In this document: positions 1 through 64,000 of the stretch, piece after piece
How positions within the stretch are numbered: the stretch's first letter is position 1
Layout: each line of letters opens with the position of its first letter
Assembly: GCA_030583825.1 (NCBI GenBank)
Contig: CP129477.1
Coordinates: forward strand, 694,294 to 758,293
DNA from: Candidatus Dojkabacteria bacterium
GTDB taxonomy: Bacteria; Patescibacteriota; Dojkabacteria; GCA-002793355
Direction of reading: 5' to 3'
Length of the DNA: 64,000 bases
Translations under genes and position numbers: made by a program
Notes under the pieces: model-generated
What the model was told of the DNA's origin: nothing
The model's database searches: none
The model's input: the letters and a program-made list of their open reading frames with translations, nothing else

Positions 1-1066
1 CCATACCTTTCTTCACATCGCTGAGAATATCGCCAATATCTCCTGCCATTGCGCCAACCAGATTAAACCATGATTGTTTTATTCGGTGGTCAGTAATTCG
101 GCTTTGCGGATAGTTATATGTTCGGATTTTTTCTGAACGCTCAGCTCCACCAATTTGTGAGCGGCGTAAATCGGTAAGCTCCTTTGTTGCGCTTTCCTGC
201 TGCATCAAATATAGCTTTGATTTCAACATTCTAATGGCATTTTCGCGGTTTTTAAGCTGTGATCGGCTTTCTTGGCATGACACAACAATCCCGGACGGAA
301 TATGTCTCAAACGAACGGCGGTTGAAACTTTGTTAACATTTTGTCCACCTGGGCCGCTTGAACGGTACGCTTCGAACTCAAGGTCTGATGGGTTAATATG
401 AATATCTACGTCTTCGACTTCCGGTAAAATTGCTACGGTTGCGGTAGAAGTATGGATTCTCCCGGCATTCTCAGTCGCTGGAATACGCTGAACGCGGTGA
501 ACACCGCTTTCAAATTGTAATGCGTCGTATGCACCGTCTCCACGGATAAAAAAGTTTACAAACCTAAATCCGCTTGCAACGGAGCCGTCACTATCGCTAA
601 TTTCAATTTTCCACCCCTTCTGGTCAGCATACAGAGAATACATTTTGAACAAATCGCGTGCAAAAAGAGAGGCTTCTTCACCTCCAGTTCCTGAGCGGAT
701 TTCAACAACAACGTTTTGATATTTTGATTTCTTTGAGAATAAATCTTCGTGAAGTGGGGGAATCTTACTTTCAAGCTCTTTTAGCTCTTCTTCTGCAAGT
801 GCTCGCATCTCTGCATCCGTAGTTGCGTCGGTTACAAGCCACTTTGTTTCTTCATACTGCTTTGAAAGTTTAAGGAGAGTTTGCTGTTTTTCTAAAGACT
901 CCTGAAGTTTGCTCAGCTTTTTATACGAGTCAATATATTCCTGAGAGCTGTAGTTTTGATTCTGATCAACGAACGACTGTAATTCTGAGATTTCTTTAGA
1001 CGTTTGGGCAATAAGCGACTCGACCGAAGCAATAAGAGACGAAATACTTTCGTTGTCGAACGTCAT
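1..1066 (-). CDS. prfA: Peptide chain release factor 1; the 3' end is truncated by the window edge
   Basis: The minus-strand translation from the ATG at 1066 reads MTFDNESISSLIASVESLIAQTSKEISELQ. It contains RVQRIPATENAGRIHTSTATVAILPE (the RF1-type PxT motif) and YRSSGPGGQNVNKVSTAVRLRHIPSG (the GGQ motif). The ORF runs off position 1. Confidence 0.85.
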   Translation of the reverse strand, partial: MTFDNESISSLIASVESLIAQTSKEISELQSFVDQNQNYSSQEYIDSYKKLSKLQESLEKQQTLLKLSKQYEETKWLVTDATTDAEMRALAEEELKELESKIPPLHEDLFSKKSKYQNVVVEIRSGTGGEEASLFARDLFKMYSLYADQKGWKIEISDSDGSVASGFRFVNFFIRGDGAYDALQFESGVHRVQRIPATENAGRIHTSTATVAILPEVEDVDIHINPSDLEFEAYRSSGPGGQNVNKVSTAVRLRHIPSGIVVSCQESRSQLKNRENAIRMLKSKLYLMQQESATKELTDLRRSQIGGAERSEKIRTYNYPQSRITDHRIKQSWFNLVGAMAGDIGDILSDVKKGM

Positions 1067-1081
1067 AGAGTTGTGAAATAC

Positions 1082-1315
1082 CTACTTTGATTTTACCTTC
1101 TGCAAGCTCTGAGACTTTTGCTGTCTCTCGAGGAATCGTGACACACGGTTTGTTGAGTCAATAATCGTGTTCTTTCCGGTATATGCAGGGTGGCACTGTG
1201 AGCAAATGCTTACTAAAAATCCGTCTGCTGAAGTGGTTCCAACAGTAAATTCCGAATCACAGTTTGCGCACTTGACTGTGACAACGCTATATTTTGGATG
1301 AGTTTCCTTTTTCAT
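1082..1315 (-). CDS. rpmE: 50S ribosomal protein L31
   Basis: The 77-aa product is MKKETHPKY...CANCDSEF...CSQCHPAYTGK, showing the L31 Cys motif and HPFYTG-like motif. It lies immediately upstream of prfA on the same strand. Confidence 0.85.
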   Translation of the reverse strand: MKKETHPKYSVVTVKCANCDSEFTVGTTSADGFLVSICSQCHPAYTGKNTIIDSTNRVSRFLERQQKSQSLQKVKSK

Positions 1316-1372
1316 AACGGCCTATTATACATCGAATATTGGAGCAATGCAATGAGTGCTGTTTCTCAGCGT

Positions 1373-3955
1373 TTACTTCTGAGAAATCCGCAATTGTGCT
1401 TTTAAGATCTCTTCTGTGACAGGAAGAATAAGTGAGAATCCTGCAATAATTCCGAGAATATGTAAGGGCAGAGTAGTCATGCTGAAGACTGATGGAAAAA
1501 TGAATACAATTGCTCCCCAGATTGCGAAACCTATTGCAATTGAGATAGTCATCAGCTTGTTGGTAAAAATCCCGTAGTGCCACAGTGCTGAATCGAAACT
1601 TCTAGCTGTGAATCCGCGTAGTAATTTCTGGAAGATATATGCGGTGAATGTGGCTGTTTGTGCAAGAACAAGCCCATATGGAAGGAGCAGATAAAACACT
1701 GCGAATAGGAAAATACTCGAAATCAAGCCTAAAACAAGCGTGGAAATAGTGATCCTTCGCGTAATAATGCTCTCAGCTTTTGGCTTTGGAGGCTTATTCA
1801 TAACGTTCTTATCGCCTTTTTCTGCGGCCATTGCCATTGCGGGAGCAGCGTCAGTCAGTAGGTTAATAATTAGCAAGCTGACCGGACTGAGCGGAGACGG
1901 AAGATTAAATACCAATGCAAGAATAAATACTCCAACCTGACAAACATTTCCACTAAGGAGGTAGTGTAGATACAAGCGTGTGCGGAACATAATCAGACGT
2001 CCAACTTCTACAGCACTTGCGAGTGCACTATACGATCCAGTGATAATAACATCAGAGGCTTCTTTGATAATATCGGTTGCGTTTGCAACTCCAATGCCGA
2101 TATCTGCGGTTTTAACTGCGATTGCGTCGTTGATTCCATCGCCAGCCATTGCAACGGTAAATCCTGCCTTTTTAAAGATTTTTACTAATTCCTGTTTGTG
2201 GTACGGAGTCACTCGTGCGAAAACCCGAGTATTTACGATATCTTGCTCTGTGACAACGATTTTTCCATTTAGGTAGAGATCCAAATCTTTGCCTGAAAGT
2301 ACTTTTTCATTTTCTGATGAGATAATTCCTGCCGAAAGTGCAATTGTTTTTGCGATTGCAGGGTGGTCTCCAGTAATCATAATCGGTACAATTCCTGCTG
2401 TTTTTAACACAGCAACTGTTTCTGCGACATCGGGGCGTAGTGGATCCATCAGCGCGACAAGTCCAAGAAATACTAATTCTGTTTCGACTTCATCTCTGTT
2501 GGAAATATCTTTTGTTTCGGGCAGTTCTCGATATGCAAGGCAGAGTACTCGGTATCCTTGTGAAGCAAGCTCTTCAGCTTTTGCGAGCGCTATTTCTTTC
2601 TCTTTCTCGGTGAGTTTTGTGAGTGTGTGGTCAGCAGCATAGTTTTCTTCACAGAGAGGAATAAGTACGTCTGGTGCGCCCTTCGCATAGCTATGAAGCT
2701 TACCGTCAATATCTTTAACAATGCTCATTCGTTTTACGTCGCTGGAAAATCTGTGCTCATGTTTACGCTCAGTGAGTTCAAAGCTAAGACCTTTACGTGA
2801 GAGAAAGTTTACAAGTGCCAACTCTGTTGCTCCTTTTGAGTTATTACAAAACTGAATAACTTCCATGATTCGCTTGTCAAGCGGTGTTTCCGGAGTAAAA
2901 TTTTCTGCATCAATTTCTTTGTTAAAGACCCACAATTTCTCAACTGTCATTGTTCCCTGTGTGATCGTTCCAGTTTTATCGGTGCCAAGAAGCGACACGC
3001 TTCCCATACCTTCTGCTGCAACAAGTCGTTTGATAATTGCTTTCTTTTGCACCATTTCTCTTACGCCGAGAGCTAGAACAACGGTCATTACGGCTGTTAG
3101 TCCTTCTGGAATAAATGCTATTGCAAGTGATAATGCTTCGATTGCGCCGTCAATAAGGGATTCTCCACGAAGTAATGTGACACCAAAAATAACGGAACAA
3201 AGAATAATCGTTGCCCAAAAAAGAAATTTACTGAGTTTTTCGAGCTGTAATTGCAGTGGAGTAGGTTCATCTTCGGTTTCTTCCAACTTTTGTGCGATTG
3301 CGCCAAGTTCAGTGTTGTTCCCTACAGCAGTAACAATAGCTTTTACGCTTCCCTGGATAGTAAATGTTCCGGAAAAAATCATGTTTGTACGCTCTGCTAA
3401 CGTTGTGTCTTTGTCTATTATTTGAGAAGTTTTCTTTACCGGAAGAGATTCGCCAGTAAGCATAGATTCATCCATTGCAAGGTCAATTGGCTGTATAACG
3501 CGGGCATCTGCGGGAACTCTGTCTCCTTCTACGAGATAGAGAAGATCCCCAACAACTACTTCTGATGCAGGAATTTTAACGCTTTTTCCCTCACGGATAA
3601 CGGTTGTTTCAAGTTCAGTGAGGCTTTTGAGTTTATCAACTGCTTTGTCGGCATTGTATTCAAGATACACACCGATTACTGCCATAAAAAGAACGATTCC
3701 TCCGATAAGTGAGGCTTCGAATATCTTTCCTGTAAATGCCGCGAGTACGACAGCAAGCAGCAAAATAATAACAATTGGATTTGTGAGTTGTGCAATAAAC
3801 AGTGAAAGGATTCCTGGTTTTTTCTTTGAAAAGAGTACGTTTGAGCCAAATTTTTCGCGGTTTGCAGGTATCTGCTCGTGAGAAAGTCCGTCTTTTTCAG
3901 ATGAATTAAAAAAAGAAACAATATTCTCGGCAGATTGAGATATGAAATCTGTCAT
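1373..3955 (-). CDS. Cation-transporting P-type ATPase (P2-type, Ca2+/Mg2+-like)
   Basis: The 860-aa product carries the DKTGTIT phosphorylation motif, TGDHPAIA, GDGINDAIA, and both N- and C-terminal transmembrane blocks. Confidence 0.85.
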   Translation of the reverse strand: MTDFISQSAENIVSFFNSSEKDGLSHEQIPANREKFGSNVLFSKKKPGILSLFIAQLTNPIVIILLLAVVLAAFTGKIFEASLIGGIVLFMAVIGVYLEYNADKAVDKLKSLTELETTVIREGKSVKIPASEVVVGDLLYLVEGDRVPADARVIQPIDLAMDESMLTGESLPVKKTSQIIDKDTTLAERTNMIFSGTFTIQGSVKAIVTAVGNNTELGAIAQKLEETEDEPTPLQLQLEKLSKFLFWATIILCSVIFGVTLLRGESLIDGAIEALSLAIAFIPEGLTAVMTVVLALGVREMVQKKAIIKRLVAAEGMGSVSLLGTDKTGTITQGTMTVEKLWVFNKEIDAENFTPETPLDKRIMEVIQFCNNSKGATELALVNFLSRKGLSFELTERKHEHRFSSDVKRMSIVKDIDGKLHSYAKGAPDVLIPLCEENYAADHTLTKLTEKEKEIALAKAEELASQGYRVLCLAYRELPETKDISNRDEVETELVFLGLVALMDPLRPDVAETVAVLKTAGIVPIMITGDHPAIAKTIALSAGIISSENEKVLSGKDLDLYLNGKIVVTEQDIVNTRVFARVTPYHKQELVKIFKKAGFTVAMAGDGINDAIAVKTADIGIGVANATDIIKEASDVIITGSYSALASAVEVGRLIMFRTRLYLHYLLSGNVCQVGVFILALVFNLPSPLSPVSLLIINLLTDAAPAMAMAAEKGDKNVMNKPPKPKAESIITRRITISTLVLGLISSIFLFAVFYLLLPYGLVLAQTATFTAYIFQKLLRGFTARSFDSALWHYGIFTNKLMTISIAIGFAIWGAIVFIFPSVFSMTTLPLHILGIIAGFSLILPVTEEILKAQLRISQK

Positions 3956-4065
3956 GGGTGCATTTTAACAACTTCACTCGAAAGATTCAAAAGAAGAAGC
4001 TGTTTATTTGGTAGCTTGGAGCCACGGTGTTTAGTTATATTTTAGTGTAAAGCCTTCAAATAAGA

Positions 4066-4171
4066 TTTTTCTCCCTCGTGCAGTTAATTTTTCTTAACGA
4101 CTCACTCGTTATGCTTTCACAGTATGAATGTTCGCTAAAAAATTAATGAACTCGCTCTAAAAAACTTATTC
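4066..4171. repeat. Intergenic repeat family A, copy 1 (about 105 bp)
   Basis: The 42-nt segment tttttctccctcgtgcagttaatttttcttaacgactcactc and the 26-nt segment tatgaatgttcgctaaaaaattaatg are identical to copy 2 at 5913-6023. A diverged 15-nt segment separates them. Confidence 0.6.
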
Positions 4172-4203
4172 AAAACCTTACACTTAGTAACGAGAGTTTA
4201 CTC

Positions 4204-4545
4204 CTACGCTGGATTGCCGTTGATGACATCGCGGAGAGCGGTGATAAGAACTTCGCGCTCCTGAACACCAACAAATTGCTTTACAATTTCTCCTTTGTAG
4301 AAAATAAGCAATGTAGGGATGCTCATAATGTTGTAACGCTCTGCAAGCTCTGGATAGTCCTCAATATGAACTTTTCCAATAGCAATGCTATCGCCCATTT
4401 CTTCGCCTACTGCTTCAACAATCGGCGTAACCATTTGGCAAGGAACACACCACACTGCCCAGAAGTCCACAAGAACAGGTTGAGTTTGATTTTGTAATAC
4501 TAATTCTTCAAAGTTTTGCGTGGTTAATTCAACAGGAACGGCCAT
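4204..4545 (-). CDS. trxA: Thioredoxin
   Basis: The 113-aa product has a WAVWCVPCQ active site (CxxC) and a thioredoxin-fold length. Confidence 0.85.
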   Translation of the reverse strand: MAVPVELTTQNFEELVLQNQTQPVLVDFWAVWCVPCQMVTPIVEAVGEEMGDSIAIGKVHIEDYPELAERYNIMSIPTLLIFYKGEIVKQFVGVQEREVLITALRDVINGNPA

Positions 4546-4679
4546 AAATCACTAGAATAATATTAGAATATTTCTATTGTAGCACTTCGTATACGCATTG
4601 CAAAACTATTATAAAGAAACACTCAAAAAGTCGGCTACTTACATTGCCAACATCAGGAAAATGATATACTTATAGTATT

Positions 4680-5906
4680 ATGACATTGCCCTGGCAGAAG
4701 AAAGCAAAGAAAAAAACGACAACGACGCCATCTCAATCAAAAGGTATGTTTGGAATTGCTCGTCCTACCGGTAAAAAGTCATACGCCGGAGAAAGAATGC
4801 AGAAAATGATCCGTGAAAGAACAGTGCTATTGCTCCGATTATTTGTAGTCGGTTCAATTGCAGGAATTGTCTTTCTTATTGTTGTGGGAACACTTGCAGG
4901 TGCGGCATTATCGCTAAAAACCGGCGAAAAACTTTCAATCGTAAGTGCTGCGGAAAACCTTGTAAGACAGTCTCCACTTGGACAGTATCTTCCAAGGGAA
5001 CCTGAAGCAACAAAGTACGATGTTATCGGACTACCAGGAGTTCCTGAATTTCCTCATAGTGAATTTATTTTTGCAGGAGCAGTCACGAGAACTCAGCAAA
5101 CCTTTGAAATTAACTTGCAGGGATATTCAACAACTGACCAACAGGAACTTTTTCGTTTTTTAAGTAATGGGCAAAGTGTTTACTTTCTTCCTGTAGGAAC
5201 TCGTTGGGCCGATGTCGTTGAATTTTACGAAACGGAACTTCCTGCAGCGGGGTGGAATCATGTTTTAAGTGTTGGAGTGGAAGATTTAGAACGTATTCCA
5301 GGCGAATTTTTTGTTAAGGAAAATAAAGGATTGCACGTATATTCTGTTTCAAACGATATTTGGTATGAATATATTACAAAAGAGCAGGCAGAAAATGGCC
5401 TAAAAGATAGAGTTGTGGCGTATAAAACAAAGCAATTACTTGTAGAATCTGCATCAGGAAATGAAACGCCGCAACAGTCGTGGTGGAAATTACGGTATAC
5501 AAATGAGTGGGAAATGACGGTAAGTAATCATATGATCCTTGGTGAGCCAATTGTGTCATTTAGAAACAAGAAAACCCCCGCATATTTGATAATTTCTCCA
5601 CATGCGAGGTACCGTGAAAAACCTGAAGATGTAGAATATTCATATTTGGAAAATGTCGCCAACGAGTACATGCGCGGCTGGTTAGCGACTCGTCCACCTT
5701 CGATGAGTATGGCTAATTTTCAAACAAATAAAATTACAATTGCCGATGCTAAAGCAGTTGAAGTAGTTTCTTCGAAGGATCAAGCTTACTTTGCATTTGT
5801 CATTAATAAAGAAAATAGCCTTTTATATGTAATTGAGTCGTTTCAAGATACAAATAGCGACTTTTATGAATATGTGAAGGGAAATGTTCGGACTACTAAA
5901 AAATAA
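4680..5906 (+). CDS. Hypothetical membrane-anchored protein
   Basis: The 408-aa ORF has a basic N-terminus followed by a single transmembrane helix (LLLRLFVVGSIAGIVFLIVVGTLAG) and a large extracytoplasmic domain. No recognisable motif was seen. Confidence 0.5.
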   Translation: MTLPWQKKAKKKTTTTPSQSKGMFGIARPTGKKSYAGERMQKMIRERTVLLLRLFVVGSIAGIVFLIVVGTLAGAALSLKTGEKLSIVSAAENLVRQSPLGQYLPREPEATKYDVIGLPGVPEFPHSEFIFAGAVTRTQQTFEINLQGYSTTDQQELFRFLSNGQSVYFLPVGTRWADVVEFYETELPAAGWNHVLSVGVEDLERIPGEFFVKENKGLHVYSVSNDIWYEYITKEQAENGLKDRVVAYKTKQLLVESASGNETPQQSWWKLRYTNEWEMTVSNHMILGEPIVSFRNKKTPAYLIISPHARYREKPEDVEYSYLENVANEYMRGWLATRPPSMSMANFQTNKITIADAKAVEVVSSKDQAYFAFVINKENSLLYVIESFQDTNSDFYEYVKGNVRTTKK

Positions 5907-5912
5907 AAAATG

Positions 5913-6023
5913 TTTTTCTCCCTCGTGCAGTTAATTTTTCTTAACGACTCACTCATTATGTTCTTAGAGTATGAATGTTCGCTAAAAAATTAATGGACTC
6001 ATTCAAAAAAGCATTTTTTATTC
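5913..6023. repeat. Intergenic repeat family A, copy 2
   Basis: It shares 42-nt and 26-nt identical blocks with 4066-4171 and begins 7 nt after the stop of the 4680-5906 ORF. Confidence 0.6.
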
Positions 6024-6151
6024 TCCGGGATACATTGTAGATTTGCTCTATAATTTATTTTTTACCAAAGCGGGGTTGTCTTATAGTGTAGCGATTGCTA
6101 TAATGCACGGATCGTATTGTTTTTTAGCTGTACCTTTAGAAAGGACGAAAA

Positions 6152-6328
6152 ATGCCTCCTCAATATCTTCAACCACTTATTGAACTGTTAGCAAAGCTCA
6201 TTCGAGCAAATAGCAATCCAGATGTGGTAACTCCCAACTCGGATGACATTCTTGTAATCAATACTTTACTCCAATATGAACGTGGAGAAGACATGGTTAC
6301 AGAAGCTTATCGTCTCGCGTTTGCCTGA
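6152..6328 (+). CDS. Small hypothetical protein (58 aa)
   Basis: An ATG preceded by AAAGGAcgaaaa (Shine-Dalgarno-like) opens an ORF reading MPPQYLQPLIELLAKLIRANSNPDVVTPNSDDILVINTLLQYERGEDMVTEAYRLAFA. It falls below the ORF-track size cutoff. Confidence 0.3.
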   Translation: MPPQYLQPLIELLAKLIRANSNPDVVTPNSDDILVINTLLQYERGEDMVTEAYRLAFA

Positions 6329-6468
6329 GGCAATACACAACGCTGGAGATAGATTTATCTAACAAACAAGAATGAATCTATCTCCTCCGTATCACTTTTT
6401 TGTCCAATTTCCCGCCGAGAAAAAAGGATACTCTTTAACTCCTCCCCATTTCGCGATACACTAAAGCT

Positions 6469-8037
6469 ATGCCTCGCCGAGTTCCAGGGCCAGTCGTCCT
6501 GCTAATTTTAGATGGAGTTGCCAGCCATGACCCACATCCGGGAAATGCTGTTACTCGCGCAAATCCTGAGTTTTTAAGCAGTATATGGGAGTCGTATCCT
6601 CATGGACTTTTGTATGCGGCTGCCGAATATGTGGGACTTCCTAAGTACGTAAAAGGTAATAGCGAAGTCGGTCATACGAACATTGGTGCAGGAAAGATCG
6701 TATTTCAGTACCTTCCACGTATAAATCAGGCAATAGAAAAGAGGCTGTATCATTCAAATCAGGCCATTTCTCAGGTTATTGACACTGTAAAGGCTCGTGG
6801 AACTGCGTTTCACTTGCTGTTTTGTGCTAGCGATGGAGATGTTCACTCAACAATTAACCACTTAAAGCCAACTTTGGAGATGTGCAAAGAGCGTGGGTTA
6901 ACCCAAAATGTATTTTTACATGCGTTTACCGATGGTAGAGACTCCTCTCAGCGATCAGCAGAGCAGTATTTTACTCAAATTGAAGAGTGGCTCGCTCAAT
7001 ACGGTGTTGGAAAGATTGCCACAATTATCGGCCGTCAATACGCAATGGACAGAAATAAAACATGGGCTCGTACGAAAAAAGCCTATGACTTGCTTACTGG
7101 ACACGTTGGAACACTTAAACCCGGCTGGAGAGAAGTTATCGCTGATTCTTACGCAAATAATATTTCCGACGAATTTGTTGAACCATACGTAATTCAAGAC
7201 CCCGATGTTGCGGCACAAGGCTATATAAAAAGTAACGATGGAGTCTTTTTCTTAAATATTCGTCCGGACAGAGCAGTACAACTCACTGAGGCGCTTTTGA
7301 TGCCGGCATTTATCGGTTTTTCCAGAGATAGAATCCTTGAAAACCTCAGTATGGTAACAATGGTCAGATATAATAAAGAATTTCCCGTTTCTGTCGCGTT
7401 CCCTCCTGCAGATGTTACTATGCCGCTCGGAAGGGTTGTTTCTATGTCAGGAATGAGGCAATTACGTTTGTCTGAATCTCAGAAATTTCCCCACGTTACG
7501 TATTTTGTAAATGGCGGAAATAATATTGTTTATCCTGGTGAATTGCGCATAAATATCCCTTCTCCGGATGTTCCGACCTTCGATGTTGTTCCTGAAATGA
7601 GCATTTACAAAGTGCTCGATACATTTTTACATGAGTTATCACTAAATATCTTTGACCTTTTTATTATCAACTTTGCCAATGGAGATATGGTCGGTCACAC
7701 AGGTGTTCTTGATGCCGGCGTAATGGCAGTAAAACATGTAGACTATTGTGCCTCGGTAATAGTGAAAAATGTCCTTGCGAAAAACGGTGCAGTATTTGTG
7801 ACTGCAGACCATGGAAACGTTGATGAAATGATAAATCTTGAAGACGAATCGCAGGTAAGTACGGAGCATTCGATATTCCCCGTGCCGTTTGTGGCCATAT
7901 ACAAAAATGCCCGTCCATATGAGTTTCCAATTGGACAGTTATCTGATATAGCACCCACAGTTCTCGACTTCTTAGGTCTTGAACCTCCTCCAGACATGAC
8001 AGGAAGAGTATTGATTGACAAAGGCGCTACGTTTTAA
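6469..8037 (+). CDS. gpmI: 2,3-bisphosphoglycerate-independent phosphoglycerate mutase
   Basis: The 522-aa product shows LLILDGV...NSEVGHTNIGAGKIV and the metal-binding layout typical of iPGM. Its length also matches iPGM. Confidence 0.85.
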   Translation: MPRRVPGPVVLLILDGVASHDPHPGNAVTRANPEFLSSIWESYPHGLLYAAAEYVGLPKYVKGNSEVGHTNIGAGKIVFQYLPRINQAIEKRLYHSNQAISQVIDTVKARGTAFHLLFCASDGDVHSTINHLKPTLEMCKERGLTQNVFLHAFTDGRDSSQRSAEQYFTQIEEWLAQYGVGKIATIIGRQYAMDRNKTWARTKKAYDLLTGHVGTLKPGWREVIADSYANNISDEFVEPYVIQDPDVAAQGYIKSNDGVFFLNIRPDRAVQLTEALLMPAFIGFSRDRILENLSMVTMVRYNKEFPVSVAFPPADVTMPLGRVVSMSGMRQLRLSESQKFPHVTYFVNGGNNIVYPGELRINIPSPDVPTFDVVPEMSIYKVLDTFLHELSLNIFDLFIINFANGDMVGHTGVLDAGVMAVKHVDYCASVIVKNVLAKNGAVFVTADHGNVDEMINLEDESQVSTEHSIFPVPFVAIYKNARPYEFPIGQLSDIAPTVLDFLGLEPPPDMTGRVLIDKGATF

Positions 8038-8105
8038 GTATCAAACTATCCATAGCTTTAGATTATAGAAAGTAACCATATATCCGGTCTTTAACAAAGA
8101 AGAAT

Positions 8106-8137
8106 ATGTATTTTTATACATAATGTATTGTGCTATA
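8106..8137 (+). promoter_or_regulatory. Candidate promoter and operator of toxin-antitoxin pair 1
   Basis: An inverted repeat ATGTAT-tttt-ATACAT (8106-8121) plus a third ATGTAT sit immediately upstream of an extended -10 TGcTATAAT (8129-8137). This lies about 40 nt upstream of the antitoxin start. Confidence 0.3.
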
Positions 8138-8174
8138 ATTAATGTACTATAAATAAATTAATGGGATATGAACT

Positions 8175-8447
8175 ATGCGTTATTTTGCAACAGTAACAAG
8201 TCAGTACCAAATTACGGTGCCAAAAGAGATCCGAAAGAAATTGAAATTGAAGAGTAAAGATAAAATTTTCTTTGATATTGACCATAAAAATGAAATCAAG
8301 GTTTCAAAAGGGCACTCATTTATGGATCTTGCAGGAAAATATCATTCTTATGCACTGAAGAACAAAACGTTGGATGAGACCTTAAAACTTGAACAAGATG
8401 CTCTAGAAGAAGCTATTGTGGAAGATGTCATTAAATCGAGTAAATAA
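8175..8447 (+). CDS. AbrB/SpoVT (MazE-like) family antitoxin
   Basis: The 90-aa product has N-terminal QYQITVPKEIRKKLKLKSKDKIFF, a swapped-hairpin beta-barrel DNA-binding motif. It is directly followed by a PIN-domain gene. Confidence 0.6.
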   Translation: MRYFATVTSQYQITVPKEIRKKLKLKSKDKIFFDIDHKNEIKVSKGHSFMDLAGKYHSYALKNKTLDETLKLEQDALEEAIVEDVIKSSK

Positions 8448-8451
8448 TGTT

Positions 8452-8847
8452 ATGAAAACTTTCTATCTTGATACTAATTACATTCTGAGGTTTATTTTGG
8501 CGGATAGTAAAGAGCAATTTATTGAGTCAAAGAAGCTTTTCCAGAGTGGAGTAGAGAAAAAAGTGCGTTTAGTGATTCTTTCACAAATAGTATTTGAATT
8601 GGACTTTATTTTACGGCGAGTTTACAAGTTCAATAAGGCTGAAGTAGTAAATGTTATCTCCACGTTATTTATTATTCCAACCGTAAAGATAAGTAATGCA
8701 AAATTATTGCTAAGCGCTCTAGAAGTTTATAAAGGGGAAAACCTCTCGCTTGTGGACTCTTACCTCCATGCATGTGCTCATGCAAATAATGCTAAGATCG
8801 CGACATTTGATAAGAAACTAAGAAAACTTTCTGTCCACGCTGAATAA
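8452..8847 (+). CDS. PIN-domain toxin (VapC-like)
   Basis: From MKTFYLDTNYILRF... there is a conserved Asp near the N-terminus and about 130 aa, matching a PIN fold. The track ORF starts at 8416, but an internal Met at 8452 just after the antitoxin stop is the more likely start. Confidence 0.55.
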   Translation: MKTFYLDTNYILRFILADSKEQFIESKKLFQSGVEKKVRLVILSQIVFELDFILRRVYKFNKAEVVNVISTLFIIPTVKISNAKLLLSALEVYKGENLSLVDSYLHACAHANNAKIATFDKKLRKLSVHAE

Positions 8848-8913
8848 GCTTTTTTGTCCATAAAGAACACACCAATATTTACTATAAGATATATTTGTGC
8901 TATAATATGACCT

Positions 8914-9531
8914 ATGATGTTACACACACAAATGTATCAGACATCTGCCCGAATGATGATGTATCTTGGACTTTTTCTGGCCATGATACTTGGCTTGTGG
9001 GGATTCTCAGTATATTCATGGATATATTCTCCAACAACCAAAACATTCGCAGAATATGAAAACTTAATGCCAACCGAACAGGTTTTTGGCGCAGCCGAGA
9101 AGGTAGCAGTTGCAGAACTTCCTGGCAGCGAGATTACAGATGATCCTCGCGAAACTGAGCTTTTCAATAAAAAAGTTGAGGAAGTACGAAACTTCTTGAA
9201 TAAATATAAAGCTCCGCTCGCCGCAAACGCAGAAGATTTCGTTCGTGCAGCAGATATTTACAAAATTGACTACCGATTATTGCCATCTATCTCTATTGTC
9301 GAGTCAAGCGGTGGAAAACACCTGTTTAAGCCATATAATCCATTCGGTTGGGGTAAATGGGGATATCCAAACTTTACTGCAGCAATTTATGATGTTTCAA
9401 GAGGTATGTCACGATATTACGCACGAGGTGCGGATACTCCAGAAGAAATTGCTCGAACATATAACCCTGTCACTCCTCAGCAGTGGAGCGGTAAAGTCAG
9501 AAAATTGACGGCACAAATGAAGCCATTATAA
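8914..9531 (+). CDS. Membrane-anchored protein with a glucosaminidase/lysozyme-like motif
   Basis: It has an N-terminal transmembrane helix. SISIVESSGGKHLFKPYNPFGWGKW resembles the ESGWG...NLFG core of the FlgJ-type glucosaminidase family. The assignment is weak. Confidence 0.35.
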   Translation: MMLHTQMYQTSARMMMYLGLFLAMILGLWGFSVYSWIYSPTTKTFAEYENLMPTEQVFGAAEKVAVAELPGSEITDDPRETELFNKKVEEVRNFLNKYKAPLAANAEDFVRAADIYKIDYRLLPSISIVESSGGKHLFKPYNPFGWGKWGYPNFTAAIYDVSRGMSRYYARGADTPEEIARTYNPVTPQQWSGKVRKLTAQMKPL

Positions 9532-9539
9532 AATGGTGT

Positions 9540-10532
9540 ATGTATCAAGCTGTCCCATTGTCGCGAGTTCATGTTTTTATCCTCACGTTGGGGATATTCT
9601 TCTTTTTGGGAGCTGTCGCATTTCTTATTTCTTCAATTATTCCTGTTGAGCAGAGTTTTAACCCTGTAATTGCAGCGGTTCAAGGTGAAAAAACTGTTGC
9701 GTCATGTAGCCCTGAGACACATAGTAAAGAGAGATTTCTTGCCAGTGCCCCGACTATTCGCGTTATTGCGGGTGGGAATATTGCCGAAATTTCATTTGAA
9801 ACACTTTCTTTATGTATCTCTTTTGAGCAACAATCGTTGCAATGTCCAAATGATACACAGTTTTCTATTGATAATCTTTGCGTACAGCGAAGGCTTGAGC
9901 AGCAGGAAGCATTATTCCCTCAGTATATCGAGATAACGGGCCTTAAGCAGAAAGTCAGCGTAAAAAAGCAAGACTGGGCCATTAATTTCGAGGTATTAGC
10001 TGAGCAGGTAGGAGAGCAGTTTTCAAACGCATATCAGCTTGTTCATTCGGGGAAAGATCTGGACAGAAAAACACTCACAATTCAAGCTCCATTGAGGATT
10101 TCTGAGCCTTCTACAGATGGAACATTTGCGCAAAAGTATATCGAGGTGGATGGATCGCGCCAGCTTATGTTTTTATGGGAAAATGGGAAGTATAGAACCT
10201 TTTCAGTTTCCGGTGCCTTGCAGGGATACAATCCTGTCGGAATTCACAAAGTATTGAATAAGTCGAAACTTGCGTGGTCTTCAACGGCTAATAAATGGAT
10301 GCCGTATTGGATGGCCTTTATGTACGATCCATCGCAAAAAACGATGCTAGGAATTCATTCGCTTGTCTATTGGTTTCCAGGATACCAACCAACAGGCGAG
10401 TATGTTATTCGTGAACCCGAATCAAACGTTGGAACCCCCCGCAGTACGGGTTGTATTCGATTAAAAGAAGATGAGGCAAAGCTTGTTTATGACTGGGCAA
10501 ATGTCGGAGATTGGGTCATTGTTCATGAATAA
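9540..10532 (+). CDS. L,D-transpeptidase (YkuD domain) protein
   Basis: The C-terminus reads LGIHSLVYWFPG...GTPRSTGCIRLKEDEAKLVYDWANVGDWVIV, matching the YkuD catalytic His...S-x-GC-[IV]-R motif. There is also an N-terminal transmembrane helix. Confidence 0.6.
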   Translation: MYQAVPLSRVHVFILTLGIFFFLGAVAFLISSIIPVEQSFNPVIAAVQGEKTVASCSPETHSKERFLASAPTIRVIAGGNIAEISFETLSLCISFEQQSLQCPNDTQFSIDNLCVQRRLEQQEALFPQYIEITGLKQKVSVKKQDWAINFEVLAEQVGEQFSNAYQLVHSGKDLDRKTLTIQAPLRISEPSTDGTFAQKYIEVDGSRQLMFLWENGKYRTFSVSGALQGYNPVGIHKVLNKSKLAWSSTANKWMPYWMAFMYDPSQKTMLGIHSLVYWFPGYQPTGEYVIREPESNVGTPRSTGCIRLKEDEAKLVYDWANVGDWVIVHE

Positions 10533-10592
10533 AAGCGAAGGGCAGGAGTATTTGTCTTGTGAATCGAAATGAAACAAATACCCCTGTGCGAG

Positions 10593-11003
10593 TTAACCTT
10601 TGCCGCGAATGCATTCGGTTTGAGACAGCCTGCCTTCATAGATAAGCCCGCGATTATTAACGCTTATGAAGGTGAAGTAGGTGTTTTCGTCTACTTTTAC
10701 GAAACAGTAACCGTCTTCGGGCATAATACCGTATGCTTCATCAAGGCTACCGCGAAACATCTGTACGTATAACATACGGGGTGTCGTCTGCATGGCTGAC
10801 AGGATATAGCCGTTACCAGTATTACCGTACAGGCTTGACCACCCGTTTAGCCATTGAAAATCGAATTCCGCTTGTCCGTCTACACTCATGAAGAACGTGG
10901 ATTGTCCATACTCAAGGGCACGAACAGGCACGGGTAACTGACGGGTTGAGCTAACTAAGGAAAAAACGAGTACAACGAGCATTAGAAAGAGCCGGGTTTT
11001 CAA
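10593..11003 (-). CDS. Hypothetical secreted protein
   Basis: The 136-aa product carries an N-terminal signal or transmembrane segment (LFLMLVVLVFSLVSS). Confidence 0.4.
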   Translation of the reverse strand: MKTRLFLMLVVLVFSLVSSTRQLPVPVRALEYGQSTFFMSVDGQAEFDFQWLNGWSSLYGNTGNGYILSAMQTTPRMLYVQMFRGSLDEAYGIMPEDGYCFVKVDENTYFTFISVNNRGLIYEGRLSQTECIRGKG

Positions 11004-11078
11004 GGTAATCCTCCCTATTTGGGAATAATAAACGTTATGCGAATTATACTATAAAACTGTAGATATAACTATAGGATT

Positions 11079-11696
11079 TTACTCTATACGGAACTCCGTT
11101 CCAGGGATAATTCCCAACTTTCCTGCATTTCCGCCTTTTATCTCCAAAACATACTGATAGGTAGATTCCGGGCCATAAAACGGACAGTTTTTCTGTGTTG
11201 CGTCAACTTGTTTACACGGAGGAACATTAGATTTTACGTCCTGAACCTTTAGTTCTTTCGATAAAAAAATAATATCGAGAGGAAATTCGACGTTTTTCAT
11301 CCAAAACGGGTAGTTTACCGCTTGTGGAAAGATAAACAACATGCCATTATATTCTCCAATTGACGGACGGTACATGTATCCTGTCTGGCGTTTCTCTTCG
11401 GTGTCGGCAATTTCTACTGTAAATACAGCCTCTGTTTGTGTGTTTTTTGTTCGCATTTTTATGCTGGAGGGCCATGGCGTAGGAGTAGGTGACTCTGCCG
11501 CAGGCGTAGATACGGGAATAAACTGTTGTATTGTCCCAAGAATACCGCTTGCTTGTTCCTGATTTTTAATAAAAAGTGAAAATACTTGTCCCAGAGCAGA
11601 AGATTGCATAAACACAAAGAGCGTAATGCCAATAAGCACAATCGGAATTAAAACGCGTACTGATTTTAGTAATTGCCAGGCAAGTTTAAAAATCAT
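11079..11696 (-). CDS. DUF192-family protein
   Basis: NGMLFIFPQAVNYPFWMKNVEFPLDIIFLSKELKV matches the DUF192 (COG1430) core GMLF...FWM.N...PLDI.F. There is also an N-terminal transmembrane helix. Confidence 0.5.
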   Translation of the reverse strand: MIFKLAWQLLKSVRVLIPIVLIGITLFVFMQSSALGQVFSLFIKNQEQASGILGTIQQFIPVSTPAAESPTPTPWPSSIKMRTKNTQTEAVFTVEIADTEEKRQTGYMYRPSIGEYNGMLFIFPQAVNYPFWMKNVEFPLDIIFLSKELKVQDVKSNVPPCKQVDATQKNCPFYGPESTYQYVLEIKGGNAGKLGIIPGTEFRIE

Positions 11697-11817
11697 TATT
11701 ATTTGTACTTTATTTAGTTGTTTGAGCTAAGATTATTATACACTTTTCGGCGTTTCTGTTAAACAAAGTATGCCAATATGCTACAATGAAGTAACATAAT
11801 TTTATTGTTTCTTAGCT

Positions 11818-12405
11818 ATGAAATATGAATTAGCACCCCTTCCATACGCATACGACGCTCTTGCTCCGGTTATCTCTGAAGAAATTATGAAATTACATCA
11901 TGATAAGCATCATGCAGCATACGTAAATGGCGCAAATGCAGCGCTCGAAAAGCTTGAAAAGGCCCGAAACGGTGAAGTCGAGATTGATATAAAAGCAGTA
12001 CTTCGCGACCTTTCGTTTAATGTGAATGGTCATGTTCTTCATCAGATGTTCTGGGAAAATATGCGCGCTCCACAAGAAAATAATGTCCCAACAGGTGCAG
12101 TAAAAGAGGCACTTGAGAAATCTTTTGGCAGTGTAGAATCATTTCAGAAGCAATTCGGTGCAGCAGCAAAAGCAGTCGAAGGTTCAGGATGGGCACTGTT
12201 AGTCGCAGATACTGATAAAAATCTAATGATGATTCAGATTGAAAAACAAAACTTTATGCATGTTGCAGGATTTACCCCGATTCTTGGTATTGATGTGTGG
12301 GAACATGCGTATTACCTAGACTATAAAAACGATCGAGGTGCATATGTTGATGCATGGTGGAAGCTTGTAAATTGGGATGATATCGAGCGCCGTCTTGCCT
12401 CCTAA
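11818..12405 (+). CDS. sodA: Superoxide dismutase (Fe/Mn)
   Basis: The product reads YELAPLPYAYDALAPVISEEIMKLHHDKHHAAYV...DVWEHAYYLDY, showing the canonical Fe/Mn-SOD metal ligands. Confidence 0.9.
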   Translation: MKYELAPLPYAYDALAPVISEEIMKLHHDKHHAAYVNGANAALEKLEKARNGEVEIDIKAVLRDLSFNVNGHVLHQMFWENMRAPQENNVPTGAVKEALEKSFGSVESFQKQFGAAAKAVEGSGWALLVADTDKNLMMIQIEKQNFMHVAGFTPILGIDVWEHAYYLDYKNDRGAYVDAWWKLVNWDDIERRLAS

Positions 12406-12456
12406 AGAGGAGAGTATTAACTTGCGGGATTGGTCAGATTGACGTATATTTAGGAT

Positions 12457-13812
12457 ATGCAGAAACTGCCTTTTCTTTACCTTTTTGCGATAGTATTTGC
12501 CGGAATTATTCTTGTTGCGGCATTTGTTGTTCCGTCAATTCCACTCCAAAGTAACAGTGTTTCATGTAATCAAGCGGCATTTCAGCTAATTCCATCTGTG
12601 CATGCACAGTCACAAACAAATCCAACAATTGTTAGTTTTACGACTTCTGCAACCTCCGTAAATGTGGGAGAGAGTGTTACGCTTAGCTGGGTAACTCAAA
12701 ATACAGATAGAGTTATTCTCGGTGGATTCGATCAAGTATTTGGCCCAAGTGGATCAGTCGAGGTAACAATGAATACTTCGAAAATTTTTGTGCTCTACGC
12801 ATTCAATGAGAACTGTTACCGACAACGTTTCGTTTTTGTTGATGCATTCGATGAAAACTCTAATCCGTTCACTCAGCCAACACTCTTAGCTGCAGGTATT
12901 GTCGCATTGGAAGCAACCGGGACAGTTGTGGCAACAGTCGCCTCTCCTATGAATGTGGCAACGTGGAACGTATGGTTCGCATTTGCTGCATTTCTTGATC
13001 GTTTACGAAAGAAAAAGCCGTGGGGTATCGTGTATAGCTCGACTTCGAAACGACCTATCTCCCGGGCAATTATTCGTTTACATGACGCAACCGATAACGC
13101 ACTTCTTGAAACAACTGTTACTGACGCACAGGGTATTTTCCGTCTCAATCCAAAGCAAGGTACCTATTACATGAAGATTACTCGTCGTGATTACTCTTTT
13201 CCATCACGTTTAGTTGCCGGCCCGAATGATGGACAATACGCAAATGTGTATAAAGGAGAAACCTTTGTTGTTCAATACGATGGCCAAGCGCTTATGTTTG
13301 CTATTCCTCTTGATGATGTAGAACTTCCCTATTGGCAGAAGTCTTTTCGCTCTTTTATGACTAATCTTGAAGCTGCTCTTCGTTGGGTCAGTGATATTTT
13401 ATTAGTTGTAGGTCTTGCCACCAGTATTGCATTCGCAATTCGCTACCGAAACCTGATTTCCTTCGCAATTTTGGGTGTGTACTTCCTGATTTTCGGCGTA
13501 AAGTTTGTATTTGCATTGATTACTCCAAAACAATACGGCGTGGTAAAAGATCAAAAGGGGAGAGTTGTCTCAAACTTGGAGCTTGGATTGTATGAAACAG
13601 AATTTAATACGCTTGTTGCCCGTACATTTACTGACGCGCGAGGCCAATACAACTTTATTGTGCCATTTCAGAAGTATAATATTCGAACGATTGATCCAAG
13701 ATACTCAATTACCGGCGATAACGTGACGTCTTTGGGTCAGCCTGTTGTGCTCCCGCAGAATAAGGGCGAAAACATTTTGTTTGTCAGCCAGGATGTGAGA
13801 GTTTCAGGGTAA
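12457..13812 (+). CDS. Hypothetical membrane protein with a carboxypeptidase-regulatory-like (transthyretin-like) domain
   Basis: It has a signal peptide. ISRAIIRLHDATDNALLETTVTDAQGIFRLNPKQGTYYMKITRRDYSFP is typical of CarboxypepD_reg-like domains, and a second similar repeat and transmembrane helices are present. Confidence 0.4.
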   Translation: MQKLPFLYLFAIVFAGIILVAAFVVPSIPLQSNSVSCNQAAFQLIPSVHAQSQTNPTIVSFTTSATSVNVGESVTLSWVTQNTDRVILGGFDQVFGPSGSVEVTMNTSKIFVLYAFNENCYRQRFVFVDAFDENSNPFTQPTLLAAGIVALEATGTVVATVASPMNVATWNVWFAFAAFLDRLRKKKPWGIVYSSTSKRPISRAIIRLHDATDNALLETTVTDAQGIFRLNPKQGTYYMKITRRDYSFPSRLVAGPNDGQYANVYKGETFVVQYDGQALMFAIPLDDVELPYWQKSFRSFMTNLEAALRWVSDILLVVGLATSIAFAIRYRNLISFAILGVYFLIFGVKFVFALITPKQYGVVKDQKGRVVSNLELGLYETEFNTLVARTFTDARGQYNFIVPFQKYNIRTIDPRYSITGDNVTSLGQPVVLPQNKGENILFVSQDVRVSG

Positions 13813-13914
13813 TTCTGGGTCTTTATAAATAAAACTCCTTACGGCTTTCTTACCAACTTCCCTAGACAATCAAAGAAATTACATAGTATAATTTAGTAGA
13901 GGGTGATAGAGTTT

Positions 13915-14490
13915 TTACTCTACATAATGCGTGTGCCAATGTGCCAGAGCATGAGGCACCCTCTTATTCATTTTTAGGCTTATCACGGACAGAAAAATTT
14001 TATTGCCCTGTTTGTCTTCTTTTAATACAACTCTTACTTTTTTCAACGTACCGTTGCTGTTAAGTACTGCATCAAAGGAATAAAATATAATACCGTATTC
14101 GAATCGAATATCTTGAATAGTTGAAGAAGTTTCAATGATAATCTTTGCTAAGGGTAAAACCCCTAATCGTTGATATACATCCTGAGGTGGGCGTTTCTTT
14201 GTTTTATTTCCGATAATATGATTCCAACCTAGAGAAGAAAATGAAACATTGCCCTTAAAGGCAGGGCAGTAAGAGTATTTTTGAGCTTTCCATGTTGAAT
14301 AGAGACGTAGCATGTCTTTTTTAAGTTCACGAAGAGAATGAGGGCTCATAGATAAAGAATACAGCCCCAAAAGTGATTGAATAAAGAATCGAAGATACCT
14401 TATATGAAGCCTATAAATAGGTAAAAAATGATTTTTACAAAAAAAAGGAGGTAGCAAAAGCATCGCTTCCACTGCCTCCCTCAAAAACAC
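13915..14490 (-). CDS. Hypothetical protein
   Basis: The 191-aa ORF lies directly downstream of thrS on the same strand. No motif was recognised. Confidence 0.35.
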   Translation of the reverse strand: MFLREAVEAMLLLPPFFCKNHFLPIYRLHIRYLRFFIQSLLGLYSLSMSPHSLRELKKDMLRLYSTWKAQKYSYCPAFKGNVSFSSLGWNHIIGNKTKKRPPQDVYQRLGVLPLAKIIIETSSTIQDIRFEYGIIFYSFDAVLNSNGTLKKVRVVLKEDKQGNKIFLSVISLKMNKRVPHALAHWHTHYVE

Positions 14491-16284
14491 TTACAAATCC
14501 AAAGCTTTACTCTGAATTTTCTCCTTTACCCGCTCGGCAAGATCATTAACTGAAATTTCTCCCAGTGATTGTCCATTTCGCAAGCGTACGTTAACAGTAC
14601 CATTTGCAACTTCCTGCTTTCCAATAACAATCATGTAGGGGACTTTTTCTTGCTGTGCTTCAAGAATTCTCTTGTTGAGTGTATTGCTTGAATCATCAAC
14701 GCTGACACGAATTCCTGGCAGAGATGCCTTCAATGAATCCACCACAGACTTTGCGTATTCCTGCTGGTCAAGGCCGATAGGAATAATGCGTACTTGTTCC
14801 GGGTGAAGCCAGACTGGAAATGCTCCAGCGAAGTGCTCAATCAAGAATGCCATGACTCTCTCAATTGCGCCAATGGAAGAGCGGTGAATAACGATCGCCT
14901 CTTCTTCTTTGCTTTCTTCGTTGATGTAGTTCAGTTTGAATCGTTTTGGCATAACAAAGTCGTATTGGACTGTGAACGCTGTATCTTCTTTTCCAAGCAC
15001 GTTTTTCATTTGAATATCAATCTTTGGGCCATAGAATGCTGCTTCGCCTTCTGCTTCGTAAAATGGTGCCTTTCTTGCCTCTAAAACACGTCGCAATACT
15101 GATTCTCCATATTCCCATGATTCATCGTCTTTAAAGTACTTTTTGTCGTCGGAACGATCACCGAGAGAAAGTCGGTAAGAGTAGTGTTCTCCTTCTTTTA
15201 GGCCGAAGGTTTCTGCAACTGCTTTAATCAGTTCGAGAACCTCGTTAATCATTTCTTGTGCTTGTTCTTTTGTACAGACGATATGGGCATCGGCCAAACA
15301 GAATGATCTCACGCGCATCAAGCCGGATAATTCGCCTGATTTTTCATAGCGATAGAGTTTTGCAAGCTCTGCAATTCTCATCGGCAATTCCTTGTAGCTT
15401 CGTGGCTTGCTCAAGTAGTACTCAAAGTGGTGGGGACATGTCATCGGACGGAGCATAAATCGCTCGTCATCAATCTCGATAGGTGCATACATCGAATCTT
15501 TGTAGTATGGGTAGTGCCCCGACTTTTGATAAAGTTCCAGCTTTGCAATATCTGGCGTATAGACGTGCAAGTATCCTCTGCGAAGCTCTTCGTCAACAAT
15601 GTAACGCTCTAATTCTCGGCGAATTGTCGAGCCTTTTGGTGTCCATAAAGGCAATCCTTTTCCAACAACGTCAGAAAATACGAATAAGTCGAGGTCTTTA
15701 CCAACTTTTCTGTGATCACGAAGTTGTGCTTCTTCCATACGCTTTAGGTAGTCATCAAGCTCTTGTTGTGAAGCAAATGCCGTTCCATAGACACGTGTAA
15801 GCATTTCGTTTTCTTCACTTCCTCGCCAATATGCGCCACCAACCGAGAGTAGCTTAAATGCTCCAATCTCGCCTGTACTTTCCACATGTGGGCCTTTGCA
15901 AAGATCTGCATAGCTTTCTCCTGTGTAGTAGAGAGAAACTTCTTTATCAGCTGCTGCAATTTCTTCAAGCCACTCAAGCTTGAATGGATTATCTTTAAAA
16001 ATTGCTTTTGCTTCTTCGTACGACACAATCTTTTTCACAATCGGTAAATCTGCAGCAATTATTTCTTTCATTTTTGCTTCGATTTTTGGTAAATCTTCGT
16101 CTGAAAGCTTTATATCCCAGCGTGCATCGTTTGACCAACCATCTTCAGAAATATGGGCAACTGCAAGCTTTACTTTGCCTGGAAACAGCTCAGTTACTGC
16201 CTGTGCAAAGACATGCTCGCACGAATGGCGAATTTTAAATAACTGTGAATCTTCAAATGCTTCTTTTTTCATGTTTTCACTCAA
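14491..16284 (-). CDS. thrS: Threonine--tRNA ligase
   Basis: The product shows RHSCEHV (editing HxxxH), YRYEKSGELSGLMRVRSFCLADAHIVC (class II motif 2) and a C-terminal anticodon-binding domain. Confidence 0.9.
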   Translation of the reverse strand: MSENMKKEAFEDSQLFKIRHSCEHVFAQAVTELFPGKVKLAVAHISEDGWSNDARWDIKLSDEDLPKIEAKMKEIIAADLPIVKKIVSYEEAKAIFKDNPFKLEWLEEIAAADKEVSLYYTGESYADLCKGPHVESTGEIGAFKLLSVGGAYWRGSEENEMLTRVYGTAFASQQELDDYLKRMEEAQLRDHRKVGKDLDLFVFSDVVGKGLPLWTPKGSTIRRELERYIVDEELRRGYLHVYTPDIAKLELYQKSGHYPYYKDSMYAPIEIDDERFMLRPMTCPHHFEYYLSKPRSYKELPMRIAELAKLYRYEKSGELSGLMRVRSFCLADAHIVCTKEQAQEMINEVLELIKAVAETFGLKEGEHYSYRLSLGDRSDDKKYFKDDESWEYGESVLRRVLEARKAPFYEAEGEAAFYGPKIDIQMKNVLGKEDTAFTVQYDFVMPKRFKLNYINEESKEEEAIVIHRSSIGAIERVMAFLIEHFAGAFPVWLHPEQVRIIPIGLDQQEYAKSVVDSLKASLPGIRVSVDDSSNTLNKRILEAQQEKVPYMIVIGKQEVANGTVNVRLRNGQSLGEISVNDLAERVKEKIQSKALDL

Positions 16285-16579
16285 TGGTTTAAATAGTTTT
16301 TGGCAATTTTAGTCAGCTGCCGGCTGTTTTTTATTATCCTCGGTACTTTCGCTAGATTATCGCAGAAATGAATGATTAAGCGAAATGCGAAAAAGGGAGA
16401 ACAATATGAAATGAATACCCCCTAAGGGGTTGTAGTCTTGTGAAAACAACGAACCATTGTAAGAAGAGAGTTTCCTACCATATTAAGAAATTATATCACG
16501 ATTGAAAAAAGAGTTCATTAAATTCTGTCACTTTTGAAAGGTTATATATGAATAAGATAGTGTCGCCTGTTTCTACTAT

Positions 16580-16599
16580 TGATACCCGTGGGGGTATAT
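16580..16599. promoter_or_regulatory. Degenerate copy of the ATATACCC-N4-GGGTATAT palindrome
   Basis: TGATACCCGTGGGGGTATAT matches 16/20 positions of the perfect palindrome at 57610-57629, with the right half identical. It sits between divergent thrS and pepF. Confidence 0.4.
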
Positions 16600-16731
16600 A
16601 AAGTGCTGACATCTCGGTTCTTTGTAAAAGTGGAAAGGGGTAGGCGGGTAGTGTAATAACTAAACGCTACAAGAAGAATCATAAATAATTATCTCAATTG
16701 AGCACTGCTGCAAAAGAATGTACAATGTACC

Positions 16732-18525
16732 ATGAAAATCAAAGAAACATGGGATTTACAAAAGCTTTTTAGCTCTCCAACCGATCCAGCAATTCAAAAA
16801 GAAGCAGCAGAAATAGATGTACGCGTAAATAATTTCGTCGCAAAGTGGAAAGACGACTCTTCATATGCGACAGACAAATCATCACTCCTGCAGGCACTCA
16901 CAGAATACGAAGAATTAATTACAAAGGGCGGCGTAGGCGGAGAACAAAGTTATTACGCCGGACTTTTAAGTGCATTAGATCAATTATCTCCAGAAATTAA
17001 AGCATTTGGAAATAAAATTGAGGATGAATCAAAAAAGCGTGCTATTGCATTGCAATTTTTTGAGCTGACATTAGGCAAAGCGAGTAAAGATTTTCAGAAA
17101 GAAGTCCTTGCCGATGCGCAATTTGCTCCATACACGTACTATTTATCTCGAATTTTTGACACAGCTAAATACGATCTCTCTGAGAAAGAAGAGCGCATTA
17201 TTACTGAACTTTGGTCTGCAGCAAACGGAAAATGGCGAGAGCTAACAAGTCAGGAACTGAGCAGAAAAACTGCTGCAATAGTAGTAAATAATCAAAAAAA
17301 GAAGGCAACGATTGGTGAGCTTTTAGAACTGTCTAAAAACTGGGATAAAAAGCTTCGCGACGAGGCCGGTAAAAAAGCAGCAAAATTAATTCGTAGCTTG
17401 AAATATATTGCAGAGGCCGAAATGAATGCAATTTTAGAGTCGAGAAAAGCAATGCGTGACCTCCGCGGAGCAGAACGTGTTGATATTTTTAGGCTTATTG
17501 CAGATGATGTCTCTCCAGGAATGGTAGATGCACTTCGCAAGGCTGTATCATCCCGTAACGATATCGCCAGAGAATACTACGAGCTCAAAGCGAAGCTTCT
17601 AAAGCAAGAGAAACTTGAATATTACGAGCGCGGTGTAGAGTTTCCGGTACAGACTGATACATATTCGTTTGAACAGGCAACGGCGTTGGTATCCGAGACC
17701 TTTCGTGGCCTTGATGCAGAATTTGGCAACATCTTCGATGAGTTTGCCGGAAGTGGTGCTATGGACGCATATCCTAAAAAAGGGAAAATGTCGGGTGCAT
17801 TCTGCGCGCATCATCTTGTAACCTCACCTGTGTATATTTTGCTCAATTTTACGGGAACACTCAATGATGTAAGAACAATTGCGCATGAGGCGGGCCATGG
17901 AGTTCATGATGAATTAATGCGAGACGTTAAAACTGGGCTGTATTACCATACTTCGCTGGCAACAGCCGAAGTCGCGAGCACATTCATGGAAGACTTTGTT
18001 ACAGACAAGCTATTTGCTCAAGCAAATGAAGAAACTCGTTTACACTTGTTAATGAACTCTCTCAACGATGATATCGCTACAATCTTTCGGCAGATCGCAT
18101 GTTATAACTTTGAATGGGATCTTCACACGCAGTTTGCTAAGAAAAAATATCTTTCTGAGAAAGATATTGCCAAGCTTTTCAAAAAACACATGAAAGCATA
18201 TATGGGGCCGTCGGTTTCTCAGCGCGTGGGAGGAAATGATTTTTGGGTATATTGGTCACATATTCGAAGCTCGTTTTACGTATATTCTTATGCAAGTGGA
18301 TTACTCATCTCCAAAGCGCTGCAGTTTATGGTGCGTAACGACAAAAAATCTATACAGAGCGTTAAAGAAGTTCTCAAAAAGGGAGCAAGTGCATCTCCTG
18401 CAGAGTTGTTTAAATCTGTCGGTATTGATATTCAAGATAAATCTTTTTGGGAAAAAGGACTTCTTACAATTGAAGAAAAGCTTGCAGAAGCGAAATCTCT
18501 TGCAAAAAAACTAGGTAAAATTTAG
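16732..18525 (+). CDS. pepF: Oligoendopeptidase F (M3B family)
   Basis: The 597-aa product carries the HEAGHGVHDELM zinc-binding HExxH motif, and its length matches M3B. Confidence 0.85.
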   Translation: MKIKETWDLQKLFSSPTDPAIQKEAAEIDVRVNNFVAKWKDDSSYATDKSSLLQALTEYEELITKGGVGGEQSYYAGLLSALDQLSPEIKAFGNKIEDESKKRAIALQFFELTLGKASKDFQKEVLADAQFAPYTYYLSRIFDTAKYDLSEKEERIITELWSAANGKWRELTSQELSRKTAAIVVNNQKKKATIGELLELSKNWDKKLRDEAGKKAAKLIRSLKYIAEAEMNAILESRKAMRDLRGAERVDIFRLIADDVSPGMVDALRKAVSSRNDIAREYYELKAKLLKQEKLEYYERGVEFPVQTDTYSFEQATALVSETFRGLDAEFGNIFDEFAGSGAMDAYPKKGKMSGAFCAHHLVTSPVYILLNFTGTLNDVRTIAHEAGHGVHDELMRDVKTGLYYHTSLATAEVASTFMEDFVTDKLFAQANEETRLHLLMNSLNDDIATIFRQIACYNFEWDLHTQFAKKKYLSEKDIAKLFKKHMKAYMGPSVSQRVGGNDFWVYWSHIRSSFYVYSYASGLLISKALQFMVRNDKKSIQSVKEVLKKGASASPAELFKSVGIDIQDKSFWEKGLLTIEEKLAEAKSLAKKLGKI

Positions 18526-18588
18526 TCCGAACAGTATACAAGTATTCCTAACGCTTGTTTCCGGCAATATAACGCTGTATCATGAACT

Positions 18589-19899
18589 ATGTCTCGTATA
18601 TTTTCGCTTTTTTCTTTATCACGGCCGTTCTTTATTGTGATTCTTTTTGCCATTATTGCGAATGGAGTACAGGTATTATCGTTTATGCTTTTGCGAAAGC
18701 TTGATTCTCCCCAGTTCGCAATGTTGAACTATGGAATGTATGTCATTACTTTGCTTGGAATTATCACGAGTGCCTTTGAAAGATGGCTGATGATTCAGCA
18801 GAGTAGGAGATCGTGGGACGAAAGAATTAAGCTTGCAAGATCACTGTTTACGTCTGTAGGTATTTTATTTTTAATTCTCATTATTGTTGTCGGGCTATTG
18901 CTTTGTTTGTGGGCTCCAGAAACTTCAAGAATTGTGGTCATCTGCACAATTTCTATGGCGCTTGTCTTTCTCTCGTTATTTCCTAAATCTCTTGTTGTTT
19001 CGCAGGAAAACTATGTACTTCTTGGCTTACTGGGGTTAGTTGAGCCATTCTTTCGGTTTGTTTCGATTGCCGCATTTGTAAGCAATGTCGCAATTCTTCC
19101 TGTGTTTATTGGACACTTACTTTCTTCGTTTGTGGTACTTCAGGTAAGCCTCTTTTTGCTCAGGCAGATTCCGGCTCAGCCAAGTAGAAAAAATATTTCG
19201 GACATTTCACTTTCTGCTCGCGTTGTGTTGCTTCAGGTACTATTGCAGGCAGGGATTAGTATTTTCTGGGTCGCAGACGGTGTTATTTTGAAGCATCTTT
19301 TGAGTGTTGAAGCATACAGTGCATATGTTGCCCATGCTTACATTATGAAGTTTCCGCTATTTTTAACGACAAGCATTCTGAGTGTGTTAATGGTGAAAGT
19401 TGTCACTGATCAAGCAGGGTATAGAGACTTTAGAAAAATGACAGCAATTGGGATTGCTGGAAGTATTTTGGCATTTGGTTCAGTTGCGATTATAGAACTT
19501 CTCTTTCCAGGAAAAATTATTACAGTGTTGGGGTATGGCGCGCTTGCTGTACCTGGTCTTTTGGTTCTTATTGCCGTTGCATGGACGCTTCACTCAATTA
19601 TTTCGTTGCTATTAACAATGCTGATAAAAGTGGCATGGCATGTATCGGTACAAACAGTAATTATTCTTTACACAGTAAGCTTTATCGGGCTTTTGTTTGT
19701 AGGCTCGTATGATATTGCCGAGTTGTTGAAAATGCTTACAATTCAAGCGATTATCTTTCTTGTTTGTATTGTGACGATTAGCTCGTTGCTTCCAGCTCCA
19801 TATTTTGAAATGCCGGAAAAACTTGCTTCTCCAGTGAGTGGAACTAAGGGGAAACGAAGGAAGTCACGATTGGCGCGACGATCTCCAAGTAATCTTTAA
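18589..19899 (+). CDS. Polytopic membrane protein (possible MOP/flippase-like transporter)
   Basis: The 436-aa product has roughly 12 hydrophobic segments. No diagnostic motif was seen, so the family assignment is speculative. Its 3' end overlaps the convergent ybaK by 56 nt. Confidence 0.4.
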   Translation: MSRIFSLFSLSRPFFIVILFAIIANGVQVLSFMLLRKLDSPQFAMLNYGMYVITLLGIITSAFERWLMIQQSRRSWDERIKLARSLFTSVGILFLILIIVVGLLLCLWAPETSRIVVICTISMALVFLSLFPKSLVVSQENYVLLGLLGLVEPFFRFVSIAAFVSNVAILPVFIGHLLSSFVVLQVSLFLLRQIPAQPSRKNISDISLSARVVLLQVLLQAGISIFWVADGVILKHLLSVEAYSAYVAHAYIMKFPLFLTTSILSVLMVKVVTDQAGYRDFRKMTAIGIAGSILAFGSVAIIELLFPGKIITVLGYGALAVPGLLVLIAVAWTLHSIISLLLTMLIKVAWHVSVQTVIILYTVSFIGLLFVGSYDIAELLKMLTIQAIIFLVCIVTISSLLPAPYFEMPEKLASPVSGTKGKRRKSRLARRSPSNL

Positions 19900-20338
19900 A
19901 ATACATTGCCACAGAGAATTGGCGGTCTCCTGCATTAAAAATGATTTTCTCGTTTTTTCCTAGTGATTCGTCCACATAGACACTGATGCTGAAAAGGTTT
20001 CCCATTGGGGGAACTCCTCCAGGCAGTACGCCTTTTGTTACTTTGGAAACTTCTTCTTCCGTTGCAAATCTGACATCGTCTGCAAAGAGAATTTTCTTTA
20101 CTTTTGATGAGGAGAATCGTTTATCTGCCGGAAGTACAAACATTGCAAAGTCTGGAACACCGCTTTTTCTTTTAAATCGAACAATGAGTGCTTTTGCTCC
20201 TTGCGAGAGAGTATATCCTGTGCGGATTTTTGCTGCTTCTTCGCTTGTTTTTACTGGAGCATGAGTAAATGTTTCAAACCAAAATTCATTACTTTCAAGC
20301 AGTTTTGTAATGGTTTGCGTAAGAGGGTGTAATGTCAT
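19844..20338 (-). CDS. ybaK: YbaK/ProX-family aminoacyl-tRNA deacylase
   Basis: GVLPGGVPPMGNLF and KALIVRFK fit the YbaK/ProX deacylase domain. The 164-aa length also fits. Confidence 0.65.
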   Translation of the reverse strand: MTLHPLTQTITKLLESNEFWFETFTHAPVKTSEEAAKIRTGYTLSQGAKALIVRFKRKSGVPDFAMFVLPADKRFSSSKVKKILFADDVRFATEEEVSKVTKGVLPGGVPPMGNLFSISVYVDESLGKNEKIIFNAGDRQFSVAMYFKDYLEIVAPIVTSFVSP

Positions 20339-20437
20339 AAACGCATTTTAACATTCTCTGAGAGACTTTTCCTGTCAAATTGTAAGAACTCGGTAAAGAT
20401 TTGGTAAGAATGTTTACTACGCAGCGAAGAGTAAGTG

Positions 20438-20800
20438 TTATTTTTTGCGATTTCCTTTGGCAGATTGTTTTTTACTCTGTGTTTTATTACCAGTGTTTTT
20501 GCTTACTTTTGTTTGAGTTTCTTTTTTAGAAGATTGAGATGATGCTTGCTTTTGAGGTTGCTGTGCTTTTACTTCGCTGCCAGGTTTCTGAGTGGTACCC
20601 ATGCCTGCACCCATTGCTAATCCAATTGCAATTCCCATCGCGATACCTGCGGCAATGTTGTCCATTGCAACCCCAAGTGCTACACCGATGCCTATTCCTG
20701 CCCCGAGCATTGGAAGTCCGTTTGCAAATGAGAAATTCATATATATTTTTTTAAAGTTATATTGTTTCTTTTGATAGTCCTCTGGTTTTATTGCTTCCAA
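20438..20800 (-). CDS. Glycine-zipper membrane protein with a Lys/Gln-rich tail
   Basis: The region GLPMLGAGIGIGVALGVAMDNIAAGIAMGIAIGLAMGAGMG contains GxxxG repeats. The C-terminus is low-complexity (K/Q/S-rich). Confidence 0.4.
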   Translation of the reverse strand: MEAIKPEDYQKKQYNFKKIYMNFSFANGLPMLGAGIGIGVALGVAMDNIAAGIAMGIAIGLAMGAGMGTTQKPGSEVKAQQPQKQASSQSSKKETQTKVSKNTGNKTQSKKQSAKGNRKK

Positions 20801-20809
20801 GTATTAACT

Positions 20810-20968
20810 TTATGCGAGGGTTGTCACCGTTAACGGAGCAAATCCTTGCTTCTGAAGCCAAATATAGTATGAGAATAATTCAATCGCTGCCCAGCCGGCA
20901 AAAATAACAAAAAGGACGACAGCGATACCGATTAAAATTGTGCGGGAATTTTTCTTAAGAAAGTCCAT
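20810..20968 (-). CDS. Small putative membrane protein (52 aa)
   Basis: Manual translation gives MDFLKKNSRTILIGIAVVLFVIFAGWAAIELFSYYIWLQKQGFAPLTVTTLA with one transmembrane helix. No Shine-Dalgarno sequence is present, and the ORF is below the track cutoff. Confidence 0.2.
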   Translation of the reverse strand: MDFLKKNSRTILIGIAVVLFVIFAGWAAIELFSYYIWLQKQGFAPLTVTTLA

Positions 20969-21098
20969 ACTAAGGAGAGATAAAAATTATGTAAGCCTCA
21001 CCCGTTTCCAGTATAGCGGAAGTGATAAATCGAGGCAAGGTGCCAGAAAGTGGGCATAAATCATTTCTTGCGTGACAGGAAATGTGCTAGAATAGAGC

Positions 21099-22016
21099 GT
21101 GTCTAATCAACTTTTAGCAAAAGCAACGGATTTTATTACATTGTTTCTTGGGTTGCTTGTCGAAGCAATACCATTTATTTTTATTGGAGTTGTTGTCTCT
21201 GTTGCAATCGCACTATTTGTTAACTCAGAAAAAGTATTTGCACTTTTGCCTAAAAATACGTATGTCAGACGTTTTTTTCTGTCCATCATGGGAATGTTTA
21301 TGCCTGTCTGTGAATGTGGAAATGTCCCTGTTGTTAGGCGTTTGGTAATGAAGGGGTTTAGTGTTTCGGAAGCAATTACATTTATGCTTGCAGCTCCCGT
21401 TGTTAATCCCGTGACTTTCTGGACTACGTGGGAAGCCTTTTCCGGATCGCATGAAATGGCGTGGGCAAGACTTATTGCTGCAGTAGTAATTGCGAACGGT
21501 GTGGGTATTATATTTTCATTTGTAACAAAGCAGGAGACGCTTCTTACGAAGAAATTTTATGCTCAGGTATGTGAAATTCGTTACAACGATCATTATTATC
21601 ACAATCCACAAAGTAAGTGGGAAGAAGCAAAAAGTATTTTCTCTTCAGAGTTTATTCAGAATACGAAAATGTTGGCGCTCGGAGCGATTATTGCGGCCGC
21701 ATTCCAAGTAATTGTGCCGAGAGAATGGGTACTCGCTATCAGTGGAAATATTTTATTGTCTATTGTGGCAATGACAATTCTCGCATTTGTGATCTCGATT
21801 TGTTCGAATGTTGATGCATTTTTTGCACTATCGTACGCGTCCAGTTTCCCTCTTGGAGCATTGCTATCGTTTCTTGTATTTGGCCCGATGATTGACATTA
21901 AATTACTCATGATGCTGAAGAATACATTTACAATCAAAACACTGGGCTTAATCGTTGTACTGGTTGCATTGAGCAGTACAGTAGCTGGACTTACTTTTCA
22001 TATTTTGTGGCAATGA
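21099..22016 (+). CDS. Predicted permease (COG0701/DUF318-like)
   Basis: The product is polytopic with a CECGNVPV cysteine motif typical of this permease family. It is followed by its usual TIGR03943 partner. Confidence 0.55.
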   Translation: MSNQLLAKATDFITLFLGLLVEAIPFIFIGVVVSVAIALFVNSEKVFALLPKNTYVRRFFLSIMGMFMPVCECGNVPVVRRLVMKGFSVSEAITFMLAAPVVNPVTFWTTWEAFSGSHEMAWARLIAAVVIANGVGIIFSFVTKQETLLTKKFYAQVCEIRYNDHYYHNPQSKWEEAKSIFSSEFIQNTKMLALGAIIAAAFQVIVPREWVLAISGNILLSIVAMTILAFVISICSNVDAFFALSYASSFPLGALLSFLVFGPMIDIKLLMMLKNTFTIKTLGLIVVLVALSSTVAGLTFHILWQ

Positions 22017-22744
22017 ACAACATTATTATTTTACTGCTGAGCAGCTATATTCTCATGCTGATTAGTACTGGGAGATTGGGAATGTTTATTCATACAAGAT
22101 TTACGTGGCTGAGTATTATTTCGGCTTCGGCATTGTTTCTTTTTTCGTTTGTGAGTGTCGCTCAAAGCTTAGTGGCAATGTACGAGAAAAAAGGTTGGAA
22201 AGCATTTTCTATAAAGAGTTTTTCAGTACAGAAATGGGTAAAAAATACCGATATGGTAATGCTTGGATTAGGAATTATAATATTTCTTCTACCAATTCGT
22301 CCGCTCAGTGTGGGGATTGCCCAACAACGCCAATCAGATTTTAACAATGTGCAAACAACAACCGAAGATCTTGCCTCGCTGTATAAGCGGACAAATACCG
22401 CTGAGTTTACTCTGAAAGAGTGGGCAATTCTTTTAAATGATAACCCCGCAAACGAAGAACTGGTTGGCAGAAAGATTTCTGTAAGCGGGTTCATTTTTAA
22501 TGATGGCTCGCAAAAGCAGGATTTATTCTATATCTCCCGATTTCGAGTTGTCTGTTGTGTCGTAGACGCGAGCCCGCTAGGTATTCCAGTTGAAGCTCAG
22601 TGGCGGGATAGGTTTTCCGAAAATGGGTGGGTATTGGTTAAAGGAACATTGCAGCTAATAGAAATTCATGGAGTAAACCGTTTGGCAATTATTCCCGAAG
22701 AAATTCAAGAAATAGATGTTCCAAATAATCCATATATTTACTAA
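22007..22744 (+). CDS. TIGR03943/DUF1980-family membrane protein (permease partner)
   Basis: The gene start overlaps the preceding permease. The product has N-terminal transmembrane helices and the CCVVDA motif characteristic of DUF1980. Confidence 0.5.
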   Translation: MAMNNIIILLLSSYILMLISTGRLGMFIHTRFTWLSIISASALFLFSFVSVAQSLVAMYEKKGWKAFSIKSFSVQKWVKNTDMVMLGLGIIIFLLPIRPLSVGIAQQRQSDFNNVQTTTEDLASLYKRTNTAEFTLKEWAILLNDNPANEELVGRKISVSGFIFNDGSQKQDLFYISRFRVVCCVVDASPLGIPVEAQWRDRFSENGWVLVKGTLQLIEIHGVNRLAIIPEEIQEIDVPNNPYIY

Positions 22745-24136
22745 ATGGAAGATAAACGATTTGTAAAACTTATCATAGGCGTAATACTAAGTCTTCTTGG
22801 CCTTATTGCAGTATTTAGTTTTATCGCTGCCAATATTCCTCCTCATATGCACAAAATCGTAGTAAATGGCTCACTACAGGAAGCAGAAGTGTCAAATCAG
22901 TCATTGCAAATATCTTTTACCCAGCCCATGAAGCCCGACCCAATAGAACTTTCGGTAACGCCGAATGTTGCATACACGACATTATGGCAAAACAATACAT
23001 TGTTTATTCACTTTTCTGACCCACTGTTATATGGAACAGAGTACCGTGTTGCAATCATTTCTCAGCTCGAAAATATTTATGGCAAAAAGTTGGATAAAGA
23101 AATATCGTTAAACTTTACTACGAAGCAGGCAAAGATCATTTTTCAGCAGTATCCTGACAAAATTCTGAGCAGTAATGTCTCGGGAGAGGATATTAAAATT
23201 CTGTACGAATCACACGAAATTGCAGACTTTATAAAGTTTGGAAATACTGTTGCTGTGTTGAAGTTTCCCAAGGGAGAAAGTACAGAAATTATACTTATTG
23301 ATACAGAATCGGGGGAAACAGAATCTCATAGTATTGGATATGCCGTATATGCAATGCAGTATAGTCAGGCTGTTCGAAAGCTGATGCTTCTTGCGCAGGA
23401 TATCCGCGAGCCTAACGATCCGATTGGGACAGGAGCACATCTTCGACAGTTATACTTTTATGATACAGAAACGCATGCGGTAGAGCCTTTTGCATCAGGA
23501 GAAACACTCTTTGAAGTGGACAATTTCTTGCTTTCGCAAAATGGAAGGATTGTGTTGTATCGAGATATCTCCGACAGTATTTACTATTTAAGTGATGTCC
23601 TCAAGCCAAATGAAAAGCCCGTGCTTATCGGCAATTATATTGCCGCAAATGAATTTGATCAGAGCGGAAAAACAATGCTTTTTACAAAAGAGGATGATCA
23701 GTCGCCGCTAGGATACCTTTCGATTGAGATGTATTCTGTAGGTGGACAAAAAAAGTCTCTTTCCGGCCAGTGGATTCATGCAATCGAACCTGTTTTCATT
23801 CCTGGTACAGATGCGATTGTCTACTCAGAAAAATATAACGCCCCATTATCGTTATTAGACTTGTTCCGAGTGAAAATTATTAATTCTGAAACAGGCGAAG
23901 TAGTATTTGACCTTTTTGAAGAAGGATATAGCTACGAAACTCCTCGCGTAAGCCGGAATGGCCAATTCGCAATTGTAGAAAAATTTTCAGAAAGCCAGCT
24001 TGCAGGAACAGGGTCTGAAAGAATTGTTGGGTACAGGCAAAAGGGTACCTCTGCTGAGCTATATATGATTCGATTGGATAATAATGAAGTCGTCAGACTG
24101 CCGGTGAATGGGATAAATGTGATATTCGAAGAATGA
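22745..24136 (+). CDS. Hypothetical membrane-anchored protein (beta-propeller-like)
   Basis: The 463-aa product has an N-terminal transmembrane helix and repetitive beta-strand-rich sequence. No catalytic motif was seen. Confidence 0.4.
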   Translation: MEDKRFVKLIIGVILSLLGLIAVFSFIAANIPPHMHKIVVNGSLQEAEVSNQSLQISFTQPMKPDPIELSVTPNVAYTTLWQNNTLFIHFSDPLLYGTEYRVAIISQLENIYGKKLDKEISLNFTTKQAKIIFQQYPDKILSSNVSGEDIKILYESHEIADFIKFGNTVAVLKFPKGESTEIILIDTESGETESHSIGYAVYAMQYSQAVRKLMLLAQDIREPNDPIGTGAHLRQLYFYDTETHAVEPFASGETLFEVDNFLLSQNGRIVLYRDISDSIYYLSDVLKPNEKPVLIGNYIAANEFDQSGKTMLFTKEDDQSPLGYLSIEMYSVGGQKKSLSGQWIHAIEPVFIPGTDAIVYSEKYNAPLSLLDLFRVKIINSETGEVVFDLFEEGYSYETPRVSRNGQFAIVEKFSESQLAGTGSERIVGYRQKGTSAELYMIRLDNNEVVRLPVNGINVIFEE

Positions 24137-24429
24137 TAAAAATAAAAAATGATAGATTTCGATCTTCAAGAGGTGGAGCAAGTAAAGTACTAACATTGGG
24201 GTGTGGTAGTTGCCGATCCATTATATTTGACTATCAAAAAGACGGAAAAGGTAACCTAATTAGGCTTTATCTGGATAGAATTACGAATAATTACCATAAC
24301 GTAGAGCTACAGAGCGGCAGTGTAAAATGCCCAGCATGTAGCAGAGCGCTTGGAAATATCAGTATCTATAAAAAAGAAAATAGAGTAGCTCTGTTTCTTG
24401 AACGCGGCGCATTGGTGAAGTTATCATAA
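24133..24429 (+). CDS. Small zinc-ribbon protein
   Basis: It has two Cys pairs, CGSC...CPAC, and the start overlaps the upstream gene by 4 nt. Confidence 0.35.
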   Translation: MIKIKNDRFRSSRGGASKVLTLGCGSCRSIIFDYQKDGKGNLIRLYLDRITNNYHNVELQSGSVKCPACSRALGNISIYKKENRVALFLERGALVKLS

Positions 24430-24446
24430 ATTAAATATAATGAACC

Positions 24447-24926
24447 ATGTTTTACGATAACTATAAAACTTTTCTCGATAATATTTTTACCGGCTTTTTG
24501 CAGCAGGGAATAGATGCTGCGTTGTTTGATCTTGATCACATCGCATATCAGGTAAGCTCTGATGAAGAATATGACGAGTTTAAGCCACGATTACTTTCTA
24601 TTGCCGAGTTAGTGAAAGAACCACTTGTAGATGGACGGAGAGTAGGAGTATTTATGTTCCGAATTCCGCTTTTGTACAAAGACTATCAGATTAAAACAAT
24701 TGAGCTCATTGCTCCTGTTGCAGGAAAGACTCCAAAGTCTGAGCTTGACCATGCAGAATTTTTGACTGGCACAACTCTTGAAGAATTTATCGCAAAGTAT
24801 CCGCGAATCCCATTTGATTTAGGTAACCTGAATAGAAAAGAGTTTCCCATGATAAAGCTGTCACTTCCAAATGGGTCAAGAGTAAAGTTTCCACGGTATC
24901 CAATCCTTGCCGATACCAAAACGTAA
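24447..24926 (+). CDS. Hypothetical protein, possibly VOC/glyoxalase-like
   Basis: DHIAYQV...HAEF are candidate metal ligands with a beta-alpha-beta-beta-beta-like spacing. The call is weak. Confidence 0.3.
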   Translation: MFYDNYKTFLDNIFTGFLQQGIDAALFDLDHIAYQVSSDEEYDEFKPRLLSIAELVKEPLVDGRRVGVFMFRIPLLYKDYQIKTIELIAPVAGKTPKSELDHAEFLTGTTLEEFIAKYPRIPFDLGNLNRKEFPMIKLSLPNGSRVKFPRYPILADTKT

Positions 24927-24938
24927 AAAATACCGCTT

Positions 24939-25529
24939 ATGGACTACGAAGCATACTGTCAACAAATTATATTCCCCGAGCTTGAAAATGGCCGTCCAGG
25001 GTGGGATAAGCCTCATACAGAATCTGTAGTAGAGCACATAAAGACGATTATTACCCATACTCCTGAATTAAATTTAGATAAAGATGTGCTAGTTATTGCG
25101 GCATACGCACATGATTGGGGTTATGCCGGGTTATTTAAGGGAGGCAAGCCGTTGAGTTTGAGTGATGTAAACAATGCGAAAGCTGCGCACATGGTTATTG
25201 GAGCAGAGAAACTTGAAAAGCTTCTTAATAATGAAGTATTTAACTTTCTGAGTAAAGACCAAAAGGATCGGGCAGTCCATCTTGTGAGGCACCACGATTC
25301 ACTGTTTTTATTGAAAGAAACTGACGAATTAGTGCTTATGGAGGCGGATACACTCGGTGGTTTGGATGTACGCAAAGTAAAGCCAACATTTGACGCAGAA
25401 TCGAACAGGAAATACATGGAAAATGTGAAAAATTATCGCCGCACGAAGTTTATTACGGAATATGGAAAAGAGTTGTTTAAAGGGTTGTATAGGGAGAGGG
25501 AAGAGTATTATAACAATCGAGCCGATTAA
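24939..25529 (+). CDS. HD-domain phosphohydrolase
   Basis: The product shows the H...HD motif (AAYAHDWGYAG), a downstream VRHHDS, and D residues spaced as in HD-superfamily proteins. Confidence 0.55.
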   Translation: MDYEAYCQQIIFPELENGRPGWDKPHTESVVEHIKTIITHTPELNLDKDVLVIAAYAHDWGYAGLFKGGKPLSLSDVNNAKAAHMVIGAEKLEKLLNNEVFNFLSKDQKDRAVHLVRHHDSLFLLKETDELVLMEADTLGGLDVRKVKPTFDAESNRKYMENVKNYRRTKFITEYGKELFKGLYREREEYYNNRAD

Positions 25530-25535
25530 GTTTAT

Positions 25536-26165
25536 TTGGATTTTAAAATGAGACTATTTTTGGCATCAGAAATCAAACACCCTGAAAGTATAAGAAAACT
25601 AATTGAGTATACGGGTGGTCTTGAAGGTAAGAAAGTTGCCTTTATCCCTACCGGATCAAATGGAGAAGTCGAGTTTGGAGACTGGAAAGGTGGGAGTTGG
25701 AAAGCAGCAAATAGTCTGGGTGCGGAAGTGAAAGCTGTTCAATTAGAAGATTACAAAAATTCTTCTGTGATTAAGGAACTCGAAGATCAAGATGTTATTT
25801 GGATGCATGGCGGAGTAACCGGCTACTTACTTTATTGGATAAGGAGATGTGAATTAGATAAACATTTGCCACGACTTTTAGCGACATCTCTCTATATAGG
25901 CTCGAGTGCAGGCTGTATGATCCTGGCAAAAGATCAAGATCTGGCTGAATGGTATATCGGAGAGCAAGAACCAGGAGCAAGCCTGATTCCCGGCTTGGGG
26001 TTGGTAGATTTTAACTTTTATCCGCATTACGAAGATCATTTGTATAACGAAGTTAAAGCGAAGTACAGGGGGAATAAAATGTACTTAGTAAAGGATGGCG
26101 AGGTTATTATTGTTGAAGATGGAAAGGTAAGGGTATTGGGAGAGGAAAGGATTATTACGTTATGA
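25536..26165 (+). CDS. S51-family peptidase (peptidase E / class I glutamine amidotransferase-like)
   Basis: VAFIPTGSNGE...WMHGG...YIGSSAGCMIL matches the PepE Ser nucleophile context. The 209-aa length fits. Confidence 0.6.
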   Translation: MDFKMRLFLASEIKHPESIRKLIEYTGGLEGKKVAFIPTGSNGEVEFGDWKGGSWKAANSLGAEVKAVQLEDYKNSSVIKELEDQDVIWMHGGVTGYLLYWIRRCELDKHLPRLLATSLYIGSSAGCMILAKDQDLAEWYIGEQEPGASLIPGLGLVDFNFYPHYEDHLYNEVKAKYRGNKMYLVKDGEVIIVEDGKVRVLGEERIITL

Positions 26166-26173
26166 CACCATCA

Positions 26174-26281
26174 GAAAAATAAAAAGGCGCCGCCACACGG
26201 CGGCAATAGCTTGAAGCTACGATTTCGGATAAACCTTGTTTGAACTCATAGTGCAATTCCAGATAGGTATCACCCAACTGT
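26174..26281 (-). ncRNA. tracrRNA: tracrRNA of the type II-A CRISPR-Cas system
   Basis: A minus-strand promoter is present, with -35 TTGATA (rc of 26311-26316), a 17-nt spacer and -10 TAGAAT (rc of 26288-26293). The anti-repeat GGGUGAUACCUAUCUGGAAUUGCACUAUGAGUUCAAAC (rc of 26237-26275) is imperfectly complementary to the CRISPR repeat and has a 2-nt bulge. It is followed by the nexus-like AAGGUUUAUCCG (compare SpCas9 AAGGCUAGUCCG) and the hairpin UAGCUU-CA-AGCUA. A terminal hairpin GCCGCC-GUGU-GGCGGC is followed by UUUUUAUUUUU. Confidence 0.75.
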
Positions 26282-26329
26282 GGTACAATTCTAACAAATA
26301 AGAAGTAACTTATCAACGATCACTGTATT

Positions 26330-29300
26330 ATGGCAAAATATTTAGGTTTAGATATTGGAACAAACAGTATTGGTTGGGCAGTTACAGATGAAAATTACAA
26401 CTTGTTAAAATATAACGAAACTCCTCTTTGGGGAATACATCTATACCCAGAAGCTAGTAATGCCAGCGAAGCTCGTGGGTATCGCTCAGCTCGCCGTGGT
26501 ACTCGTCGAAAAGCCTGGCGAATAAAAATATTACAAGAACTGTTTAATGAAGAAGTAGCGCAGGTTGATCCTGCGTTTTTTAGCAGAATTAGAGACAAAG
26601 AAGTCTATTCTTTGTTCAAGGATGATAAGGAATATTATGAGAAATTTCCAACAATACATCATTTAATTCTCTATTTACAAAAAATAAATGAGAGGCCTGA
26701 TATTCGGTATGTTTACCTGATGTGTTCTTATTATATGAAGCATAGAGGGCACTTCTACTCGAGCATAGATGAAAATGCTGATATCGAAAAAATTTTAGGT
26801 CTGCAAACTATTTTTGATGAGTTTCTTGAAGCTCTCAGGCTTCTTCCTATAGAGATATCCGATGTTAATATAAAAAATGTAGAGTCTGCGTTGAAACAAG
26901 AAAACGTGAGTAACAGGAAAAAGGCCTTAAAAGATGTATTATCAACAACCGATGATGAATTTAAAATCCTACCTGAGATTATAACGCTTTTGTCTGGAGG
27001 TAAAGCGAAACTACAAACTATCTTTCAAAACGAAGATCTTAAAAGTTTGTCTGTTATGGACACAGATCCTGAAAATGAGACAATGGCGGAGTTACAAACT
27101 GTACTAGGCGAGCAATTCGATATACTTCTAAAAGCAAAACAAATTACTGATTGGATTGTTTTATGTGATATTTTGAAAGATGCAAAGAGTATAAATGAAC
27201 AAAGACTTAACCTATATGAGGAGATAAAAAGTAAGAAAGAGCTTCGTGGAGAGAAATTAACTGAACACATGAAGGAAGAGCATAAGAAGAATCGAGTTAT
27301 TCCGTACCAATTACAGTGGAAAGATTTCAAAAAGGCGCTAAACAATATACAAAAGTTTTACCCTACTCTTGATGTCGAAAAGATAGGTCAACTATTCAAA
27401 CATAGAATTCCTTATTTTGTAGGGCCTCTTAAAGAAGATCAAAAAAATCGATGGAGTTGGATTAAAAAGAAAAATGATGAAAAAATTTACCCATGGAATT
27501 TCAATGAGGTTATAAATATTGAGGAGACACACTCAGGCTTTATAGAGAAAATGACCGCAAAGTGTACTTACCTCGTGGGAGAAGATGTGCTTCCAAAAGA
27601 AAGTATGCTCCATGCAAAGTATTTAATTCTCAACCAACTAAATAACCTTAAGATTGACGGTGAAAGAATTGATAATACCCTGAAACAGGAATTATTTCAA
27701 GATTTATTTGAAAAAGAATCAGGAACAGTTTCTTTAAAGAAAATCAAAGCTTGGTTGAAAAGTAAAAACCCTGCGTATAAAGATACAGAACTAACAGGTG
27801 TAGATACTACGATAGAAGGAACACTAAAAGCATATCATAATTTTAAGCCATATCTTGATAAGCTAAAGATGGGCGAGATAGAAGAGATTATAAAACGAAT
27901 AACAATATTTGGGGAAGAAAAGCAGAATTTAAAAAGTTGGATGGAAAAAACCTTTAATCATCTTGATGAAGAAGATATAAAGAAGATTTTACGATTTTCT
28001 TATAAAAAATATGCAAGACTTTCTAGAGAGTTTTTAGAAGGTATTATGTATGATGTCGAGGAAAGAGAATTAAGCATCATCCAGGCTTTGTGGGAGACGA
28101 ACAATAACTTGATGGAGCTGCTGTCTGATAAGTATGGATACGCTCTAAAAATAGAAGAATTTAATAAGAATGCCGTTAATAAAGCTACAACTCTTAATGA
28201 AAAGCTTGATGATTTATATATCTCAAATCGTGTTAAACGCTCAATTTTCAGAACACTTGCAGTGGTTAGTGAAATTATCAAAGCTATCGGTAAACCAGAC
28301 AAGATATTTATTGAAATGGCACGAGGAGAAGAGCTGAGTAAAAAAGGTAAGAAGACAAAAAGTCGCAAGGATGAGCTAAAAGAACTGTTGAGAGGCAATA
28401 AAGACCTACTAAACGAATTAGTGGGCAAAACAGATGATCAACTTCGTGGGAAAAAGCTATACCTCTATTTCTCTCAAATGGGAAAATGCATGTATACAGG
28501 CAAAACGATATCCCTTTCTTCTCTTAGTTCCGATAATTGGGATGTTGATCATATTTATCCTCGCTCGAAAGTCAAGGATGATAGCATCCGCAATAATCTT
28601 GTACTTGTAGATAAAAATGCCAATGGAGCAAAAACAGATAATTATCCATTACTTCCTGAGATACAGAATCGAATGTCTGGTCACTGGAATTTCTTGAAAG
28701 AAAAGGAATTAATTACCAATGAGAAATATTCTCGTCTGATGCGCAAAACTCCATTTACAGAAGATGAAAAAGTTAATTTCATTAATAGGCAATTAGTTGA
28801 AACAAGGCAAAGCACCAAAGCTATTGCCCAGCTTCTTAAGGAAAAATATAACGTAGAGATTGTTTATGTGAAATCCGAATTGTCCAGTGATTTTAGATAT
28901 ACTTATGAGATTCAGAAATGCCGTGAAATAAACGATTTTCATCATGCAAAAGATGCCTATCTAAATATCGTTTGTGGCGATGTCCATAATAGAGTATTTA
29001 CAAAAAATCCCAGAAACTTTATTAAGAAAGCAAATGATAGCAATTATACGATTAATCCTAAGGTTCTTTATAAAAGGCAATGGGATGGAACGGATATACT
29101 TTCCAGAATTAGGAAGACATTGAAAAGTAATCAAATTAAATACACAGAGATGATGTACGAACGTACAGGTTCATTCTGGGGAAAGACATTAGGCTTAATT
29201 CCTAGAAAAGGAAATATGACAGAATATTCTGAAAAGTCTTATGAATTATCAACAGCATTTTTTGCACTGGTTTCGTATGGGCCAGAAAGTAATAGAAAAA

Positions 29301-29914
29301 CAAAGTTATTGCCTGTTTATAACTACAAAATAGAAGAATTTTATAACGATGCAAATAAGTATTTTAATGGAACGCATAAGATGCTGGATAAAAGCGATTT
29401 AGATAATATAAAGTTTCTTCGCAAGGTAAAACTCGGTACCGTAGTTATTAAAAAAGGGATCCGCTATAGAATTACAGGCAATACCCATATGTTGCATGCC
29501 TATCAACTTACAATGCCATATGAACAAGAGAAATATTTCAAGAAGATAATTAAGGCCTTTGATAAAGATAATCCTAGACCAGAGGTACTTGTGAAAGAAG
29601 AGAATATAAAGTTATTTGAATTATTTAAAGGTAAACTGAGAGATTCCGTATATTCAAGGTTAAGCTCTTTGAACATTCAATTGAAATGGTTTGATAATAG
29701 TAAATTCGAAAGCCTTTCAATAAAAGAGCAAGCAGAATTTCTTAAAAATTCAATTAGCATGTTTACGGCAAATGCCGCAAAAGGTAATTTAAAGATTATT
29801 GATAAAAATGCTTCCGGTAATGTCGCTAATGGCCCTATGCCAAATGATTGCGATTACATTCTTGACCAATCTGTCACTGGACTGTTTGATAAGAAATATA
29901 GAGTGAAGGTATGA
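26330..29914 (+). CDS. cas9: CRISPR-associated endonuclease Cas9 (type II-A, 1194 aa)
   Basis: The N-terminal RuvC-I motif is LGLDIGTNSIGWAV. An Arg-rich bridge helix (ARRGTRRKAWRIKILQELF), the HNH motif (DVDHIYPRSKVKDDSIRNNLVLV) and RuvC-III (INDFHHAKDAYLNIV) are all present. The stop is TGA, overlapping the cas1 start. Confidence 0.95.
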   Translation: MAKYLGLDIGTNSIGWAVTDENYNLLKYNETPLWGIHLYPEASNASEARGYRSARRGTRRKAWRIKILQELFNEEVAQVDPAFFSRIRDKEVYSLFKDDKEYYEKFPTIHHLILYLQKINERPDIRYVYLMCSYYMKHRGHFYSSIDENADIEKILGLQTIFDEFLEALRLLPIEISDVNIKNVESALKQENVSNRKKALKDVLSTTDDEFKILPEIITLLSGGKAKLQTIFQNEDLKSLSVMDTDPENETMAELQTVLGEQFDILLKAKQITDWIVLCDILKDAKSINEQRLNLYEEIKSKKELRGEKLTEHMKEEHKKNRVIPYQLQWKDFKKALNNIQKFYPTLDVEKIGQLFKHRIPYFVGPLKEDQKNRWSWIKKKNDEKIYPWNFNEVINIEETHSGFIEKMTAKCTYLVGEDVLPKESMLHAKYLILNQLNNLKIDGERIDNTLKQELFQDLFEKESGTVSLKKIKAWLKSKNPAYKDTELTGVDTTIEGTLKAYHNFKPYLDKLKMGEIEEIIKRITIFGEEKQNLKSWMEKTFNHLDEEDIKKILRFSYKKYARLSREFLEGIMYDVEERELSIIQALWETNNNLMELLSDKYGYALKIEEFNKNAVNKATTLNEKLDDLYISNRVKRSIFRTLAVVSEIIKAIGKPDKIFIEMARGEELSKKGKKTKSRKDELKELLRGNKDLLNELVGKTDDQLRGKKLYLYFSQMGKCMYTGKTISLSSLSSDNWDVDHIYPRSKVKDDSIRNNLVLVDKNANGAKTDNYPLLPEIQNRMSGHWNFLKEKELITNEKYSRLMRKTPFTEDEKVNFINRQLVETRQSTKAIAQLLKEKYNVEIVYVKSELSSDFRYTYEIQKCREINDFHHAKDAYLNIVCGDVHNRVFTKNPRNFIKKANDSNYTINPKVLYKRQWDGTDILSRIRKTLKSNQIKYTEMMYERTGSFWGKTLGLIPRKGNMTEYSEKSYELSTAFFALVSYGPESNRKTKLLPVYNYKIEEFYNDANKYFNGTHKMLDKSDLDNIKFLRKVKLGTVVIKKGIRYRITGNTHMLHAYQLTMPYEQEKYFKKIIKAFDKDNPRPEVLVKEENIKLFELFKGKLRDSVYSRLSSLNIQLKWFDNSKFESLSIKEQAEFLKNSISMFTANAAKGNLKIIDKNASGNVANGPMPNDCDYILDQSVTGLFDKKYRVKV

Positions 29915-30798
29915 GCTGGCGTACTCTTGTTGTTACAGGGCGAGCAAAACTTGATTACCAACTTGGCTACATGGTGATCCGTAAAGATACAGAACAGCAA
30001 ATCTTTCTTGATGATGTAAATGTACTTATTTTAGAAAGTACAGCAATTTCATTGACAACCTATTTATTAAAAGAACTTGTGAATAAAAAGGTAAAGGTTG
30101 TTTTCTGTGATGACTTTCATAATCCTGCAGCAGAGCTAGCACCTTTTTATAATAATAAAATGTCTTCTGCCAACATAGAGCTCCAGATTGGCTGGAAAGA
30201 AGATATAAAGAAAAAAGTGTGGGCGGAAATCATAAAACAGAAAATCATTAATCAAGCGTTTGTTTTAGCAAAAAATGAACTAGTTGAGAAATCAAAACTA
30301 CTTTTAGAGTATGTAAAAGAAGTACAACTCGGTGATAGCACAAATAGAGAAGGACATGCTGCAAAAGTATATATGAATGCTCTGTTTGGGAATTCATTTT
30401 CCCGAGGACAAGATAATGAAATCAATTCAGCATTAAATTATGGTTATACAATACTTCTCTCAGCTTTTAATCGTGAAATTGTGGCCAGTGGTTATCTCAC
30501 TCAACTCGGTATAGCGCACCATAATACATATAATTATTTTAACCTGAGTAGCGATTTTATGGAGCCTGTTCGACCATTAATAGATTTATTTGTTAAGGAT
30601 TCTGACTTTAAAGAATTTGGGACAGAGCAAAAGCACCTGACCGTAGATATTTTAAACAGAGGAGTGAGGGTACGTAATGAGAAACAATATTTATCAAATG
30701 CCATTGCCATTTATGTGAAAAGCATTATCAATGTACTAAACAGCGACAAAGTAGAAGATATTAAATTTATAAATATAATGGAGGGTGAGCAGTTATAG
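29911..30798 (+). CDS. cas1: CRISPR-associated integrase Cas1 (type II)
   Basis: The 295-aa product carries EGHAAKVYMNALFG...LNYGYTILLSAFNREIVASGYLTQLGIAHH...DFMEPVRP with conserved Cas1 catalytic E/H/D positions. There is a 4-nt overlap with cas9. Confidence 0.9.
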   Translation: MSWRTLVVTGRAKLDYQLGYMVIRKDTEQQIFLDDVNVLILESTAISLTTYLLKELVNKKVKVVFCDDFHNPAAELAPFYNNKMSSANIELQIGWKEDIKKKVWAEIIKQKIINQAFVLAKNELVEKSKLLLEYVKEVQLGDSTNREGHAAKVYMNALFGNSFSRGQDNEINSALNYGYTILLSAFNREIVASGYLTQLGIAHHNTYNYFNLSSDFMEPVRPLIDLFVKDSDFKEFGTEQKHLTVDILNRGVRVRNEKQYLSNAIAIYVKSIINVLNSDKVEDIKFINIMEGEQL

Positions 30799-31108
30799 AT
30801 TTATGAGAATTATTGTTATGTTTGATATGCCTACAGATACTCTTCAAGAAAAGAGAGCGTATAGGTATTTTCGTAAGTATTTGGTTAAAGATGGATTTTT
30901 TATGATGCAGGAAAGTATATATGTCAAAATAGCAATTAACGCCGAATCTAGTAAGAGTATACTTAAGCGTTTAGAACGGAAAAAACCAGAATATGGGCTA
31001 GTTCAGATTATGCAAGTCACAGAAAGACAATTTGAGAAAATGATTTACCTAGTTGGTAAACCAATTAAGAAGGTAATTTCTTCAGATAAAAGACTAGTTA
31101 TTGTATGA
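30785..31108 (+). CDS. cas2: CRISPR-associated endoribonuclease Cas2
   Basis: The product is about 100 aa. MRIIVMFDMPTDTLQEKRAYRYFRKYLVKDGFFMMQESIYVK matches the Cas2 N-terminal beta-strand with catalytic Asp (MYDI-like). The probable true start is the Met at 30803. Confidence 0.8.
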   Translation: MSSYRFMRIIVMFDMPTDTLQEKRAYRYFRKYLVKDGFFMMQESIYVKIAINAESSKSILKRLERKKPEYGLVQIMQVTERQFEKMIYLVGKPIKKVISSDKRLVIV

Positions 31109-31773
31109 AACTACTATTGCCCCAAATTAATAACTCTTTCGATTTCGCTCAAAATAAAGTCAACAGGCTTGTGATAGAAAATTCCAGTGAATTTGCTAGA
31201 GTTATTCAAAAATTTAAAAATCAAGTTGATTTCGGTGAAAGTTATGCATCTTTATTTGATGATATAGTAGAACAAAATTTTACGAAATTAGTTGAGATCA
31301 TTTATTCTCCGATAGAGTTTAATATAAATACTCCCTTATTATTAAATAGCTTGCATAAGAACCTATCAATGGAAACTAGTAATGAACAATCTTTCTTAAA
31401 AACGGTAGAATTAAAAAGGCACATAGTAAACTATATACAAGACCTTCTCTATAATAAAGATGCAGATTTACTTTACGATGATGATCCTGATATTTCCAAA
31501 GTATTCAAAATGTTAGGGGTTAGATACAATGATGTATACGAAACAATTGTAGAAAAACTATTTAAGTTTCTAGTCGCAAGTCAAGAACTTGGGAGTAAAG
31601 AGATATTTTTATTTGTAAATCTCAGCGACTACTTATCTTCAGAGGAAAAAACAACTTTCTATAAAACAGTTCTTGCAAAAAACATAAAGATCTTTCTTAT
31701 AGATAGAAATTTTTATGAAAGAAATAGTTTAGAAAATCTTACTCTTATTGATAAAGATTTATGCGAACTATAA
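31105..31773 (+). CDS. csn2: Csn2-like protein (type II-A signature)
   Basis: The 222-aa product sits between cas2 and the array, where type II-A csn2 is found. The C-terminal region IFLFVNLSDYLSSEEKTTFYKTVLAKNIKIFLIDRNFYE parallels the short-form Streptococcus Csn2 ([35 protein letters not shown]). No Cas4-like Cys cluster or RecB motifs are present. Confidence 0.55.
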   Translation: MKLLLPQINNSFDFAQNKVNRLVIENSSEFARVIQKFKNQVDFGESYASLFDDIVEQNFTKLVEIIYSPIEFNINTPLLLNSLHKNLSMETSNEQSFLKTVELKRHIVNYIQDLLYNKDADLLYDDDPDISKVFKMLGVRYNDVYETIVEKLFKFLVASQELGSKEIFLFVNLSDYLSSEEKTTFYKTVLAKNIKIFLIDRNFYERNSLENLTLIDKDLCEL

Positions 31774-31915
31774 TGAGTTTCTCTTGATAAATTGGGAGGA
31801 ATATGATAGATTATGTTAAGGGAAGCTCTTTGATATTAAGTTGTTTTGGTTGCTCTATTTTTCATTTGCAGGTCTAATCAGCTTGTCCTCTATTCCTGTT
31901 AGTGAGGAATTTGAG
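31774..31915 (+). promoter_or_regulatory. CRISPR leader
   Basis: A 142-bp AT-rich non-coding stretch lies between csn2 and the first repeat. It ends with ATTTGAG directly abutting repeat 1, which equals the leader-anchoring motif described for Streptococcus type II-A arrays. Confidence 0.5.
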
Positions 31916-33205
31916 GTTTGAGAATAGTGCAATTCCAAAGGGGTATCAAACTCAAAAATCTGACGCATTGGAACATCTTCTGTTTGAGAATAGTGCAATT
32001 CCAAAGGGGTATCAAACACATAATGCGTTTATTAAAATTTAATTTACGTTTGAGAATAGTGCAATTCCAAAGGGGTATCAAACCGCTACAACGAGCGACT
32101 CAAAGTGCTTGGAGTTTGAGAATAGTGCAATTCCAAAGGGGTATCAAACAGGCATTTTTACCTTTGTTCCGTCCCAGTGGTTTGAGAATAGTGCAATTCC
32201 AAAGGGGTATCAAACTTTTACCTTACAGGTGCTCTCTAACGGATAGTTTGAGAATAGTGCAATTCCAAAGGGGTATCAAACCATGGAATATTCTTGTAAA
32301 AATCCCTTGTTGTTTGAGAATAGTGCAATTCCAAAGGGGTATCAAACAGTTCGAGCTATTGTTGCTGCTCTTCTAGCGTTTGAGAATAGTGCAATTCCAA
32401 AGGGGTATCAAACCAAAAGGACGTACATAAATGCAAGGTTCGAGTTTGAGAATAGTGCAATTCCAAAGGGGTATCAAACCGGTTACATGCGCTTTATCAC
32501 CCGCTGAAGGTTTGAGAATAGTGCAATTCCAAAGGGGTATCAAACTCTGCGTGATATTTATTCCACCATTCCTTGGTTTGAGAATAGTGCAATTCCAAAG
32601 GGGTATCAAACCATCACCATCACCATTTGGTTTAATTTCTAGTTTGAGAATAGTGCAATTCCAAAGGGGTATCAAACTGCAACATCAGCTTTAAATTTAC
32701 CCTCTTTGTTTGAGAATAGTGCAATTCCAAAGGGGTATCAAACTGCAACATCAGCTTTAAATTTACCCTCTTTGTTTGAGAATAGTGCAATTCCAAAGGG
32801 GTATCAAACTCACAGATGATGCACTTATTTATGGATTTGGTTTGAGAATAGTGCAATTCCAAAGGGGTATCAAACCTTACATTGGACGCATGTTTTACGT
32901 GTATCGTTTGAGAATAGTGCAATTCCAAAGGGGTATCAAACTACAACTCTTTGCTCAAGTGGAGGAAGAAAGTTTGAGAATAGTGCAATTCCAAAGGGGT
33001 ATCAAACACCCTATAATCGTATACGGTGCTCTCTTGAGTTTGAGAATAGTGCAATTCCAAAGGGGTATCAAACACCAGAGTATCTTGTTACAAAAGGTGA
33101 ACTGTTTGAGAATAGTGCAATTCCAAAGGGGTATCAAACAATCTGTGTGTAAAGTATGTTGACCGTTCCGTTTGAGAATAGTGCAATTCCAAAGGGGTAT
33201 CAAAC
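31916..33205 (+). CRISPR. CRISPR array with 20 direct repeats (36 bp) and 19 spacers (30 bp)
   Basis: The repeat GTTTGAGAATAGTGCAATTCCAAAGGGGTATCAAAC recurs every 66 bp from 31916 to 33170. Every repeat read appears identical, including the terminal one. Spacers 12 and 13 (32678-32707 and 32744-32773) are identical (tgcaacatcagctttaaatttaccctcttt). Confidence 0.97.
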
Positions 33206-33251
33206 TACAATAAAGCTTAATAATAGCTTCCCCTCCGCGCTATAATATCCA

Positions 33252-33695
33252 ATGCCGACAATCAAAAACCCACAACGCAATAAACAGCAAACCCTTCTTA
33301 AAAACAAGTCAGAAATCACTATAATCAACGACGTTCCTGCGGGATTTCCATCTCCTGCCAGCGATGCAATTCAACAGTCCCTCGACCTAAATCAGCTACT
33401 CATTCAGCATCCAGCAGCGACTTTCTTTGTGAAAGTGCTCGGACACTCCATGCAAAACAGTAATATTCATTCTGGTGACATATTAGTAGTGGATCGCGCG
33501 GTAACTCCGGAACATAATCACATCGCTGTCGCCGTCATTGATGGAGAATTTACAGTTAAACGCATTGTCAAAAGAGGGGGGAAGCTATTTCTTGTCCCGG
33601 AAAATGAGAATTTTCACGCAATCGAGATAAAAGATGGAATGAATGTTGAGATTTGGGGAGTTGTTACTTACGTCATCCATTCCCTCAAGCTGTAA
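33252..33695 (+). CDS. umuD: UmuD-like S24 peptidase (translesion polymerase accessory subunit)
   Basis: The product shows AGFPSPASDAIQQSLDLNQLLIQHPAATFFVKVLGHSM (Ser nucleophile) and DGEFTVKRIVKR (Lys general base), with UmuD/LexA C-domain spacing. It lacks an N-terminal HTH, so it is UmuD rather than LexA. Confidence 0.75.
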   Translation: MPTIKNPQRNKQQTLLKNKSEITIINDVPAGFPSPASDAIQQSLDLNQLLIQHPAATFFVKVLGHSMQNSNIHSGDILVVDRAVTPEHNHIAVAVIDGEFTVKRIVKRGGKLFLVPENENFHAIEIKDGMNVEIWGVVTYVIHSLKL

Positions 33696-33737
33696 AATTA
33701 AATAATTTCGGCGTTAACTGCGTATGCGCCGCATTCA

Positions 33738-33755
33738 ATGTATAATCTTATACAT
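33738..33755 (+). promoter_or_regulatory. Palindromic candidate operator overlapping a -10 element upstream of umuC
   Basis: ATGTATAAtcTTATACAT is a perfect 8/8 inverted repeat containing TATAAT (33741-33746). It lies between umuD and umuC. Confidence 0.3.
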
Positions 33756-33826
33756 CTCTCTTGGTGCTCCTTGTTGCCTTGAAATTCTCTTAATTTTCCA
33801 ACTTGATAATAATAGTAAATAAAACA

Positions 33827-35122
33827 ATGTCTAGACCAACAACACAATACGTCCTCATAGACTGCAACAACTTTTTTGTGTCCTGTGAGCGTATATTTAA
33901 CCCAAAACTATGGAACAAACCAGTCGTTGTGCTATCCAGTAATGATGGATGTATTGTCGCACGGTCAAACGAAGCAAAAGCATTGGGGATTCCCATGGGA
34001 GCACCAGTGTTTAAACATGCCGAAATGTTGGAAAAGAATAATGTGTTTCAGATGTCATCAAATTTTCCGTTGTATGCAGATATTTCACGAAGAGTGATGG
34101 AAATCTTGCACGAATTCTCCGATTCTGTAGAGGTGTATTCTGTAGACGAAGCATTTATCAAATACAAGCCTGGAACAAAAGAAAACCTTAAGCAAACCTT
34201 TCGTGAATTAAGAAAAAAGATTTATCAGTGGACAGGTATTCCTGTCTCAATAGGCATAGCACCGACTAAAACGTTGGCAAAAGTCGCGAGTGAAAAGGCA
34301 AAAAAAAGAAAAGATCTCGAAGGTGTCGCAATCTGGAGTGATTTAGGTGTCCACCAAGAAGTGCTCAAAACGGTCGAGGTGGGTGATATCTGGGGAATTG
34401 GTTGGAATCATGCCGCGCTACTAAAAAGACATGCAATATTTACTGCGTATGATTTGACCCAGCTTTCAGACAAAACCATTCGAAAACTACTCACCATCGG
34501 TGGACTGAAAACAGTTACAGAGCTCAGAGGAACCGTATGTATTGACATTGAAACAATTACTCAACCTCGAAAGGGACTGACAAGTTCGCGTAGTTTTGGG
34601 CGAGCAATAACAACGTTAGAAGAGCTTGAAGAAGCAGTTTCTCTTTTTGCAACTCGAGTAGGAACAAAGCTGTTTGAGCAAAAGTCCGTTGCACTCTATC
34701 TTTCTGTATATATTAGAACAAGCAAATATAATCCGGAGAACCGAAATATTTCAAAAGTCGCAACTGTTCGCCTAGACGAGCCGACGTTTTACATTCCGCA
34801 TATAATAACTGCCGCAAAGAAAGCATTGAAAAGTATTTATATGGACGGATATACATATAAAAAAGCAGCAGTATACTTACAGGATATTTGTCCAGCTGAT
34901 AGTGCACAGCAAAGTTTTCTAGGAGGATTTGAAGCAGACCAAATGGTGAGCAAAAAGCAGGAAGCGATTCTTTCTACTGTAGAAAAAATTAATACAAAGT
35001 GGGGGAGTCTTACAATTAAACCCTTGGCAATTGGAGAAAAACAACTTTGGAAACCAAAACAGGAAAAAGTATCACCGGCCTATACAACAAGTTGGAGTGA
35101 TTTGGTTACAATTCGGCTTTAG
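33827..35122 (+). CDS. umuC: Y-family DNA polymerase (UmuC / Pol V catalytic subunit)
   Basis: The product reads MSRPTTQYVLIDCNNFFVSCERIFNPKLWNKPVVVLSSNDGCIVARSNEAKALGIPMG, the Y-family palm with catalytic D and E, and has a little-finger C-terminus. The track ORF starts at 33803, but the Met at 33827 is more likely. Confidence 0.8.
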   Translation: MSRPTTQYVLIDCNNFFVSCERIFNPKLWNKPVVVLSSNDGCIVARSNEAKALGIPMGAPVFKHAEMLEKNNVFQMSSNFPLYADISRRVMEILHEFSDSVEVYSVDEAFIKYKPGTKENLKQTFRELRKKIYQWTGIPVSIGIAPTKTLAKVASEKAKKRKDLEGVAIWSDLGVHQEVLKTVEVGDIWGIGWNHAALLKRHAIFTAYDLTQLSDKTIRKLLTIGGLKTVTELRGTVCIDIETITQPRKGLTSSRSFGRAITTLEELEEAVSLFATRVGTKLFEQKSVALYLSVYIRTSKYNPENRNISKVATVRLDEPTFYIPHIITAAKKALKSIYMDGYTYKKAAVYLQDICPADSAQQSFLGGFEADQMVSKKQEAILSTVEKINTKWGSLTIKPLAIGEKQLWKPKQEKVSPAYTTSWSDLVTIRL

Positions 35123-36003
35123 AACACAAGCTGAAAGATAACAGTTCCGCAAATTGCGAATACTAGTGCTGTATTCATATAAAACATGATCCACGCTCCT
35201 ACCTGGGTTTCAGATTTTGCTCGCTGTAAAAACCACAAAGGAAAAACTGGGAATACCAATGTAATCAGGGTGAAAGGAAAAAACTGCCATGAAAGAATGA
35301 CTAGTAACGCCGCAATTTCCAATAATATAGCTGCAATATACAGTGATACTCGTCTTCCATACACTTTAACTGTAGATGCATCTGCTAAGTCTGGTGAATA
35401 CGCAGTTGGTGATGTTTCTCCAAGCGAAGAGAATAATACTGTTCCTGCAATCCAGAACCATGCTGCCGCAATCATAAATGGTTCTGATAACTCGTGAGCA
35501 TTTTGGGTATAGCCAATTACTCCGGGCAGAATAAATAATACGGTAGAGAATATATCAAGCAATGGGCGATCTTTGAGCCTAAATGGAGGAGCACTATACG
35601 CGTATCCCAAAAACAAAAACGCAACAAATAATGCTGCGGAGGGGTAGTTTGGCTGTAAAAAAAGAAAAATCGCTCCAAGGGCAAGCACTGCCAGTAATAC
35701 AGGAATGAGCCAATGTTCTGAAGGTTCCCCTAAAGGCTCTACACGTGCTTTATTTTCAAGCTTTTGTTTTGTTGTGTGGTTAGAAGCTGGTTCGTCAAAA
35801 AAAGCAGCAATACCATGAATAAAAATGCCTGCAACAATGCTAAAAAACAATACATGGAGCCAAAATGCAGCAGATGTTACATAAACCCAATGGTAACTTG
35901 ATGCAGCAAAGCCGATTATATATGCACCTGCGGGGTAAACCCACATTTTCGGGCGGGAAATTGCAAGTATCTTTTTTATCGTATTTGCCATATAATCCAT
36001 CAA
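35119..36003 (-). CDS. Polytopic membrane protein, possibly a UbiA-family prenyltransferase
   Basis: It has about 8 transmembrane helices. YAYSAPPFRLKDRPLLD resembles the UbiA YSxPPLRLK-RxPLLG segment. The first Asp-rich motif is not obvious. It is divergent from a polyprenyl synthase gene. Confidence 0.35.
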   Translation of the reverse strand: MMDYMANTIKKILAISRPKMWVYPAGAYIIGFAASSYHWVYVTSAAFWLHVLFFSIVAGIFIHGIAAFFDEPASNHTTKQKLENKARVEPLGEPSEHWLIPVLLAVLALGAIFLFLQPNYPSAALFVAFLFLGYAYSAPPFRLKDRPLLDIFSTVLFILPGVIGYTQNAHELSEPFMIAAAWFWIAGTVLFSSLGETSPTAYSPDLADASTVKVYGRRVSLYIAAILLEIAALLVILSWQFFPFTLITLVFPVFPLWFLQRAKSETQVGAWIMFYMNTALVFAICGTVIFQLVF

Positions 36004-36115
36004 TCACCATTATACTATACGGGAAGAGTAATCGTGTTAATATTCACACGTCACCCAAAGGTACAACATGGGGGATTCTCCAATGTGAGTAGAGTTAAAA
36101 TCTTTTTATAGAAGT

Positions 36116-37192
36116 ATGGAAAATGGCGAACTTGGCAAGTCATTTTTAAAGTCGTATATTCAAAAGACTGACGGAAAAATAGTCTCTTATTTCGAGAAAA
36201 AAATTGCGGAGGCGAACCAAGTTGGGGAAATTCCTGCACAAAATATTGCAGCATACGTAGAAACAGTTCGAAGAGGTAAGCGAATTCGCGGCTCATTAAT
36301 TACTTTGGGCTATAAACTCGCAGGCGGAACAGAAGAAGAAAAAATTATTGATGCGAGTATCGCAATTGAGCTATTCCATGCTGGTGTTTTGGTTCACGAT
36401 GACATTATGGATAGAGATCACATTCGCCGTGGTCTTCCAACAATGCATAAGCAGTACGAAAAATCGGGAGAAGAGCTTGAAATTAAAGATGCCGCACACT
36501 ACGGTGTATCACAAGCCATCAACCTTGCCGACGCCGCATACTATATGTCGTGGCAAACGCTCTTGGAATCAGGATTCTCATACGAAGATATCGTAAACGC
36601 TGGAAAAATCTATGCAGACTATGTGCTAAGGGTTGTGCATGGACAGGTTCTCGACGTTGCAAACCTTGCTGTACGCCAAACAACAGAAGAAAAAATCCTC
36701 AATGTATTGAAATATAAAGCAGCCGAATATACCGGAGTTATGCCGTTACTTTTTGGTGCTGCGCTCGCCGGACTAAACGATAAAAAGGTCACAGATGCCG
36801 TTATTCGCTATGGATTAGCATTTGGATGGGCATTCCAGATTCAAGATGATATTCTCGGCGTTTTCGGTGAGGAAGAAGAATTTGGAAAGCCAATTGGCAA
36901 CGATGTTCGCGAAGGAAAAAATACGCTTTTGACGCTTTATGTTCAGCAACATGGAACAAAAGAACAAAGAGAGTTTCTTGATCACTGTATGGGTAACGAA
37001 AAGATTTCCCGCGAGGATGTACTAAAAGTCCGAGAAATTATGAAAGACTGTGGCTCATATGACCATGTATTCAACCTGGGATGGCAGTATGTAGAAGAAG
37101 GAAAGTCAGCCGTTGCCGAAGTCACAGATAATGAAGAGATTCAAAAGATCTTGAGATCCCTGATTGTGTATATGATGGAGAGAGTAAAGTAA
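36116..37192 (+). CDS. Polyprenyl (geranylgeranyl/farnesyl) diphosphate synthase
   Basis: The first DDxxD motif is LVHDDIMDRDHIRRG and the second is FQIQDDILGVFG. The 358-aa length fits. Confidence 0.8.
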   Translation: MENGELGKSFLKSYIQKTDGKIVSYFEKKIAEANQVGEIPAQNIAAYVETVRRGKRIRGSLITLGYKLAGGTEEEKIIDASIAIELFHAGVLVHDDIMDRDHIRRGLPTMHKQYEKSGEELEIKDAAHYGVSQAINLADAAYYMSWQTLLESGFSYEDIVNAGKIYADYVLRVVHGQVLDVANLAVRQTTEEKILNVLKYKAAEYTGVMPLLFGAALAGLNDKKVTDAVIRYGLAFGWAFQIQDDILGVFGEEEEFGKPIGNDVREGKNTLLTLYVQQHGTKEQREFLDHCMGNEKISREDVLKVREIMKDCGSYDHVFNLGWQYVEEGKSAVAEVTDNEEIQKILRSLIVYMMERVK

Positions 37193-37200
37193 CCTATTCT

Positions 37201-37265
37201 CTGAAAAAGAGTACTTGATTCTTAACGCCGAATAGACCATATGTCGACTAAATCTGCGTGCTTTT
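37201..37265 (+). repeat. 3'-proximal repeat family B, copy 1
   Basis: ctgaaaaagagtacttgattcttaacgccgaatagaccatatgtcgactaaatctgcgtgctttt is about 80% identical to 61097-61164 and to the reverse complement of 38206-38270. It starts 9 nt after the stop of the polyprenyl synthase gene. Confidence 0.6.
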
Positions 37266-37330
37266 CCCTCGAATTGATTACTTTAATCAAAATACTGAGC
37301 TTATCTTTCAGAATTTTACAAAACTCGTAA

Positions 37331-37699
37331 CTAACTCTTTGCGGCTCTTGCCAATTTTCTATCAAGCGTGAGTAGCTTTAGTTTAGAGAGTTTTGATTTT
37401 TCAAGTAACCAAGCATCTACAAAACCAAGGCTAGTAGTACAATATCTCTCTAAAGCTTGAAAATTTAGCTTCTTATCTTCAACTTCAAATTGTTGAACAT
37501 CTAAAAAGTATTTCAGAAGTAATATTTTCTGTTTAGGGTAGTGATAAAAGGAACGTAAAACAAATATAGTTTCTGCAAATACGACAGAGGTTATGTAACA
37601 TTTATGTTGTCTTACAAAGTCTTCTGCTTTTTCTGTAAGTACTTCATCTTCAGGGACAAGAAGCCTAATGATTATATTTGTGTCTATAAGTGCTACCAT
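37331..37699 (-). CDS. PIN-domain toxin (VapC-like)
   Basis: MVALIDTNIIIRLL shows the N-terminal Asp of the PIN fold. The 122-aa gene abuts the antitoxin gene. Confidence 0.6.
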   Translation of the reverse strand: MVALIDTNIIIRLLVPEDEVLTEKAEDFVRQHKCYITSVVFAETIFVLRSFYHYPKQKILLLKYFLDVQQFEVEDKKLNFQALERYCTTSLGFVDAWLLEKSKLSKLKLLTLDRKLARAAKS

Positions 37700-37948
37700 T
37701 TATATTTCTCTCATATTTTCGTAAGCCTTTTTACGGATTGTGTTGAAAGATAGTCCTTTCCCAGAAACTGGAGGTTTCCCGAGTATTCCAATGACATCTT
37801 TAAGAGATCGGCGTGGTTTTATTAAGATGACTCCATTTTTCTCGGAAATCTCTACCTGGCTGAATGGCTGCAAAGAAGGAAATTTCTTTCTGATTGCTTT
37901 TGGAATTGTCACTTGGAATTTGGGACTTACTGATGAAGTTATATTTTC
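37700..37948 (-). CDS. AbrB/SpoVT-family antitoxin
   Basis: MENITSSVSPKFQVTIPKAIRKKFPSLQ is the swapped-hairpin DNA-binding motif. The track ORF extends to 37990, but that N-terminal extension contains the palindrome ATGTAATacaATTACAT plus TATAAT, which looks like promoter and operator rather than coding sequence. Confidence 0.55.
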   Translation of the reverse strand, partial: ENITSSVSPKFQVTIPKAIRKKFPSLQPFSQVEISEKNGVILIKPRRSLKDVIGILGKPPVSGKGLSFNTIRKKAYENMREI

Positions 37949-38205
37949 CATACGTAGCGTTTGTTTATGTAATTGTATTACATTATACATAAGTTTTACG
38001 TTTAGATAAAGTATTACTTTTTGCCTTTGGAATATTATAAACTAGGAAAAATGAATGAAAAGTTAAGGGTGACTATCCAAAATGCTGGAGAAATGAAGAG
38101 TAATAGTATGGAAACTATTAAGTTGAAACATGATGTGACAGGGCACGCAGTAAAAAGCTCGTTCAATCAATAGTTGGATTTCTAATAACTCTGAATTCTG
38201 TGAAT

Positions 38206-38270
38206 AAAAGCACGCAGGTTTAGCTAACAGATGGTTTATTTAGCGTTAAGAACCGAGTATTTCCCTGGAG
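38206..38270 (-). repeat. 3'-proximal repeat family B, copy 2 (minus orientation)
   Basis: The reverse complement reads ...aaatactcggttcttaacgctaaataaaccatctgttagctaaacctgcgtgctttt. It starts 14 nt after the stop of the DUF2207 gene on the minus strand. Confidence 0.6.
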
Positions 38271-38284
38271 CAGAATGTTTTAAC

Positions 38285-40327
38285 TTACCACCCACCGCCT
38301 CCGCCACCACCTCCACCGCCGCCTGAGGAGCCTCCGCCATATCCGGAGCTGCTTGTTGGGTTAACAGATGCTGCGGCAACACTTGAAGAAAGGCTATTAC
38401 TGAATGACTGACCAAAATTAGAGGAGAAATATGCGATATTGTGACCTGCGTACCAGTTTGGTTCGTATCCCGATGCACGAGCGTTTTCAATAATATCATG
38501 AAATTCCTTTGTCCATGCCGTTTCTACGTCAAAAGCAATAGCAAATGGCAGTAATTTTTCATATGTTTTAATGTCTTTAGGTAGCTCTTTGTTAAAGAAC
38601 TTTATTCGTTCTTCTTCTGCGAGTGTCATATATCGTTTTAGTCCGTCCAGTGCGTTTTGTGCTTCTGACCCTTTCGCTGTTCGAGCTTTAATTGCAGAGA
38701 AGAACACTGAATGTAAGATAAGTTGAATGAATAGGCTCATGACTCCAAATACCGAGATGTAAATGCTCGAAAAAAACAATGTGAAAAGACCGACACAGGC
38801 GAATGGAATAAGAAATGCGGAAGAGAGAAGTCTTTGAAGTGTCGGCATTTGTGCTGTAAATGCACCACGAATGATTGTGACAACTACGCCGTTCCAAATG
38901 ATTGCAAAAAGTAAAAGACCGTATGCATCTCCGCCGCCAGCTCTTGCCATGTCTATAAGGATAATAAGTCCGTATAATCCGCTGATAAGCAATCCCAGAA
39001 CAAAGTATTGAATGCCGCGAGTAAAATATGTGCCATCAAATTGTCTGCCAAGTGAATGCTTAAATTGGTTTGTCATTTCTTCAATCTTTTTATAGTAGGC
39101 AGAGGAAAACAACAGTGTTTTTGTGTCTCCTGGGAACATCATTGCGTAAAGAACTTGCTCATCGTCGGTAAGCGACGCAACTCCTGTTGTTAGTTTTTCG
39201 ACTGCGAACTTTTCTTCACTGAAAAAAGGAACGCCTTTTACTGAAATCTTGGTTGTAACATCATAATCTTTTGCCGGAAGATCTCCTGCACGCTCTACCT
39301 CAAATGCTTCACTATCGGTAACTTCGATAATTTTAATATATCCTTTAACTGCGAGGCCAATAATTGTAGCGGTGAGCGCTTTTGAGTCATATCCCATTTG
39401 AGTAAGATACCTACTTGCGCCAGGGCTAATTCCGTCAACGGGTTTATACTGCGGAACAGCGACTCTAATGCCCTTGTCACGTCCAAAAAGCCACCATAAA
39501 CCAAAGTAAAACACGGTAAGCACCAAAGTGAGGACAACACCCCCAAATGCCGAAATATTGTCAAATATGAAGCGTAGAGTGCCTTGTATGGTGGTCGGCT
39601 CAGGGATAATTCCCTTTGGAAAAGTGACGACCGCTGTCATTCCTTCAAGCTGGTCAAGGCTGCGTGTTGCCTCGATAACTACTGCTGGACGTCCGTTTTG
39701 CTGAGTCTTATGAAATCTTACCGCTTGCTCGTTTGAGCCAGAAATACCGGTGAATCCCTTTACCATCACGCTTGCAATCGTGGTTTCTTCAGGAAGTAAA
39801 ATCGTTGCTTTCGCTTCATTAATAGGGAACTTCCAGTCATTGCCGGTGATGTTGTAGTAGAGCTCGTCGTATTCAGGGAAAAATCCTATTTGCCGAGTAG
39901 TTTTGTATGTAATTTCATATACATAGCGTCCTGGAGGAATGACGATATCTTCGTCTCCAATGTAAATTCTCTGTCCATTGGTCAGTGTTTCTGTGCTATA
40001 AGGCTCGTTCTTTCCATCCTTTTTAATGTTGAGGATAGAAAATCCGCGCAGCGATTTGAATCCAAAGCCGTGGGGATATGCAGTAGGGAAGTCTCGGTAA
40101 ATGCCGTGGTTTATATTGATATTCTTGGCAGTAACGGTGATTTTTTCAGTGACGATTAAATCGCCGTTTTTCTGTACATCAATGATACTTTCCCATGTTT
40201 CAATTGCTTCACGTGCTGGTGCAAAGCCCAAAGGTGAACTTTGTGCCGCGACTGGTGAAATTATAAACAAGCTTAGAAAAATGCCGAACATAACGGCAAT
40301 ATAAAAAAGTATCAATTTGGATTTCAT
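38285..40327 (-). CDS. DUF2207-family membrane protein with a poly-Gly C-terminus
   Basis: The 680-aa product has a signal peptide, a large extracellular domain, about four transmembrane helices and a cytoplasmic tail ending SSSGYGGGSSGGGGGGGGGGGW. This architecture is typical of COG4907/DUF2207. Confidence 0.6.
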   Translation of the reverse strand: MKSKLILFYIAVMFGIFLSLFIISPVAAQSSPLGFAPAREAIETWESIIDVQKNGDLIVTEKITVTAKNININHGIYRDFPTAYPHGFGFKSLRGFSILNIKKDGKNEPYSTETLTNGQRIYIGDEDIVIPPGRYVYEITYKTTRQIGFFPEYDELYYNITGNDWKFPINEAKATILLPEETTIASVMVKGFTGISGSNEQAVRFHKTQQNGRPAVVIEATRSLDQLEGMTAVVTFPKGIIPEPTTIQGTLRFIFDNISAFGGVVLTLVLTVFYFGLWWLFGRDKGIRVAVPQYKPVDGISPGASRYLTQMGYDSKALTATIIGLAVKGYIKIIEVTDSEAFEVERAGDLPAKDYDVTTKISVKGVPFFSEEKFAVEKLTTGVASLTDDEQVLYAMMFPGDTKTLLFSSAYYKKIEEMTNQFKHSLGRQFDGTYFTRGIQYFVLGLLISGLYGLIILIDMARAGGGDAYGLLLFAIIWNGVVVTIIRGAFTAQMPTLQRLLSSAFLIPFACVGLFTLFFSSIYISVFGVMSLFIQLILHSVFFSAIKARTAKGSEAQNALDGLKRYMTLAEEERIKFFNKELPKDIKTYEKLLPFAIAFDVETAWTKEFHDIIENARASGYEPNWYAGHNIAYFSSNFGQSFSNSLSSSVAAASVNPTSSSGYGGGSSGGGGGGGGGGGW

Positions 40328-40388
40328 TATAAGTAGTATAAGCCTTTTTATATATTTGGTGAAGGAGGTATGACCTCAGTCGCAAATA

Positions 40389-42170
40389 TTATCGTCGGCC
40401 AAAGAATGCTTCGCGGCTGAGCAAATCAGGATCGGGAATATCCATTGGGCTGAGTATTGGATCGCTTTTAGCAATTGCAGTACCGGTTTGTGCGCAAAGA
40501 TAGCGATAATCAGCTTGCCCTCCTACTTTTACGCGCAATCGGGTAAAGTAATGTGCTTTCTTAGGGTCTGTATGCATTACAAATGGTGTTGCATGTCCCA
40601 GTGGAAGGAGGTTTATAAGAAATGAGTAGTCAGTAATATTTGGGCAAGCCTCATGGACAGTCTCAAGAAAGTTATACACTTCTTGATAATATTGTTCCAT
40701 GTCTTCTCTGAATTGATCACGAACTTCGGCTAATTCTGGTATATGAGTAAGGTGGTAAGGCAATATATATCCGCGTGAAAGGATCTGGTGTGCCTGGTGA
40801 TAGTCCATGGCTTTTCCATACAAAGTCGGCAATGGAGTAAATCTTCCCATTGCACGATGTCGGTTAAAGTCTCGATTAATGCCGATAGGTGCATAATATA
40901 TAACCATATGTTCGGAAGTCACAGCCTGCTGCGGAAGCTGTTCATGGTCTGTATGTCCATTGAAGATAATGCTTCCTATTGCGCGTTTTTGGTCTATACT
41001 CAACGTTGTCACCCAGCTAAGGGTTTGAGATAGTGAAGCATTCGGATGTAGTGTCAGAATATACTGTGCAATCATTTTTTCACTTGTTGTATATTCTCCT
41101 CCGACAACTTTTACACCAAGCTTACGTTCTCCTCTAAAATCTGTCGCAATGCTTACTGCTTGGAAAAAATCAGTTTCAGTGCGAAGAAAATCTTCCAGCA
41201 CCGTTAAATTTTCATGAAATTGAGTATCGGCTTCGGTATGTTTTACCAACGATGGCGCTTCTGCGACATAACCGAGTTTCTCTTCAGTTAACTCGTCGGG
41301 TGCCAAAAGCCGCTGCAATTGTTCTCCTAATCGTACGTCTGAGTCAAGCTCGGATGCTTTTAACTCTGCAATCACAATAGACCAAGTTCTTGCTGTCGCT
41401 TTTTTTGACATTCCTGTTCGTTGTCCGAATAAAAAGAAGAATCGTGCGCAATCCATAGCTCTCATTTGTAGAGTTTTGTCTTCTTTTGTTCCCTGAGGAC
41501 TATAGTGTAATGCCAATGCATCAGACGCTCGGTCATAATTCCTATGAAACATATCGAGAGCTATTTCTCCGAGCCTTTGGTATTCTGTATTGATTGTATC
41601 CCACTGCTCTGGAGTAAACTGTTCTCTGGCAAGAGAATTTTGTAACGGAACAAGAGGCTTTTTCCCAAAGCCTATTTGATACCGGGTAGATTTTTCTTGT
41701 CCGGCATGAACCTGTGTCATGTGAAATAGTCGCATTGCTTGAACCATCGAGATATTTTCGAGATCTACGTACACTTCTGCTAAGTCAGCAATAGAGTTTT
41801 CTCCATAATTTATTGCGAATTTTTCTAATCTTCCGGCACTATCAACATTTTCATGTACTACTTGTCTCATAATATACAGAATATTTCCTGGCTCTCGAGA
41901 GTGACGAGCAGCTGTCCATGCCCGTACCGAGGCTGTTCTCCCTGCATTTCTTTCTGTCGTAGTACTTACAGTAACGCCTGTCTCTTTGTCGCGTAATTGG
42001 AATAAGTTGACTGGTACTTCGCCATTCTCTGCGAGATATCCTTCCCATTCATAGTCTGCCTCATCGAGGGAAATATCTGGAGAAAGGGGAACTTCAAGCG
42101 GGGTTAATTCTTGTACATTTGGGGATTTTCCGTTTTGGTGTGAGCCACCTTTTTTCTCTGTTGAAGACAT
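40389..42170 (-). CDS. Hypothetical protein, possibly tandem ThyX-like (FAD-dependent thymidylate synthase fold)
   Basis: The first half shows SMVQAMRLFHMTQVHAGQEKSTRYQ and CARFFFLFGQRTGMS. These resemble the ThyX segments [23 protein letters not shown] and TRFFWTVNARSLMNFL, although RHR is replaced by HMT. The second half contains NRHRAMGRF. The 593-aa length suggests two domains. The assignment is tentative. Confidence 0.3.
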   Translation of the reverse strand: MSSTEKKGGSHQNGKSPNVQELTPLEVPLSPDISLDEADYEWEGYLAENGEVPVNLFQLRDKETGVTVSTTTERNAGRTASVRAWTAARHSREPGNILYIMRQVVHENVDSAGRLEKFAINYGENSIADLAEVYVDLENISMVQAMRLFHMTQVHAGQEKSTRYQIGFGKKPLVPLQNSLAREQFTPEQWDTINTEYQRLGEIALDMFHRNYDRASDALALHYSPQGTKEDKTLQMRAMDCARFFFLFGQRTGMSKKATARTWSIVIAELKASELDSDVRLGEQLQRLLAPDELTEEKLGYVAEAPSLVKHTEADTQFHENLTVLEDFLRTETDFFQAVSIATDFRGERKLGVKVVGGEYTTSEKMIAQYILTLHPNASLSQTLSWVTTLSIDQKRAIGSIIFNGHTDHEQLPQQAVTSEHMVIYYAPIGINRDFNRHRAMGRFTPLPTLYGKAMDYHQAHQILSRGYILPYHLTHIPELAEVRDQFREDMEQYYQEVYNFLETVHEACPNITDYSFLINLLPLGHATPFVMHTDPKKAHYFTRLRVKVGGQADYRYLCAQTGTAIAKSDPILSPMDIPDPDLLSREAFFGRR

Positions 42171-42193
42171 AAATAATTTTAAGGAATTGTCTT

Positions 42194-42415
42194 CTATAAC
42201 ACAAGAGTCACGGTTTTTCTCTTGCTTTTTTGCCCTGAAGTAATCTTTACACAGAGTTTTGGCACATGAAATGCTTTTGCGATTGCCTCGATAACTGCGA
42301 GATTTGCTTTATTATCTTCGGGCGGTTCAGGAACGTGAACGATAAGATGTGTCGCGTCAATATATTCGACGCGTTTTTCTTTTGCTCTTGGTTTTACCGT
42401 GACAAATAACTGCAT
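42194..42415 (-). CDS. DUF167 (YggU/UPF0235) family protein
   Basis: The 73-aa product reads VKPRAKEKRVEYIDATHLIVHVPEPPEDNKANLAVIEAIAKAF, matching the DUF167 core. Confidence 0.55.
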   Translation of the reverse strand: MQLFVTVKPRAKEKRVEYIDATHLIVHVPEPPEDNKANLAVIEAIAKAFHVPKLCVKITSGQKSKRKTVTLVL

Positions 42416-42450
42416 CTCTAATTATAATACATCTTGGTGTGTCGCGATTG

Positions 42451-42897
42451 TTACGATTTTGTAAGAATCTTTACAGAAATTTTACCAACCGGTGTTTTAA
42501 CGAAAACAATATCTCCAGGTTTATTGTGAAGAATTTCTTTTCCAATAGGCGAATCTACCGAAAGAAAGTTCTTCTTTGGATTTGCTTCGATACTTGAAAC
42601 TAGGGTAAACGTTTCTTTCTTACTCATAAACTCAATCGTGACAGTATCACCGAGAAGTATTGTTTTATGCTTTGTTTTTGTGATGATAGTTGCTGTCGCG
42701 AGGATGTCATCAATTTCAAATAAGCGAATTCGTGTCGCTTCTAAATCTTCTTTCGCTGTAAGCCATGGATTGTTTTCGGGCAGGTCACCGTCTTCATTGG
42801 CGGCAGTTAAGCGTTTGCGTATTTCTGGGAGAAGAACTTCTTGAATATGTTTTTTCTCATTTTTGAGGCGAGTTATTGCTCGTGGTGTCAGCTCCAT
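42451..42897 (-). CDS. greA: Transcription elongation factor GreA
   Basis: The product shows an N-terminal coiled coil with acidic tip residues (DGDLPENNPW) and a C-terminal FKBP-like domain (SPIGKEILHNKPGDIVFVKTPVG). Confidence 0.75.
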   Translation of the reverse strand: MELTPRAITRLKNEKKHIQEVLLPEIRKRLTAANEDGDLPENNPWLTAKEDLEATRIRLFEIDDILATATIITKTKHKTILLGDTVTIEFMSKKETFTLVSSIEANPKKNFLSVDSPIGKEILHNKPGDIVFVKTPVGKISVKILTKS

Positions 42898-43007
42898 GCG
42901 TGTATTTTTAGCTCAATAATTATCATTTACGAAATTTGTTAATGAAGGTAACAATGACTCTTAGTAGGATAGTATGCTTCGAAATAAGGGGAACTTTTAC
43001 GTAAAAA

Positions 43008-44252
43008 ATGACTAGAAACGAAGCAAGAACTATAGATTCACGGTATAATAGAGGTATGAAAATAGATCTGGGTGACGAGAAAAGTACCAAACCTATTAAA
43101 AAAGGAGGAATACCTGTCCGAATTCTGACTGTACTTATCCTTTCGGTGACGCTTGTTATTATTGGCACAGTAATTGGCATCTATACAACGCAAAAACCTG
43201 AGCAATCCGTAAATGTAACCCCAACTCCTACGCCAACACAAGCTGAAGCAGAACCAAGTGGAACACCAACGCCATCTCCAACGTCTCTGCCTCGTCGAGT
43301 TGCGTATATTACCGATAATGACCTTTGGACAATTTCACTTGATGGAACACATAAAGAGAAAATTGCTGCGGTAACATTGCCTACACAAGGAGTCGTAACT
43401 TCACTCTTTTGGAAAAATGCCTCAACAGTAAGCTATGCCGCGTGTACGCCTCAGAAAAAATGCACAGTGTATGATGTTTTGATCATACAAAAGCAAATAA
43501 ATCCCGTCGCTACCGATATTTCTGGAGAAAAACTCTTTGGAGCATGGGCAAATAATACGCAGCTACTACTGGGCATACAAAATCAAGGAACGTCTTCCGG
43601 CAGTGTAAATGACTCAATTTCTATAAGGAATGGCAGTAGTCCCGTAGCAACACTAAAAGGCGTATCAGCAAGTGGGGTATTTCTCGATGGCTATAAAGAC
43701 GATATCTTTCGTATAAGTAAGCTTCTTAATGGGTCGCAAGTGGTGGCACACGATGTTCGCGCCGGAAACAGTGGGATTGATTATAATGACAATACTTTTG
43801 TCATAGAAAATGGAAGAATCATTGCAACAGCAAAGTCCTCAAGTGCGGCATTACTGAGTCAGTCTAAGCTTGCTGTCATTTACCGCGACACGTTGGAAGT
43901 TAAAGACATCACTAAAAATGAAAGTACTTCTTATCAGATAGTATTTGGTCTTGATGAAACACTATTTCAACTGCGTGCAGCAGCTGATGGTAATCGTGTA
44001 TCGTTCTGGACACCGGCAAAAACGAAGAGTATTACGTTTATGTACGATATCTCCAGAAAAGAGCGAACATTACTGCATGAGCAATTTGTTCCTGAATATG
44101 GCTGGGTGACAGACTCTCTTATTTTAGGGCGATCAACACTTGCACAAAGTAGTGATTATCGTGTTAATACTGGACTTGCCTTGTTGAATGTAACAACCAA
44201 AGAGCTAAAAGGCTTAGTGAACGAGGCCGTCAGTATTTACTCTGTTGAATAA
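43008..44252 (+). CDS. Hypothetical secreted/membrane-anchored protein
   Basis: It has an N-terminal transmembrane helix and a Pro/Thr-rich linker (TPTPTPTQAEAEPSGTPTPSPTS) followed by a beta-rich domain. The real start may be the Met at 43056. Confidence 0.4.
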   Translation: MTRNEARTIDSRYNRGMKIDLGDEKSTKPIKKGGIPVRILTVLILSVTLVIIGTVIGIYTTQKPEQSVNVTPTPTPTQAEAEPSGTPTPSPTSLPRRVAYITDNDLWTISLDGTHKEKIAAVTLPTQGVVTSLFWKNASTVSYAACTPQKKCTVYDVLIIQKQINPVATDISGEKLFGAWANNTQLLLGIQNQGTSSGSVNDSISIRNGSSPVATLKGVSASGVFLDGYKDDIFRISKLLNGSQVVAHDVRAGNSGIDYNDNTFVIENGRIIATAKSSSAALLSQSKLAVIYRDTLEVKDITKNESTSYQIVFGLDETLFQLRAAADGNRVSFWTPAKTKSITFMYDISRKERTLLHEQFVPEYGWVTDSLILGRSTLAQSSDYRVNTGLALLNVTTKELKGLVNEAVSIYSVE

Positions 44253-45752
44253 CTTTTCTCGCCAGTAATAAGGAGTAGTAAATGCTCCTGCTGGAATTAT
44301 TTCAACTCCATATTTGGAAAGTTGCTCGTTGAGTGCCAGTCGTGCAGATTCGGTTTCTTTGTCGTATACCTCTTGGAATGTGAGCTTGCTTGTTTTGTAA
44401 AAGCCTTCTCCGTAGTGAGTATCGAGTTCGCGTTCAAGTAACCCGGCGTCTTTTGATAAGTAGATTTCCTCCCAGGCCTCGGGAGCAATCTTATCTAAAG
44501 AAAGTATGGTGAATACTGGAAGGGAATAGGTCGTAGTGGTGGGATATGTTTGGTATCGGCTCATAATCTTTAGTGTGAAGTACTGAGTGAGCCCTTCTTC
44601 AAAAAAGCGATCTAAATAGTGATTCTGCGTGTCACTTGTGTAGTGTAGATACTCGTGGACTAACGTTGAGACAGTAAGGTATCCGTCTCTGCCGGCAAGA
44701 AACTTTACACTAATCTTATCTGGTGGGAAAAAATGTCCGACTTCCTGTGCAGGAGCCTTTATTCGCGCCTGAATTTCCTCTTTATCTGAAAGAAGCTTCT
44801 GTTTATGAGCTTGCCACTCCTTTAGTGCATTTTCTGCTTCGGTAATCAGTCGCGAGGAATAGCGATTTCGTTTCATCTGCGCAATCCATGTTGTTAGTTC
44901 ACGAATCGTTTTATCCGCCTCGGTAATATATTGTTCCTGCTGTTTTAGAAGCGATGTCAATTGCGTGTTGATATAGTCAATATACTCATCTTCTCGAAGA
45001 ATTTGTGCCTGCGGAAAACTCTTTGTAGGAAAATTATCGAACTCACAGGTGATGAGCTTTTGAGCTAGCGGCGCAGCGAGAGGTTGTAACATTTCTGGAG
45101 GCGTTTTTAAAAGAAAGAGAGTGTCTTGGAATACGAAGCTTCCGTATGTCGTAGGAAGTGTCAAGTAGTTAAAGTCTACTGTAGGAGGAGCAATGGATTG
45201 CCTAATAAATGAGCTGTAGCTTTTTTCTTTTAGCGAGATATCCGCGATCTTTTTAAATGCATCTGATTCTGAAAAGGAAATTGCCGGGCAAGCCTCTTGG
45301 GAGAGTAGAAATTCTCTTGACACTTCTACTTCTGTACGAATCTGCGGGCGTATACTGTCAGGAAGGTATTCTTGCAAAGGAGAAAGTTCGTTATATACGA
45401 GAAGGAGGGTGATAAAGAATGAAAAGTGAATAGCAAGTACCATTGCGCTGAGTGTAGAGAATACAAACGAGCTAAATACCCTTAAAAACTGTTTTGATTT
45501 TGCTTTCTGCCCATTCAGGTAGGAATCGGCTAATACCCAGCTTAAAAGGGCAATAAAAAGCGTTAGCGCGATAAATCCAGGGATTCCAAGAAGTGCGGTA
45601 AATGAACGGTAAAAAGCGAGTACCATTCCATCTGAAGGGATGTAAGGAAGTCTGTACAAAGCGACATAGGTACAAAGAAGTGTTCCCGCAGTAATTAGCC
45701 CGATAGGAATAAAGATTGTTTGACCGTACGTCCAACGTACATTCTTTTTCAT
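44214..45752 (-). CDS. Hypothetical polytopic membrane protein with an HExxH motif
   Basis: It has about four N-terminal transmembrane helices. The C-terminal soluble domain contains VSTLVHEYLHYTSD, a possible zinc-metallopeptidase motif. Confidence 0.4.
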   Translation of the reverse strand: MKKNVRWTYGQTIFIPIGLITAGTLLCTYVALYRLPYIPSDGMVLAFYRSFTALLGIPGFIALTLFIALLSWVLADSYLNGQKAKSKQFLRVFSSFVFSTLSAMVLAIHFSFFITLLLVYNELSPLQEYLPDSIRPQIRTEVEVSREFLLSQEACPAISFSESDAFKKIADISLKEKSYSSFIRQSIAPPTVDFNYLTLPTTYGSFVFQDTLFLLKTPPEMLQPLAAPLAQKLITCEFDNFPTKSFPQAQILREDEYIDYINTQLTSLLKQQEQYITEADKTIRELTTWIAQMKRNRYSSRLITEAENALKEWQAHKQKLLSDKEEIQARIKAPAQEVGHFFPPDKISVKFLAGRDGYLTVSTLVHEYLHYTSDTQNHYLDRFFEEGLTQYFTLKIMSRYQTYPTTTTYSLPVFTILSLDKIAPEAWEEIYLSKDAGLLERELDTHYGEGFYKTSKLTFQEVYDKETESARLALNEQLSKYGVEIIPAGAFTTPYYWREKLFNRVNTDGLVH

Positions 45753-45991
45753 ACTGGATATTTTACAGCAATATTCCCTTAAACAAAGTAGTATATTTCA
45801 CGGCGTATGAAACATATACGGTTTGTGTGGTTAAAACTGTGCTTAAATGGGTCAACTATATACGTTCAGTGAGATACTCTAAACATACTTGAGTGGTGAA
45901 TAAGGAAAACTATACTATGTTCTTTGGAGAGATAGAAACTTATAAATACTCTTCTTAAGGCGGTTTTTACTACGTTCTACGGGACTGATTA

Positions 45992-46011
45992 ATATACCTC
46001 TACGGGTATAT
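45992..46011. promoter_or_regulatory. Second degenerate copy of the ATATACCC-N4-GGGTATAT palindrome
   Basis: ATATACCTCTACGGGTATAT matches 16/20 positions of the site at 57610-57629. It lies in the 400-bp intergenic region between divergent genes (45752 minus and 46161 plus). Confidence 0.4.
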
Positions 46012-46160
46012 GCTGAAAAGAAAAGTATCCTTTCTTTACTCTCTCTAAGATAGTGGGTGCGATAGGAATGAATAGACTATGTGTATAGTCTTTATTGTTC
46101 TCCTTTACTTATTTTGAGGCCTCAAGTACTATTCTTATTAACTAAGTTATCTTTTTTATT

Positions 46161-46568
46161 ATGAAAAAAGATTTTCCGTACCTTTCAGTTGTCAGTTATG
46201 GAGCAGGGCATTGGTTCACAGTACTTGCAATTTCATTTTTGTTATTCTCATTTCGTCAAAATGAACCTATTTTCTTTGAATCGCTTATTTCACTTACCCT
46301 CGTCGCAGTCACAATCTTTTTTGGGTTTATTTTCTTAAGGCGATATCGTCCAATTTCTTCGAAAGAAGCGTTGCTAACTGGTTTTGTATGGATGCTTGTA
46401 AATCTCGCCCTAGACCAGCTTTTGTTTATGTGGGGGCCAATGAAAATGAATTTGATCGCGTATGTTAAAGACATTGGAGTAACCTATCTCATGGTTCCAG
46501 CAATTATTTGGGCAATGGAGTACTACCACGAGAGTGTAGTCAGAAAAGAGAAGTCAGAGAAAAAGTAG
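46161..46568 (+). CDS. Small membrane protein
   Basis: The 135-aa product has about four hydrophobic helices. Confidence 0.4.
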   Translation: MKKDFPYLSVVSYGAGHWFTVLAISFLLFSFRQNEPIFFESLISLTLVAVTIFFGFIFLRRYRPISSKEALLTGFVWMLVNLALDQLLFMWGPMKMNLIAYVKDIGVTYLMVPAIIWAMEYYHESVVRKEKSEKK

Positions 46569-46708
46569 AAATATATCCCTCACAGCTTTAAGAGAGTAGC
46601 ATGTGTTGTTTTTTTATATTTGGGGGTTAAAACAGGCAGAATTTGTAACGGGAAGGAATAGATTGGTTACAAACCCTGCCTGGGAACGGGGGAGGTGTGG
46701 CATGTTAG

Positions 46709-47194
46709 TCACTGATCTGTCTGTGGTGGACGAGAGGATTCTCGCTTACGACGGTATTCGACTAATACAAACGCGACTGCTTCAATTATATTACTTGCTT
46801 TTGCAGTTGCGGTTACACCGTTGAATAGGATTGAAGCGTTGTATCCGTCAAGTTTTCTGCTGATATGTATCTCAATCGCGATTCTGTAGATACCAGAGAT
46901 ATTGACGAAATTCAACATTCCAACAGTCATGGCAGACCAATGGGGAGATTCAGCAATAATGCCTTGCATTTGCTGCAAGCAATTCGCAACTGCTGTTTCA
47001 ATATAGTGCCCATTGCCGACAAATTCGTTCTCTCCGGATTTCAGAAAAAACGAAATTGGTGAGTCTTCATTTCCAGTCGCTTTTGCCAGACCGGATAACT
47101 CACCTATGAAAAGATTCGAGATTGCAATTTGTAGCTCTGTTGCCACTGCCTTTCTCCTTTGTATAGGATCTTCTGATAGAGAATTATACCACAA
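46709..47194 (-). CDS. Hypothetical protein
   Basis: This is a 161-aa ORF with no recognised motif. Confidence 0.35.
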   Translation of the reverse strand: MWYNSLSEDPIQRRKAVATELQIAISNLFIGELSGLAKATGNEDSPISFFLKSGENEFVGNGHYIETAVANCLQQMQGIIAESPHWSAMTVGMLNFVNISGIYRIAIEIHISRKLDGYNASILFNGVTATAKASNIIEAVAFVLVEYRRKRESSRPPQTDQ

Positions 47195-47243
47195 ATGACC
47201 TATAATATCAATTTGCCATGCAGCTAAATATAACTATTACAGG

Positions 47244-48962
47244 CTATGGTTTCTTCTTGAGGACAAAGAAGACTCCACCGAGAATCAGGCCTCCTACGAG
47301 AGCTCCTACAGCAACAACAGTAACTATTGTTGCAATGGGAAGAGACGCTGATCCTTGGCTATCTTGCTCAGTATCTCCCGATACGGTCGGAGTTGGCGTA
47401 GTTGCATCTATTTCTTGAGTAACTGTCGGGGAAGCTACCGACGCGCTTATAGTTGCTGTAATAGGAGGAGTTACTGTTGCATTTGGATCAAACGGTGCAT
47501 TGCTTGGCAGGCGTGTTCCGCTGAGTGTTGGAACAGTCGTTGGGGTGCTTGCTGGCGTTGTTACTGTTGGATTTGTTGCGATTATTGTCGGCATATTCGT
47601 ATGTGAGGGCTGTACTGGAGGCGCGGTTGGTGCAGCTGTTGTTGGCACGATAGTTGTTATCAGTGGAGTTGCCGTGGTCATAACAGTAGTCACAACCGGA
47701 GTTGTAATTTGTGTCGGTTGCACTGTTTGGGTTGGCGCCGTGGTTTGTGTAGTAGTCGGAGAAATCGTCGTAGATGGAGCCAGGGTGCTTGTTGCAGTTG
47801 GCATTGTTGTGAGAGATGGAGAAGCTGATGGAGTTGCGGTTGCAAGTACCGTTGGAGTACTTGTAGGAATGTAATGATTTGCGAGAAATACGGGATCCAT
47901 ATAGTACGTGGAAGATAATGCGCCATACTTTTGGATTGTCTCATCAAAGTCAACAACAAAATCCCACCAGTTAGGAATTTTCTTTCCCTGATACACAAAG
48001 TTATTATTCATATTCGGCATATTTTGCATCCACCAGGTGAGGTAACCTCCCTGCGTGCATCCCCATCGTGTGCAAGTATACGCGGTTTTTTGGCCGGTTC
48101 CTTCTGGATTCCAATCTTCGCATGCGGTTAATGCAACAGAGTTGTTTCCATAGTCATAATCTGCTGCACCATTTGGTGGGAAGTGGACGTTTCCACAGCG
48201 TGCTGCTCGTGGAAATCCAACTTGGTCATTACCTCCAAAGCGATACCAAAAAAGCTCGATAGACTGTATATTTCCGAGAAGTCCTTCCATATAGTGTCCA
48301 AATGAGTGTTGTGCAAGATCATATGTTCGAGTTGTATCAAAACCCATAATTGCGAATGAGGATTCGCCATTACAAAACGGCGTATATGGTACAGTCACAT
48401 ACTGTAAGTTTGTGCGGAAAAGTGGACTAGAGATGGCATATTCAACCCCTGGGTTAGGGTCGTAACCAGTGCGCGGATCAACCCACATCCAAATTTGGTC
48501 AATATCGAGATCTTTTATCTGCTGGCAAAGATTATCTTCTGCGAGGATTGCGTTATATGTTGCAACCCAATCATTGTTAATATTTGGACGCGCTTTATTT
48601 CGATCTATAACTTTTACAATCTCTACTTGGATGCTTGGCGGTGCTCCTGGCGAAGAATATCCGCGAAATCTTGATGACTCACGAAGAGCATTCTGCAACT
48701 GGGCAGATAATGTATTTGGGTGGTTGATAACGTCAGATTGGCCTTTTGGAAAGTATCTCAGTTCAAGAACCTTCAGTGTGAGAGGGTAGGTTGTGGCTTC
48801 CGTACCTGGATCATCTGTTAAACGCGAATCTGGGACAACAATAATTGAAATTGCGACAAGAAGCACAATCGCCGTACAAATAGAAACAGCCGTAATTACC
48901 TGAGCTGGTTTAAACTGTCCTCGCGGTGGCAGAAATCGCCTGATTCTATCGCGTAAATTCAT
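47244..48962 (-). CDS. Surface protein with Cys-rich ectodomain, Thr/Pro-rich stalk and C-terminal membrane anchor
   Basis: It has an N-terminal transmembrane helix, a Cys/Trp-rich domain and roughly 200 aa of T/P/S/V low complexity (TTMPTATSTLAPSTTISPTTTQTTAPTQ...). The C-terminus has a transmembrane helix plus KKKP. Confidence 0.45.
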   Translation of the reverse strand: MNLRDRIRRFLPPRGQFKPAQVITAVSICTAIVLLVAISIIVVPDSRLTDDPGTEATTYPLTLKVLELRYFPKGQSDVINHPNTLSAQLQNALRESSRFRGYSSPGAPPSIQVEIVKVIDRNKARPNINNDWVATYNAILAEDNLCQQIKDLDIDQIWMWVDPRTGYDPNPGVEYAISSPLFRTNLQYVTVPYTPFCNGESSFAIMGFDTTRTYDLAQHSFGHYMEGLLGNIQSIELFWYRFGGNDQVGFPRAARCGNVHFPPNGAADYDYGNNSVALTACEDWNPEGTGQKTAYTCTRWGCTQGGYLTWWMQNMPNMNNNFVYQGKKIPNWWDFVVDFDETIQKYGALSSTYYMDPVFLANHYIPTSTPTVLATATPSASPSLTTMPTATSTLAPSTTISPTTTQTTAPTQTVQPTQITTPVVTTVMTTATPLITTIVPTTAAPTAPPVQPSHTNMPTIIATNPTVTTPASTPTTVPTLSGTRLPSNAPFDPNATVTPPITATISASVASPTVTQEIDATTPTPTVSGDTEQDSQGSASLPIATIVTVVAVGALVGGLILGGVFFVLKKKP

Positions 48963-49719
48963 GGTTCAGTATAGCGCAGTAGTTGATTTTCCGAAAGTGT
49001 TATACTATGGTATGGATGTATCTCAGCATGTTGTGGATATTTCAGAGCAGCGCTTCGGTCGCGCTCCTGACCAGGCAATTATGACAAAGCCTGTCGGTGC
49101 ACGGACATTCGTAACTGTCACTATTGAATCACGACGATACCTTTTTGTTTTTTGTACAAAAGAGCAGTGTGAGACAGATATTTTCTTTATGGAAACAATG
49201 AAAAAGCAAGGGATTGTTTCCCCTGATATTATCCATTCTGGACTACTTTTAGACGCTGGTTGGTACATAATTCCCGATATTCCAGTCCTTTCTCTTACGG
49301 AAAGAGAATCGCGTCGAGAGGAAATGACTCAGCTTCTCAAAAAACTGTATACCATTCCACTCAAAGGGGCGGGCTTTATTCACGGGACACATGAATTTTA
49401 CACAGTATCTCATGATTCGGTAGCAGCGTTTTTACGGGATTTTTCTTTTCAGCTAAGTAAAGAGTCTTTGTGGACACAAAAACTTGAAGAAACAGCCAAA
49501 AGACTGATGCCTGTATTGGTTCATGGAAATTTAGGTGCAGATGTATGGCATATATATCGCGATAAAGTATGTTTGTTATACCCAGGAAGTGTTGTTGCTT
49601 TATGCCCTGAATTTGATTACGCTGCATATTTATCTGTCCATAACGATACAAAAGATCTATTTTCAAGTATACCGATGAATGAAGAAGTCGTAAGCTTCTT
49701 TAGGGAAATGGGAGTCTAG
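48961..49719 (+). CDS. Hypothetical protein, possibly a kinase-like (APH/protein-kinase fold) pseudoenzyme
   Basis: VLVHGNLGADVWHIY resembles the HGDLHPGN catalytic loop with Asp replaced by Asn. The call is weak. Confidence 0.3.
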   Translation: MVQYSAVVDFPKVLYYGMDVSQHVVDISEQRFGRAPDQAIMTKPVGARTFVTVTIESRRYLFVFCTKEQCETDIFFMETMKKQGIVSPDIIHSGLLLDAGWYIIPDIPVLSLTERESRREEMTQLLKKLYTIPLKGAGFIHGTHEFYTVSHDSVAAFLRDFSFQLSKESLWTQKLEETAKRLMPVLVHGNLGADVWHIYRDKVCLLYPGSVVALCPEFDYAAYLSVHNDTKDLFSSIPMNEEVVSFFREMGV

Positions 49720-49729
49720 CAACTGTTAT

Positions 49730-50908
49730 TTACGTGTCGTCGTCTGGAATATACTTTTCAAGCTCTGTAAACAGGTTAATGCCGCCAAATCTGTATTGTG
49801 ATCCAATGGCATTCATCTTTTTTGTCAGTACTGCCGAGCGACGAAGTACTTCTTTTAACGCAATTTCTTTTACTTCCGGTAGATCCCAATAGCTCTCGGC
49901 ATAATTCTCCCTTAAAAACTTCTCTAGTTCGCGAGAGAGGCGATGTACCGCTGAGTTGGCAGAAGTATTCTCCAGCATATGTGAAAAGTGGAAGGTTATT
50001 GAGTTGAATTCGTCCCTGTCACGCCCTGAAATAATGATTATTGGCGCATTCGGGTTATCTTTATTTTCCGGTGCATAGTAAATATCGTCAACAATTTCTC
50101 CAATTGTTTGCAAAGAGTAGGGAAGGATAAATGGACGTAGTGGATGTTCTTCGTGTGTACTACCTATTGGCCGGTAAATATCCTCTGTTGGGGGAAGCTC
50201 AAATCCTTGAAAATGGCCCATTGAAAAATGACCATTATTACGAACATATGTTTTTGTGAGATCTTGAGCAGCAGTAATTCGTTTGTATTGTCCGCGTGCA
50301 CTTTCTATAACATTCTCTGAGTTGGGATTATCTTCAATGAGTCCAAAATAATCCATGCCGAGCAATGTAATGAGTTGTCCGGTGATAACGTCTTCAATGT
50401 TAATATGGATTACAGGTCTTTGGTTATACGGGTCATTTTGGATTTCTTGTGCAATGATACTAGCAAATTCGCGTCCTACGCCACTTATTCCCATAACAAG
50501 AGGTTTCGGTTCGCGGTAGTCATGGACTTCTCGTATTGCGGTCTGCCTCACAGTATACATTTGATACGCATGATCTATTTCAAAGGGGAAGCATTTGGCT
50601 CGGATGTCTCTTCCAAAGTTAAACAAGGAGCCTTCAACACGCGCCTTTCGCATGTATGTATGTCGGTAGGTACTTTCTGCTTGTGTATATGGGTGGAGGG
50701 TATTTGTTATATATGTAGGAACAACGAGTTCTGCGCTATCTCCTCCAATCTCCGCTGCGTTAATTTGAATATGGGGCGCGTTTGCGTTTTGGAGTTGGAA
50801 ATGAGTTATGTTCTCAACAGAAAGTCCTGCAGAAGCAGCAGAGTCAATAACATCCTCTGGTGAATACAGTTCAACAGCATTAATACGTGGTAATAAATTG
50901 TCCCCCAT
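49730..50908 (-). CDS. Hypothetical protein
   Basis: The 392-aa product contains a PLVMGISGVGREFASIIAQEI segment. It is part of a block of unknown proteins. Confidence 0.4.
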   Translation of the reverse strand: MGDNLLPRINAVELYSPEDVIDSAASAGLSVENITHFQLQNANAPHIQINAAEIGGDSAELVVPTYITNTLHPYTQAESTYRHTYMRKARVEGSLFNFGRDIRAKCFPFEIDHAYQMYTVRQTAIREVHDYREPKPLVMGISGVGREFASIIAQEIQNDPYNQRPVIHINIEDVITGQLITLLGMDYFGLIEDNPNSENVIESARGQYKRITAAQDLTKTYVRNNGHFSMGHFQGFELPPTEDIYRPIGSTHEEHPLRPFILPYSLQTIGEIVDDIYYAPENKDNPNAPIIIISGRDRDEFNSITFHFSHMLENTSANSAVHRLSRELEKFLRENYAESYWDLPEVKEIALKEVLRRSAVLTKKMNAIGSQYRFGGINLFTELEKYIPDDDT

Positions 50909-50944
50909 TCCGAATTATATCATCCCATAGTGGGAGAAATTACG

Positions 50945-52207
50945 CTAAGCTGCGTTGAGCGCGGCTTTTAGTGTCTTGACGTCGTTATAGAGTGATACGT
51001 ATGCAGCATAAATGTGTTCTTCGGTAACTGCTTTAGCAATATCTTCGTCCGAAATAAGCTTTTTTGCTTCTTTCATGTCGAGGTGCGGATACCTTTCTAT
51101 GGCGAGATCTCGTAGTACTGCGGCCTTCACTTTGTCTTGAAATCTTCGAAATCCAACCTGCCATGGGTAAATATTGTCAATTTTGATGATACTGCCGAAT
51201 TGAGCAATACATTGCAGCGTATACTGACGTCCTTGAATCAAAATAGTCGCATCTGATGGCAATTCTTCGTTTAATAGTGCAACAGCTCGCTGTGCGTAGC
51301 TAATTCCGCGTGCTTGAGAAGCCTCTGCAATTATTGGAACGGCTCTATCCATAAACCCGGCAGTCTGGTTCCATATGTCTTCATGTAACTTTACGGATAT
51401 TTCACCTTCATCCTGTATGTCAGGTGAATATTCTGCGACTGCACTTTTTGTTTCATCACTTTTCTTAGGCTGAATTGCTCTTTCAGAAGTTTCGATGCGC
51501 GCAACAAGTTCCTGAATACGTTCTGGGCTCAAAAGTAATGCTTGTACTTGGTCAGTGTCGAGTTTACCATCTTTTACAGTGAGGAGCCCATCTCGATACG
51601 CCTGATAAATAACTGCCCGACTGAGCATTCTAAAGTATCCTCCAAGTGAAACTTCATATACTTCGCCAAAAATGCCTGACTGTTTGAGTGCTGCCGCAAA
51701 TGAGTCTTTTCCATGACCACTTTTTCCAATGAGTCCAAGAATTCGTGGGTTTCTATCTTGTATTTCCAAGCAATGCTCAAGCATTACGTCAAAATCTTCA
51801 TGGGAAGATAGTGATGTTACGACATTTGGATCTTTCCATTCAGTATGAAGGCGGCGCAGCTCTCCTTTTTGAATGGCGTCTTCAACAGTAGGAGCAACTT
51901 TTTGTTCATCCAGTTCGTCTCGAAGCTCGAGAGATGCGCGTCCAAGCAACGATGCCACTAAAAGTGACGGAAGAAGTCCTTCTCCATGAGCGCCTACTTC
52001 GTATGGGCCATCATTTTCAGGATCAATGCTGAGAGCTTCTCTTACTTGCGGTTGATCTTCATGCGGAACACGTTCAATAAGTTCTTCAATAGTAATATGG
52101 GTTACTTCGACATGATTGGGGATAACAACGGTTTCTTCTGATACAGAAACACGAGGAAAAATAGCTTTGGAGTAGTGTGTTACTTCAGCAAGGTTTTCTA
52201 TTACCAT
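50945..52207 (-). CDS. Hypothetical protein with a cytidylate-kinase-like P-loop domain
   Basis: ILGLIGKSGHGKDSFAAALKQSGIFGEVYEVSLGGYFRMLSRAVI parallels the CMP-kinase stretch GPAGSGKST.AK.LA..LG...LDTGAMYRA. It is flanked by about 150-aa N-terminal and about 190-aa C-terminal regions of unknown type. Confidence 0.4.
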   Translation of the reverse strand: MVIENLAEVTHYSKAIFPRVSVSEETVVIPNHVEVTHITIEELIERVPHEDQPQVREALSIDPENDGPYEVGAHGEGLLPSLLVASLLGRASLELRDELDEQKVAPTVEDAIQKGELRRLHTEWKDPNVVTSLSSHEDFDVMLEHCLEIQDRNPRILGLIGKSGHGKDSFAAALKQSGIFGEVYEVSLGGYFRMLSRAVIYQAYRDGLLTVKDGKLDTDQVQALLLSPERIQELVARIETSERAIQPKKSDETKSAVAEYSPDIQDEGEISVKLHEDIWNQTAGFMDRAVPIIAEASQARGISYAQRAVALLNEELPSDATILIQGRQYTLQCIAQFGSIIKIDNIYPWQVGFRRFQDKVKAAVLRDLAIERYPHLDMKEAKKLISDEDIAKAVTEEHIYAAYVSLYNDVKTLKAALNAA

Positions 52208-52369
52208 GTAAATGCTGGTTAATTAATTTGCTTCACACTGTGCGGTTTCGCTTGTTTATTCCCACCTTAAGGCTCTAAAGTAGTGAACTATCTATTCAAA
52301 GTTTCTCTTAAGGGGAAGTTCCGCAAAATCACAAAATTGCAGTATTGTATCAGAAGAAATATGACTTTT

Positions 52370-53203
52370 CTAGCTATTGCCGGAAGAAAAGACACTCTTA
52401 GCGAAAGTGAAAAGTGTCAGAGCTGGGGAGGGGATAATGTCGGTTTGATAGAGAACCATTGGATTTTCCCAAATTTGTTGCGCAGTCCATTCGTGCAACT
52501 CAGAGACTGCGCGTAAAGGGATTCTCAGCCGCAAGGGGAGGGAATTCTGCTCGTCCATGGCAATATCGTTCCAGCCAAGATATCGCGCAATTTGATCTCT
52601 AATAAACTTGATAAAGTTTTCTTCGTCATGTTGAATTTCTTTATGGTCAAGGCTATTCAAGTGTCTTTTTTCTAAATCTGCTAGGGCAAAGTATGATTGT
52701 GCAGCCGAGTTACGTCCTACACTGCGAATAAAAGAAAAATACTGTAATGCTCTCGAAAGGTACTGCAGTGCTTTTTCTCCATTATTCGTCTTAGTAATTA
52801 TTCGATGCATAATAAATCCCTGTGTGTCGGCGATCCCACGTAAGTAATTTTCTACATCTGAAAAAGCAATGTATTTGCCTTTTAATCTTCGTGTTTCAAG
52901 CGCTGCAAAAAATGAATCGGCCCATGATTGATCAAACCCATATTCATTCTGCAGCAAAATAAATTTTGCAATGGACTCGTGCTTGGCTGAAATATTTTGT
53001 ATAGATTTATACTTATATCCGGTGTCGTAATCGCTTTTAAACGCTTGGAATTCCTTCTCTGTACCGCTTTCTGCCAAGACTTCTGCCATTTCAAAGAAAT
53101 CGAGAGTCGTTGTTAAATCCTGTATCTCTTTTTTAGTGAGAAAAAGTCTCGCAAGAGTGTACTGAGGATCTTTTGTAAAAAGTGTGAGTAATGTATTTTT
53201 CAT
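52370..53203 (-). CDS. Hypothetical all-alpha protein (weak squalene/phytoene-synthase-like features)
   Basis: The product is 277 aa. YLRGIADTQGFIM and SYFALADLEKRHL are loosely reminiscent of isoprenoid-synthase motifs. Confidence is low. Confidence 0.3.
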   Translation of the reverse strand: MKNTLLTLFTKDPQYTLARLFLTKKEIQDLTTTLDFFEMAEVLAESGTEKEFQAFKSDYDTGYKYKSIQNISAKHESIAKFILLQNEYGFDQSWADSFFAALETRRLKGKYIAFSDVENYLRGIADTQGFIMHRIITKTNNGEKALQYLSRALQYFSFIRSVGRNSAAQSYFALADLEKRHLNSLDHKEIQHDEENFIKFIRDQIARYLGWNDIAMDEQNSLPLRLRIPLRAVSELHEWTAQQIWENPMVLYQTDIIPSPALTLFTFAKSVFSSGNS

Positions 53204-53206
53204 ATT

Positions 53207-54289
53207 TTGTCATTCTACCGTGATATAATAGCCGCATTCGAGATGATATACAATACGTCCAGAGAGGATCTCTGTCCTCTGCCTGAACACAACCCACTAC
53301 TCCCCGGCCTAGATGCGCTCACGCAAAAGCAGCGTCAAGTTAATGCGGACTATCAAGAAAGTCTTGAAAATCCTCCGCAAGCAGTGTCTGCAATTATTAA
53401 TGCAGGAGAAATCGAAGAAGGTCGTCTTTTTGGCGGAATAGTTACAAAACTTCATGAAACAACTGGACGTCAACCTGACGTAGAAAAAGATCAACGGTAT
53501 ATTTCCAGCAGTCTCGCGTTTGTAAATCAGATAAGCCAATATATTATTCCCCTTGGACGAGCAAGAGAGATTTCAGTACGTCTTGGCCGATATCTGTACC
53601 ACAACGGATTGTCTCATAACTTTGCACTGCAGCGTGTTCACTCGCCATCTTTACAATGGGAAGAAGATGAAAAATGGTTTCTTGCGAACAGAATTGTAAA
53701 AATTACCGGCTGGATTCAGGGGGTACAAGTGCTTTCTACGATTAATCTTGGAACACCGGACAATATGACAAAATCATTACGGTATGGCCACTATATCAAA
53801 GATATGAAAGTACTAACTCCTGACGACTACGAAGAGTATATGGAAAGAAAAAGAACAATTGTTTCTGGAGATTCATTGCGATTATTTGGGCGTGATAATT
53901 TTGTTTCAGTGCGAACAACCGGATACTATGTAGGAAAAATGCCAATTCGTGTGCCTTTGCTTTCACCAATATCCAGAGCAATCTTAAAGTATAGAACTGA
54001 CTATAAAAATATGCCTGTAGAACGGCCGTTTACTCCAGAAGAGTTCGAAAGCATCCAAGGCTCGCTTTTTGATCATAATAATCGGTTAACTATGCATCTT
54101 GGCGCTGCAATCGAAGTTACAAATAATCCGCCGTGGGGATGTGGTCTTGCATCTCCGCCGGACGATCCACTGTCTGCAGATGATATCGAAACCATAACCA
54201 ATGCGTATACAATGCAGGGTAATGATGTTCCTTCTCAATTGGAATGGGCGACTACGTTGCATAAAACGACACAAAAACGAGGTAATTAG
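53207..54289 (+). CDS. Hypothetical protein
   Basis: The 360-aa product has no recognised motif. It is divergent from the preceding gene across a 3-nt gap. Confidence 0.4.
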   Translation: MSFYRDIIAAFEMIYNTSREDLCPLPEHNPLLPGLDALTQKQRQVNADYQESLENPPQAVSAIINAGEIEEGRLFGGIVTKLHETTGRQPDVEKDQRYISSSLAFVNQISQYIIPLGRAREISVRLGRYLYHNGLSHNFALQRVHSPSLQWEEDEKWFLANRIVKITGWIQGVQVLSTINLGTPDNMTKSLRYGHYIKDMKVLTPDDYEEYMERKRTIVSGDSLRLFGRDNFVSVRTTGYYVGKMPIRVPLLSPISRAILKYRTDYKNMPVERPFTPEEFESIQGSLFDHNNRLTMHLGAAIEVTNNPPWGCGLASPPDDPLSADDIETITNAYTMQGNDVPSQLEWATTLHKTTQKRGN

Positions 54290-54295
54290 AAAATC

Positions 54296-54823
54296 TTAAT
54301 TACTAAATCTTCTATAGATCCTGACCATTTCCTCTAGTATTGGAGTAACGCGATCTTTAATTTCTTCAATTTGCTCTTGTTCAGACTTTTCGGCAATTTT
54401 ATCTGCAAAGCTAAAAAGGGCAGCGCGCTGTGTGATAATGAGTCCGAGAGTCGTAAGTGTTGGTTTAATTGCTTCTGACATGCGCGCTCCTCCAAATGGC
54501 CCATCAGACGTTCCAATAATTCCTACAACTTTGTCTTTGTACTCTTTGTAGCCTTGATCCAGCACATTTTTTAGCTCGCCGGGGAAACTTCGGTTATATT
54601 CCGGAGAAACTATGAGAATCGCATCAGATGTTTCAACAAGTTGTGGCCAAGGTACCTTTGCTGGAGATGGCTCCCATGTCAAACGAGTTGCATGCTCATC
54701 GGCAGTAGCGACAGTAATTTCTCCATAGTCCTGGGCAATTTTTACAATTGCAGGAAATAACTTGGCTGTGACGCTATTTTCTCTTCCTGTTCCAAGCAAA
54801 ATGAGGATCTTGGGCTGTTGCAT
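54296..54823 (-). CDS. NADPH-dependent FMN reductase (flavodoxin-like fold)
   Basis: MQQPKILILLGTGRENSVT...ILIVSPEYNRSFPGELKNVLD matches the NADPH-dependent FMN reductase family. The start is taken at the internal Met, because the track's upstream extension is hydrophobic and unlikely. Confidence 0.6.
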   Translation of the reverse strand: MQQPKILILLGTGRENSVTAKLFPAIVKIAQDYGEITVATADEHATRLTWEPSPAKVPWPQLVETSDAILIVSPEYNRSFPGELKNVLDQGYKEYKDKVVGIIGTSDGPFGGARMSEAIKPTLTTLGLIITQRAALFSFADKIAEKSEQEQIEEIKDRVTPILEEMVRIYRRFSN

Positions 54824-54950
54824 AGTGAAAAAGTCAATTAAGATACGCGCTTTGAGCCTGAGCTCGTGGAGTATTAATGATACGTGTTCAGTATGACATA
54901 GATCCTCGATTAGTTCAAGTATCTTTGAACTAGGGATGGTATAATACCAT

Positions 54951-56147
54951 ATGAAAAATGACAGGAAAAAGGTATTTGTTGCGCTTTCGGGAGGTGTGGA
55001 TAGTGCCACTGTCGCCGCAATCCTTATAGAGCAGGGCTACGATGTTACGGGCGTGTATATGAAGAATTGGTCATCAGACTTTGGTATTGCGAATAATTGT
55101 CCATGGGAAGAAGATGTTGCCGACGTAGAGAAGATTGCAGCGCATCTGGATATACCCTGGAGGGTATATAACTTTGAACGGGAGTACCGTGCTCGCGTAC
55201 TAAATTACTTTTTTTCTGAATATAAAGCAGGCAGAACTCCTAACCCTGATATCTTGTGTAATAACGCAATTAAATTCGATCTATTTTTGGAAAAGGCCAT
55301 TGCAGATGGTGCAGAGGCGATTGCGACAGGTCACTACGCACGAAGAGCAGGCTTTTCTTCTCGTTTTGAGTGGGAATATGATGCCATAGAGGGACTATAT
55401 ACTGCTGCAGATTCGCAGAAAGATCAGGGCTATTTTTTGCAGAGAATTTCGCGTGAGCAGCTTGAAAAAGCTACATTTCCTTTGGGAAACTTTGTGAAAA
55501 GTGAAGTTCGTGTACTCGCAAATCATTATTCATTGCCGGTTGCAGCAAAAAAAGACAGCCAAGGAATTTGTTTTATTGGCGATATTGATGTCAGAGACTT
55601 TCTAAAAAGAGAATTACATACAAAGCCAGGCGATATTATTGATGCAGATACAGACGAAAAGGTCGGTGAGCATAGCGGTTTATGGTTCTACACAATTGGA
55701 CAGCGTCATGGCATGGGAATAGGTGGACAGAAAACTCCATACTTTGTCGCAAAGAAGGACGCAGATACAAATATTCTTTACGTTGTGAAAGGAGCAGGGC
55801 ATACACTGCTTACTCCTAAAACAGTCGAACTTTCGGAGCTTCACGGAATTACTCGATTACCGGTAAGTGGACAGAAAATTTTTGTAAGTTTACGTTACAG
55901 AGAGCCTCCTCGAAAGGTAACGTTTCTGACGGACGAGCAGGGTAGTGCTGGAAAAATAGAGTATTCTGATACAGCATGGGCGCCGGCTCCAGGACAAAGT
56001 GCAATGTTGCTTGCCGATACAGTTTCGATGGAAATAGAAACTCCCGAGACGTCGGTCGAGCAGATAAAGAAAAAGTTACTGCGACAAGAGAAGTATCAGG
56101 AAGCAAAGCGATTTGTGCAGATTTACGGTGGAGGAGTTATCTCCTAA
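54951..56147 (+). CDS. mnmA: tRNA-specific 2-thiouridylase
   Basis: VFVALSGGVDSATVAAILIEQGYDVTGVYMKNW is the PP-loop SGGxDS motif, and the catalytic Cys is conserved (QGICFIGD). Confidence 0.9.
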   Translation: MKNDRKKVFVALSGGVDSATVAAILIEQGYDVTGVYMKNWSSDFGIANNCPWEEDVADVEKIAAHLDIPWRVYNFEREYRARVLNYFFSEYKAGRTPNPDILCNNAIKFDLFLEKAIADGAEAIATGHYARRAGFSSRFEWEYDAIEGLYTAADSQKDQGYFLQRISREQLEKATFPLGNFVKSEVRVLANHYSLPVAAKKDSQGICFIGDIDVRDFLKRELHTKPGDIIDADTDEKVGEHSGLWFYTIGQRHGMGIGGQKTPYFVAKKDADTNILYVVKGAGHTLLTPKTVELSELHGITRLPVSGQKIFVSLRYREPPRKVTFLTDEQGSAGKIEYSDTAWAPAPGQSAMLLADTVSMEIETPETSVEQIKKKLLRQEKYQEAKRFVQIYGGGVIS

Positions 56148-56184
56148 GTATTCATTAGTTTTCGCATGGGTTATTTGCTTAAAG

Positions 56185-56856
56185 CTATGCAATTTCTGCG
56201 CACTCCCAAATTTTGTTATGACTTTCAGGGTTTTCCATTAAGTCCAACATTATTGTGGCCAATTTGCTTCGAACGATTGTTCCAGAAACATTGCTTGGTG
56301 CTTCCTTCACCACGGCAACTTTGTCGGTTTTTTCTTCGTCGAGAAGTCCTCCTGGCCGAACAATAACATATTTTAAGCCTGAGTCTTTTACAGATTTTTC
56401 AATTTCGCCTTTTTGCTTCATAACGCTTCCCATAACAGTTTTGAAGAAGAGTTTTGCTGCTATTGTCAGGTTTTTGAAAGATTCTGCGACTCCAATGCTT
56501 GAAATAGTGAGGTACAAATGTCCTTTCGGAAGATATTTTGTGACCAATTTTGTGACTTCTATCTCGTTTGGCCGAAGGACATTATCCGATGCCATACAGT
56601 TTATAACGATGTCGGTTTTAGGCAAGAGATCTTTCATAAGTGGTTCGCTTGTTGCATCCCCAATAACTGTTGTGATCGGAAGGGACGTAAACGCTTCCTT
56701 TACAGTGTCGTTGCGAAGGATAATTGTGATTTTTGAATAGCCTCTGCGAAGTAGCTCGCTGAGAACAAAACGGCCGGTTCTTCCAGTAGCACCGATGAGC
56801 AAAATTGACGATTGTGTCATATGGTGTTGCCTTAAATTAATGGCTTCTCCCCTCAC
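56185..56856 (-). CDS. NAD(P)-binding NmrA/atypical-SDR-like protein
   Basis: The N-terminus ILLIGATGRTGRFVLSELLRRGY is a Rossmann GxxGxxG motif. The product is 223 aa. Confidence 0.55.
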   Translation of the reverse strand: MRGEAINLRQHHMTQSSILLIGATGRTGRFVLSELLRRGYSKITIILRNDTVKEAFTSLPITTVIGDATSEPLMKDLLPKTDIVINCMASDNVLRPNEIEVTKLVTKYLPKGHLYLTISSIGVAESFKNLTIAAKLFFKTVMGSVMKQKGEIEKSVKDSGLKYVIVRPGGLLDEEKTDKVAVVKEAPSNVSGTIVRSKLATIMLDLMENPESHNKIWECAEIA

Positions 56857-56911
56857 TCAAGGTGGATGTCCCTTTAGATATTCTAGTGTATGATAATGAT
56901 TGTTTCAAGAC

Positions 56912-57757
56912 CTAGGAAATTTTCGACTGTAAAGGCGCTTTCTGAAATGGCGGTTTCTTCTTTGAGTATATCCCGTATTGTTTATGAAGTATCCGAAGAT
57001 ATTTTCTTGATTTTTTCTTTGATTCCACTTCGCGGGCAATATTATCACGTGTTTGCATTGATGTGAGTATCCTCTTTACAAAGGTTTGATATACCGGGGG
57101 GAGTATCTTGTAACGTTTTCCTTCGGGGGATGGTAAATTTTGGTTTACGATTTGAAGAATCACAAGCAACTGCTGGAGATCTTTATGAAGGACAGGCTTA
57201 TTTTGCTGAATATCAGTTAAAAAGCGAGAGAATAGGCTTGCTGCTTCGAGTAGAAGTTCAAATGTTCCAGTTTTAAGCGCAGCAGGATCACTCGCATGTG
57301 AAGACGCTATTGCTTCTAAATCTGCCAAGGACAGCGCTTTGGATGAAGGAATTGCGAGAGCATATTGTTTTTTAAGGTATGCTGCCAACTCAACAGTAAT
57401 TGCAATAAGAGAAAGTGCCGAGAAATGTTGAGAAGAGGGAGACGTTGTTTCTGTGGTTCCTAATGATGACAATTCTTTTGCTGCATCTGAGTCGAGATAT
57501 CCGAACATAACAGCTTTCTTTATGAGTCGTTTTGAGGAAGTTATCCTCCGTTTTGCTTGAAATGGCACAAAATCCATATATAAATTATACCACTCTCTTT
57601 TCTTGACGCATATACCCCCGGGGGTATATACTGACCCATGACCCCAGAAACAGTTGAACAAATAAAAAACCGCTTCAAACGTAGTGAAGGCCAGCTCAAA
57701 GCTGTCATAAAAATGATAGAAGAGGGAAGTGGCGATCCAAAACAAGTCATGATTCAA
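56912..57757 (-). CDS. Hypothetical protein
   Basis: The 281-aa ORF has its start overlapping the divergent promoter/operator region of the DUF156 regulator. Its real start may be an internal Met. Confidence 0.3.
   Translation of the reverse strand: MNHDLFWIATSLFYHFYDSFELAFTTFEAVFYLFNCFWGHGSVYTPGGICVKKREWYNLYMDFVPFQAKRRITSSKRLIKKAVMFGYLDSDAAKELSSLGTTETTSPSSQHFSALSLIAITVELAAYLKKQYALAIPSSKALSLADLEAIASSHASDPAALKTGTFELLLEAASLFSRFLTDIQQNKPVLHKDLQQLLVILQIVNQNLPSPEGKRYKILPPVYQTFVKRILTSMQTRDNIAREVESKKKSRKYLRILHKQYGIYSKKKPPFQKAPLQSKIS
57603..57632 (+). promoter_or_regulatory. Promoter with an embedded perfect 20-bp palindromic operator
   Basis: The -35 TTGACG (57603-57608) and -10 TATACT (57627-57632) are separated by 18 nt. 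The spacer is occupied by ATATACCCCCGGGGGTATAT (57610-57629), a perfect palindrome. The regulator ATG lies 5 nt after the -10, suggesting a leaderless transcript. Confidence 0.5.
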
Positions 57758-57868
57758 CTCAGTGCGGTCATTTCCAGCCTTGAGAATGCCAAAATCCAGC
57801 TTGTAGAAGAGTATACAAAGGCGACAATAATCAAATCTATTAGCGGAATTTCGGATTTATTGAAGTAA
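57638..57868 (+). CDS. CsoR/RcnR-family (DUF156) transcriptional repressor lacking Cys/His metal ligands
   Basis: The 76-aa product reads IKNRFKRSEGQLKAVIKMIEEG...QLSAVISSLENAKIQLVEEY, matching the CsoR/RcnR/FrmR helix pattern (RLKRIEGQVRGLQRMVEE...). The sequence has no Cys or His at all. Confidence 0.55.
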   Translation: MTPETVEQIKNRFKRSEGQLKAVIKMIEEGSGDPKQVMIQLSAVISSLENAKIQLVEEYTKATIIKSISGISDLLK

Positions 57869-57960
57869 TCTTACTAATTCTTGTCTTTAGGAACTACTTT
57901 TAGACCTATAGTGTTTGCGGTATAATACATATCGCATATTGAAAAGAAAGGTAAGTAAAA

Positions 57961-58371
57961 ATGTTCCGGGAAATACTCAAATTGGGTGTTTTTGTCGGGT
58001 TGGTTGTTTTTATCGCAATCCAGCTTAGCTTGTGGGTGCATAATCGTGTCGCGCACAGCGTGACGGTCTCTTTCGCAGGTCAGAGTGTTGAAATTTTAAC
58101 GCTCAACTATAAGCGGGACACGCTCATGGTGCTCGGCGATCATAATCCTCTCCAATATCGTTGTGGATTAGGGCGCGCAAACAGCATCTATGTTTTTGAA
58201 AATGCCACAGGAAGCGATATCCTCGTGTCTGTGACGCATTTCCCGATTATCGGTGAAAACACGGCGCAAACAATCAATCTTCCTCAAGGACATTTTGTGT
58301 CTATCGGTGGAGACCTGTCCTACTTTGACGAAGCAATGTACGACTATTTAGTCAGAGCAGGAAACTGTTAA
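57961..58371 (+). CDS. Hypothetical secreted protein
   Basis: The 136-aa product has an N-terminal transmembrane or signal segment. Confidence 0.4.
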   Translation: MFREILKLGVFVGLVVFIAIQLSLWVHNRVAHSVTVSFAGQSVEILTLNYKRDTLMVLGDHNPLQYRCGLGRANSIYVFENATGSDILVSVTHFPIIGENTAQTINLPQGHFVSIGGDLSYFDEAMYDYLVRAGNC

Positions 58372-58405
58372 TTTTTTACTTCAAGGGTGCGACGAACGCG
58401 CAGGT

Positions 58406-59131
58406 ATGACCATCCTTGAGCCACTGAGCATAGTTAATTACCGATCCTTTCTTTTCAATAAAACCAACTGTCCAAATTCCATTTTCATAATTCTTTATTA
58501 TTCTCCCGACTTTAGGCGTTTACTTTCACCATTGCTACTCATTATTCTCATGACATACTTAGGTATGTTTCGATATATACCCATACTCTCAATATTTTTA
58601 ATGTTCCTGGCAATTGCGGGCGTATTTGCTTATGCTACTTTTGTACTTTTTCCAGTGCGTATTAAAGATGAATCATTTCCAAAAGCTAAAAAATCACCAC
58701 AACTCGCGCAGAAAGCAACTGAACATCTCTATGAAAATGGTGATCCAGTTCTAAAAATACCCAGGCTAAATATTAAAATTCCAATTGTGCAGGGAGATTC
58801 AGAGCAAGCAATGGTGAATGGAGTATGGCTCCGTCCAGGAAGTGCATTGCCTGATCAACAAGGGAATATTGTCCTTGCAGGGCATCGGCTTCGTATGGGA
58901 AAATCATTAGAAGAAAGCTTATTCTTTCTCGATAGAGTGGTGGTTGGTGATGAAATACACCTCCGTTGGAATAACAGTATCTACCTCTTTTTTGTGGTTG
59001 CTGTTACAATAGTTTCAGCGACAGACAGTCGTGCAGAACTGCCCCTGCTTGAGAAAACGCTCACGTTGTATACGTGTACGCCATTATGGAGCAGCAGTCA
59101 GAGATTAATTATTAGAGCAAAACCGCCGTGA
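58406..59131 (+). CDS. Sortase-family transpeptidase
   Basis: QGNIVLAGHRLRMG carries the catalytic His, LTLYTCTPLWSSSQRLIIRAK carries the TLxTC Cys and Arg, and there is an N-terminal transmembrane anchor. The real start may be the internal Met near 58550. Confidence 0.65.
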   Translation: MTILEPLSIVNYRSFLFNKTNCPNSIFIILYYSPDFRRLLSPLLLIILMTYLGMFRYIPILSIFLMFLAIAGVFAYATFVLFPVRIKDESFPKAKKSPQLAQKATEHLYENGDPVLKIPRLNIKIPIVQGDSEQAMVNGVWLRPGSALPDQQGNIVLAGHRLRMGKSLEESLFFLDRVVVGDEIHLRWNNSIYLFFVVAVTIVSATDSRAELPLLEKTLTLYTCTPLWSSSQRLIIRAKPP

Positions 59132-59721
59132 CTATTACATACGACAAAAAATTGAATGCAGCAAGAATCGAAGGAAAAGAAGGAGTTGCATTGTTCATGT
59201 ACGATAAGATTGCAACTCCAGATGCATTATTAAGCCAAAGCTTTGAAGGCATTGATATGCTCCTTGTTGTTCCCGAAAATTATGATCCATTTAATGGTGA
59301 CCATATTTTAGAATGGGCAAGAGTGACAGAAAAAATGCTGAAAGAAAAAACATTATTAGTATTTTCTCATGGAGAATACCGAATTAAGGATCTTCATATG
59401 AAGGGAATCAAGGATAGTGGCTCACTACAATTTGTAATTGAGTCTCCAGAATGTACTGTGGGGGTTTTGACAACAAAGCCTTCTGAGAGTTTTGTAAGAA
59501 AATATGTTCCGCTTGACGTTATCATTGGCCCAGAAACAGCATTGGCAGATATTCAACTCGATTTCGAGCCATTCTTTGTGGTATTAACTCAGATGACTCC
59601 GGCATACATGCAGCAAACAGGTGTTACCGAGATTAACGAAACAGGAAAAGTAACTGTTAAGAAGATTGATCCTCTTGCCCGCGAAAGTACTATTGATATG
59701 AGCGTAAGCTACCTCAAGTAA
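59128..59721 (+). CDS. Hypothetical protein
   Basis: The 197-aa ORF overlaps the sortase stop by 4 nt, so the two are probably co-transcribed. Confidence 0.4.
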   Translation: MTITYDKKLNAARIEGKEGVALFMYDKIATPDALLSQSFEGIDMLLVVPENYDPFNGDHILEWARVTEKMLKEKTLLVFSHGEYRIKDLHMKGIKDSGSLQFVIESPECTVGVLTTKPSESFVRKYVPLDVIIGPETALADIQLDFEPFFVVLTQMTPAYMQQTGVTEINETGKVTVKKIDPLARESTIDMSVSYLK

Positions 59722-59766
59722 TTTTATTCTTAGACTTGAGACAACTGGTAGTTAAAAGAGAAAACT

Positions 59767-61080
59767 ATGAGTGAGAGAATTCCGCCACACAATATAGATG
59801 CAGAAAAAAGCGTATTAGGTGCCTTTCTTATTGATAAAGACGCTCTCGTTCGTGTTGCGAGCTTCCTTCGTGCAGAGCATTTTTACGAAAAACGTCATCA
59901 GGTACTGTATCAGGCCATTATTGACCTATTTATGGCGGGCATTCCAATTGACTTGCTCACAATCGTAGACTACCTCAAAAAGAAAAAAGACCTCAAAACT
60001 GTCGGTGGACGATCATATATTGCCGATTTAATCAGTAGTGTTCCAACATCAGCACATGCGGAAGAATATGCAAGAATCGTAAAAGAGGCATCAATTCGCC
60101 GAAGGTTAATCACTGCCGCCGCCGATATTACCGACCTTGCATTTGATTCTGACAAGCCAACTGCCGATGTGTTAAATCAAGCACAGCACGATCTCTTTTC
60201 TGTCTCGGTACAGGGAATAGACAAAGGATTTATACATATTCGAGATTTACTTGAACAGTCTTATGAAGAAGCAGCACTAGTTAACTCAAGTGACTCGGGA
60301 TTAACGGGTGTTTCAACAGGTTTCAAAGATTTGGACGGATTGCTCGGCGGACTTCAGAAATCCGACCTGGTTATTCTTGCTGCGCGACCTTCCATGGGTA
60401 AAACGTCTTTTGCGTTGGATCTCATGCGAAATATTGCATTGGAAAAGAAAAATGTAGCATTTTTCTCTCTTGAAATGTCCCAATCACAGCTTTCAAACCG
60501 CCTTCTGGCGATGCAAAGCGGAGTAGGGTTGTGGGCAAGCCGAACCGGCCAACTTACTGATGATGAATTTGCCCGGCTTGGTGAAGGAATCGGTGTTCTT
60601 TCAGAACTCAATATCTTTATTGATGACCAACCTGGCCAAAATATTGTTGAGCTTCGTACAAAAGCACGACGTTTGTATCTGGAACAGGGAATTGATGCAA
60701 TTTTCATTGACTACTTACAGCTTATTCACGGAAATTCCAAAGAAGGAAGAGTCCAGGAAGTATCACAAATCTCTCAAGAACTTAAAAACATGGCACGTGA
60801 GTTAAAAGTCCCTGTTGTTGCGCTTTCACAGCTTTCACGAAAAGTAGAAGATCGAAACGATCGTATGCCTCAACTTTCGGACTTACGAGATTCTGGTTCT
60901 ATCGAACAAGATGCAGACGTTGTTATGTTTATTCACAGAGAAGACTATTACGATCAGGAAACCGAAAAGAAGGGAATTGCAGAAATTAGAATTTCAAAGC
61001 ATCGAAATGGCCCAGTTGGCAGTGTAGAGTTGGCATTTGTAAAAGAATTAGCAAGTTTCAGAAACCTTTTTAAGGATTAA
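59767..61080 (+). CDS. dnaB: Replicative DNA helicase DnaB
   Basis: N-terminal PHNIDAEKSVLGAFLID, Walker A ARPSMGKTSFAL, and Walker B / RecA-like core (IFIDYLQLI) are all present. The product is 437 aa. Confidence 0.9.
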   Translation: MSERIPPHNIDAEKSVLGAFLIDKDALVRVASFLRAEHFYEKRHQVLYQAIIDLFMAGIPIDLLTIVDYLKKKKDLKTVGGRSYIADLISSVPTSAHAEEYARIVKEASIRRRLITAAADITDLAFDSDKPTADVLNQAQHDLFSVSVQGIDKGFIHIRDLLEQSYEEAALVNSSDSGLTGVSTGFKDLDGLLGGLQKSDLVILAARPSMGKTSFALDLMRNIALEKKNVAFFSLEMSQSQLSNRLLAMQSGVGLWASRTGQLTDDEFARLGEGIGVLSELNIFIDDQPGQNIVELRTKARRLYLEQGIDAIFIDYLQLIHGNSKEGRVQEVSQISQELKNMARELKVPVVALSQLSRKVEDRNDRMPQLSDLRDSGSIEQDADVVMFIHREDYYDQETEKKGIAEIRISKHRNGPVGSVELAFVKELASFRNLFKD

Positions 61081-61096
61081 CCTTTATATCGTATTT

Positions 61097-61164
61097 CAGA
61101 AAAAAGAGTACTCGGTTCTAAACGCTAAATAACCCATGTATTAGCTAAACCTGCGTGCTTTTTT
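61097..61164 (+). repeat. 3'-proximal repeat family B, copy 3
   Basis: cagaaaaaagagtactcggttctaaacgctaaataacccatgtattagctaaacctgcgtgctttttt starts 16 nt after the dnaB stop. Confidence 0.6.
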
Positions 61165-61307
61165 CTTCAACACTCTATAAAGTTTATTGTTGAGTGCCAC
61201 AGAATGTGTTGCAGAAAGTGGCACAGTCTTGGTATGTAGGTTAAAAATAACCCATTTGTCGGGGCTTCTCTTTGCGCACATTTTTTAGTATAATCTCGTT
61301 AGCACAT

Positions 61308-61396
61308 GGGCGGGTGGTGAAATGGCAGACACGCGAGACTCAAAATCTCGTGAAGGTGACCCCTTCGTGAGGGTTCGAGTCCCTCTCCGCCTACCA
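61308..61396 (+). tRNA. tRNA-Leu (anticodon CAA)
   Basis: The acceptor stem is GGGCGGG/UCCGCCU with discriminator A and CCA encoded. The D-arm has a GG loop. The anticodon stem CGAGA/UCUCG carries loop CUCAAAA. There is a long variable arm (class II) and the T-arm GAGGG-UUCGAGU-CCCUC. A -10-like TATAAT lies at 61289-61294. Confidence 0.85.
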
Positions 61397-61421
61397 TCAA
61401 TATAAGGTTACTTATCAATCT

Positions 61422-62333
61422 ATGCTCCAATTTTATGCTCAAACAGAAACTCCAAGTCCAACAGCAGTTCCTACCGCAACACCGACGCCAACTCCTACTA
61501 TGGCAACAGATATTTCAGGCTATATTGGGCAGGTACTGGATTCACTTCTCGGCATAGATATTCTTTTTGTATTGAAAGTATTGGTAACATGGCTTTTTAT
61601 TATTTGGATTGTGTTTGCACTGTGGGTCGCAGTTGATGCAATGCAACGCTACAGAAATCCTTTATTTGCCATTTTATGGTTTGTATTTGTCGCTCCGTTT
61701 AACTTCCTAGGGTTAATTGGCTATCTCTTTATTCGTCCAACGCTAACGCTCGAAGAAAAAGAATGGACAAAGCTTGAAGGTAAGTATCTCATGCATGAAT
61801 TGAGCAATATTAACGATTGTCCGCAATGTAAAACAATGGTTCCTACTTCCAGCAATTACTGTATTGTTTGTGGATATCAGATGAATACCACCTGTGGAAA
61901 ATGTGAGTATGTTCAAAGTGTCTTTAATAACTACTGCTTAAGCTGTGGAGAAAAACTTCGTGAAGATGCTCCAGAAGTAAGTACAGTAAAAACAAAAGAA
62001 GCAACAGCAAAAATTTCTGTGAGTACACCTGCTACTGAAACACCGGTTAGTGCGGCATCATCCGTTGCCGAAACAATGACGTCAGTTTCAACAAAATTGC
62101 AGTCAGCAATGGGTGGATTTATCTCAAGTGTACAAACAATGTTTGAAAAGAAAAAAGCAGCATCCCGTCTTGAAACGGCAGTCACCGAAGAGAAAGCTGC
62201 AGAACCAAAAGAAGCGGTTACAGAAACAGCTCCGGAAACAAAGTCAGCTCAACAGGGAAATCAGAATTCAGAGCAGAAGAAAGGGCACTATCATCATAAT
62301 CACCACGGAAAACATCATAAGAAAAGAAAATAA
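61422..62333 (+). CDS. Membrane protein with a double zinc-ribbon and a His-rich C-terminus
   Basis: It has a Pro/Thr-rich N-terminus and two transmembrane helices. CPQCKTMVPTSSNYCIVCGY...CGKCEYVQSVFNNYCLSCGE is a double zinc ribbon. The C-terminus is KGHYHHNHHGKHHKKRK. Confidence 0.45.
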   Translation: MLQFYAQTETPSPTAVPTATPTPTPTMATDISGYIGQVLDSLLGIDILFVLKVLVTWLFIIWIVFALWVAVDAMQRYRNPLFAILWFVFVAPFNFLGLIGYLFIRPTLTLEEKEWTKLEGKYLMHELSNINDCPQCKTMVPTSSNYCIVCGYQMNTTCGKCEYVQSVFNNYCLSCGEKLREDAPEVSTVKTKEATAKISVSTPATETPVSAASSVAETMTSVSTKLQSAMGGFISSVQTMFEKKKAASRLETAVTEEKAAEPKEAVTETAPETKSAQQGNQNSEQKKGHYHHNHHGKHHKKRK

Positions 62334-62335
62334 TT

Positions 62336-62842
62336 ATGGCTGAAACAGCAATATTTATCATTGCAAGTCTCGTAGTACTGTACATGGGATGGTATATCCA
62401 TGTGACAACGTTTAGTAAACTCAGGTCTCTTGGAAACGAGCATGATTATTCTTATTTAGACTATTTCGACAGTATCCTCAAATCAGGAATTGGAGCAGTT
62501 ATTTTCGCTCGAATAGGGTGGATTGCAATGAATTTAGAGACAGTAATGACTTACGGCTTTGGAGTGCTTCCATACGAGCGTATAGGGCGTGATTTTGAAT
62601 GGTTTCCAACCTACCCATGGAGGTTCTTTATGTTTTCTGAAGGGATTTTGTCTCACGTATTCTGGGTTTCATTTGGAATATTGCTATTTATCCTACTTGT
62701 TATTCCCACAGTAAAGCTTATTACAGCACTGAAAGTAGGAAAAGCACGGATCAAAGGCATGTTATACGGAAAAGAAGCTGTATTCATCGTATCTCTCGCA
62801 GTATATTGTGCCGCACTTGCCGCATGGTCAATGCGACCTTAA
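62336..62842 (+). CDS. Hypothetical membrane protein
   Basis: The 168-aa product has about four transmembrane helices. It is adjacent to and same-strand as the zinc-ribbon protein, 2 nt after its stop. Confidence 0.4.
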   Translation: MAETAIFIIASLVVLYMGWYIHVTTFSKLRSLGNEHDYSYLDYFDSILKSGIGAVIFARIGWIAMNLETVMTYGFGVLPYERIGRDFEWFPTYPWRFFMFSEGILSHVFWVSFGILLFILLVIPTVKLITALKVGKARIKGMLYGKEAVFIVSLAVYCAALAAWSMRP

Positions 62843-62862
62843 TTTACTTTTTCTAACGGTTT

Positions 62863-63948
62863 ATGATTCGACTAGACGCATATTTGCAACAATTCATTAC
62901 AAAAGAACATGGTGTAGAGCTTTCTCGTACATATGTTGAAAAACTACTCGAAATGGGTGGGGTAAAGCTAAATAATGAAGTTATTAAAAAGAAGGGATTT
63001 AAGTTTAACTCCGATAAGATTGCTCCGGTGATTGACGAAAAAGCGCTGGAATCAATTATTATCGAGTATCAAACAGGCAAAAGCGACGATTCCGAAGCGT
63101 CCAGCTGGTCAGCAAGCAGTATGATGACAGTATTAGATCCTGCAAAGCTTGAAAGAGCAGGGGATATATCTCCACATATCGTGCTTGAAGATGACGATAT
63201 CTTGGTAGTTTATAAACCCCCGGGGGTATTGTCTCACCCAGGAAGAGGTGACCAAAATCGAGATAGTATGGTCTACCAATTCGCAAAGTATATGGAAAAG
63301 ATCCATAAATATATTCCTCGTGCAGGTCTTTTACACCGATTGGATTTAGATACTCGCGGCTTGCTGGTATTTGCCAAGAATATGGAGTCCTACAATATTG
63401 TTAAGAAGGCATTTGAAACACGAAAGATTGAGAAGTGGTACCTTGCAATTACAAAGGCAACTCCACGGCTTAATAATCTGATTAAAAACGGTCTGGAAAA
63501 GGTTCACAGGAAGGAATTGCCACATCCGTATGAAATGTTTCGAAAAGCTGCAGGTTATGATGAAATTAAGGCGTATATGCGTTCCTTGCCTGCATTTGAG
63601 TTAGATGGATACATTGGAAAGGCAAGAGATGGCAAAAAGATGTATTTTTCTCTGGATCAGCAAATTCTCCGCAGAGATCGTATTAGCACGATGAAAAACT
63701 GCGACAGCACTATTGCAATAGCAGGGGAGTATAACAATGATATTTTTCTTTTTGTGCAGCCTCATACAGGACGCACTCATCAGATTAGGGCACAAGCAGC
63801 ATACCTGGGTGCACCCGTTAAAAACGACCGGTTATACGGCAAAACATATACCCCTAAGGGTACCCTTGGATTAATTGCATGTGCTATTTCTTTTTCACTA
63901 AAAGAGAAGCAATACAACATTGTCCTTCCTCCAAGATATTTTTCATAA
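62863..63948 (+). CDS. rluD: RluA-family pseudouridine synthase (RluD-like) with an N-terminal S4 domain
   Basis: There is an S4-like N-terminus. ILVVYKPPGVLSHPG and HRLDLDTRGLLVFAK carry the catalytic Asp in the HRLD motif. Confidence 0.8.
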   Translation: MIRLDAYLQQFITKEHGVELSRTYVEKLLEMGGVKLNNEVIKKKGFKFNSDKIAPVIDEKALESIIIEYQTGKSDDSEASSWSASSMMTVLDPAKLERAGDISPHIVLEDDDILVVYKPPGVLSHPGRGDQNRDSMVYQFAKYMEKIHKYIPRAGLLHRLDLDTRGLLVFAKNMESYNIVKKAFETRKIEKWYLAITKATPRLNNLIKNGLEKVHRKELPHPYEMFRKAAGYDEIKAYMRSLPAFELDGYIGKARDGKKMYFSLDQQILRRDRISTMKNCDSTIAIAGEYNNDIFLFVQPHTGRTHQIRAQAAYLGAPVKNDRLYGKTYTPKGTLGLIACAISFSLKEKQYNIVLPPRYFS

Positions 63949-64000
63949 ATAGTAAAGAAAAGTAAGACATTTTAGTTCATGTCGGACTATTTTTACAATA

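Follow-up and report, generated by a model that had tools for sequence, protein, structure and literature searches.

Among the described type II-A systems, that of Faecalibaculum rodentium offers the best solved-structure sequence match to the Cas9 reported here (FrCas9, 1372 aa, PDB 9JWK/9JWN; E=1.8e-160, 539 bits; PMC12926199). Its guide scaffold is of the same style as that of the present locus, with a repeat that starts with GTTTGAG and a tracrRNA of the form GAGTTCAAAT.AGG...ATCCGAAC, as compared to GAGTTCAAACAAGGTTTATCCGAAATCG here. The system of S. pyogenes (SpCas9) is also of type II-A, and shares with the present locus its operon order, the divergent transcription of a tracrRNA upstream of cas9, and the lengths of repeats (36 nt) and spacers (30 nt). 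Faecalibaculum rodentium is not a CPR bacterium; the CPR precedent comes from the human-associated Saccharibacteria, for which II-A systems with cas9, cas1, cas2 and csn2 have been reported (PMC10746230, PMC10031880), and a II-A system in CPR is thus not new in itself. Saccharibacteria are, however, another CPR lineage than Dojkabacteria, which have earlier been noted for Cas12a systems (PMC6509639).

The DNA analysed is a 64-kb stretch of a Candidatus Dojkabacteria (CPR/Patescibacteria) genome, referred to as the window. Positions 26176-33205 of the window very probably constitute a chromosomal adaptive immune locus, a complete CRISPR-Cas system of type II-A. A sequence-only reading had claimed such a locus with tracrRNA, cas9, cas1, cas2, csn2, leader and array, and all of these parts were found at the coordinates that it gave, in the following order:

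26176..26281, minus strand: predicted tracrRNA, ends approximate
26288..26316, minus strand: tracrRNA promoter-like site, TTGATA-17-TG-TAGAAT with extended -10, a consensus match only
26330..29914, plus strand: cas9, 1194 aa (TIGR01865, five Pfam Cas9 domains, PDB matches, residue mapping, AlphaFold2)
29911..30798, plus strand: cas1, 295 aa, type II Cas1 (TIGR03639)
30785..31108, plus strand: cas2, 107 aa, GTG start (TIGR01573 and PF09827)
31105..31773, plus strand: csn2, 222 aa, short form, the II-A signature gene (TIGR01866 and PF09711)
31774..31915, plus strand: leader, 142 bp, with promoter-like site, conserved block and ATTTGAG end
31916..33205, plus strand: CRISPR array, 36-nt repeats in 20 identical copies with 19 spacers of 30 nt between them

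The four cas ORFs are intact and run for 5.4 kb without frameshift or stop, neighbouring genes overlapping by 4-14 nt in translational coupling. The analysis establishes which genes are present and to which families they belong, the catalytic residues, the complementarity and conservation of the RNA parts, the label of the host and the affinity of the flanks. The system itself is ordinary and its host unusual, while the Cas9 is somewhat compact and divergent.

The Cas9 protein matches TIGR01865 over its full length (755.7 bits, cut-off 100), and a Pfam search recovers five Cas9 domains in its 1194 residues. When the catalytic residues were placed on SpCas9 via BLASTP and MAFFT, all seven were found, in line with the earlier reading of intact RuvC and HNH residues: D8, E662, H872 and D875 of RuvC (D10, E762, H983 and D986 of SpCas9) and D740, H741 and N765 of HNH (D839, H840 and N863). 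These residues are invariant or nearly so (at least 90%) across 42 homologues, and the bridge helix retains both its arginine-rich character and its conserved arginines. The AlphaFold2 model (pLDDT 81.5) matches SpCas9-type chains end to end in Foldseek with a TM of up to 0.79 (0.65-0.79 for SpCas9), and catalytic residues, bridge helix and overall predicted fold are all like those of SpCas9, with which sequence identity is only ~24-34%. The protein is 174 aa shorter than SpCas9, a loss that falls mostly in REC1 (~63 aa) and RuvC-III (~57 aa), with smaller shares in PI (~19 aa) and RuvC-I (~14 aa), whereas REC2 is kept. The alignment to FrCas9 likewise shows large REC gaps, e.g. query residues 238-286 against chain residues 264-395. 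The PAM-reading segment of SpCas9 around R1333/R1335 has no aligned counterpart, and NGG recognition is therefore not expected.

St1Cas9 (1121 aa) and SaCas9 (1053 aa) are similar in length to this Cas9, and on this point alone the earlier placement nearer to St1Cas9/SaCas9 than to SpCas9 holds good. The E-values against solved structures run the other way, at 1.8e-160 for FrCas9, ~1e-105 for SpCas9 and ~1e-25 for SaCas9, the last over residues 405-878 only. The REC architecture of St1Cas9 and SaCas9 also differs, while REC2 and the PI fold of the present protein remain of the SpCas9 type. The Cas9 is thus SpCas9/FrCas9-like by sequence and predicted fold, rather than St1/SaCas9-like.

The divergent tracrRNA proposed from the sequence proved to be real, as evident from its promoter-like site, anti-repeat, nexus, terminator, duplex energy and conservation in related loci. 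Its parts are an anti-repeat at 26238-26277 (minus strand) and a bulge, AAGGUUUAUCCG as the nexus, a small UAGCU/AGCUA hairpin and a terminator, for which a terminator scan gives a GC hairpin at 26205-26188 followed by a U-run. The bulge and nexus are SpCas9-like, and the guide duplex follows the same logic of lower stem, bulge, upper stem and nexus as that of SpCas9. The promoter-like boxes show 10 of 12 consensus matches with the TG present, and in relatives the corresponding position holds boxes of the TTGAC and TATAnT types. The free energy of the repeat:anti-repeat duplex is far more negative (−40.3 kcal/mol) than that of 500 shuffles (−12.3 ± 3.1, minimum −24.3). Rfam RF02348 gives a weak full-length match at 26180-26296 (minus strand; 19.3 bits, E ~1), below its gathering score. 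A homologous module with compensatory changes occurs in seven related loci (L002, L003, L004, L005, L044, L045 and L047), compensatory pairs being found at 7 of 20 predicted pairs in the nexus and terminator stems. The anti-repeat also co-varies with the repeat, as AATAGTGCAATTCC pairs with GGAATTGCACTAT in the window and the repeat AGTAGTGTAGTTCC with GGAACTACACTAC in L002. A 3x3 internal loop interrupts the window duplex at nt 23-25 of the repeat, close to where RNase III is expected to cut, whereas the duplexes of the relatives are fully paired at this point.

Alignment of the leader with four related leaders reveals a conserved block, ATTTGCAGGTCTAATCAGCTTGTCCTC, and a promoter-like site lies at 31784-31812, with TAGATT as a weaker −10 box than the TATAAT seen in relatives. 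The leader is closed by the motif ATTTGAG (31909-31915), which directly abuts repeat 1 and is common to the relatives. The ATTTGAG/GTTT junction is the leader end of Group 1 II-A systems, reported to be essential to adaptation at S. thermophilus CRISPR1, and differs from the ACGAG-type end of S. pyogenes (PMC5382924). The repeat GTTTGAGAATAGTGCAATTCCAAAGGGGTATCAAAC occurs in exactly 20 identical copies, from 31916 to the last at 33170 with a period of 66 nt; the exact repeat is absent from JGI metagenomes. The earlier count of 20 identical repeats and 19 spacers of 30 bp is correct in numbers and lengths, except that the different spacers amount to 18 and not 19, spacer 12 being identical to spacer 13.

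The steps of the mechanism are derived by homology to the II-A systems of S. pyogenes and S. thermophilus. The leader would drive transcription of the array, and the tracrRNA would pair with each repeat through a lower stem (GUUUGA:UCAAAC), a bulge and a 14-bp upper stem, upon which host RNase III and Cas9 would mature the crRNAs. DNA that matches a spacer and is flanked by a PAM would be cut by the HNH and RuvC sites of Cas9, and Cas1-Cas2-Csn2 together with Cas9 would add 30-bp spacers at the junction of ATTTGAG and repeat 1. We infer from these parallels that the locus is functional, and its expression, processing, interference and adaptation are read in the same manner; the direction and timing of the module's transfer are likewise matters of inference.

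The locus may also be structurally intact and immunologically idle, as a recent transfer or a relic that is unexpressed, misprocessed or no longer acquiring, with its array as inherited baggage, although we consider this unlikely. The whole array finds no protospacer in 50,697 phage records and 72,556 plasmids, eight spacers find none in IMG/VR, and no spacer matches the window itself; consequently, the PAM that was to be predicted through spacer matches could not be derived, and there is no sign of recent targeting. Such missing protospacers are, however, expected, as CPR phages are poorly sampled. An idle state would also agree with the departure of the leader −10 box from the conserved one, with the internal loop at the expected RNase III site, with the failure to find an RNase III gene in the 64-kb window, and with the duplicated spacer, which fits recombination or slippage over fresh acquisition. 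Against this, the perfect identity of all 20 repeats, the terminal one included, and the exact 30-nt length of every spacer make decay of the array unlikely. The unbroken cas genes stand in a reduced genome of 1.09 Mb, where useless DNA is usually lost, and the motifs of catalysis, bridge helix and adaptation have all been preserved.

A search of 5.8 billion proteins revealed, besides the protein itself, no Cas9 above ~56% identity. The nearest sequences (P0002-P0006, 52-56% identity) include one from an Oscillospiraceae MAG (P0004), and the next-nearest belong to Ruminococcus and other Clostridia (36-41%); the 36 matches among GTDB representatives include no CPR genome. The whole module, i.e. 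the four cas genes, tracrRNA, leader and repeat, is a member of a small clade with Cas9 of ~1170-1250 aa. Its other loci (P0002-P0006 and P0030, e.g. Oscillospiraceae MAG Th196P3bin70, WRMH01000010.1) share with the present locus the gene order, a 222-aa Csn2, the ATTTGAG leader end, a homologous tracrRNA, a Cas9 of 1172-1248 aa and a near-identical repeat family, GTTTGAGAG.AGTGTA.TT.CAAAGGG. They differ in sequence (Cas9 identity only 52-56%, Csn2 38-43%), in an anti-repeat without internal loop, and in their flanks, which carry genes such as CdaA, YbbR, CarD and IspD that are typical of Firmicutes, whereas the present locus lies among CPR genes. Against the four clade loci used for comparison, Cas1, Cas2 and Csn2 each show 38-65% identity, and no separate origin is thus indicated for any one gene. 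Since the only taxonomically named member of the clade is the Oscillospiraceae MAG and the larger sister groups are Clostridia, the Dojkabacteria lineage most probably received the module horizontally. That the cas operon is lower in GC (0.327 vs 0.405) is weak evidence for this transfer, because the cas operons of the relatives are likewise AT-richer than their flanks. A syntenic empty site was searched for and not found. The 120 best Cas9 matches include no Saccharibacteria protein, and the locus therefore looks like an acquisition separate from that of the Saccharibacteria.

The same relatives, all Clostridia or other non-CPR bacteria where named, and the GC of the cas operon below that of its flanks could also reflect a chimera of assembly or binning, in which a Clostridia locus was wrongly joined to Dojkabacteria DNA. 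This is very improbable. An identical Cas9 (WKZ29811.1) is recorded at NCBI for a Candidatus Dojkabacteria MAG on a single contig of 1,090,595 bp, and the S51-peptidase gene adjoining the locus upstream has named homologues in Dojka-, Woese- and Doudnabacteria and the Patescibacteria group; both observations bear out the earlier guess of a CPR-like host. The tracrRNA terminator lies within a few bases of the stop codon of this upstream gene on the opposite strand, and the window holds the housekeeping genes for ThrRS, iPGM, GreA, DnaB and MnmA. Furthermore, Logan DRR779146, a separate k-mer assembly, reproduces both junctions with 100% identity on a contig that covers 10 kb on the upstream and 8 kb on the downstream side, the two assemblies being only partly independent since reads may be shared. 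No sampled non-CPR genome has a Cas9 more than 56% identical.

The profile search proposed for the four proteins gave full-length passes on curated type II or II-A models for all of them. Csn2 matches the equivalog TIGR01866 over positions 1-222 of 222 at 147.9 bits, four times the cut-off of 35, and the subtype is therefore II-A, as had been read from the sequence; no Cas4 is present. A II-C or II-B system, or a remnant with Cas9 alone that was wrongly labelled II-A, is favoured only by the short, superficially II-C- or St1-like Cas9, has next to no probability in view of the type II Cas1 and the II-A type of repeat, leader and tracrRNA, and is ruled out by the Csn2 equivalog match. Csn2 also matches PF09711 (76.9 bits) and the solved Csn2 structures 3qhq, 6qxf, 3s5u and 3toc (E=1e-8 to 6e-7). 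Cas1 matches TIGR03639 over positions 1-278 of 278 (294.3 bits) and the S. thermophilus Cas1 chain 6qxf_I at 251 bits. Cas2 matches TIGR01573 (77.5 bits) as well as PF09827, and an identical cas2 gene call is obtained in the Logan assembly.

Every component that the sequence-only reading had listed for the locus was recovered by ORF, profile and repeat analyses. The features, in window coordinates, are as follows.

26205-26188, minus strand: terminator of the predicted tracrRNA, a GC-rich hairpin with a U-run, as read from the sequence
26225-26236, minus strand: nexus AAGGUUUAUCCG, short form
26238-26277, minus strand: anti-repeat, complementary to the CRISPR repeat
26316-26288, minus strand: promoter-like site TTGATA-17-TG-TAGAAT, upstream of the anti-repeat
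26330-29914, plus strand: cas9, intact ORF of 1194 aa (TIGR01865, 755.7 bits; five Pfam Cas9 domains)
29911-30798, plus strand: cas1, intact ORF of 295 aa (TIGR03639, the type II Cas1 model, 294.3 bits)
30785-31108, plus strand: cas2, intact ORF of 107 aa (TIGR01573, 77.5 bits)
31105-31773, plus strand: csn2, intact ORF of 222 aa (TIGR01866, 147.9 bits; PF09711)
31909-31915, plus strand: leader-end motif ATTTGAG, directly abutting the GTTTGAG... start of the repeat
31916-33205, plus strand: CRISPR array, 20 identical copies of the 36-nt repeat GTTTGAGAATAGTGCAATTCCAAAGGGGTATCAAAC with a period of 66 nt

The four cas ORFs lie on the plus strand with successive overlaps of 4-14 nt, so that the genes look translationally coupled, and an ORF scan of the operon revealed neither cas4 nor any further ORF. 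In the profile search that the earlier reading had proposed, each of the four Cas proteins passed a curated model of its family from end to end. The match of Csn2 to TIGR01866 covers positions 1-222 of 222 and scores 147.9 bits, the cut-off being 35. Csn2 further matched solved Csn2 structures, and Cas1 scored 251 bits against S. thermophilus Cas1. With a Csn2 profile match, including PF09711, and no Cas4 in its place, the assignment to subtype II-A made from the csn2-like gene holds. At the level of sequence, all defining traits of II-A that are testable in silico are present, and neither the architecture of the locus nor its presumed mechanism differs from textbook II-A.

A leader of 142 bp lies between csn2 and the first repeat. 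Its terminal ATTTGAG is the leader end of the Group 1 II-A systems of Van Orden et al. (2017), which are defined by this 3' end together with a GTTT repeat start, and the motif is reported to be essential for adaptation at CRISPR1 of S. thermophilus (PMC5382924). The same ATTTGAG/GTTT junction occurs in three related loci (L002, L003 and L005). The related loci also have in common with it a conserved block farther upstream and a promoter box of the extended −10 type, which is weaker in the window (TAGATT) than in its relatives (TATAAT). The array holds 19 spacers, each of exactly 30 nt. The earlier description of a leader, 20 identical repeats and 19 spacers of 30 nt was thereby borne out, except that the spacers are not all different: spacers 12 (32678-32707) and 13 (32744-32773) are adjacent and identical, leaving 18 unique ones. 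This identity could stem from duplication by slippage or recombination, from double acquisition or from a long-read assembly artefact. Spacers 5 (32216-32245) and 17 (33008-33037) share the 10-mer GGTGCTCTCT, which may reflect chance or related targets. In the Logan DRR779146 assembly of the same organism, the array is collapsed to one repeat (L001, contig DRR779146_7640, 15586-15621); this is an artefact of short-read k-mer assembly and not a biological variant.

At 26238-26277 the plus strand carries a copy of the repeat core, which places the gene for the complementary RNA on the opposite, minus strand, divergent from cas9. On that strand, the promoter-like site is followed by the anti-repeat, GAGUUCAAAC, the nexus AAGGUUUAUCCG, a short hairpin and the terminator hairpin. 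The repeat:anti-repeat duplex has a free energy of −40.3 kcal/mol as compared to −12.3 ± 3.1 kcal/mol for 500 shuffles, and its co-fold geometry resembles that of SpCas9, with a lower stem of 6-7 bp, a bulge and an upper stem of 14 bp. Since the Rfam tracrRNA model gives a full-length match of 19.3 bits, far below the gathering score, the tracrRNA was called from complementarity and from comparison with related loci. A homologous element adjoins cas9 in seven related loci (L002-L005, L044, L045 and L047), in which the anti-repeats track the substitutions of their own repeats, and compensatory changes are seen in the nexus and terminator stems. This comparative evidence is the stronger. The divergent tracrRNA described earlier is thus retained as a predicted RNA, on the strength of its anti-repeat, nexus, terminator, duplex energy and covariation among relatives.

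The window, L002 and L044 have a short nexus (AAGGUUUAUCCG); in L003, L004 and L005, an additional stem of ~5-8 bp, in which compensatory changes are seen, makes it longer. In L044 (JGI Ga0082212_10027127; Cas9 54% identical), the tracrRNA lies at ~2670-2790 on the plus strand, upstream of cas9 and on the same strand; in the remaining relatives, as in the window, it is divergent. The scaffold is of the same style as the sgRNA of Faecalibaculum rodentium Cas9 (FrCas9) printed in PMC12926199. An sgRNA designed from the locus sequence reads GUUUGAGAAUAGUGCAAUUCC-GAAA-GGAAUUGCACUAUGAGUUCAAACAAGGUUUAUCCGAAAUCGUAGCUUCAAGCUAUUGCCGCCGUGUGGCGGCGCCUUUUU. The window duplex carries a 3 × 3 internal loop at repeat nt 23-25, opposite the anti-repeat (26238-26277, minus strand), whereas the duplexes of L002, L003 and L005 are fully paired there. 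This loop falls at about the position of RNase III cutting in S. pyogenes.

The Cas9 catalytic residues, earlier read as intact in RuvC-I/II/III and HNH, proved so on alignment to SpCas9 by BLASTP and MAFFT. RuvC residues D8, E662, H872 and D875 align to SpCas9 D10, E762, H983 and D986, and HNH residues D740, H741 and N765 to D839, H840 and N863. Arginines of the bridge helix are retained as well. In an alignment of 42 homologues, the catalytic residues are invariant or at least 90% conserved. The numbering of the SpCas9 sequence used as reference for residue and domain mapping agrees with the catalytic positions in the literature, and a PDB search, separate from this sequence, yields the same aligned ranges.

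The earlier suggestion that the protein is nearer St1Cas9/SaCas9 reflects a likeness in length only. In the PDB search, the best solved relative is 9JWK (E = 1.8e-160), identified as FrCas9 in PMC12926199, followed by SpCas9 chains at E ~1e-105, whereas SaCas9 reaches only ~1e-25 and aligns with the central part of the protein only. Pfam matches both PF16592 (Cas9_REC) and PF16595 (Cas9_PI), and an AlphaFold2 model (mean pLDDT 81.5) aligns over its full length with SpCas9-type structures in Foldseek, with a TM-score of up to 0.79. The protein is 174 aa shorter than SpCas9, mostly in REC1 (~63 aa) and RuvC-III (~57 aa); the PI domain, RuvC-I and REC3 are shortened to a lesser extent, and REC2 is kept (127 residues versus 128). 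From sequence and fold similarity and domain mapping, it follows that this Cas9 is a trimmed SpCas9/FrCas9-type protein and not one of the St1/SaCas9 type. The segment bearing the PAM-reading residues R1333 and R1335 of SpCas9 is without an aligned counterpart in the compact clade to which the protein belongs, so a PAM other than that of SpCas9 is expected.

The locus sits within the chromosome of a CPR bacterium, Candidatus Dojkabacteria, the host being taken from the NCBI label. An identical Cas9 is deposited at NCBI (WKZ29811.1, 'MAG: type II CRISPR RNA-guided endonuclease Cas9 [Candidatus Dojkabacteria bacterium]') on a contig of 1,090,595 bp. Both flanks of the locus are reproduced without mismatch in the separate Logan assembly of run DRR779146, and the S51 peptidase directly upstream has named homologues in Dojkabacteria, Woesebacteria, Doudnabacteria and the 'Patescibacteria group'. 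The label, these homologues and the identical junctions bear out the CPR host guessed from gene content. The window also holds housekeeping genes and many ORFs without a family match, as is usual for CPR genomes.

Among 5.8 billion proteins, no other exceeds ~56% identity to the Cas9 of the window. Nearest to it are five Cas9s of 1191-1248 aa, of which the only one with a taxonomic name comes from an Oscillospiraceae MAG, and the next are Cas9s of ~1360 aa with 36-41% identity, the named ones being from Ruminococcus and other Clostridia. The phylogenetic placement proposed earlier was made as a rough NJ tree, which puts the window Cas9 at the base of the compact clade. For Cas1, Cas2 and Csn2 alike, identity to the corresponding protein is 38-65% in the four loci of the clade that were compared. 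No CPR genome is found among 36 loci from GTDB species representatives, a set that does not include the genome of the window. The simplest explanation is horizontal gain of the entire module, its source being a Clostridia-type lineage of which no close member has been sampled. The lower GC content of the cas operon (0.327 versus 0.405), which is AT-richer than its flanks, agrees weakly with transfer; this argument is down-weighted because the operons of the relatives are likewise AT-richer than their own flanks. An empty-site test for insertion used the closest long contigs carrying an S51-peptidase homologue (P0125 and P0126; 62-63% identity) and failed, as these share no synteny with the window.

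Several traits favour activity, namely repeats identical to the last copy, uniform spacers, intact ORFs in a reduced genome and the presence of all motifs, and nothing read in the locus is contrary to it. A search of INPHARED with the array returned chance 37-nt matches to Vibrio phages (E = 0.1) that straddle a repeat/spacer junction, and the plasmid collection gave no match. The 3'-terminal 22-mers of spacers 1, 3, 4, 5, 7, 9, 12/13 and 17 had no match in IMG/VR; self-targets were absent from the window with up to 6 mismatches allowed and from the fetched loci with up to 5. PAM prediction from spacer matches failed, with no protospacer in the phage, plasmid and IMG/VR collections or the window. 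JGI metagenomes contain no exact copy of the repeat, leaving no sister arrays for a comparison of spacer turnover, and the 64-kb window bears no RNase III signature. These results and the 3 × 3 loop absent in relatives do not support activity, so that the activity, PAM and ongoing adaptation of the locus are inferred only.

CRISPR-Cas is rare in CPR bacteria. II-A systems have previously been reported in Saccharibacteria (PMC10746230, PMC10031880), Dojkabacteria are known to have CRISPR arrays and Cas12a systems (PMC6509639, PMC10076291), and the present protein is already deposited at NCBI, auto-annotated as Cas9. What is new, modestly, is that a divergent Cas9 from a compact SpCas9-like clade, itself uncharacterised, is present in a Dojkabacteria chromosome, probably owing to cross-phylum transfer; the finding is solid, yet unsurprising. 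Intact CPR systems matter as a handle on otherwise unknown CPR phages, since spacers link hosts to viruses, and on the exchange of genes between CPR cells and the bacteria living alongside them. As the clade is ~170 aa shorter than SpCas9 and keeps its domain plan and an SpCas9-like guide scaffold, its members could be modestly useful compact nucleases with a different PAM. A farther-reaching reading, rather unlikely as a whole, is that an ultra-small CPR bacterium of the Dojkabacteria, with a 1.09-Mb genome, took up the complete II-A module from a lineage of Clostridia type and still has it in active use. If so, the 1194-aa Cas9 would be a naturally minimised enzyme of SpCas9 architecture with a previously undescribed PAM, one that keeps REC2, has a reduced REC1 and RuvC-III and lacks the PAM-reading loop of SpCas9, and the transfer could mark a physical host-episymbiont association between the Dojkabacteria lineage and Clostridia.

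Farther along the window, a run of large ORFs (360-572 aa) without a Pfam match at E ≤ 0.001 extends over 43008-54289, as follows.

43008-44252: ORF without Pfam match
44214-45752: ORF without Pfam match
47244-48962: ORF without Pfam match
49730-50908: ORF without Pfam match
50945-52207: ORF without Pfam match
53207-54289: ORF without Pfam match

An ORF of 593 aa at 40389-42170 (minus strand) has a ThyX (Thy1) domain in residues 360-571 only, its N-terminal ~350 aa being without a family match. A PIN-domain toxin gene (37331-37699, minus strand) adjoins a MazE/AbrB-type antitoxin gene (37700-37990, minus strand). Directly 3' of the array, at 33252-35122 (plus strand), lie genes for a umuD-like S24 peptidase and a umuC-like Y-family polymerase, the latter with IMS, IMS_C and DUF4113 domains.

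Follow-up and report, generated by a model that had tools for sequence, protein, structure and literature searches.

Organization of the CRISPR-Cas9 locus

The window, i.e., the whole 64-kb stretch of DNA that was analysed, belongs to a 1.09-Mb genome labelled Candidatus Dojkabacteria by NCBI. It harbors four cas genes followed by a leader and a CRISPR array, all on the plus strand, and a small-RNA unit on the minus strand immediately upstream of cas9:

25536-26165, plus strand: open reading frame of the Peptidase_S51 family, convergent with the small-RNA unit
26175-26281, minus strand: small-RNA unit
26330-29914, plus strand: cas9, 1194 aa (TIGR01865, 1.1e-226, full length)
29911-30798, plus strand: cas1 (TIGR03639)
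30785-31108, plus strand: cas2 (TIGR01573)
31105-31773, plus strand: csn2 (TIGR01866)
31774-31915, plus strand: leader, 142 bp, on the csn2 side of the array
31916-33205, plus strand: CRISPR array, 20 identical 36-nt repeats and 19 spacers of 30 nt

The cas genes were identified with NCBIfam models, and all four reading frames are intact and full length. The system is assigned to type II-A because cas9, cas1, cas2 and csn2 are all present and adjoin the array. The N-terminus of Cas9 (MAKYLGLDIGTNSIGW) aligns with those of its homologues, and the catalytic residues D8 and H741 fall within invariant alignment columns. No Shine-Dalgarno-like sequence precedes the ATG of cas9 (AACGATCACTGTATT-ATG; 26312-26329), whereas the majority of the related cas9 genes that were inspected have one of the GGAGG or GAGG type 5-12 nt upstream. 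The layout of the locus is a textbook one and its only unusual aspect is the host, a member of the candidate phyla radiation (CPR) according to the NCBI label.

The small-RNA unit is housed in the 164-bp gap between the Peptidase_S51 reading frame and cas9. It is divergent from cas9, and its predicted start lies 48 nt from the cas9 ATG. The accessions of the eight flanking and cas proteins that were looked up are consecutive (WKZ29808-29815), which leaves no room for an annotated protein-coding gene between that of the peptidase and cas9. An identical sequence is found on a second assembly, a Logan contig from DRR779146. With a GC content of 31-34% compared with about 40% on both flanks (window positions 26000-32000), the cas operon forms a low-GC island. 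This composition, together with nearest Cas9 proteins that stem from an Oscillospiraceae MAG and unbinned metagenome contigs, suggests that the operon was acquired from outside. Directly after the array reside umuD-like (Peptidase_S24 / Pol V subunit) and umuC-like (IMS family) genes (33252-35122, plus strand). A signature motif of RNase III was not found upon six-frame translation of the 64-kb window, a share of the 1.09-Mb genome at which this result is uninformative.

An anti-repeat upstream of cas9

The small-RNA unit comprises the following elements, all on the minus strand and listed in the direction of reading:

26311-26316: -35 hexamer TTGATA (promoter scan; TTGACA or TTGACT at the equivalent place in relatives)
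26288-26296: extended -10 element TGtTAGAAT (promoter scan and sequence; TG precedes the -10 hexamer)
26238-26275: anti-repeat, 38 nt, GGGUGAUACCUAUCUGGAAUUGCACUAUGAGUUCAAAC (duplex scan, cofold and covariation over five loci)
26261 to 26248: upper-stem core, within the anti-repeat
26247 to 26245: bulge GAG, within the anti-repeat
26244 to 26238: lower stem, within the anti-repeat
26226-26237: nexus AAGGUUUAUCCG, two G-C pairs closing a 5-nt loop (aligns to the RF02348 nexus)
26225 to 26221: linker AAAUC, 5 nt, preceding hairpin 1
26206-26220: hairpin 1, GUAGCU-UCA-AGCUAU, 6 bp (MFE folds)
26204 to 26189: hairpin 2, GCCGCC-GUGU-GGCGGC (MFE folds)
26175-26205: hairpin 2 as intrinsic terminator, (U)GCCGCC-GUGU-GGCGGC(G), then CC and UUUUUAUUUUU (terminator scan and folds)
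26185 to 26175: U-run UUUUUAUUUUU, after GCC

The terms for the modules of the guide handle (lower stem, bulge, upper stem, nexus and hairpins) are reportedly those of Briner et al. 2014.

Read on the plus strand, positions 26238-26275 form a degenerate copy of the repeat (GTTTGAACTCATAGTGCAATTCCAGATAGGTATCACCC), which by eye matches the array repeat (GTTTGAGAATAGTGCAATTCCAAAGGGGTATCAAAC) at 29-30 of 36 positions and contains a 2-nt insertion. This copy had already been recognized in an earlier reading made from the sequence alone (hereafter the sequence-only reading), but its start had been placed at 26237 rather than 26238. When spacer 1 plus repeat was folded together with the predicted 104-nt RNA (RNAcofold), the anti-repeat paired with the repeat GUUUGAGAAUAGUGCAAUUCCAAAGGGGUAUCAAAC through a lower stem of 7 bp (GUUUGAG:UUCAAAC, the last pair being G.U), an upper stem of 14 bp and, past a 3x3 loop, 8 bp more. 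Between lower and upper stem, the tracrRNA contributes 3 unpaired nt (GAG) and the crRNA a single one, so that this asymmetric loop amounts to a net bulge of 2 nt. Both 3' hairpins remain intact. The proposed duplex geometry is thus retained, while the "2-nt bulge" is more accurately an asymmetric internal loop, either 1x3 or 2x4.

A scan of duplex energies along the whole window and on both strands ranked the anti-repeat best (-40.3 kcal/mol), about 6 standard deviations away from the background (-12.4 +/- 4.6 kcal/mol), and the next-best site outside the array reached -29.0 kcal/mol. A second strong anti-repeat was not found on either strand of the 64-kb window. The sequence-only reading had named a better anti-repeat elsewhere, for example between cas9 and cas1, as the finding that would speak against it; the scan yielded none, and the space between these two genes is absent because they overlap. 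Note that the distal part of the anti-repeat, with its 3x3 loop and terminal mismatches, is more degenerate than that of the relatives, which counts against a tracrRNA. In the S. pyogenes tracrRNA, the distal duplex is the part removed by RNase III processing.

Downstream of the nexus, both the small hairpin and the terminator hairpin that had been proposed appear in the MFE fold. The terminator (26205-26188, minus strand) has 7 pairs, 6 of them G-C, and outranks every other terminator-like site in the scanned 8 kb (25.5-33.5 kb). Its U-run starts 3 nt past the stem, a second point that counts against the tracrRNA assignment.

Conservation and covariation in related loci

The nearest relatives of the Cas9 are 52-55% identical and originate from metagenomes and one Oscillospiraceae MAG (L001). 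All of their loci carry the small-RNA unit with the order promoter, anti-repeat, nexus. As in the window, it is divergent from and directly upstream of cas9 in L003, L005 and L007. In L001 it lies about 750 nt upstream of cas9 (5140-5290, minus strand), with a 115-aa open reading frame without Pfam match in between. In L033 and L039 the whole unit from promoter to terminator is inverted and co-directional with cas9, some 200-330 nt upstream (plus strand). The internal order is therefore conserved while the position relative to cas9 is not, which marks the unit as autonomous in transcription.

For the analysis of covariation, the repeat of each locus was joined to its own anti-repeat and pairs were counted over five loci. 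For repeat and anti-repeat, 93.7% of the cells were paired and 8 of 35 pairs had changed on both sides. None of 500 shuffles reached these values, and sliding the partner by 1-3 columns left 25-42% paired. The difference from these shuffled and slid controls shows that repeat and anti-repeat co-evolve.

L033 has exactly the nexus sequence of the window, AAGGUUUAUCCGAAAUCG, and in L003, L005 and L007 the nexus loop holds an extra helix of 5-6 bp that itself co-varies (by eye). The nearest clade (L001, L003, L005, L007 and L033, with Cas9 proteins of about 1190-1250 aa) shares the repeat family GTTTGAGAR... with the window. It differs in that its anti-repeats are nearly perfect, in the extended nexus helix of three members, which the window lacks, and in the 3' end, where a single hairpin (GRGCY-UUGAUA-RGCYC) serves as terminator. 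The window has two unrelated hairpins instead and in this respect resembles more distant Clostridia and Leptotrichia loci.

In loci whose Cas9 is 31-38% identical (Clostridia, Leptotrichia, Helcococcus), the tracrRNA is again divergent and upstream of cas9. The nexus pairs GG/CC are replaced by AA/UU in distant loci, with 94% of the cells paired; since this swap could reflect few independent events, it is modest evidence. The layout of the tail, a 5-nt linker, hairpin 1 and an abutting hairpin 2, is common to five distant loci according to single-sequence folds. Hairpin 1 starts 5 nt after the nexus in each of these five, although the stem sequences are unrelated, and hairpin 2 has counterparts with the loops GUGU, GUG, GAGU or AUUG in distant relatives. 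The distant loci add a third hairpin as terminator, whereas in the window hairpin 2 itself precedes the U-run. RNAalifold gave no consensus structure for a MAFFT alignment of the 3' tails from 9 loci because this alignment is not structure-aware, and the tails were folded singly instead.

The tracrRNAs of 11 related loci, but not that of the window, were used to build a profile HMM, which matched positions 26272 to 26177 of the minus strand from the anti-repeat through the tail (nhmmer, E = 1.1e-12). When the model covered lower stem, nexus and linker only, its single significant match was at 26245 to 26220 (E = 5.6e-5).

Predicted promoter and start of the small RNA

The promoter TTGATA-17-TAGAAT (26316-26288, minus strand) agrees with the consensus at 10 of 12 positions in the promoter scan, in support of the earlier claim of a promoter just 5' of the anti-repeat. 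Based on the usual spacing of about 7 nt, transcription is predicted to start near 26281, 6 nt before the anti-repeat, where about 5 nt had been proposed. Promoter-like sites are common in the AT-rich DNA of this region, with 49 in the scanned sequence as against 30 +/- 5.5 in shuffles, so that the promoter match alone is weak evidence.

On the plus strand, an extended -10 element TGgTACAAT (26281-26289) overlaps the -10 hexamer of the small-RNA promoter (26288-26293, minus strand) by 2 bp. The promoter scan predicted no further promoter-like site on this strand between 25983 and 26939.

The CRISPR array, its leader and its orientation

Eighteen of the spacers are distinct, spacers 12 (32678-32707) and 13 (32744-32773) being identical (TGCAACATCAGCTTTAAATTTACCCTCTTT), and the last repeat of the array is not degenerate. 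The leader contains two elements relevant to the orientation of the array, both on the plus strand:

31784-31812, plus strand: promoter-like site TTGATA-17-TAGATT (promoter scan)
31909-31915, plus strand: leader end ATTTGAG, abutting repeat 1

The motif ATTTGAG, which we take to be the leader-anchoring sequence of S. pyogenes-type II-A systems, closes the leader in nearly all related loci down to about 35% Cas9 identity (L001, L003, L006-L008, L010-L014, L016, L017, L024, L030 and L032), and L027 has TTTTGAG. Plus-strand transcription of the array is supported by the position of the leader on the csn2 side, its promoter-like site, the ATTTGAG motif and an upstream unit in which nexus and terminator occur on the minus strand only.

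A minus-strand promoter-like site, TTGATA-17-TATTCT, is present in every repeat (31921-33203; 9 of 12 consensus positions) and would be antisense to the crRNA; it is probably a chance match. Transcription of the array from the minus strand, with repeat-internal promoters as in type II-C systems, was considered and rejected. In that case, a plus-strand tracrRNA would lack nexus and terminator and enter cas9 directly. In addition, the leader, including its promoter-like site and the ATTTGAG motif, sits on the csn2 side, the -10-like part of the repeat is not retained in the repeats of the relatives (by eye), and the family profile matches the upstream unit on the minus strand only.

A comparison of the whole array with GenBank phages returned only matches to Vibrio phages at E = 0.1, which we regard as noise. 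For spacers 1, 3, 12, 9 and 4, the terminal 20-24 nt at the 3' side had no exact match in IMG/VR. None of the spacers targets the window itself.

About 30 nt upstream of repeat 1, the leader carries a hairpin of 6 bp (GCAGGT-CTAATCA-GCTTGT; 31868-31886, plus strand). Over five loci its loop is conserved as CTWATCA, 96.7% of the stem cells are paired and 4 of 6 pairs have changed on both sides, as compared with 33-53% paired in slid controls. Several of the pairs form as G.U on the plus strand but not on the minus strand, pointing to an element that operates at the RNA level within the pre-crRNA leader. A different hairpin occurs at a similar place of the leader in several more distant loci, e.g., L010, L012 and L016 (by eye).

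Comparison with known tracrRNAs

The usual place of the tracrRNA gene in type II-A loci is upstream of cas9, and all four features used as in-silico criteria by Chylinski et al. 2013 (PMC3737331) are present in the unit. The anti-repeat is documented by the duplex energy of -40.3 kcal/mol, the cofold with 7 + 14 + 8 bp and the 8 of 35 co-varying pairs. The unit is intergenic, between the end of the Peptidase_S51 reading frame (26165) and the start of cas9 (26330), and a promoter and a Rho-independent terminator, which are supportive though not essential, are predicted in the correct orientation on the minus strand. The modules of the Cas9 guide handle follow each other in the proper order of lower stem, bulge, upper stem, nexus and hairpins.

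With the Rfam model RF02348 the RNA scored 19.3 bits (E = 0.73), short of the 70 bits set as gathering threshold, although the alignment spans the model from position 1 to 92 of 92 and corresponds module by module. In our reading RF02348 covers a narrow set of tracrRNAs, and the shortfall weakens the claim of membership in this family, not that of being a tracrRNA.

In S. pyogenes, the tracrRNA gene occupies the same place, on the opposite strand and upstream of cas9 in a cas9-cas1-cas2-csn2-leader-array locus. Among PDB entries, chains of SpCas9 rank second in similarity to the Cas9 of the window (about 1e-105). Similarities to the SpCas9 scaffold include a lower stem of 6-7 bp, the bulge (GAGU on the tracrRNA side in the window, AAGU in SpCas9, and GA on the repeat side) and two hairpins, the second of which is the terminator (cf. 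the Rfam alignment). The likeness that the sequence-only reading had seen between the nexus and its quoted SpCas9 counterpart is borne out, since AAGGUUUAUCCG agrees with AAGGCUAGUCCG at 9 of 12 positions. The repeat sequence differs, and the Cas9 of the window is about 175 aa shorter. S. pyogenes also produces a long-form tracrRNA (tracr-L), a natural sgRNA that represses the cas promoter. The duplex scan revealed no repeat-like minus-strand segment upstream of the anti-repeat, the other best sites (>= -27 kcal/mol) lying elsewhere. With a predicted start no more than about 6 nt ahead of the anti-repeat, there is no indication of a tracr-L, and autoregulation by a long form was rejected for want of a supporting feature in the scan.

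The nearest relative with a solved structure is FrCas9 from Faecalibaculum rodentium (PDB 9JWK, E = 1.8e-160; PMC12926199), whose sgRNA reads GUUUGAG...AUGAGUUCAAAU-CAGG...AUCCGAAC. It shares with the RNA of the window the repeat start GUUUGAG, the lower stem GAGUUCAAA(U/C) with the bulge, GAGUUCAAAU and the nexus frame AGG...AUCCGAA. FrCas9 has 1372 aa, and its RNA differs in the sequence of the upper stem and in the 3' tail. Its nexus carries an inserted helix (CUC-CUA-GAG) as in L003, L005 and L007, whereas that of the window is minimal.

Assignment of the small-RNA unit

We consider it highly probable that the stretch from 26281 to 26175 on the minus strand is the tracrRNA gene of the type II-A CRISPR-Cas9 locus. 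The sequence-only reading had arrived at the same assignment and is supported by the unique anti-repeat, the covariation, the conserved nexus and tail, the profile match (E = 1.1e-12) and the intact cas genes.

In principle, the unit could also be a decayed relic, either a leftover repeat or a former tracrRNA gene in an acquired locus, which has lost its expression or its function and whose promoter and terminator matches play no part today. The mismatches in the distal anti-repeat, which exceed those of the relatives, would fit such a history, as would the lack of a visible Shine-Dalgarno sequence before cas9, the failure to find protospacers in GenBank phages and, for five spacers, in IMG/VR, and a low-GC cas island (31-34% as compared with about 40%) in a lineage where CRISPR-Cas is seldom retained (PMC6509639). 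Decay is difficult to reconcile with four intact, full-length cas reading frames, 20 identical repeats and 18 distinct spacers. Furthermore, the segments of the RNA that would be bound by Cas9, namely the lower stem, the bulge, the upper stem of 14 bp, the nexus and the hairpins, are intact and match the family profile with E = 1e-12, and the mismatches lie in the distal duplex that, by analogy with S. pyogenes, RNase III would remove. The relic explanation therefore appears very improbable to us.

Even less credit is due to the idea that the relevant product arises from the plus strand, with the repeat-like copy residing in the 5' UTR of cas9 or in read-through from the peptidase gene and acting in cis, e.g., as a decoy for a tracrRNA encoded elsewhere. 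Read-through towards cas9 is plausible, since no plus-strand promoter is predicted in the interval scanned around the gap and the terminator hairpin lacks a T-run on this strand. Against such a product stand the absence of any other anti-repeat from the window and the fact that nexus, hairpins and U-run are sensible on the minus strand only. Moreover, the inversion of the block in L033 and L039 and its distance of about 750 nt from cas9 in L001 demonstrate that a position at the 5' end of cas9 is not conserved, while the internal order is. Finally, a chance resemblance, or a mere terminator of the convergent Peptidase_S51 gene (25536-26165), can be regarded as effectively refuted. The hairpin does lie 24 nt past the peptidase stop codon, but the T-run is found on the minus strand only, the duplex energy deviates by about 6 standard deviations from the background, and neither the covariation with the repeat nor the match to a profile built without the window would be expected for such an element.

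Proposed function, guide design and context

That the tracrRNA is transcribed, where exactly its ends lie, that RNase III processes it and that it binds Cas9 and supports interference we infer from sequence features. The sigma-70-type promoter (26316-26288, minus strand) would start a transcript of about 100 nt near 26281, with its end in the U-run (26185-26175). The anti-repeat, on the 5' side of this transcript, would pair with every repeat of a leader-driven, plus-strand pre-crRNA, and RNase III would cut the resulting duplexes. Expected products are crRNAs of about 40 nt ending in GUUUGAGAAUAGUG... In the remaining handle, the lower stem GUUUGA:UCAAAC and the upper stem, with the bulge between them, would be joined by the nexus, hairpin 1 and hairpin 2/terminator. 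This handle would be held by Cas9, which would find its DNA targets by means of the spacer part of the crRNA.

The delineation of the tracrRNA completes the parts list of the locus. It had been claimed to be enough for designing an sgRNA. This holds for the scaffold, N20-GUUUGAGAAUAGUGCAAUUCC-GAAA-GGAAUUGCACUAUGAGUUCAAACAAGGUUUAUCCGAAAUCGUAGCUUCAAGCUAUUGCCGCCGUGUGGCGGCGCCUUUUU, which in fused form folds as expected and is meant for a compact, 1194-aa Cas9 of the SpCas9/FrCas9 lineage. It does not extend to the PAM, since no protospacers were found in GenBank phages or, for five spacers, in IMG/VR.

As an identification the case is ordinary, and the understanding of tracrRNAs is unchanged by it. 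CRISPR-Cas systems are rare in the CPR (2.4% of OD1/OP11 genomes, as cited in PMC6509639), and the presence, in a genome of 1.09 Mb with a Dojkabacteria label, of a type II-A unit that is complete down to its tracrRNA is therefore a modestly useful data point for work on defence and gene transfer in CPR organisms. Cas9 has already been reported from human-associated Saccharimonadia (PMC10031880) and Cas12a from Dojkabacteria (PMC6509639); our literature search returned no paper on this Cas9 clade, its repeat or any type II system of Dojkabacteria.

Possible shared control of tracrRNA and cas9

The overlapping -10 elements at 26281-26293 may constitute a shared divergent promoter for cas9 and the tracrRNA gene. 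A broader proposal, in which the two genes have such a common control region and the system is a Clostridia-type II-A system that was horizontally acquired and is still used by the CPR bacterium, is rather unlikely as a whole. If it were true, TGgTACAAT would be the only promoter-like element for cas9, RNA polymerase would fire one way at a time, and the ratio of scaffold to nuclease would be tied to a single 30-bp element. The core TACAATTYTAA is also present in L005.

Follow-up and report, generated by a model that had tools for sequence, protein, structure and literature searches.

Introduction

Small dispersed hairpin repeats at the 3' ends of genes are well known from Proteobacteria, Neisseria and streptococci. 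The Correia elements of Neisseria (CREE/NEMIS), ERIC/IRU, BOX and RUP are small non-coding repeats that are co-transcribed with the genes next to them and form long hairpins. They can serve as terminators or RNase targets, and they are each restricted to a single lineage and occupy polymorphic positions. Elements of the Correia type measure 100-160 nt or more, carry clear terminal inverted repeats and lie on either side of genes in either orientation. Correia elements also duplicate a TA target. CPR genomes, at about 1 Mb, are usually held to be streamlined and poor in repeats.

Among the closest described systems are the REP sequences and BIMEs (REPINs), species-specific dispersed imperfect palindromes. 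They occur mainly 3' of genes, whether the neighbouring genes are unidirectional or convergent, and their transcripts plausibly form RNA hairpins (PMC3733652). REP325 of Escherichia coli serves as both a terminator and a stabiliser of the upstream mRNA, and the locations of REPs vary among strains (bioRxiv 10.64898/2026.03.23.713779). Our literature searches returned no description of such repeats in Patescibacteria/CPR.

Whereas REP sequences are known from Proteobacteria, the repeat analysed here, termed family B, resides in a CPR bacterium. It was noticed in a 64,000-nt stretch of genomic DNA (hereafter the window) by an initial annotation made from the sequence alone. The closest relatives in GTDB of the DnaB protein encoded in the window belong to Candidatus Dojkabacteria (WS6, Patescibacteria), with 71-76% identity. 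Coordinates of the features discussed are collected in Table 1.

Results

Three copies of the repeat in the window

The initial annotation had described three copies of an element of about 65 nt, some 80% identical to each other, each lying shortly after a stop codon, oriented with the gene upstream and ending in a T-run. All of this was borne out. Two consensus sub-patterns matched exactly at the three places and gave three matches each (37219/37248 and 61116/61145 on the plus strand, 38231/38206 on the minus strand), with chance expectations of 0.00 and 0.23. Measured pairwise identities were 79-93%, namely 93% over 54 nt for c2/c3, 81% over 54 nt for c1/c3 and 79% over 62 nt for c1/c2. The identities assigned to the upstream genes, polyprenyl synthase, dnaB and DUF2207, agreed with the Pfam matches.

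The copy c1 starts 8 nt past the TAA stop of the polyprenyl synthase gene (37190-37192), c2 starts 16 nt past that of dnaB (61078-61080), and c3 starts 14 nt past that of the DUF2207 gene (38287-38285, minus strand). Family B has a core of 51 nt; when the A and U runs are included, the element measures about 65 nt. In c1, the A-run GAAAAAGAG precedes a core running from GTACTTGATTCTTAACGC to CTAAATCTGCGTGC and a T4 run, and in c2 an A-run precedes a core running from GTACTCGGTTCTAAACGC to GCTAAACCTGCGTGC and a T6 run. The terminal T-runs occupy 37262-37265 (T4, c1), 61159-61164 (T6, c2) and 38209-38206 (T4, c3). Stop codons read from the sequence in all six frames eliminated read-through or a small open reading frame as an explanation, and a tRNA fragment or T-loop was rejected because GGTTCTTAA is incompatible with a T-arm.

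The three copies face different neighbours. Downstream of c1 lies a convergent PIN toxin gene with its stop at 37331, whereas the end of c2 is 143 nt upstream of tRNA-Leu(CAA), and c3 is located upstream of the promoter of the MazE/PIN operon. A promoter-like site for this toxin-antitoxin operon, TTTTCA-16-TATAAT, lies 3' of c3, and a TATAAT hexamer can be read 3' of c2, just upstream of tRNA-Leu. The toxin-antitoxin module itself is flanked by c1 and c3, which are inverted relative to each other. A 29-nt stretch immediately preceding the start of the antitoxin gene loosely resembles the 5' half of family B (p ~0.1).

Table 1. Positions of the repeat copies, their upstream genes and other features of the window and of contigs L104, L107 and L114. 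Positions without a contig name refer to the window.
Feature	Position	Strand	Remarks
Family B copy c1	37201..37265	+	3' of polyprenyl synthase gene; 90.3 bits
Family B copy c2	61097..61164	+	3' of dnaB; 92.8 bits
Family B copy c3	38206..38270	-	3' of DUF2207 gene; 87.6 bits
Family B copy c4, divergent	L104 12432-12495	-	just outside the window; 23.5 bits (R1), 48 bits (R2)
Polyprenyl synthase gene	36116..37192	+	upstream of c1; Pfam PF00348, E 3e-55
dnaB replicative helicase gene	59767..61080	+	upstream of c2; Pfam DnaB_C, DnaB
DUF2207 membrane protein gene	38285..40327	-	upstream of c3; Pfam PF09972, PF20990
PIN (VapC-like) toxin gene	37331-37699	-	
MazE/AbrB-type antitoxin gene	37700-37990	-	
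29-nt stretch upstream of antitoxin start	37994-38022	-	
Distal CTGCGTGC	38143..38150	-	~55 nt downstream of c3; also present in the strain without the 3' half of c3
Possible degenerate copy AAATAACCCATTTGTCGGGGCTTCTCTTTGCGCACATTTTT	61245..61285	+	3' of c2; compared with the 3' two-thirds of c2
Stretch TTCTTAGGCAATAAAAACAAGCAGTTGTTAGAACTTCTTTATCGCGTGCTTTC	L104 12373-12425	-	directly 3' of c4
Island between ruvB region and gyrA	L104 6437-12334		~6-11 kb past the window end
Allele of run SRR23814899 at c2	L114 1-40		~ window 61132-61170
Family A copy	4064-4168	+	
Family A copy	5911-6015	+	
Family A copy, sister species	L107 11080-11185		right after polyprenyl synthase
Type II-A CRISPR-Cas9 locus	26248-33205		
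Repeat-like 30-mer	26248-26277		upstream of cas9; candidate tracrRNA anti-repeat
cas9	26330-29914		
cas1	29911-30798		
cas2	30785-31108		
csn2	31105-31773		
CRISPR array	31915-33205		20 repeats of 36 nt (GTTTGAGAATAGTGCAATTCCAAAGGGGTATCAAAC), 19 spacers of 30 nt
Palindrome ATATACCCCCGGGGGTATAT and two weaker copies	57610-57641, 63212-63243, 45992-46023		
CsoR-type metal repressor gene	~57638-57868		

A fourth copy downstream of gyrA

Logan contigs added about 6.8 kb on the left side of the window and about 17.5 kb on the right side, giving a total of about 88.6 kb of DNA from this species. The extension contained one further, divergent copy, c4, which begins 9 nt past the TAA stop of gyrA in the same orientation as that gene. 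Four blocks of c4 are identical to the other copies (GUACUCGGUU, UUAACGC, GCUA and AACCUGCGUGC), and 32 core positions are identical. The fold is kept in c4, although its outer stem is an unrelated one made of G-C pairs and P2 is longer by one G-C pair; the apical loop has been replaced and is short, and there is no U-tract. The tetranucleotide CGTC occurs only in the 5' flank of c4.

All four copies in the ~88.6 kb start 8-16 nt past a TAA stop and are co-oriented with the gene. By a rough estimate, this would have a probability of ~6e-5 if position and orientation were random inside these four intergenic spacers. With respect to the leading strand, the orientations are split 2:2 (the GC skew is positive throughout). 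The contrast between 2:2 and four of four implies that the elements follow transcription and not replication.

Several stretches downstream of the copies resemble parts of family B. Directly 3' of c4, TTCTTAGGCAATAAAAACAAGCAGTTGTTAGAACTTCTTTATCGCGTGCTTTC resembles c3 (p 0.01, uncorrected) and, judged by its sequence, may be a decayed second copy supplying the GCGTGCTTT end absent from c4. The distal CTGCGTGC 3' of c3 may likewise be what is left of the 3' arm of an earlier copy. The stretch 3' of c2 scored 23 against c2 where the null gave 18.1 +/- 3.1, which is not significant (p ~0.09). Since the best p values of the candidates 3' of c2, c3 and c4 are 0.01-0.09 before correction for multiple tests, the presence of degenerate relic copies there is only suggestive.

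The island next to gyrA is probably strain-specific. It encodes an orphan protein of 1325 aa (QY314_03505), whose only match among 5.8 billion proteins is itself, and a low-complexity protein of 217 aa. The same island carries the gene for a 407-aa XerC/D-like tyrosine recombinase with its 3' end toward c4. No direct repeats flanking the island were found, and c4 was rejected as the att site of the island, there being no second partial copy at the far end.

Covariation supports an interrupted hairpin

RNAalifold applied to c1-c3 predicted an interrupted hairpin of 21 pairs, including three compensatory pairs. In P1, GUAC pairs with GUGC, and pairing between the A-run and the U-run extends the stem. 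P2 is formed by CGGUU and AACCUG. It is separated by an asymmetric 6x2 internal loop, with CUUAAC in the 5' strand and UA in the 3' strand, from P3, in which GCUAA pairs with UUAGC below the apical loop. The A-run and the U-run flank the hairpin in c1 and c2.

Covariation was assessed on c1-c3, c4 and the c1 orthologue of another strain. In this set of five distinct sequences, two of which are orthologues so that the statistics are weak, 92.2% of the pair cells were standard, as opposed to 27-47% when the 3' partners were slid by 1-3 columns. Changes on both sides of a pair numbered six, versus 1-3 in the slid controls, and none of 500 shuffles reached the observed score. The folding energy, on the other hand, was ordinary, with z between -2.3 and +0.7 among the copies and -4 to -8 kcal/mol for the core alone; c2 had a minimum free energy of -14.5 kcal/mol (z -2.28), and the antisense folds were as stable as the sense folds. 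The excess of paired cells at ordinary energies indicates that the fold is supported by covariation, not by thermodynamics. Among non-Watson-Crick pairs on the sense strand, 14 G.U cells stood against 3 A.C cells, many of them inherited, and this excess fits an RNA read in the direction of the gene.

Unpaired loop nucleotides are kept in all copies. The outer stem is the most variable part, being A/U in c1 and c2, GGGAAA in c3 and GGCG/CGCC in c4. The earlier statement that there was no conserved GC hairpin, and that the covarying positions did not maintain pairing, is therefore contradicted by the 21-pair hairpin, its proportion of paired cells and the six both-sided changes. The hairpin was probably missed because it is not GC-rich and its energy is unremarkable.

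Relation to intrinsic terminators

Directly after the stem, c1, c2 and c3 carry U4, U6 and U4, respectively. On the opposite strand of c1, the hairpin is followed by CTCTTTTTC, toward the convergent PIN gene, and a U-run after the hairpin on both strands makes bidirectional action possible at this copy. Some other genes of the window end in strong canonical terminators, as do the minus-strand genes at 14491-16284 (-20.5 kcal/mol) and 46709-47194 (-23.1 kcal/mol), from which we conclude that the organism uses intrinsic termination.

A simple terminator scan called none of the copies, and the stem is a long one with interruptions and many A-U and G-U pairs that is not GC-rich at the U-tract, so the view that family B is not a textbook intrinsic terminator stands. 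The initial annotation had named the discovery of a plain terminator hairpin as a refutation; an imperfect hairpin with compensatory changes does reach up to the T-run, which goes half of the way to such a refutation. A non-canonical terminator is the best of the three candidates put forward at that time, although the premise that there was no hairpin was wrong. For the other two candidates, an sRNA and a protein-recognition site, the observations speak neither for nor against. A pure terminator role does not explain c4, which has no U-tract but keeps the 32 identical core positions.

Variation between strains and copy number

In strain L110, which is 99% identical, c1 differs by four transitions (A-U to G.U, U.G to C-G, C-G to U.G and C.A to C-G). 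All four keep or restore a pair, which suggests selection on the fold. The same strain has lost 36 nt from the 3' half of c3, including the 3' arm, so that this copy is dispensable. The model joins the remaining 5' half of c3 in L110 to the distal CTGCGTGC arm, but only weakly (E 0.13-0.17).

Run SRR23814899 has another allele at c2, where 23 nt of unrelated sequence, GATAAATACTAATATGTCCATAA, take the place of the 3' half of the element next to the right flank GTGCTTTTTTCTTCAAC. The contig is short; from its sequence, the allele could represent either a shortened form of the hairpin (AUACU...AGUGC followed by a U-run) or elements arranged in tandem. No precise empty site was seen within the species.

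Four dnaB-carrying Logan contigs, obtained from four runs, break off within c2 at an identical base, and the contig downstream of this break starts 30 nt earlier. A contig end shared at a 30-mer in c2 points to a branch of the k-mer graph, with the 30-mer recurring in one or more other loci, and hence to the existence of more copies. Extrapolated from four copies in 88.6 kb, a genome of 1.09 Mb would hold about 50.

Family B in databases and relatives

Rfam, to which the initial annotation had pointed, contains no family that matches the element. At the gathering threshold, Rfam 15 recognized only tRNA in the whole window, and at E values up to 10 the region 37150-38330 gave nothing over c3 and a chance-level match to DLEU2_5 (E 5.9) touching the last bases of c1. 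An exact degenerate pattern had no match in 185,579 GTDB species genomes, and a looser pattern had 18 in JGI metagenomes, all judged on inspection to be chance. No match to family B was obtained from IMG/VR, nor by blastn against phages and plasmids. With a covariance model, family B was absent from 528 kb covering 34 other Dojkabacteria loci, and the models R1 and R2 found only generic hairpins in these 34 loci and the sister species. Weak matches of the model within the window, at 15992, 52727 and 57961, lie inside coding sequence and were discarded as chance.

In three relatives (L023, L025 and L027), the synteny of dnaB and tRNA-Leu(CAA) is kept with a shorter spacer that has no element. 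The sister species, with a polyprenyl synthase 79% identical, keeps the convergent pair of polyprenyl synthase and DUF2207 genes and has no copy of family B at the sites of c1 or c3; a 329-nt spacer lies between the two genes, without the toxin-antitoxin module. The DUF2207 gene of the sister species is followed by a canonical terminator, CGAAAAUAUGCC-UUGCUC-GGCAUGUUUUCG, and family B thus sits where a terminator would be expected.

Being absent from orthologous sites, polymorphic between strains and a point at which assemblies break, family B behaves like a young repeat restricted to its lineage. On these sequence comparisons, a young, lineage-specific, dispersed repeat is the best reading.

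A second hairpin repeat and other loci in the window

The window also contains two copies of a hairpin repeat of about 105 nt, family A, which are 87% identical. One lies 35 nt past the thioredoxin stop, antisense to the thioredoxin gene, and the other, which has a U-run at its end, begins directly past the stop codon of an orphan ORF of 408 aa. In the sister species, a family A copy occupies the position that c1 has in this species. Three pairs of family A are compensatory between the two species, and a Logan contig breaks inside its first copy. Both families occur at gene 3' ends of this lineage and form hairpins in which some pairs are compensatory, and they share the 9-mer TTCTTAACG and GCTAA at equivalent hairpin positions. 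Family A differs from family B in its length of 105 nt, in having one of three copies antisense and in being common to two species. Homology of the two families was rejected despite the shared 9-mer, as local alignments were not significant (p 0.01-0.5).

A type II-A CRISPR-Cas9 locus, found here in a CPR genome, includes two adjacent identical spacers. In the sister species, the same locus encodes a different Cas9 of 1090 aa in inverted orientation, accompanied by cas1 and cas2 but not by csn2. None of the 19 spacers matched the element or any locus with up to five mismatches, and a link between family B and CRISPR was rejected on this ground. Furthermore, the palindrome ATATACCCCCGGGGGTATAT lies directly upstream of the gene for a CsoR-type metal repressor and is probably the operator of that repressor.

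Discussion

We propose, with moderate confidence, that family B is a lineage-specific dispersed hairpin repeat that would act as an atypical terminator, as a stabiliser of 3' ends, or as both. Transcribed on the sense strand of the upstream gene, the repeat would fold into the long interrupted hairpin. Located 8-16 nt past the stop and running into a U-tract in three of the four copies, this hairpin could bring about atypical factor-independent termination. As an alternative or joint role, the same hairpin could protect the upstream mRNA as a 3'-end stem-loop. At c1, termination would operate in both directions, separating the upstream gene from the next transcription unit. New 3' ends might acquire the repeat by transposition in trans or by gene conversion. 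A MITE- or REP-like origin, which the initial annotation had counted as a refutation, is compatible with a terminator role.

The repeat could instead be a miniature mobile element of the selfish kind (MITE, REP or PATE-like), useless to the host and copied by a transposase encoded elsewhere. Its restriction to one species-level lineage would be expected of such an element, as would its absence from the dnaB-tRNA-Leu spacer of relatives and from the c1 and c3 sites of the sister species, the 93% identity of c2 and c3, and the breaks of assemblies inside c2. The strain differences, that is, the 36-nt loss in c3 and the different sequence to the left of the c2 right flank in SRR23814899, fit as well. 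Insertions just past stops might simply be tolerated, or the element might target existing terminator hairpins; a constant core with differing outer stems looks as if the core had landed in different hairpins, and the second hairpin repeat family in the window behaves similarly. Yet no target-site duplication could be read from the sequence around the four copies, conservation is lowest at the outermost ends, opposite to the terminal repeats of transposons, and no transposase, RAYT or TnpA was found in the ~88 kb. Moreover, four of four copies are co-oriented with transcription at 2:2 with respect to the leading strand, and the between-strain substitutions all preserve pairing. We consider a purely selfish element unlikely. 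Another role would lie in the RNA itself, as a sequence-specific recognition module in 3' UTRs that either binds a protein or RNase or yields a 3'-UTR-derived sRNA. The recognition helix would consist of GUACUCGGUU and AACCUGCGUGC with the UAAC/UA internal loop, and it would co-regulate dnaB, gyrA and other genes post-transcriptionally. This would explain why c4, devoid of a U-tract and with a new outer stem and apical loop, has kept the four core blocks (48 bits with R2) and why unpaired loop nucleotides are conserved in all copies; the G.U bias fits a sense-strand RNA, and two of the four host genes are replication genes. The copies are young, though, and may share the loop sequence by common descent. 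Regulatory RNAs are usually common to a genus or family, but family B is not conserved beyond one species, with 528 kb of Dojkabacteria sequence negative; c3 is truncated in one strain, and the host genes are functionally unrelated. A recognition module therefore seems quite unlikely to us.

A more specific version takes the intact core of c4 as a dedicated recognition site, either for an RNA-binding protein or RNase with a CPR-specific 3'-UTR regulon (dnaB, gyrA) or for a single-strand enzyme that would install the element at a fixed distance past stops; we rate it as very unlikely. Lastly, family B might act as DNA: it could be a site at which a tyrosine recombinase recombines or attaches DNA, fold in the manner of attC, or be bound by a nucleoid or uptake protein. 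The position of c4, at the border of a strain-specific island and next to the gene for a XerC/D-like tyrosine recombinase, is in line with this, as is the inverted arrangement of c1 and c3 around a toxin-antitoxin module missing from the sister species. By our own reading, TCTTAAC and GTTAGCT match the attC core motifs RYYYAAC and GTTRRRY, respectively, at 6/7 positions each. These motifs are, however, internal and unpaired in c1, there is no cassette array and no intI, and the genes next to the copies are core genes. No partial duplicate of the element lies at the opposite end of the island, c2 has no recombinase or island nearby, and an uptake sequence would be much denser than about one copy per 22 kb. 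As compensatory changes and G.U pairs point to base pairing and not to a protein site in duplex DNA, we regard a role at the DNA level as highly improbable. An atypical terminator or 3'-end stabiliser remains our preferred reading.

The lineage has at least two families of such repeats (A and B), which turn over between strains and between sister species. The occurrence of family B in place of a canonical terminator suggests that copied modules can replace terminators even in a minimal genome. Because family B breaks short-read assemblies, it marks where CPR MAGs fragment, and it offers a simple template for the study of transcription termination in CPR bacteria. Almost nothing is known of post-transcriptional control in this phylum, and if a recognition site or an installing enzyme were to prove true, it would represent a mode of targeting or regulation not described before.

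Compared with the known systems, family B shares with bidirectional intrinsic terminators an A-run, a hairpin and a U-run right past the stop, and c1 lies between convergent genes. Canonical terminators are unique in sequence and have a short GC-rich stem (~5-14 pairs) with a loop of 3-8 nt, whereas family B is a repeated sequence with about 21 interrupted pairs and a 6x2 internal loop, and c4 lacks the U-tract. Of the features of MITEs, presence/absence differences at orthologous sites were found (L023, L025, L027 and the sister species), but target-site duplication, conserved terminal inverted repeats and an autonomous partner were not. In contrast to Correia-type elements, family B has no target duplication, its ends are least conserved, and all four copies are co-oriented just past stops. 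Identity with integron attC was rejected, since the look-alikes are internal and unpaired in c1 and there is no cassette array or intI context. REPs are 20-40 bp long and bear an unpaired GTAG or CGTC tag (PMC3733652), whereas family B has a 51-nt core, 65 nt with the runs, and starts with a paired GTAC, GTGC or ATAC. Furthermore, REPs often form inverted pairs and usually exceed 100 copies, and many are linked to a RAYT (Y1 HUH transposase); the copies of family B are solitary and extrapolate to about 50 per genome, with no RAYT among the genes of the ~88 kb. Family B fails the defining features of REP, MITE, attC and textbook terminator alike. It is nevertheless not a new kind of system, and by comparison with the described repeats it appears functionally analogous to REP elements.

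Follow-up and report, generated by a model that had tools for sequence, protein, structure and literature searches.

Characterised members of the CsoR/RcnR family of bacterial regulators all detect their signal by way of Cys and His at fixed sites in the protein. The sensors that reviews list are those of Cu, Ni/Co, formaldehyde and persulfide only, and several large sequence clusters of the family are uncharacterised (PMC8643695, PMC11672702). In Streptomyces lividans, CsoR (PDB 4ADZ) has an x-C-H-C site for Cu(I) and controls the copZA efflux genes. The Streptomyces operator consensus, ATATACCCCTNAGGGGTATAT, was defined experimentally, and exchange of a single residue, either R57A in the RLXR motif or Q81A, abolishes DNA binding (PMC3902906). 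RcnR and FrmR of E. coli and Salmonella (PDB 5LBM, 5LCY) carry H-C-H-H or P-C-H-x motifs and place one tetramer on each single-tract site, in which the G/C tract lies between TACT and AGTA. Non-metal members are represented by CstR of S. pneumoniae (PDB 7MQ1-3; PMC8643695), a protein of ~85 aa that requires two Cys residues (x-C-x-C). The engineered Cys-to-Ala double mutant of TTHA1953 from Thermus thermophilus (C39A/C68A) still binds DNA, recognising a 20-bp palindrome, and is blind to oxidant and Cu (PMC10318464). In the literature searched we found no description of a Cys-free CsoR-family protein and none of regulators in Dojkabacteria.

The locus described here lies in a Dojkabacteria genome, within a window of 64 kb, by which we mean the whole stretch of DNA analysed. 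The regulator gene occupies positions 57638..57868 of the plus strand, stop codon included, and encodes 76 amino acids from an ATG at 57638; an in-frame start further upstream was looked for and none is present. Its promoter combines a -35 hexamer TTGACG (57603..57608, plus strand) with a -10 hexamer TATACT (57627..57632, plus strand), a pair that scored 10/12 in the promoter scan. The 18-nt spacer between them is filled by the perfect 20-bp palindrome ATATACCCCCGGGGGTATAT (57610..57629; core ATACCC-N4-GGGTAT at 57612-57627), which also covers 3 nt at the start of the -10. The first-pass annotation had described both the palindrome inside the promoter and its occupation of the spacer, and the coordinates bear this out. 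It had also called the transcript leaderless. The gap between -10 and ATG is indeed 5 nt (GACCC), but since the same geometry is a genome-wide habit, found in 21 of 62 genes, it is nothing special to the regulator gene. No other perfect palindrome of at least 16 bp occurs in the window. Palindromes of at least 20 bp are expected 0.095 times per window in Markov-1 simulations; taken alone, ATATACCCCCGGGGGTATAT is only mildly unlikely to have arisen by chance, and the case for its reality therefore rests on recurrence and conservation.

Profile match and structural model together identify the encoded protein as a member of the CsoR/RcnR fold family, the one to which RcnR and FrmR also belong. 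Its assignment to PF02583 (formerly DUF156), suspected from the first reading, holds at 50.6 bits against a cut-off of 22.8 (E 2.6e-13, residues 7-68), and the homologues P0001-P0005 also carry precomputed PF02583 matches. CsoR of Geobacillus thermodenitrificans (PDB 4M1P) is the top sequence match in the PDB (E 4.5e-7) as well as a top structural match (34% identity, TMq 0.80). The AF2 monomer model (pLDDT 94.9) is all-alpha, with helices 1 and 2 forming an antiparallel hairpin and helix 3 modelled as continuing helix 2. When it was compared with the PDB using Foldseek, the best 18 matches were all CsoR, FrmR, InrS or CstR proteins, with TMq values of at most 0.81, the value at which the S. 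lividans CsoR fold matches the model. CstR, which is also short, shares at most 41% identity with the regulator over helices 1-2. By family precedent the protein would be a homotetramer, which in the family is a dimer of dimers that binds DNA and comes off it when inducer binds; because helices 2 and 3 merge into a single continuous helix in the monomer model, the canonical tetramer is not assured.

Judged by its motifs, the regulator keeps the DNA-binding apparatus of the family. R12-F-K-R15 is of the RLXR type that helix 1 has in common with S. lividans CsoR, and Q40-x-x-A43 reproduces the Q-x-x-A motif of helix 2, whose glutamine is presumably equivalent to S. lividans Q81. Together with G18 and Q19, these residues (R12-F-K-R15, Q40 and A43) vary little or not at all among 30 Cys-free relatives. 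The element upstream of the regulator, at its own and at 12 other loci, likewise agrees with the rule described for the family (PMC3902906, PMC10318464).

The sensory apparatus of the family is missing. Translation of the ORF at 57638-57868 confirms the earlier count of no Cys and no His in 76 residues, and alignment to 4M1P extends the claim that the usual ligand positions are lost: the Cu(I) ligands Cys, His and Cys at positions X, Y and Z correspond to Pro34, Tyr59 and Thr63. The loss is clade-wide, X, Y, Z and the residue preceding X (Asp33 here) being replaced throughout. Homologues P0001-P0011 show the same sensory loss, and Cys is entirely absent from 36 of 152 aligned proteins, a set made up of the six first hits and the list from a search of representatives. 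Where Cu(I)-sensing CsoR proteins have Cys, His and Cys with copA or copZ nearby, and S. lividans CsoR has x-C-H-C, the regulator has P-Y-T and no copper genes in its vicinity, its neighbours being mnmA, an NAD-binding protein, a sortase, dnaB and rluD. With neither Cys nor His it matches neither the H-C-H-H or H-C-H-C motifs of the Ni/Co sensors RcnR and InrS nor the P-C-H-x motif of FrmR. The two Cys of the persulfide sensor CstR are lacking as well, and no sulfurtransferase or sulfide-oxidation genes surround the regulator in the window or in 11 related loci, which were checked through gene tables or tblastn comparison. The more specific NCBIfam identities were rejected, RicR at 28.8 bits against a cut-off of 175 and the FrmR equivalog at 17.5 against 133. 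No alternative conserved ligand-like residues occupy the sensory positions across the clade. With these positions replaced and no alternative ligands, release by Cu(I), Ni/Co, formaldehyde or persulfide via known chemistry should be impossible.

The operator, in turn, closely resembles an experimentally proven one. ATATACCCCCGGGGGTATAT is almost identical to the Streptomyces consensus; in both systems TAC/GTA inverted repeats surround C/G tracts, and the site, here as a prediction, is an autoregulatory one upstream of the regulator gene. The two differ in spacing, TAC-N8-GTA here and TAC-N9-GTA in S. lividans, and the regulator here is the shorter protein (76 aa). The first-pass annotation had recognised the hallmark of CsoR/RcnR operators. 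In most genomes the site has two short G/C tracts, and it looks closer to a CsoR-type ('type 2') operator than to the single tract of RcnR-like sites. CstR operators are similar too, with an AT-flanked G/C tract. Among experimental systems, TTHA1953 C39A/C68A comes closest to the behaviour proposed below, although its operator (TACNNTACNNNNGTANNGTA) has no G/C tracts and the protein was made in the laboratory from a natural dithiol sensor, whereas the clade described here is a natural one.

The arrangement is kept throughout the 12 other loci that were read, which come from 11 additional genomes of Dojkabacteria-type (CPR) bacteria and in which a -35, ATACC(C/T)-N4/5-GGGTAT and a -10 precede the orthologue, in agreement with the operator-in-promoter layout first proposed. 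The -35 stands at the same offset as TTGAC[GCT], TTGATA or TTGCA[AT], and in 9 genomes a -10 of sequence TATACT, TACAAT or TATAAT is found at the same place, leaving 5-8 nt to the start codon. The operator sits between -35 and -10 whichever of the two local orientations the gene has. Wider locus harvests yielded three loci from genome contigs and one from metagenome contigs.

Back to back with the regulator lies a divergent gene of 221 aa (56912..57577, minus strand, stop codon included; ATG at 57577) that has no hit in Pfam. Its orthologues adjoin the regulator in 8 of 11 loci (L001, L003, L005, L006, L007, L009, L012 and L014). An extended -10, TGGTATAAT on the minus strand (57584..57592), precedes its ATG by 6 nt, a layout repeated in L001, L005, L006, L007 and L011, and the position of its -35 abuts the left arm of the operator.

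Copies of the operator recur well beyond the regulator promoter. Motif scans covered the 64-kb window together with roughly 180 kb from related loci; in the window, ATACCCNNNNGGGTAT with at most one mismatch occurs 6 times, compared with 0.04 expected. The first-pass annotation had made its reading depend on recurrence at other promoters. Recurrence far above chance is what we observe, although for the most part away from promoters: of the other five copies, three are intragenic and none overlaps any promoter recognisable for an annotated gene, so that neither a role as repressor sites nor a classical promoter regulon is evident from them. A full 20-bp copy, ATATACCCTGGAGGGTATAT, lies in mnmA (55150..55169), where it encodes D-I-P-W-R-V-Y. 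Another, TGATACCCGTGGGGGTATAT, whose core is perfect, is located at 16580..16599 in the 447 bp between thrS and pepF, where it stands 150 nt ahead of pepF and clear of the leaderless promoter of that gene, and ATATACCTCTACGGGTATAT (45992..46011) falls within a 408-bp intergenic region. Small ORFs beside the two intergenic copies were looked for and none was convincing. At the gathering threshold Rfam returned only tRNA-Leu in the window and 10 related loci, and permissive RNA-family scans of 16285-16731 and 45753-46160 gave nothing credible. A motif variant with a 5-nt spacer showed no enrichment in the window (2 against 1.09 expected), and the element near 16415 (ATACCCCCTAAGGGGTT) was therefore left out of the site count.

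Two further copies are located in rluD. Site A, AAACCCCCGGGGGTAT (63214..63229), encodes K-P-P-G-V with the rare codons CCC (10%), CCG (19%) and GGG (10%), and is found in 5 of 7 rluD orthologues. Site B, ATACCCCTAAGGGTAC (63848..63863), about 100 nt before the stop codon, is present in all 7, its arms constant and its spacer and amino acids variable. Among 96 invariant amino-acid columns in rluD the codon is invariant in 4, and two of these are the ACC and GGT arms of site B; ACC and GGT account for only 15% and 20% of usage, yet neither changes across the 7 genomes. Internal promoters at the rluD sites were rejected for want of a -35 at the right offset, and the TAnnnT that follows the arms was dismissed as promoter evidence, conserved G-T-L or V-L/S-S residues accounting for it. 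A conserved element downstream of rluD, as a possible target of site B, was also sought; the gaps of 340-650 bp fail to align.

The explanation that we favour, with a probability of roughly 0.6, is that the regulator is an autorepressor without a sensor site, probably a constitutive DNA binder, and likely to occupy the extra palindromes as well. It would bind ATATACCC-N4-GGGTATAT in its own promoter, where the palindrome runs through the spacer into the start of the -10, and thereby exclude RNA polymerase, resulting in negative autoregulation. In the window, the promoter of the divergent 221-aa gene lies back to back with this one and would probably be hindered by binding as well. Most likely the regulator binds constitutively, at a level set by its own concentration, with no inducer involved. 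We infer that the protein most likely also occupies the extra palindromes, the conserved ones in rluD included, where its role could be that of a roadblock or of a bridge between distant sites.

One objection is that function is confined to the copy in the regulator's own promoter and that the others are by-products of peptide motifs such as K-P-P-G-V and I-P-W-R-V-Y combined with base composition. Site A of rluD does encode the conserved K-P-x-G motif of pseudouridine synthases, and the copies in mnmA of different genomes stand at non-homologous positions. The same is true of those in the 221-aa gene, where a weak operator-like copy, ATACCGGGGGGAGTAT, with two mismatches (57091..57106), is found in the window and further copies in the orthologues of L003 (5568) and L012 (8701). 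Synonymous shuffling, which preserved every protein and its codon usage, speaks against this objection: across 8 genomes 20 intragenic copies were observed and 0.94 expected, with a maximum of 4 in 500 shuffles, and 6 perfect intragenic sites contrast with an expectation of 0.044. The ACC and GGT arms of rluD site B, moreover, stay invariant in 7 genomes while the residues between them change. Shuffling and the rluD codons already disfavour the by-product explanation, which we regard as highly improbable. Little more credit can be given to the suggestion that the palindromes are targets of another factor, or act in RNA, for instance as mRNA hairpins of 6-8 bp, with the CsoR-like gene merely adjacent. 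Most extra copies lie in coding regions and are hence transcribed, and every copy could form a stem and tetraloop. However, in 13 of 13 loci the regulator's copy stands between -35 and -10, ahead of the predicted transcription start; it follows the regulator gene upon inversion and is nearly identical to a proven CsoR operator, and neither a T-tract nor any other RNA signal accompanies the sites.

A more serious alternative, though to our minds still an unlikely one, leaves the autoregulatory operator as it is and lets a signal of a new kind switch its occupancy. Candidate inputs are an oxygen-donor ligand (Asp33, Glu57, Glu58, Tyr59), pH, a protein partner, or regulated proteolysis or docking via the C-terminal ...S(D/E)LLK tail. 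All characterised CsoR-family proteins are inducible sensors (PMC11672702). The closest relatives show strong conservation of V-E-E-Y-T-K, which includes Tyr59 and the Glu57-Glu58 pair, and of the C-terminal LLK, and the ...SDLLK tail is conserved among relatives. That the gene keeps its place beside the 197-aa/dnaB block, whichever way it is oriented, may point to a particular physiological connection. Across the clade, however, no set of candidate ligands is retained: X is Pro, Z is variable, and Y is Ser or Ala in the next relatives, P0009 and P0010, and one of Q, E, K and R among the wider Cys-free proteins. The Glu before position Y is also frequent in Cys-containing relatives and so is not specific to the clade.

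There is also a bolder reading. The intragenic copies appear to be held against codon preference, which would be unusual for the CsoR/RcnR family, and their presence near the genes for the replicative helicase and an rRNA pseudouridine synthase suggests a function beyond simple promoter repression. It is conceivable, if rather speculative, that members of the Cys/His-free clade are no sensors at all, and instead serve as small sequence-specific chromosome-organising or roadblock proteins. A symmetric tetramer with two identical DNA-binding faces would then bridge dispersed copies of a single palindrome of 16-20 bp in its own promoter, within genes (rluD, mnmA) and in long intergenic regions. 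If so, expression of the dnaB-rluD cluster, with its links to replication and ribosome maturation, would be tied to the concentration of the regulator, and a metal-sensor fold would have given rise to a new functional class, in a genome that has very few regulators. More generally, a natural clade that has lost the sensory residues and kept a canonical operator offers a view of how the scaffold behaves minus its usual switch, and provides a clean test case for allostery in the CsoR family. The regulator is also among very few CPR transcription factors with an identifiable, if predicted, binding site.

The neighbourhood downstream forms a conserved block, a 197-aa protein followed by dnaB (59128..61080, plus strand). 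dnaB adjoins the regulator in all 11 other loci compared, co-directionally in 9 and divergently in L012 and L014. The 197-aa query was matched in 8 of the 11; L008, L010 and L013 have a gene of 180-213 aa instead, which in L010 and L013 is a Lactamase_B_3 protein.

The 76-residue regulator (57638-57868, plus strand) is a PF02583 member by sequence, fold and operator type. Membership by HMM had been set as a check beforehand, and the match scores 50.6 bits where 22.8 are required. Among solved structures the closest is Geobacillus CsoR (4m1p, E 4.5e-7), whose Cu ligands Cys, His and Cys align to Pro34, Tyr59 and Thr63. The first-pass annotation had described a 76-residue protein without Cys or His in which the usual ligand positions are missing, and both statements hold. 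Asp33, at a place where many CsoRs have Tyr, precedes the sensory position X. The AlphaFold prediction, based on 30 relatives, has a pLDDT of 94.9, and the top 18 structures that it matches in the PDB all belong to CsoR, FrmR, InrS or CstR; the single long helix formed from helices 2 and 3 is not trustworthy in this monomer model of an oligomeric protein. R12-F-K-R15, G18-Q19 and Q40-x-x-A43 are kept, invariant or nearly so among 30 Cys-free relatives. Either of two substitutions in S. lividans CsoR, R57A within the RLXR motif or Q81A, is enough to abolish operator binding (PMC3902906). The regulator scores far below the cut-offs of the NCBIfam models RicR and FrmR, and it does not have the sensory motif that defines any of the characterised subfamilies (CsoR, RcnR/InrS, FrmR and CstR).

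The same sequence has already been deposited from a Candidatus Dojkabacteria MAG. Among 1.84 billion representatives, a profile search yielded 1791 family members at E<=0.001, with just 16 at E<=1e-10. Among the eleven closest homologues (P0001-P0011) position X is Pro, once Gln, Y is Tyr, Phe, Ser or Ala, and Z is variable. We aligned the six first hits with the proteins listed by the representatives search (n=152); 36 of these lack Cys altogether, measure 66-122 residues (most 73-88) and have the motif Q-A-x-I-S-x-L-E-S-x-K in common. Named sources are again Dojkabacteria, with differing labels for two MAGs, one Saccharibacteria and one Flavobacterium, and as far as seen the Cys-free variant is confined to Dojkabacteria-type CPR bacteria. 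Throughout this clade the first-shell sensory positions are lost and no replacement ligand set is conserved, so the known release chemistries cannot operate; the proposed inability to sense through the usual ligands extends to the whole clade. Reviews and a similarity network of 32,476 sequences record sensors of Cu, Ni/Co, formaldehyde and persulfide, and nothing else, and state clusters 6-9 (9.5% of sequences) to be uncharacterised (PMC8643695, PMC11672702). No account of a Cys-free member turned up in the literature searched. The clade offers a clean natural test of how the scaffold behaves without its switch, and regulator and operator together are a rare point of entry into how CPR bacteria regulate their genes. 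At the C-terminus (57848-57865) the clade shares a ...(I/L)S(D/E)LLK tail, and most sequences of the wider Cys-free set end in two hydrophobic residues followed by Lys; the tail could be a docking or degradation signal.

Sequence reading of 57300-58300 confirmed the promoter layout proposed earlier. On the plus strand, the -35 hexamer TTGACG (57603-57608) and the -10 hexamer TATACT (57627-57632) are separated by 18 nt and score 10/12 as a pair in a promoter scan. The perfect palindrome ATATACCCCCGGGGGTATAT occupies 57610-57629, and five bases (GACCC) separate the -10 from the ATG at 57638, with no in-frame alternative start upstream. ATATACCCCCGGGGGTATAT is the one perfect palindrome of at least 16 bp in the window, where about 0.1 of at least 20 bp are expected; by itself it is only mildly improbable, and the weight therefore rests on recurrence and conservation. 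Orthologous loci were compared in 11 further genomes (L001, L003, L005-L014) and two near-duplicate contigs (L002, L004). Every locus fetched carries ATACC(C/T)-N4-GGGTAT, with a 5-nt spacer in L013, between a -35 of TTGAC, TTGAT or TTGCA and a -10 of TATACT, TACAAT or TATAAT. The arms are constant across loci; spacer bases and tract lengths vary. The site nearly equals ATATACCCCTNAGGGGTATAT, the CsoR consensus established by experiment in streptomycetes; its spacing is TAC-N8-GTA, against TAC-N9-GTA in theirs (PMC3902906). This near match and the conservation support the reading of the palindrome as a CsoR/RcnR-type operator, and both the observation and the interpretation of the first-pass annotation stand.

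The start codon follows the end of the -10 by 5-8 nt in nine genomes. In the window, 21 of the 62 ORFs of at least 90 residues have a hexamer that agrees with TATAAT in 5/6 positions or more and whose end lies 5-8 nt ahead of the start codon (background 3.8%, P ~7e-15), for example at 54951 (mnmA), 16732 (pepF), 8914, 33252, 47244 (minus) and 49730 (minus), and an SD-like tetramer precedes just eight. Leaderless starts look like the norm in this genome, which makes the regulator layout typical; we found no report of such a norm for Dojkabacteria in the literature searched. Gene callers that expect SD sequences mis-start leaderless genes here: the N-terminal extensions of the homologues P0004 and P0005 in the database are translated operator (R-I-P-P-W-V-Y and N-T-P-W-G-I-Y; L001 6001-6069), their starts having been placed too far upstream. 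The divergent neighbour, a 221-residue protein gene (56915-57577, minus strand), is leaderless too, its promoter reading TGGTATAAT, 6 nt, ATG at 57577. The -35 position of this promoter borders directly on the operator, so that in the window a single palindrome lies between two back-to-back promoters in the 60-bp intergenic region (57578-57637). The '-10, 6 nt, ATG' layout recurs in L001, L005, L006, L007 and L011; the operator in L001 lies farther from the divergent promoter, so promoter/operator overlap is not general. The 221-residue protein and its orthologues have a variable middle and a conserved basic C-terminal motif (S-K-K-x-x-K-(K/R)-Y-L-R-I-L-x-K-x-x-G-I-Y-x-x-K-K-P-P-F); it has no Pfam match and a weak, sub-threshold one to the NCBIfam MobP3 relaxase (16.6 bits, cut-off 150).

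The motif ATACCCNNNNGGGTAT occurs six times in the window at <=1 mismatch, against 0.04 expected. Recurrence is thus present, whereas a promoter regulon is not evident, the other copies being intragenic or off promoter. Those at 16582, between thrS and pepF, and at 45994, in a long intergenic region, are both separated from the next start codon by about 150 nt and lie clear of that gene's leaderless promoter. Further copies lie inside mnmA (55152) and rluD (63214, site A; 63848, site B), and a weaker one inside the 221-residue gene (57091). One explanation holds that such copies are by-products of coding. In a synonymous-codon shuffle that preserves every protein and codon usage, about 0.1 coding-region sites at <=1 mismatch arise in the window, against three observed; across 148 kb of coding sequence from eight genomes there are 20 sites versus 0.94 expected (shuffle maximum 4, n=500), and six perfect sites versus 0.044. 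When the codons of seven rluD orthologues are aligned, the residue is invariant in 96 columns but the codon in only 4 of them, and two of these four are the ACC and GGT arms of site B (codon frequencies 15% and 20%); between the arms residues and bases change (P-K, Q-G, P-R, H-T, H-E). Site A is kept in 5/7 orthologues, with K-P-P-G-V written AAA CCC CCG GGG GTA in 10-19% codons. The shuffle and codon results indicate that selection on the DNA itself maintains the intragenic copies, and such a set of conserved intragenic operator copies is unusual. A gene for an amine-oxidase-type flavoprotein, absent from the window, bears copies in three genomes: L012 (12728, 12822 and 13337; two perfect 94 bp apart, the third with one mismatch), L003 (147) and L014 (3101). 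The two intergenic copies of the window each fall in a non-coding stretch of >400 bp, unusually long for a compact genome (16285-16731 and 45753-46160); Rfam gave no match in either stretch, nor is there a convincing small ORF, and both may hold unannotated RNAs.

The best-supported model, all of whose functional steps we infer, is a CsoR-fold autorepressor: an oligomer would bind the palindrome in its own promoter and shut that promoter off. Position, symmetry and conservation make negative autoregulation the natural reading. TTHA1953 C39A/C68A, an engineered family member without Cys, retains DNA binding and responds to neither oxidant nor Cu (PMC10318464), and by this analogy the regulator could plausibly be a constitutive binder whose occupancy is set by its own concentration. 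The main rival supposes a non-thiol input, for example at oxygen-donor residues, from a partner protein or via the conserved LLK tail; we regard it as possible, though rather unlikely. The extra copies are most likely bound by the same protein, which might there act as a roadblock, bridge sites via the two identical faces of a tetramer or control unannotated transcripts. Use of the motif by another factor or by RNA hairpins is disfavoured, as is the origin of the extra copies in coding; the grounds are the location of the own-promoter site upstream of the predicted transcription start, its inversion along with the gene, and the outcomes of the shuffle and codon tests.

This inversion is seen in L012 (7753-8228) and L014 (7801-8282), where regulator gene and promoter are inverted in place relative to all neighbours and are divergent from, rather than co-directional with, the 197-aa/dnaB block (59128-61080 in the window), still adjacent to it. 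dnaB adjoins the regulator in 11/11 other loci compared, and this adjacency, kept despite inversion, supports a functional tie; synteny within one lineage is weak evidence alone. A gene for a protein of ~180-215 residues precedes dnaB; the 197-residue version of the window is matched in eight loci, and those of L010 and L013 match Lactamase_B_3. dnaB is usually followed by tRNA-Leu, a zinc-ribbon protein and rluD. Beyond rluD, each related locus has a gene-free gap of 340-650 bp (L001 11848-12300, L005 17056 onward, L008 13455-13815, L010 14706-15045, L013 6670-7319, L012 2588-3175); these gaps neither align with one another nor match Rfam, and the window ends 52 nt past rluD. In the complete Dojkabacteria genome CP129470.1 (L005 10895-14797), the start of dnaB is ~3.9 kb from the next conserved gene, compared with ~1.6 kb in the window, which points to inserted DNA within or behind dnaB, perhaps an intein or an additional gene.
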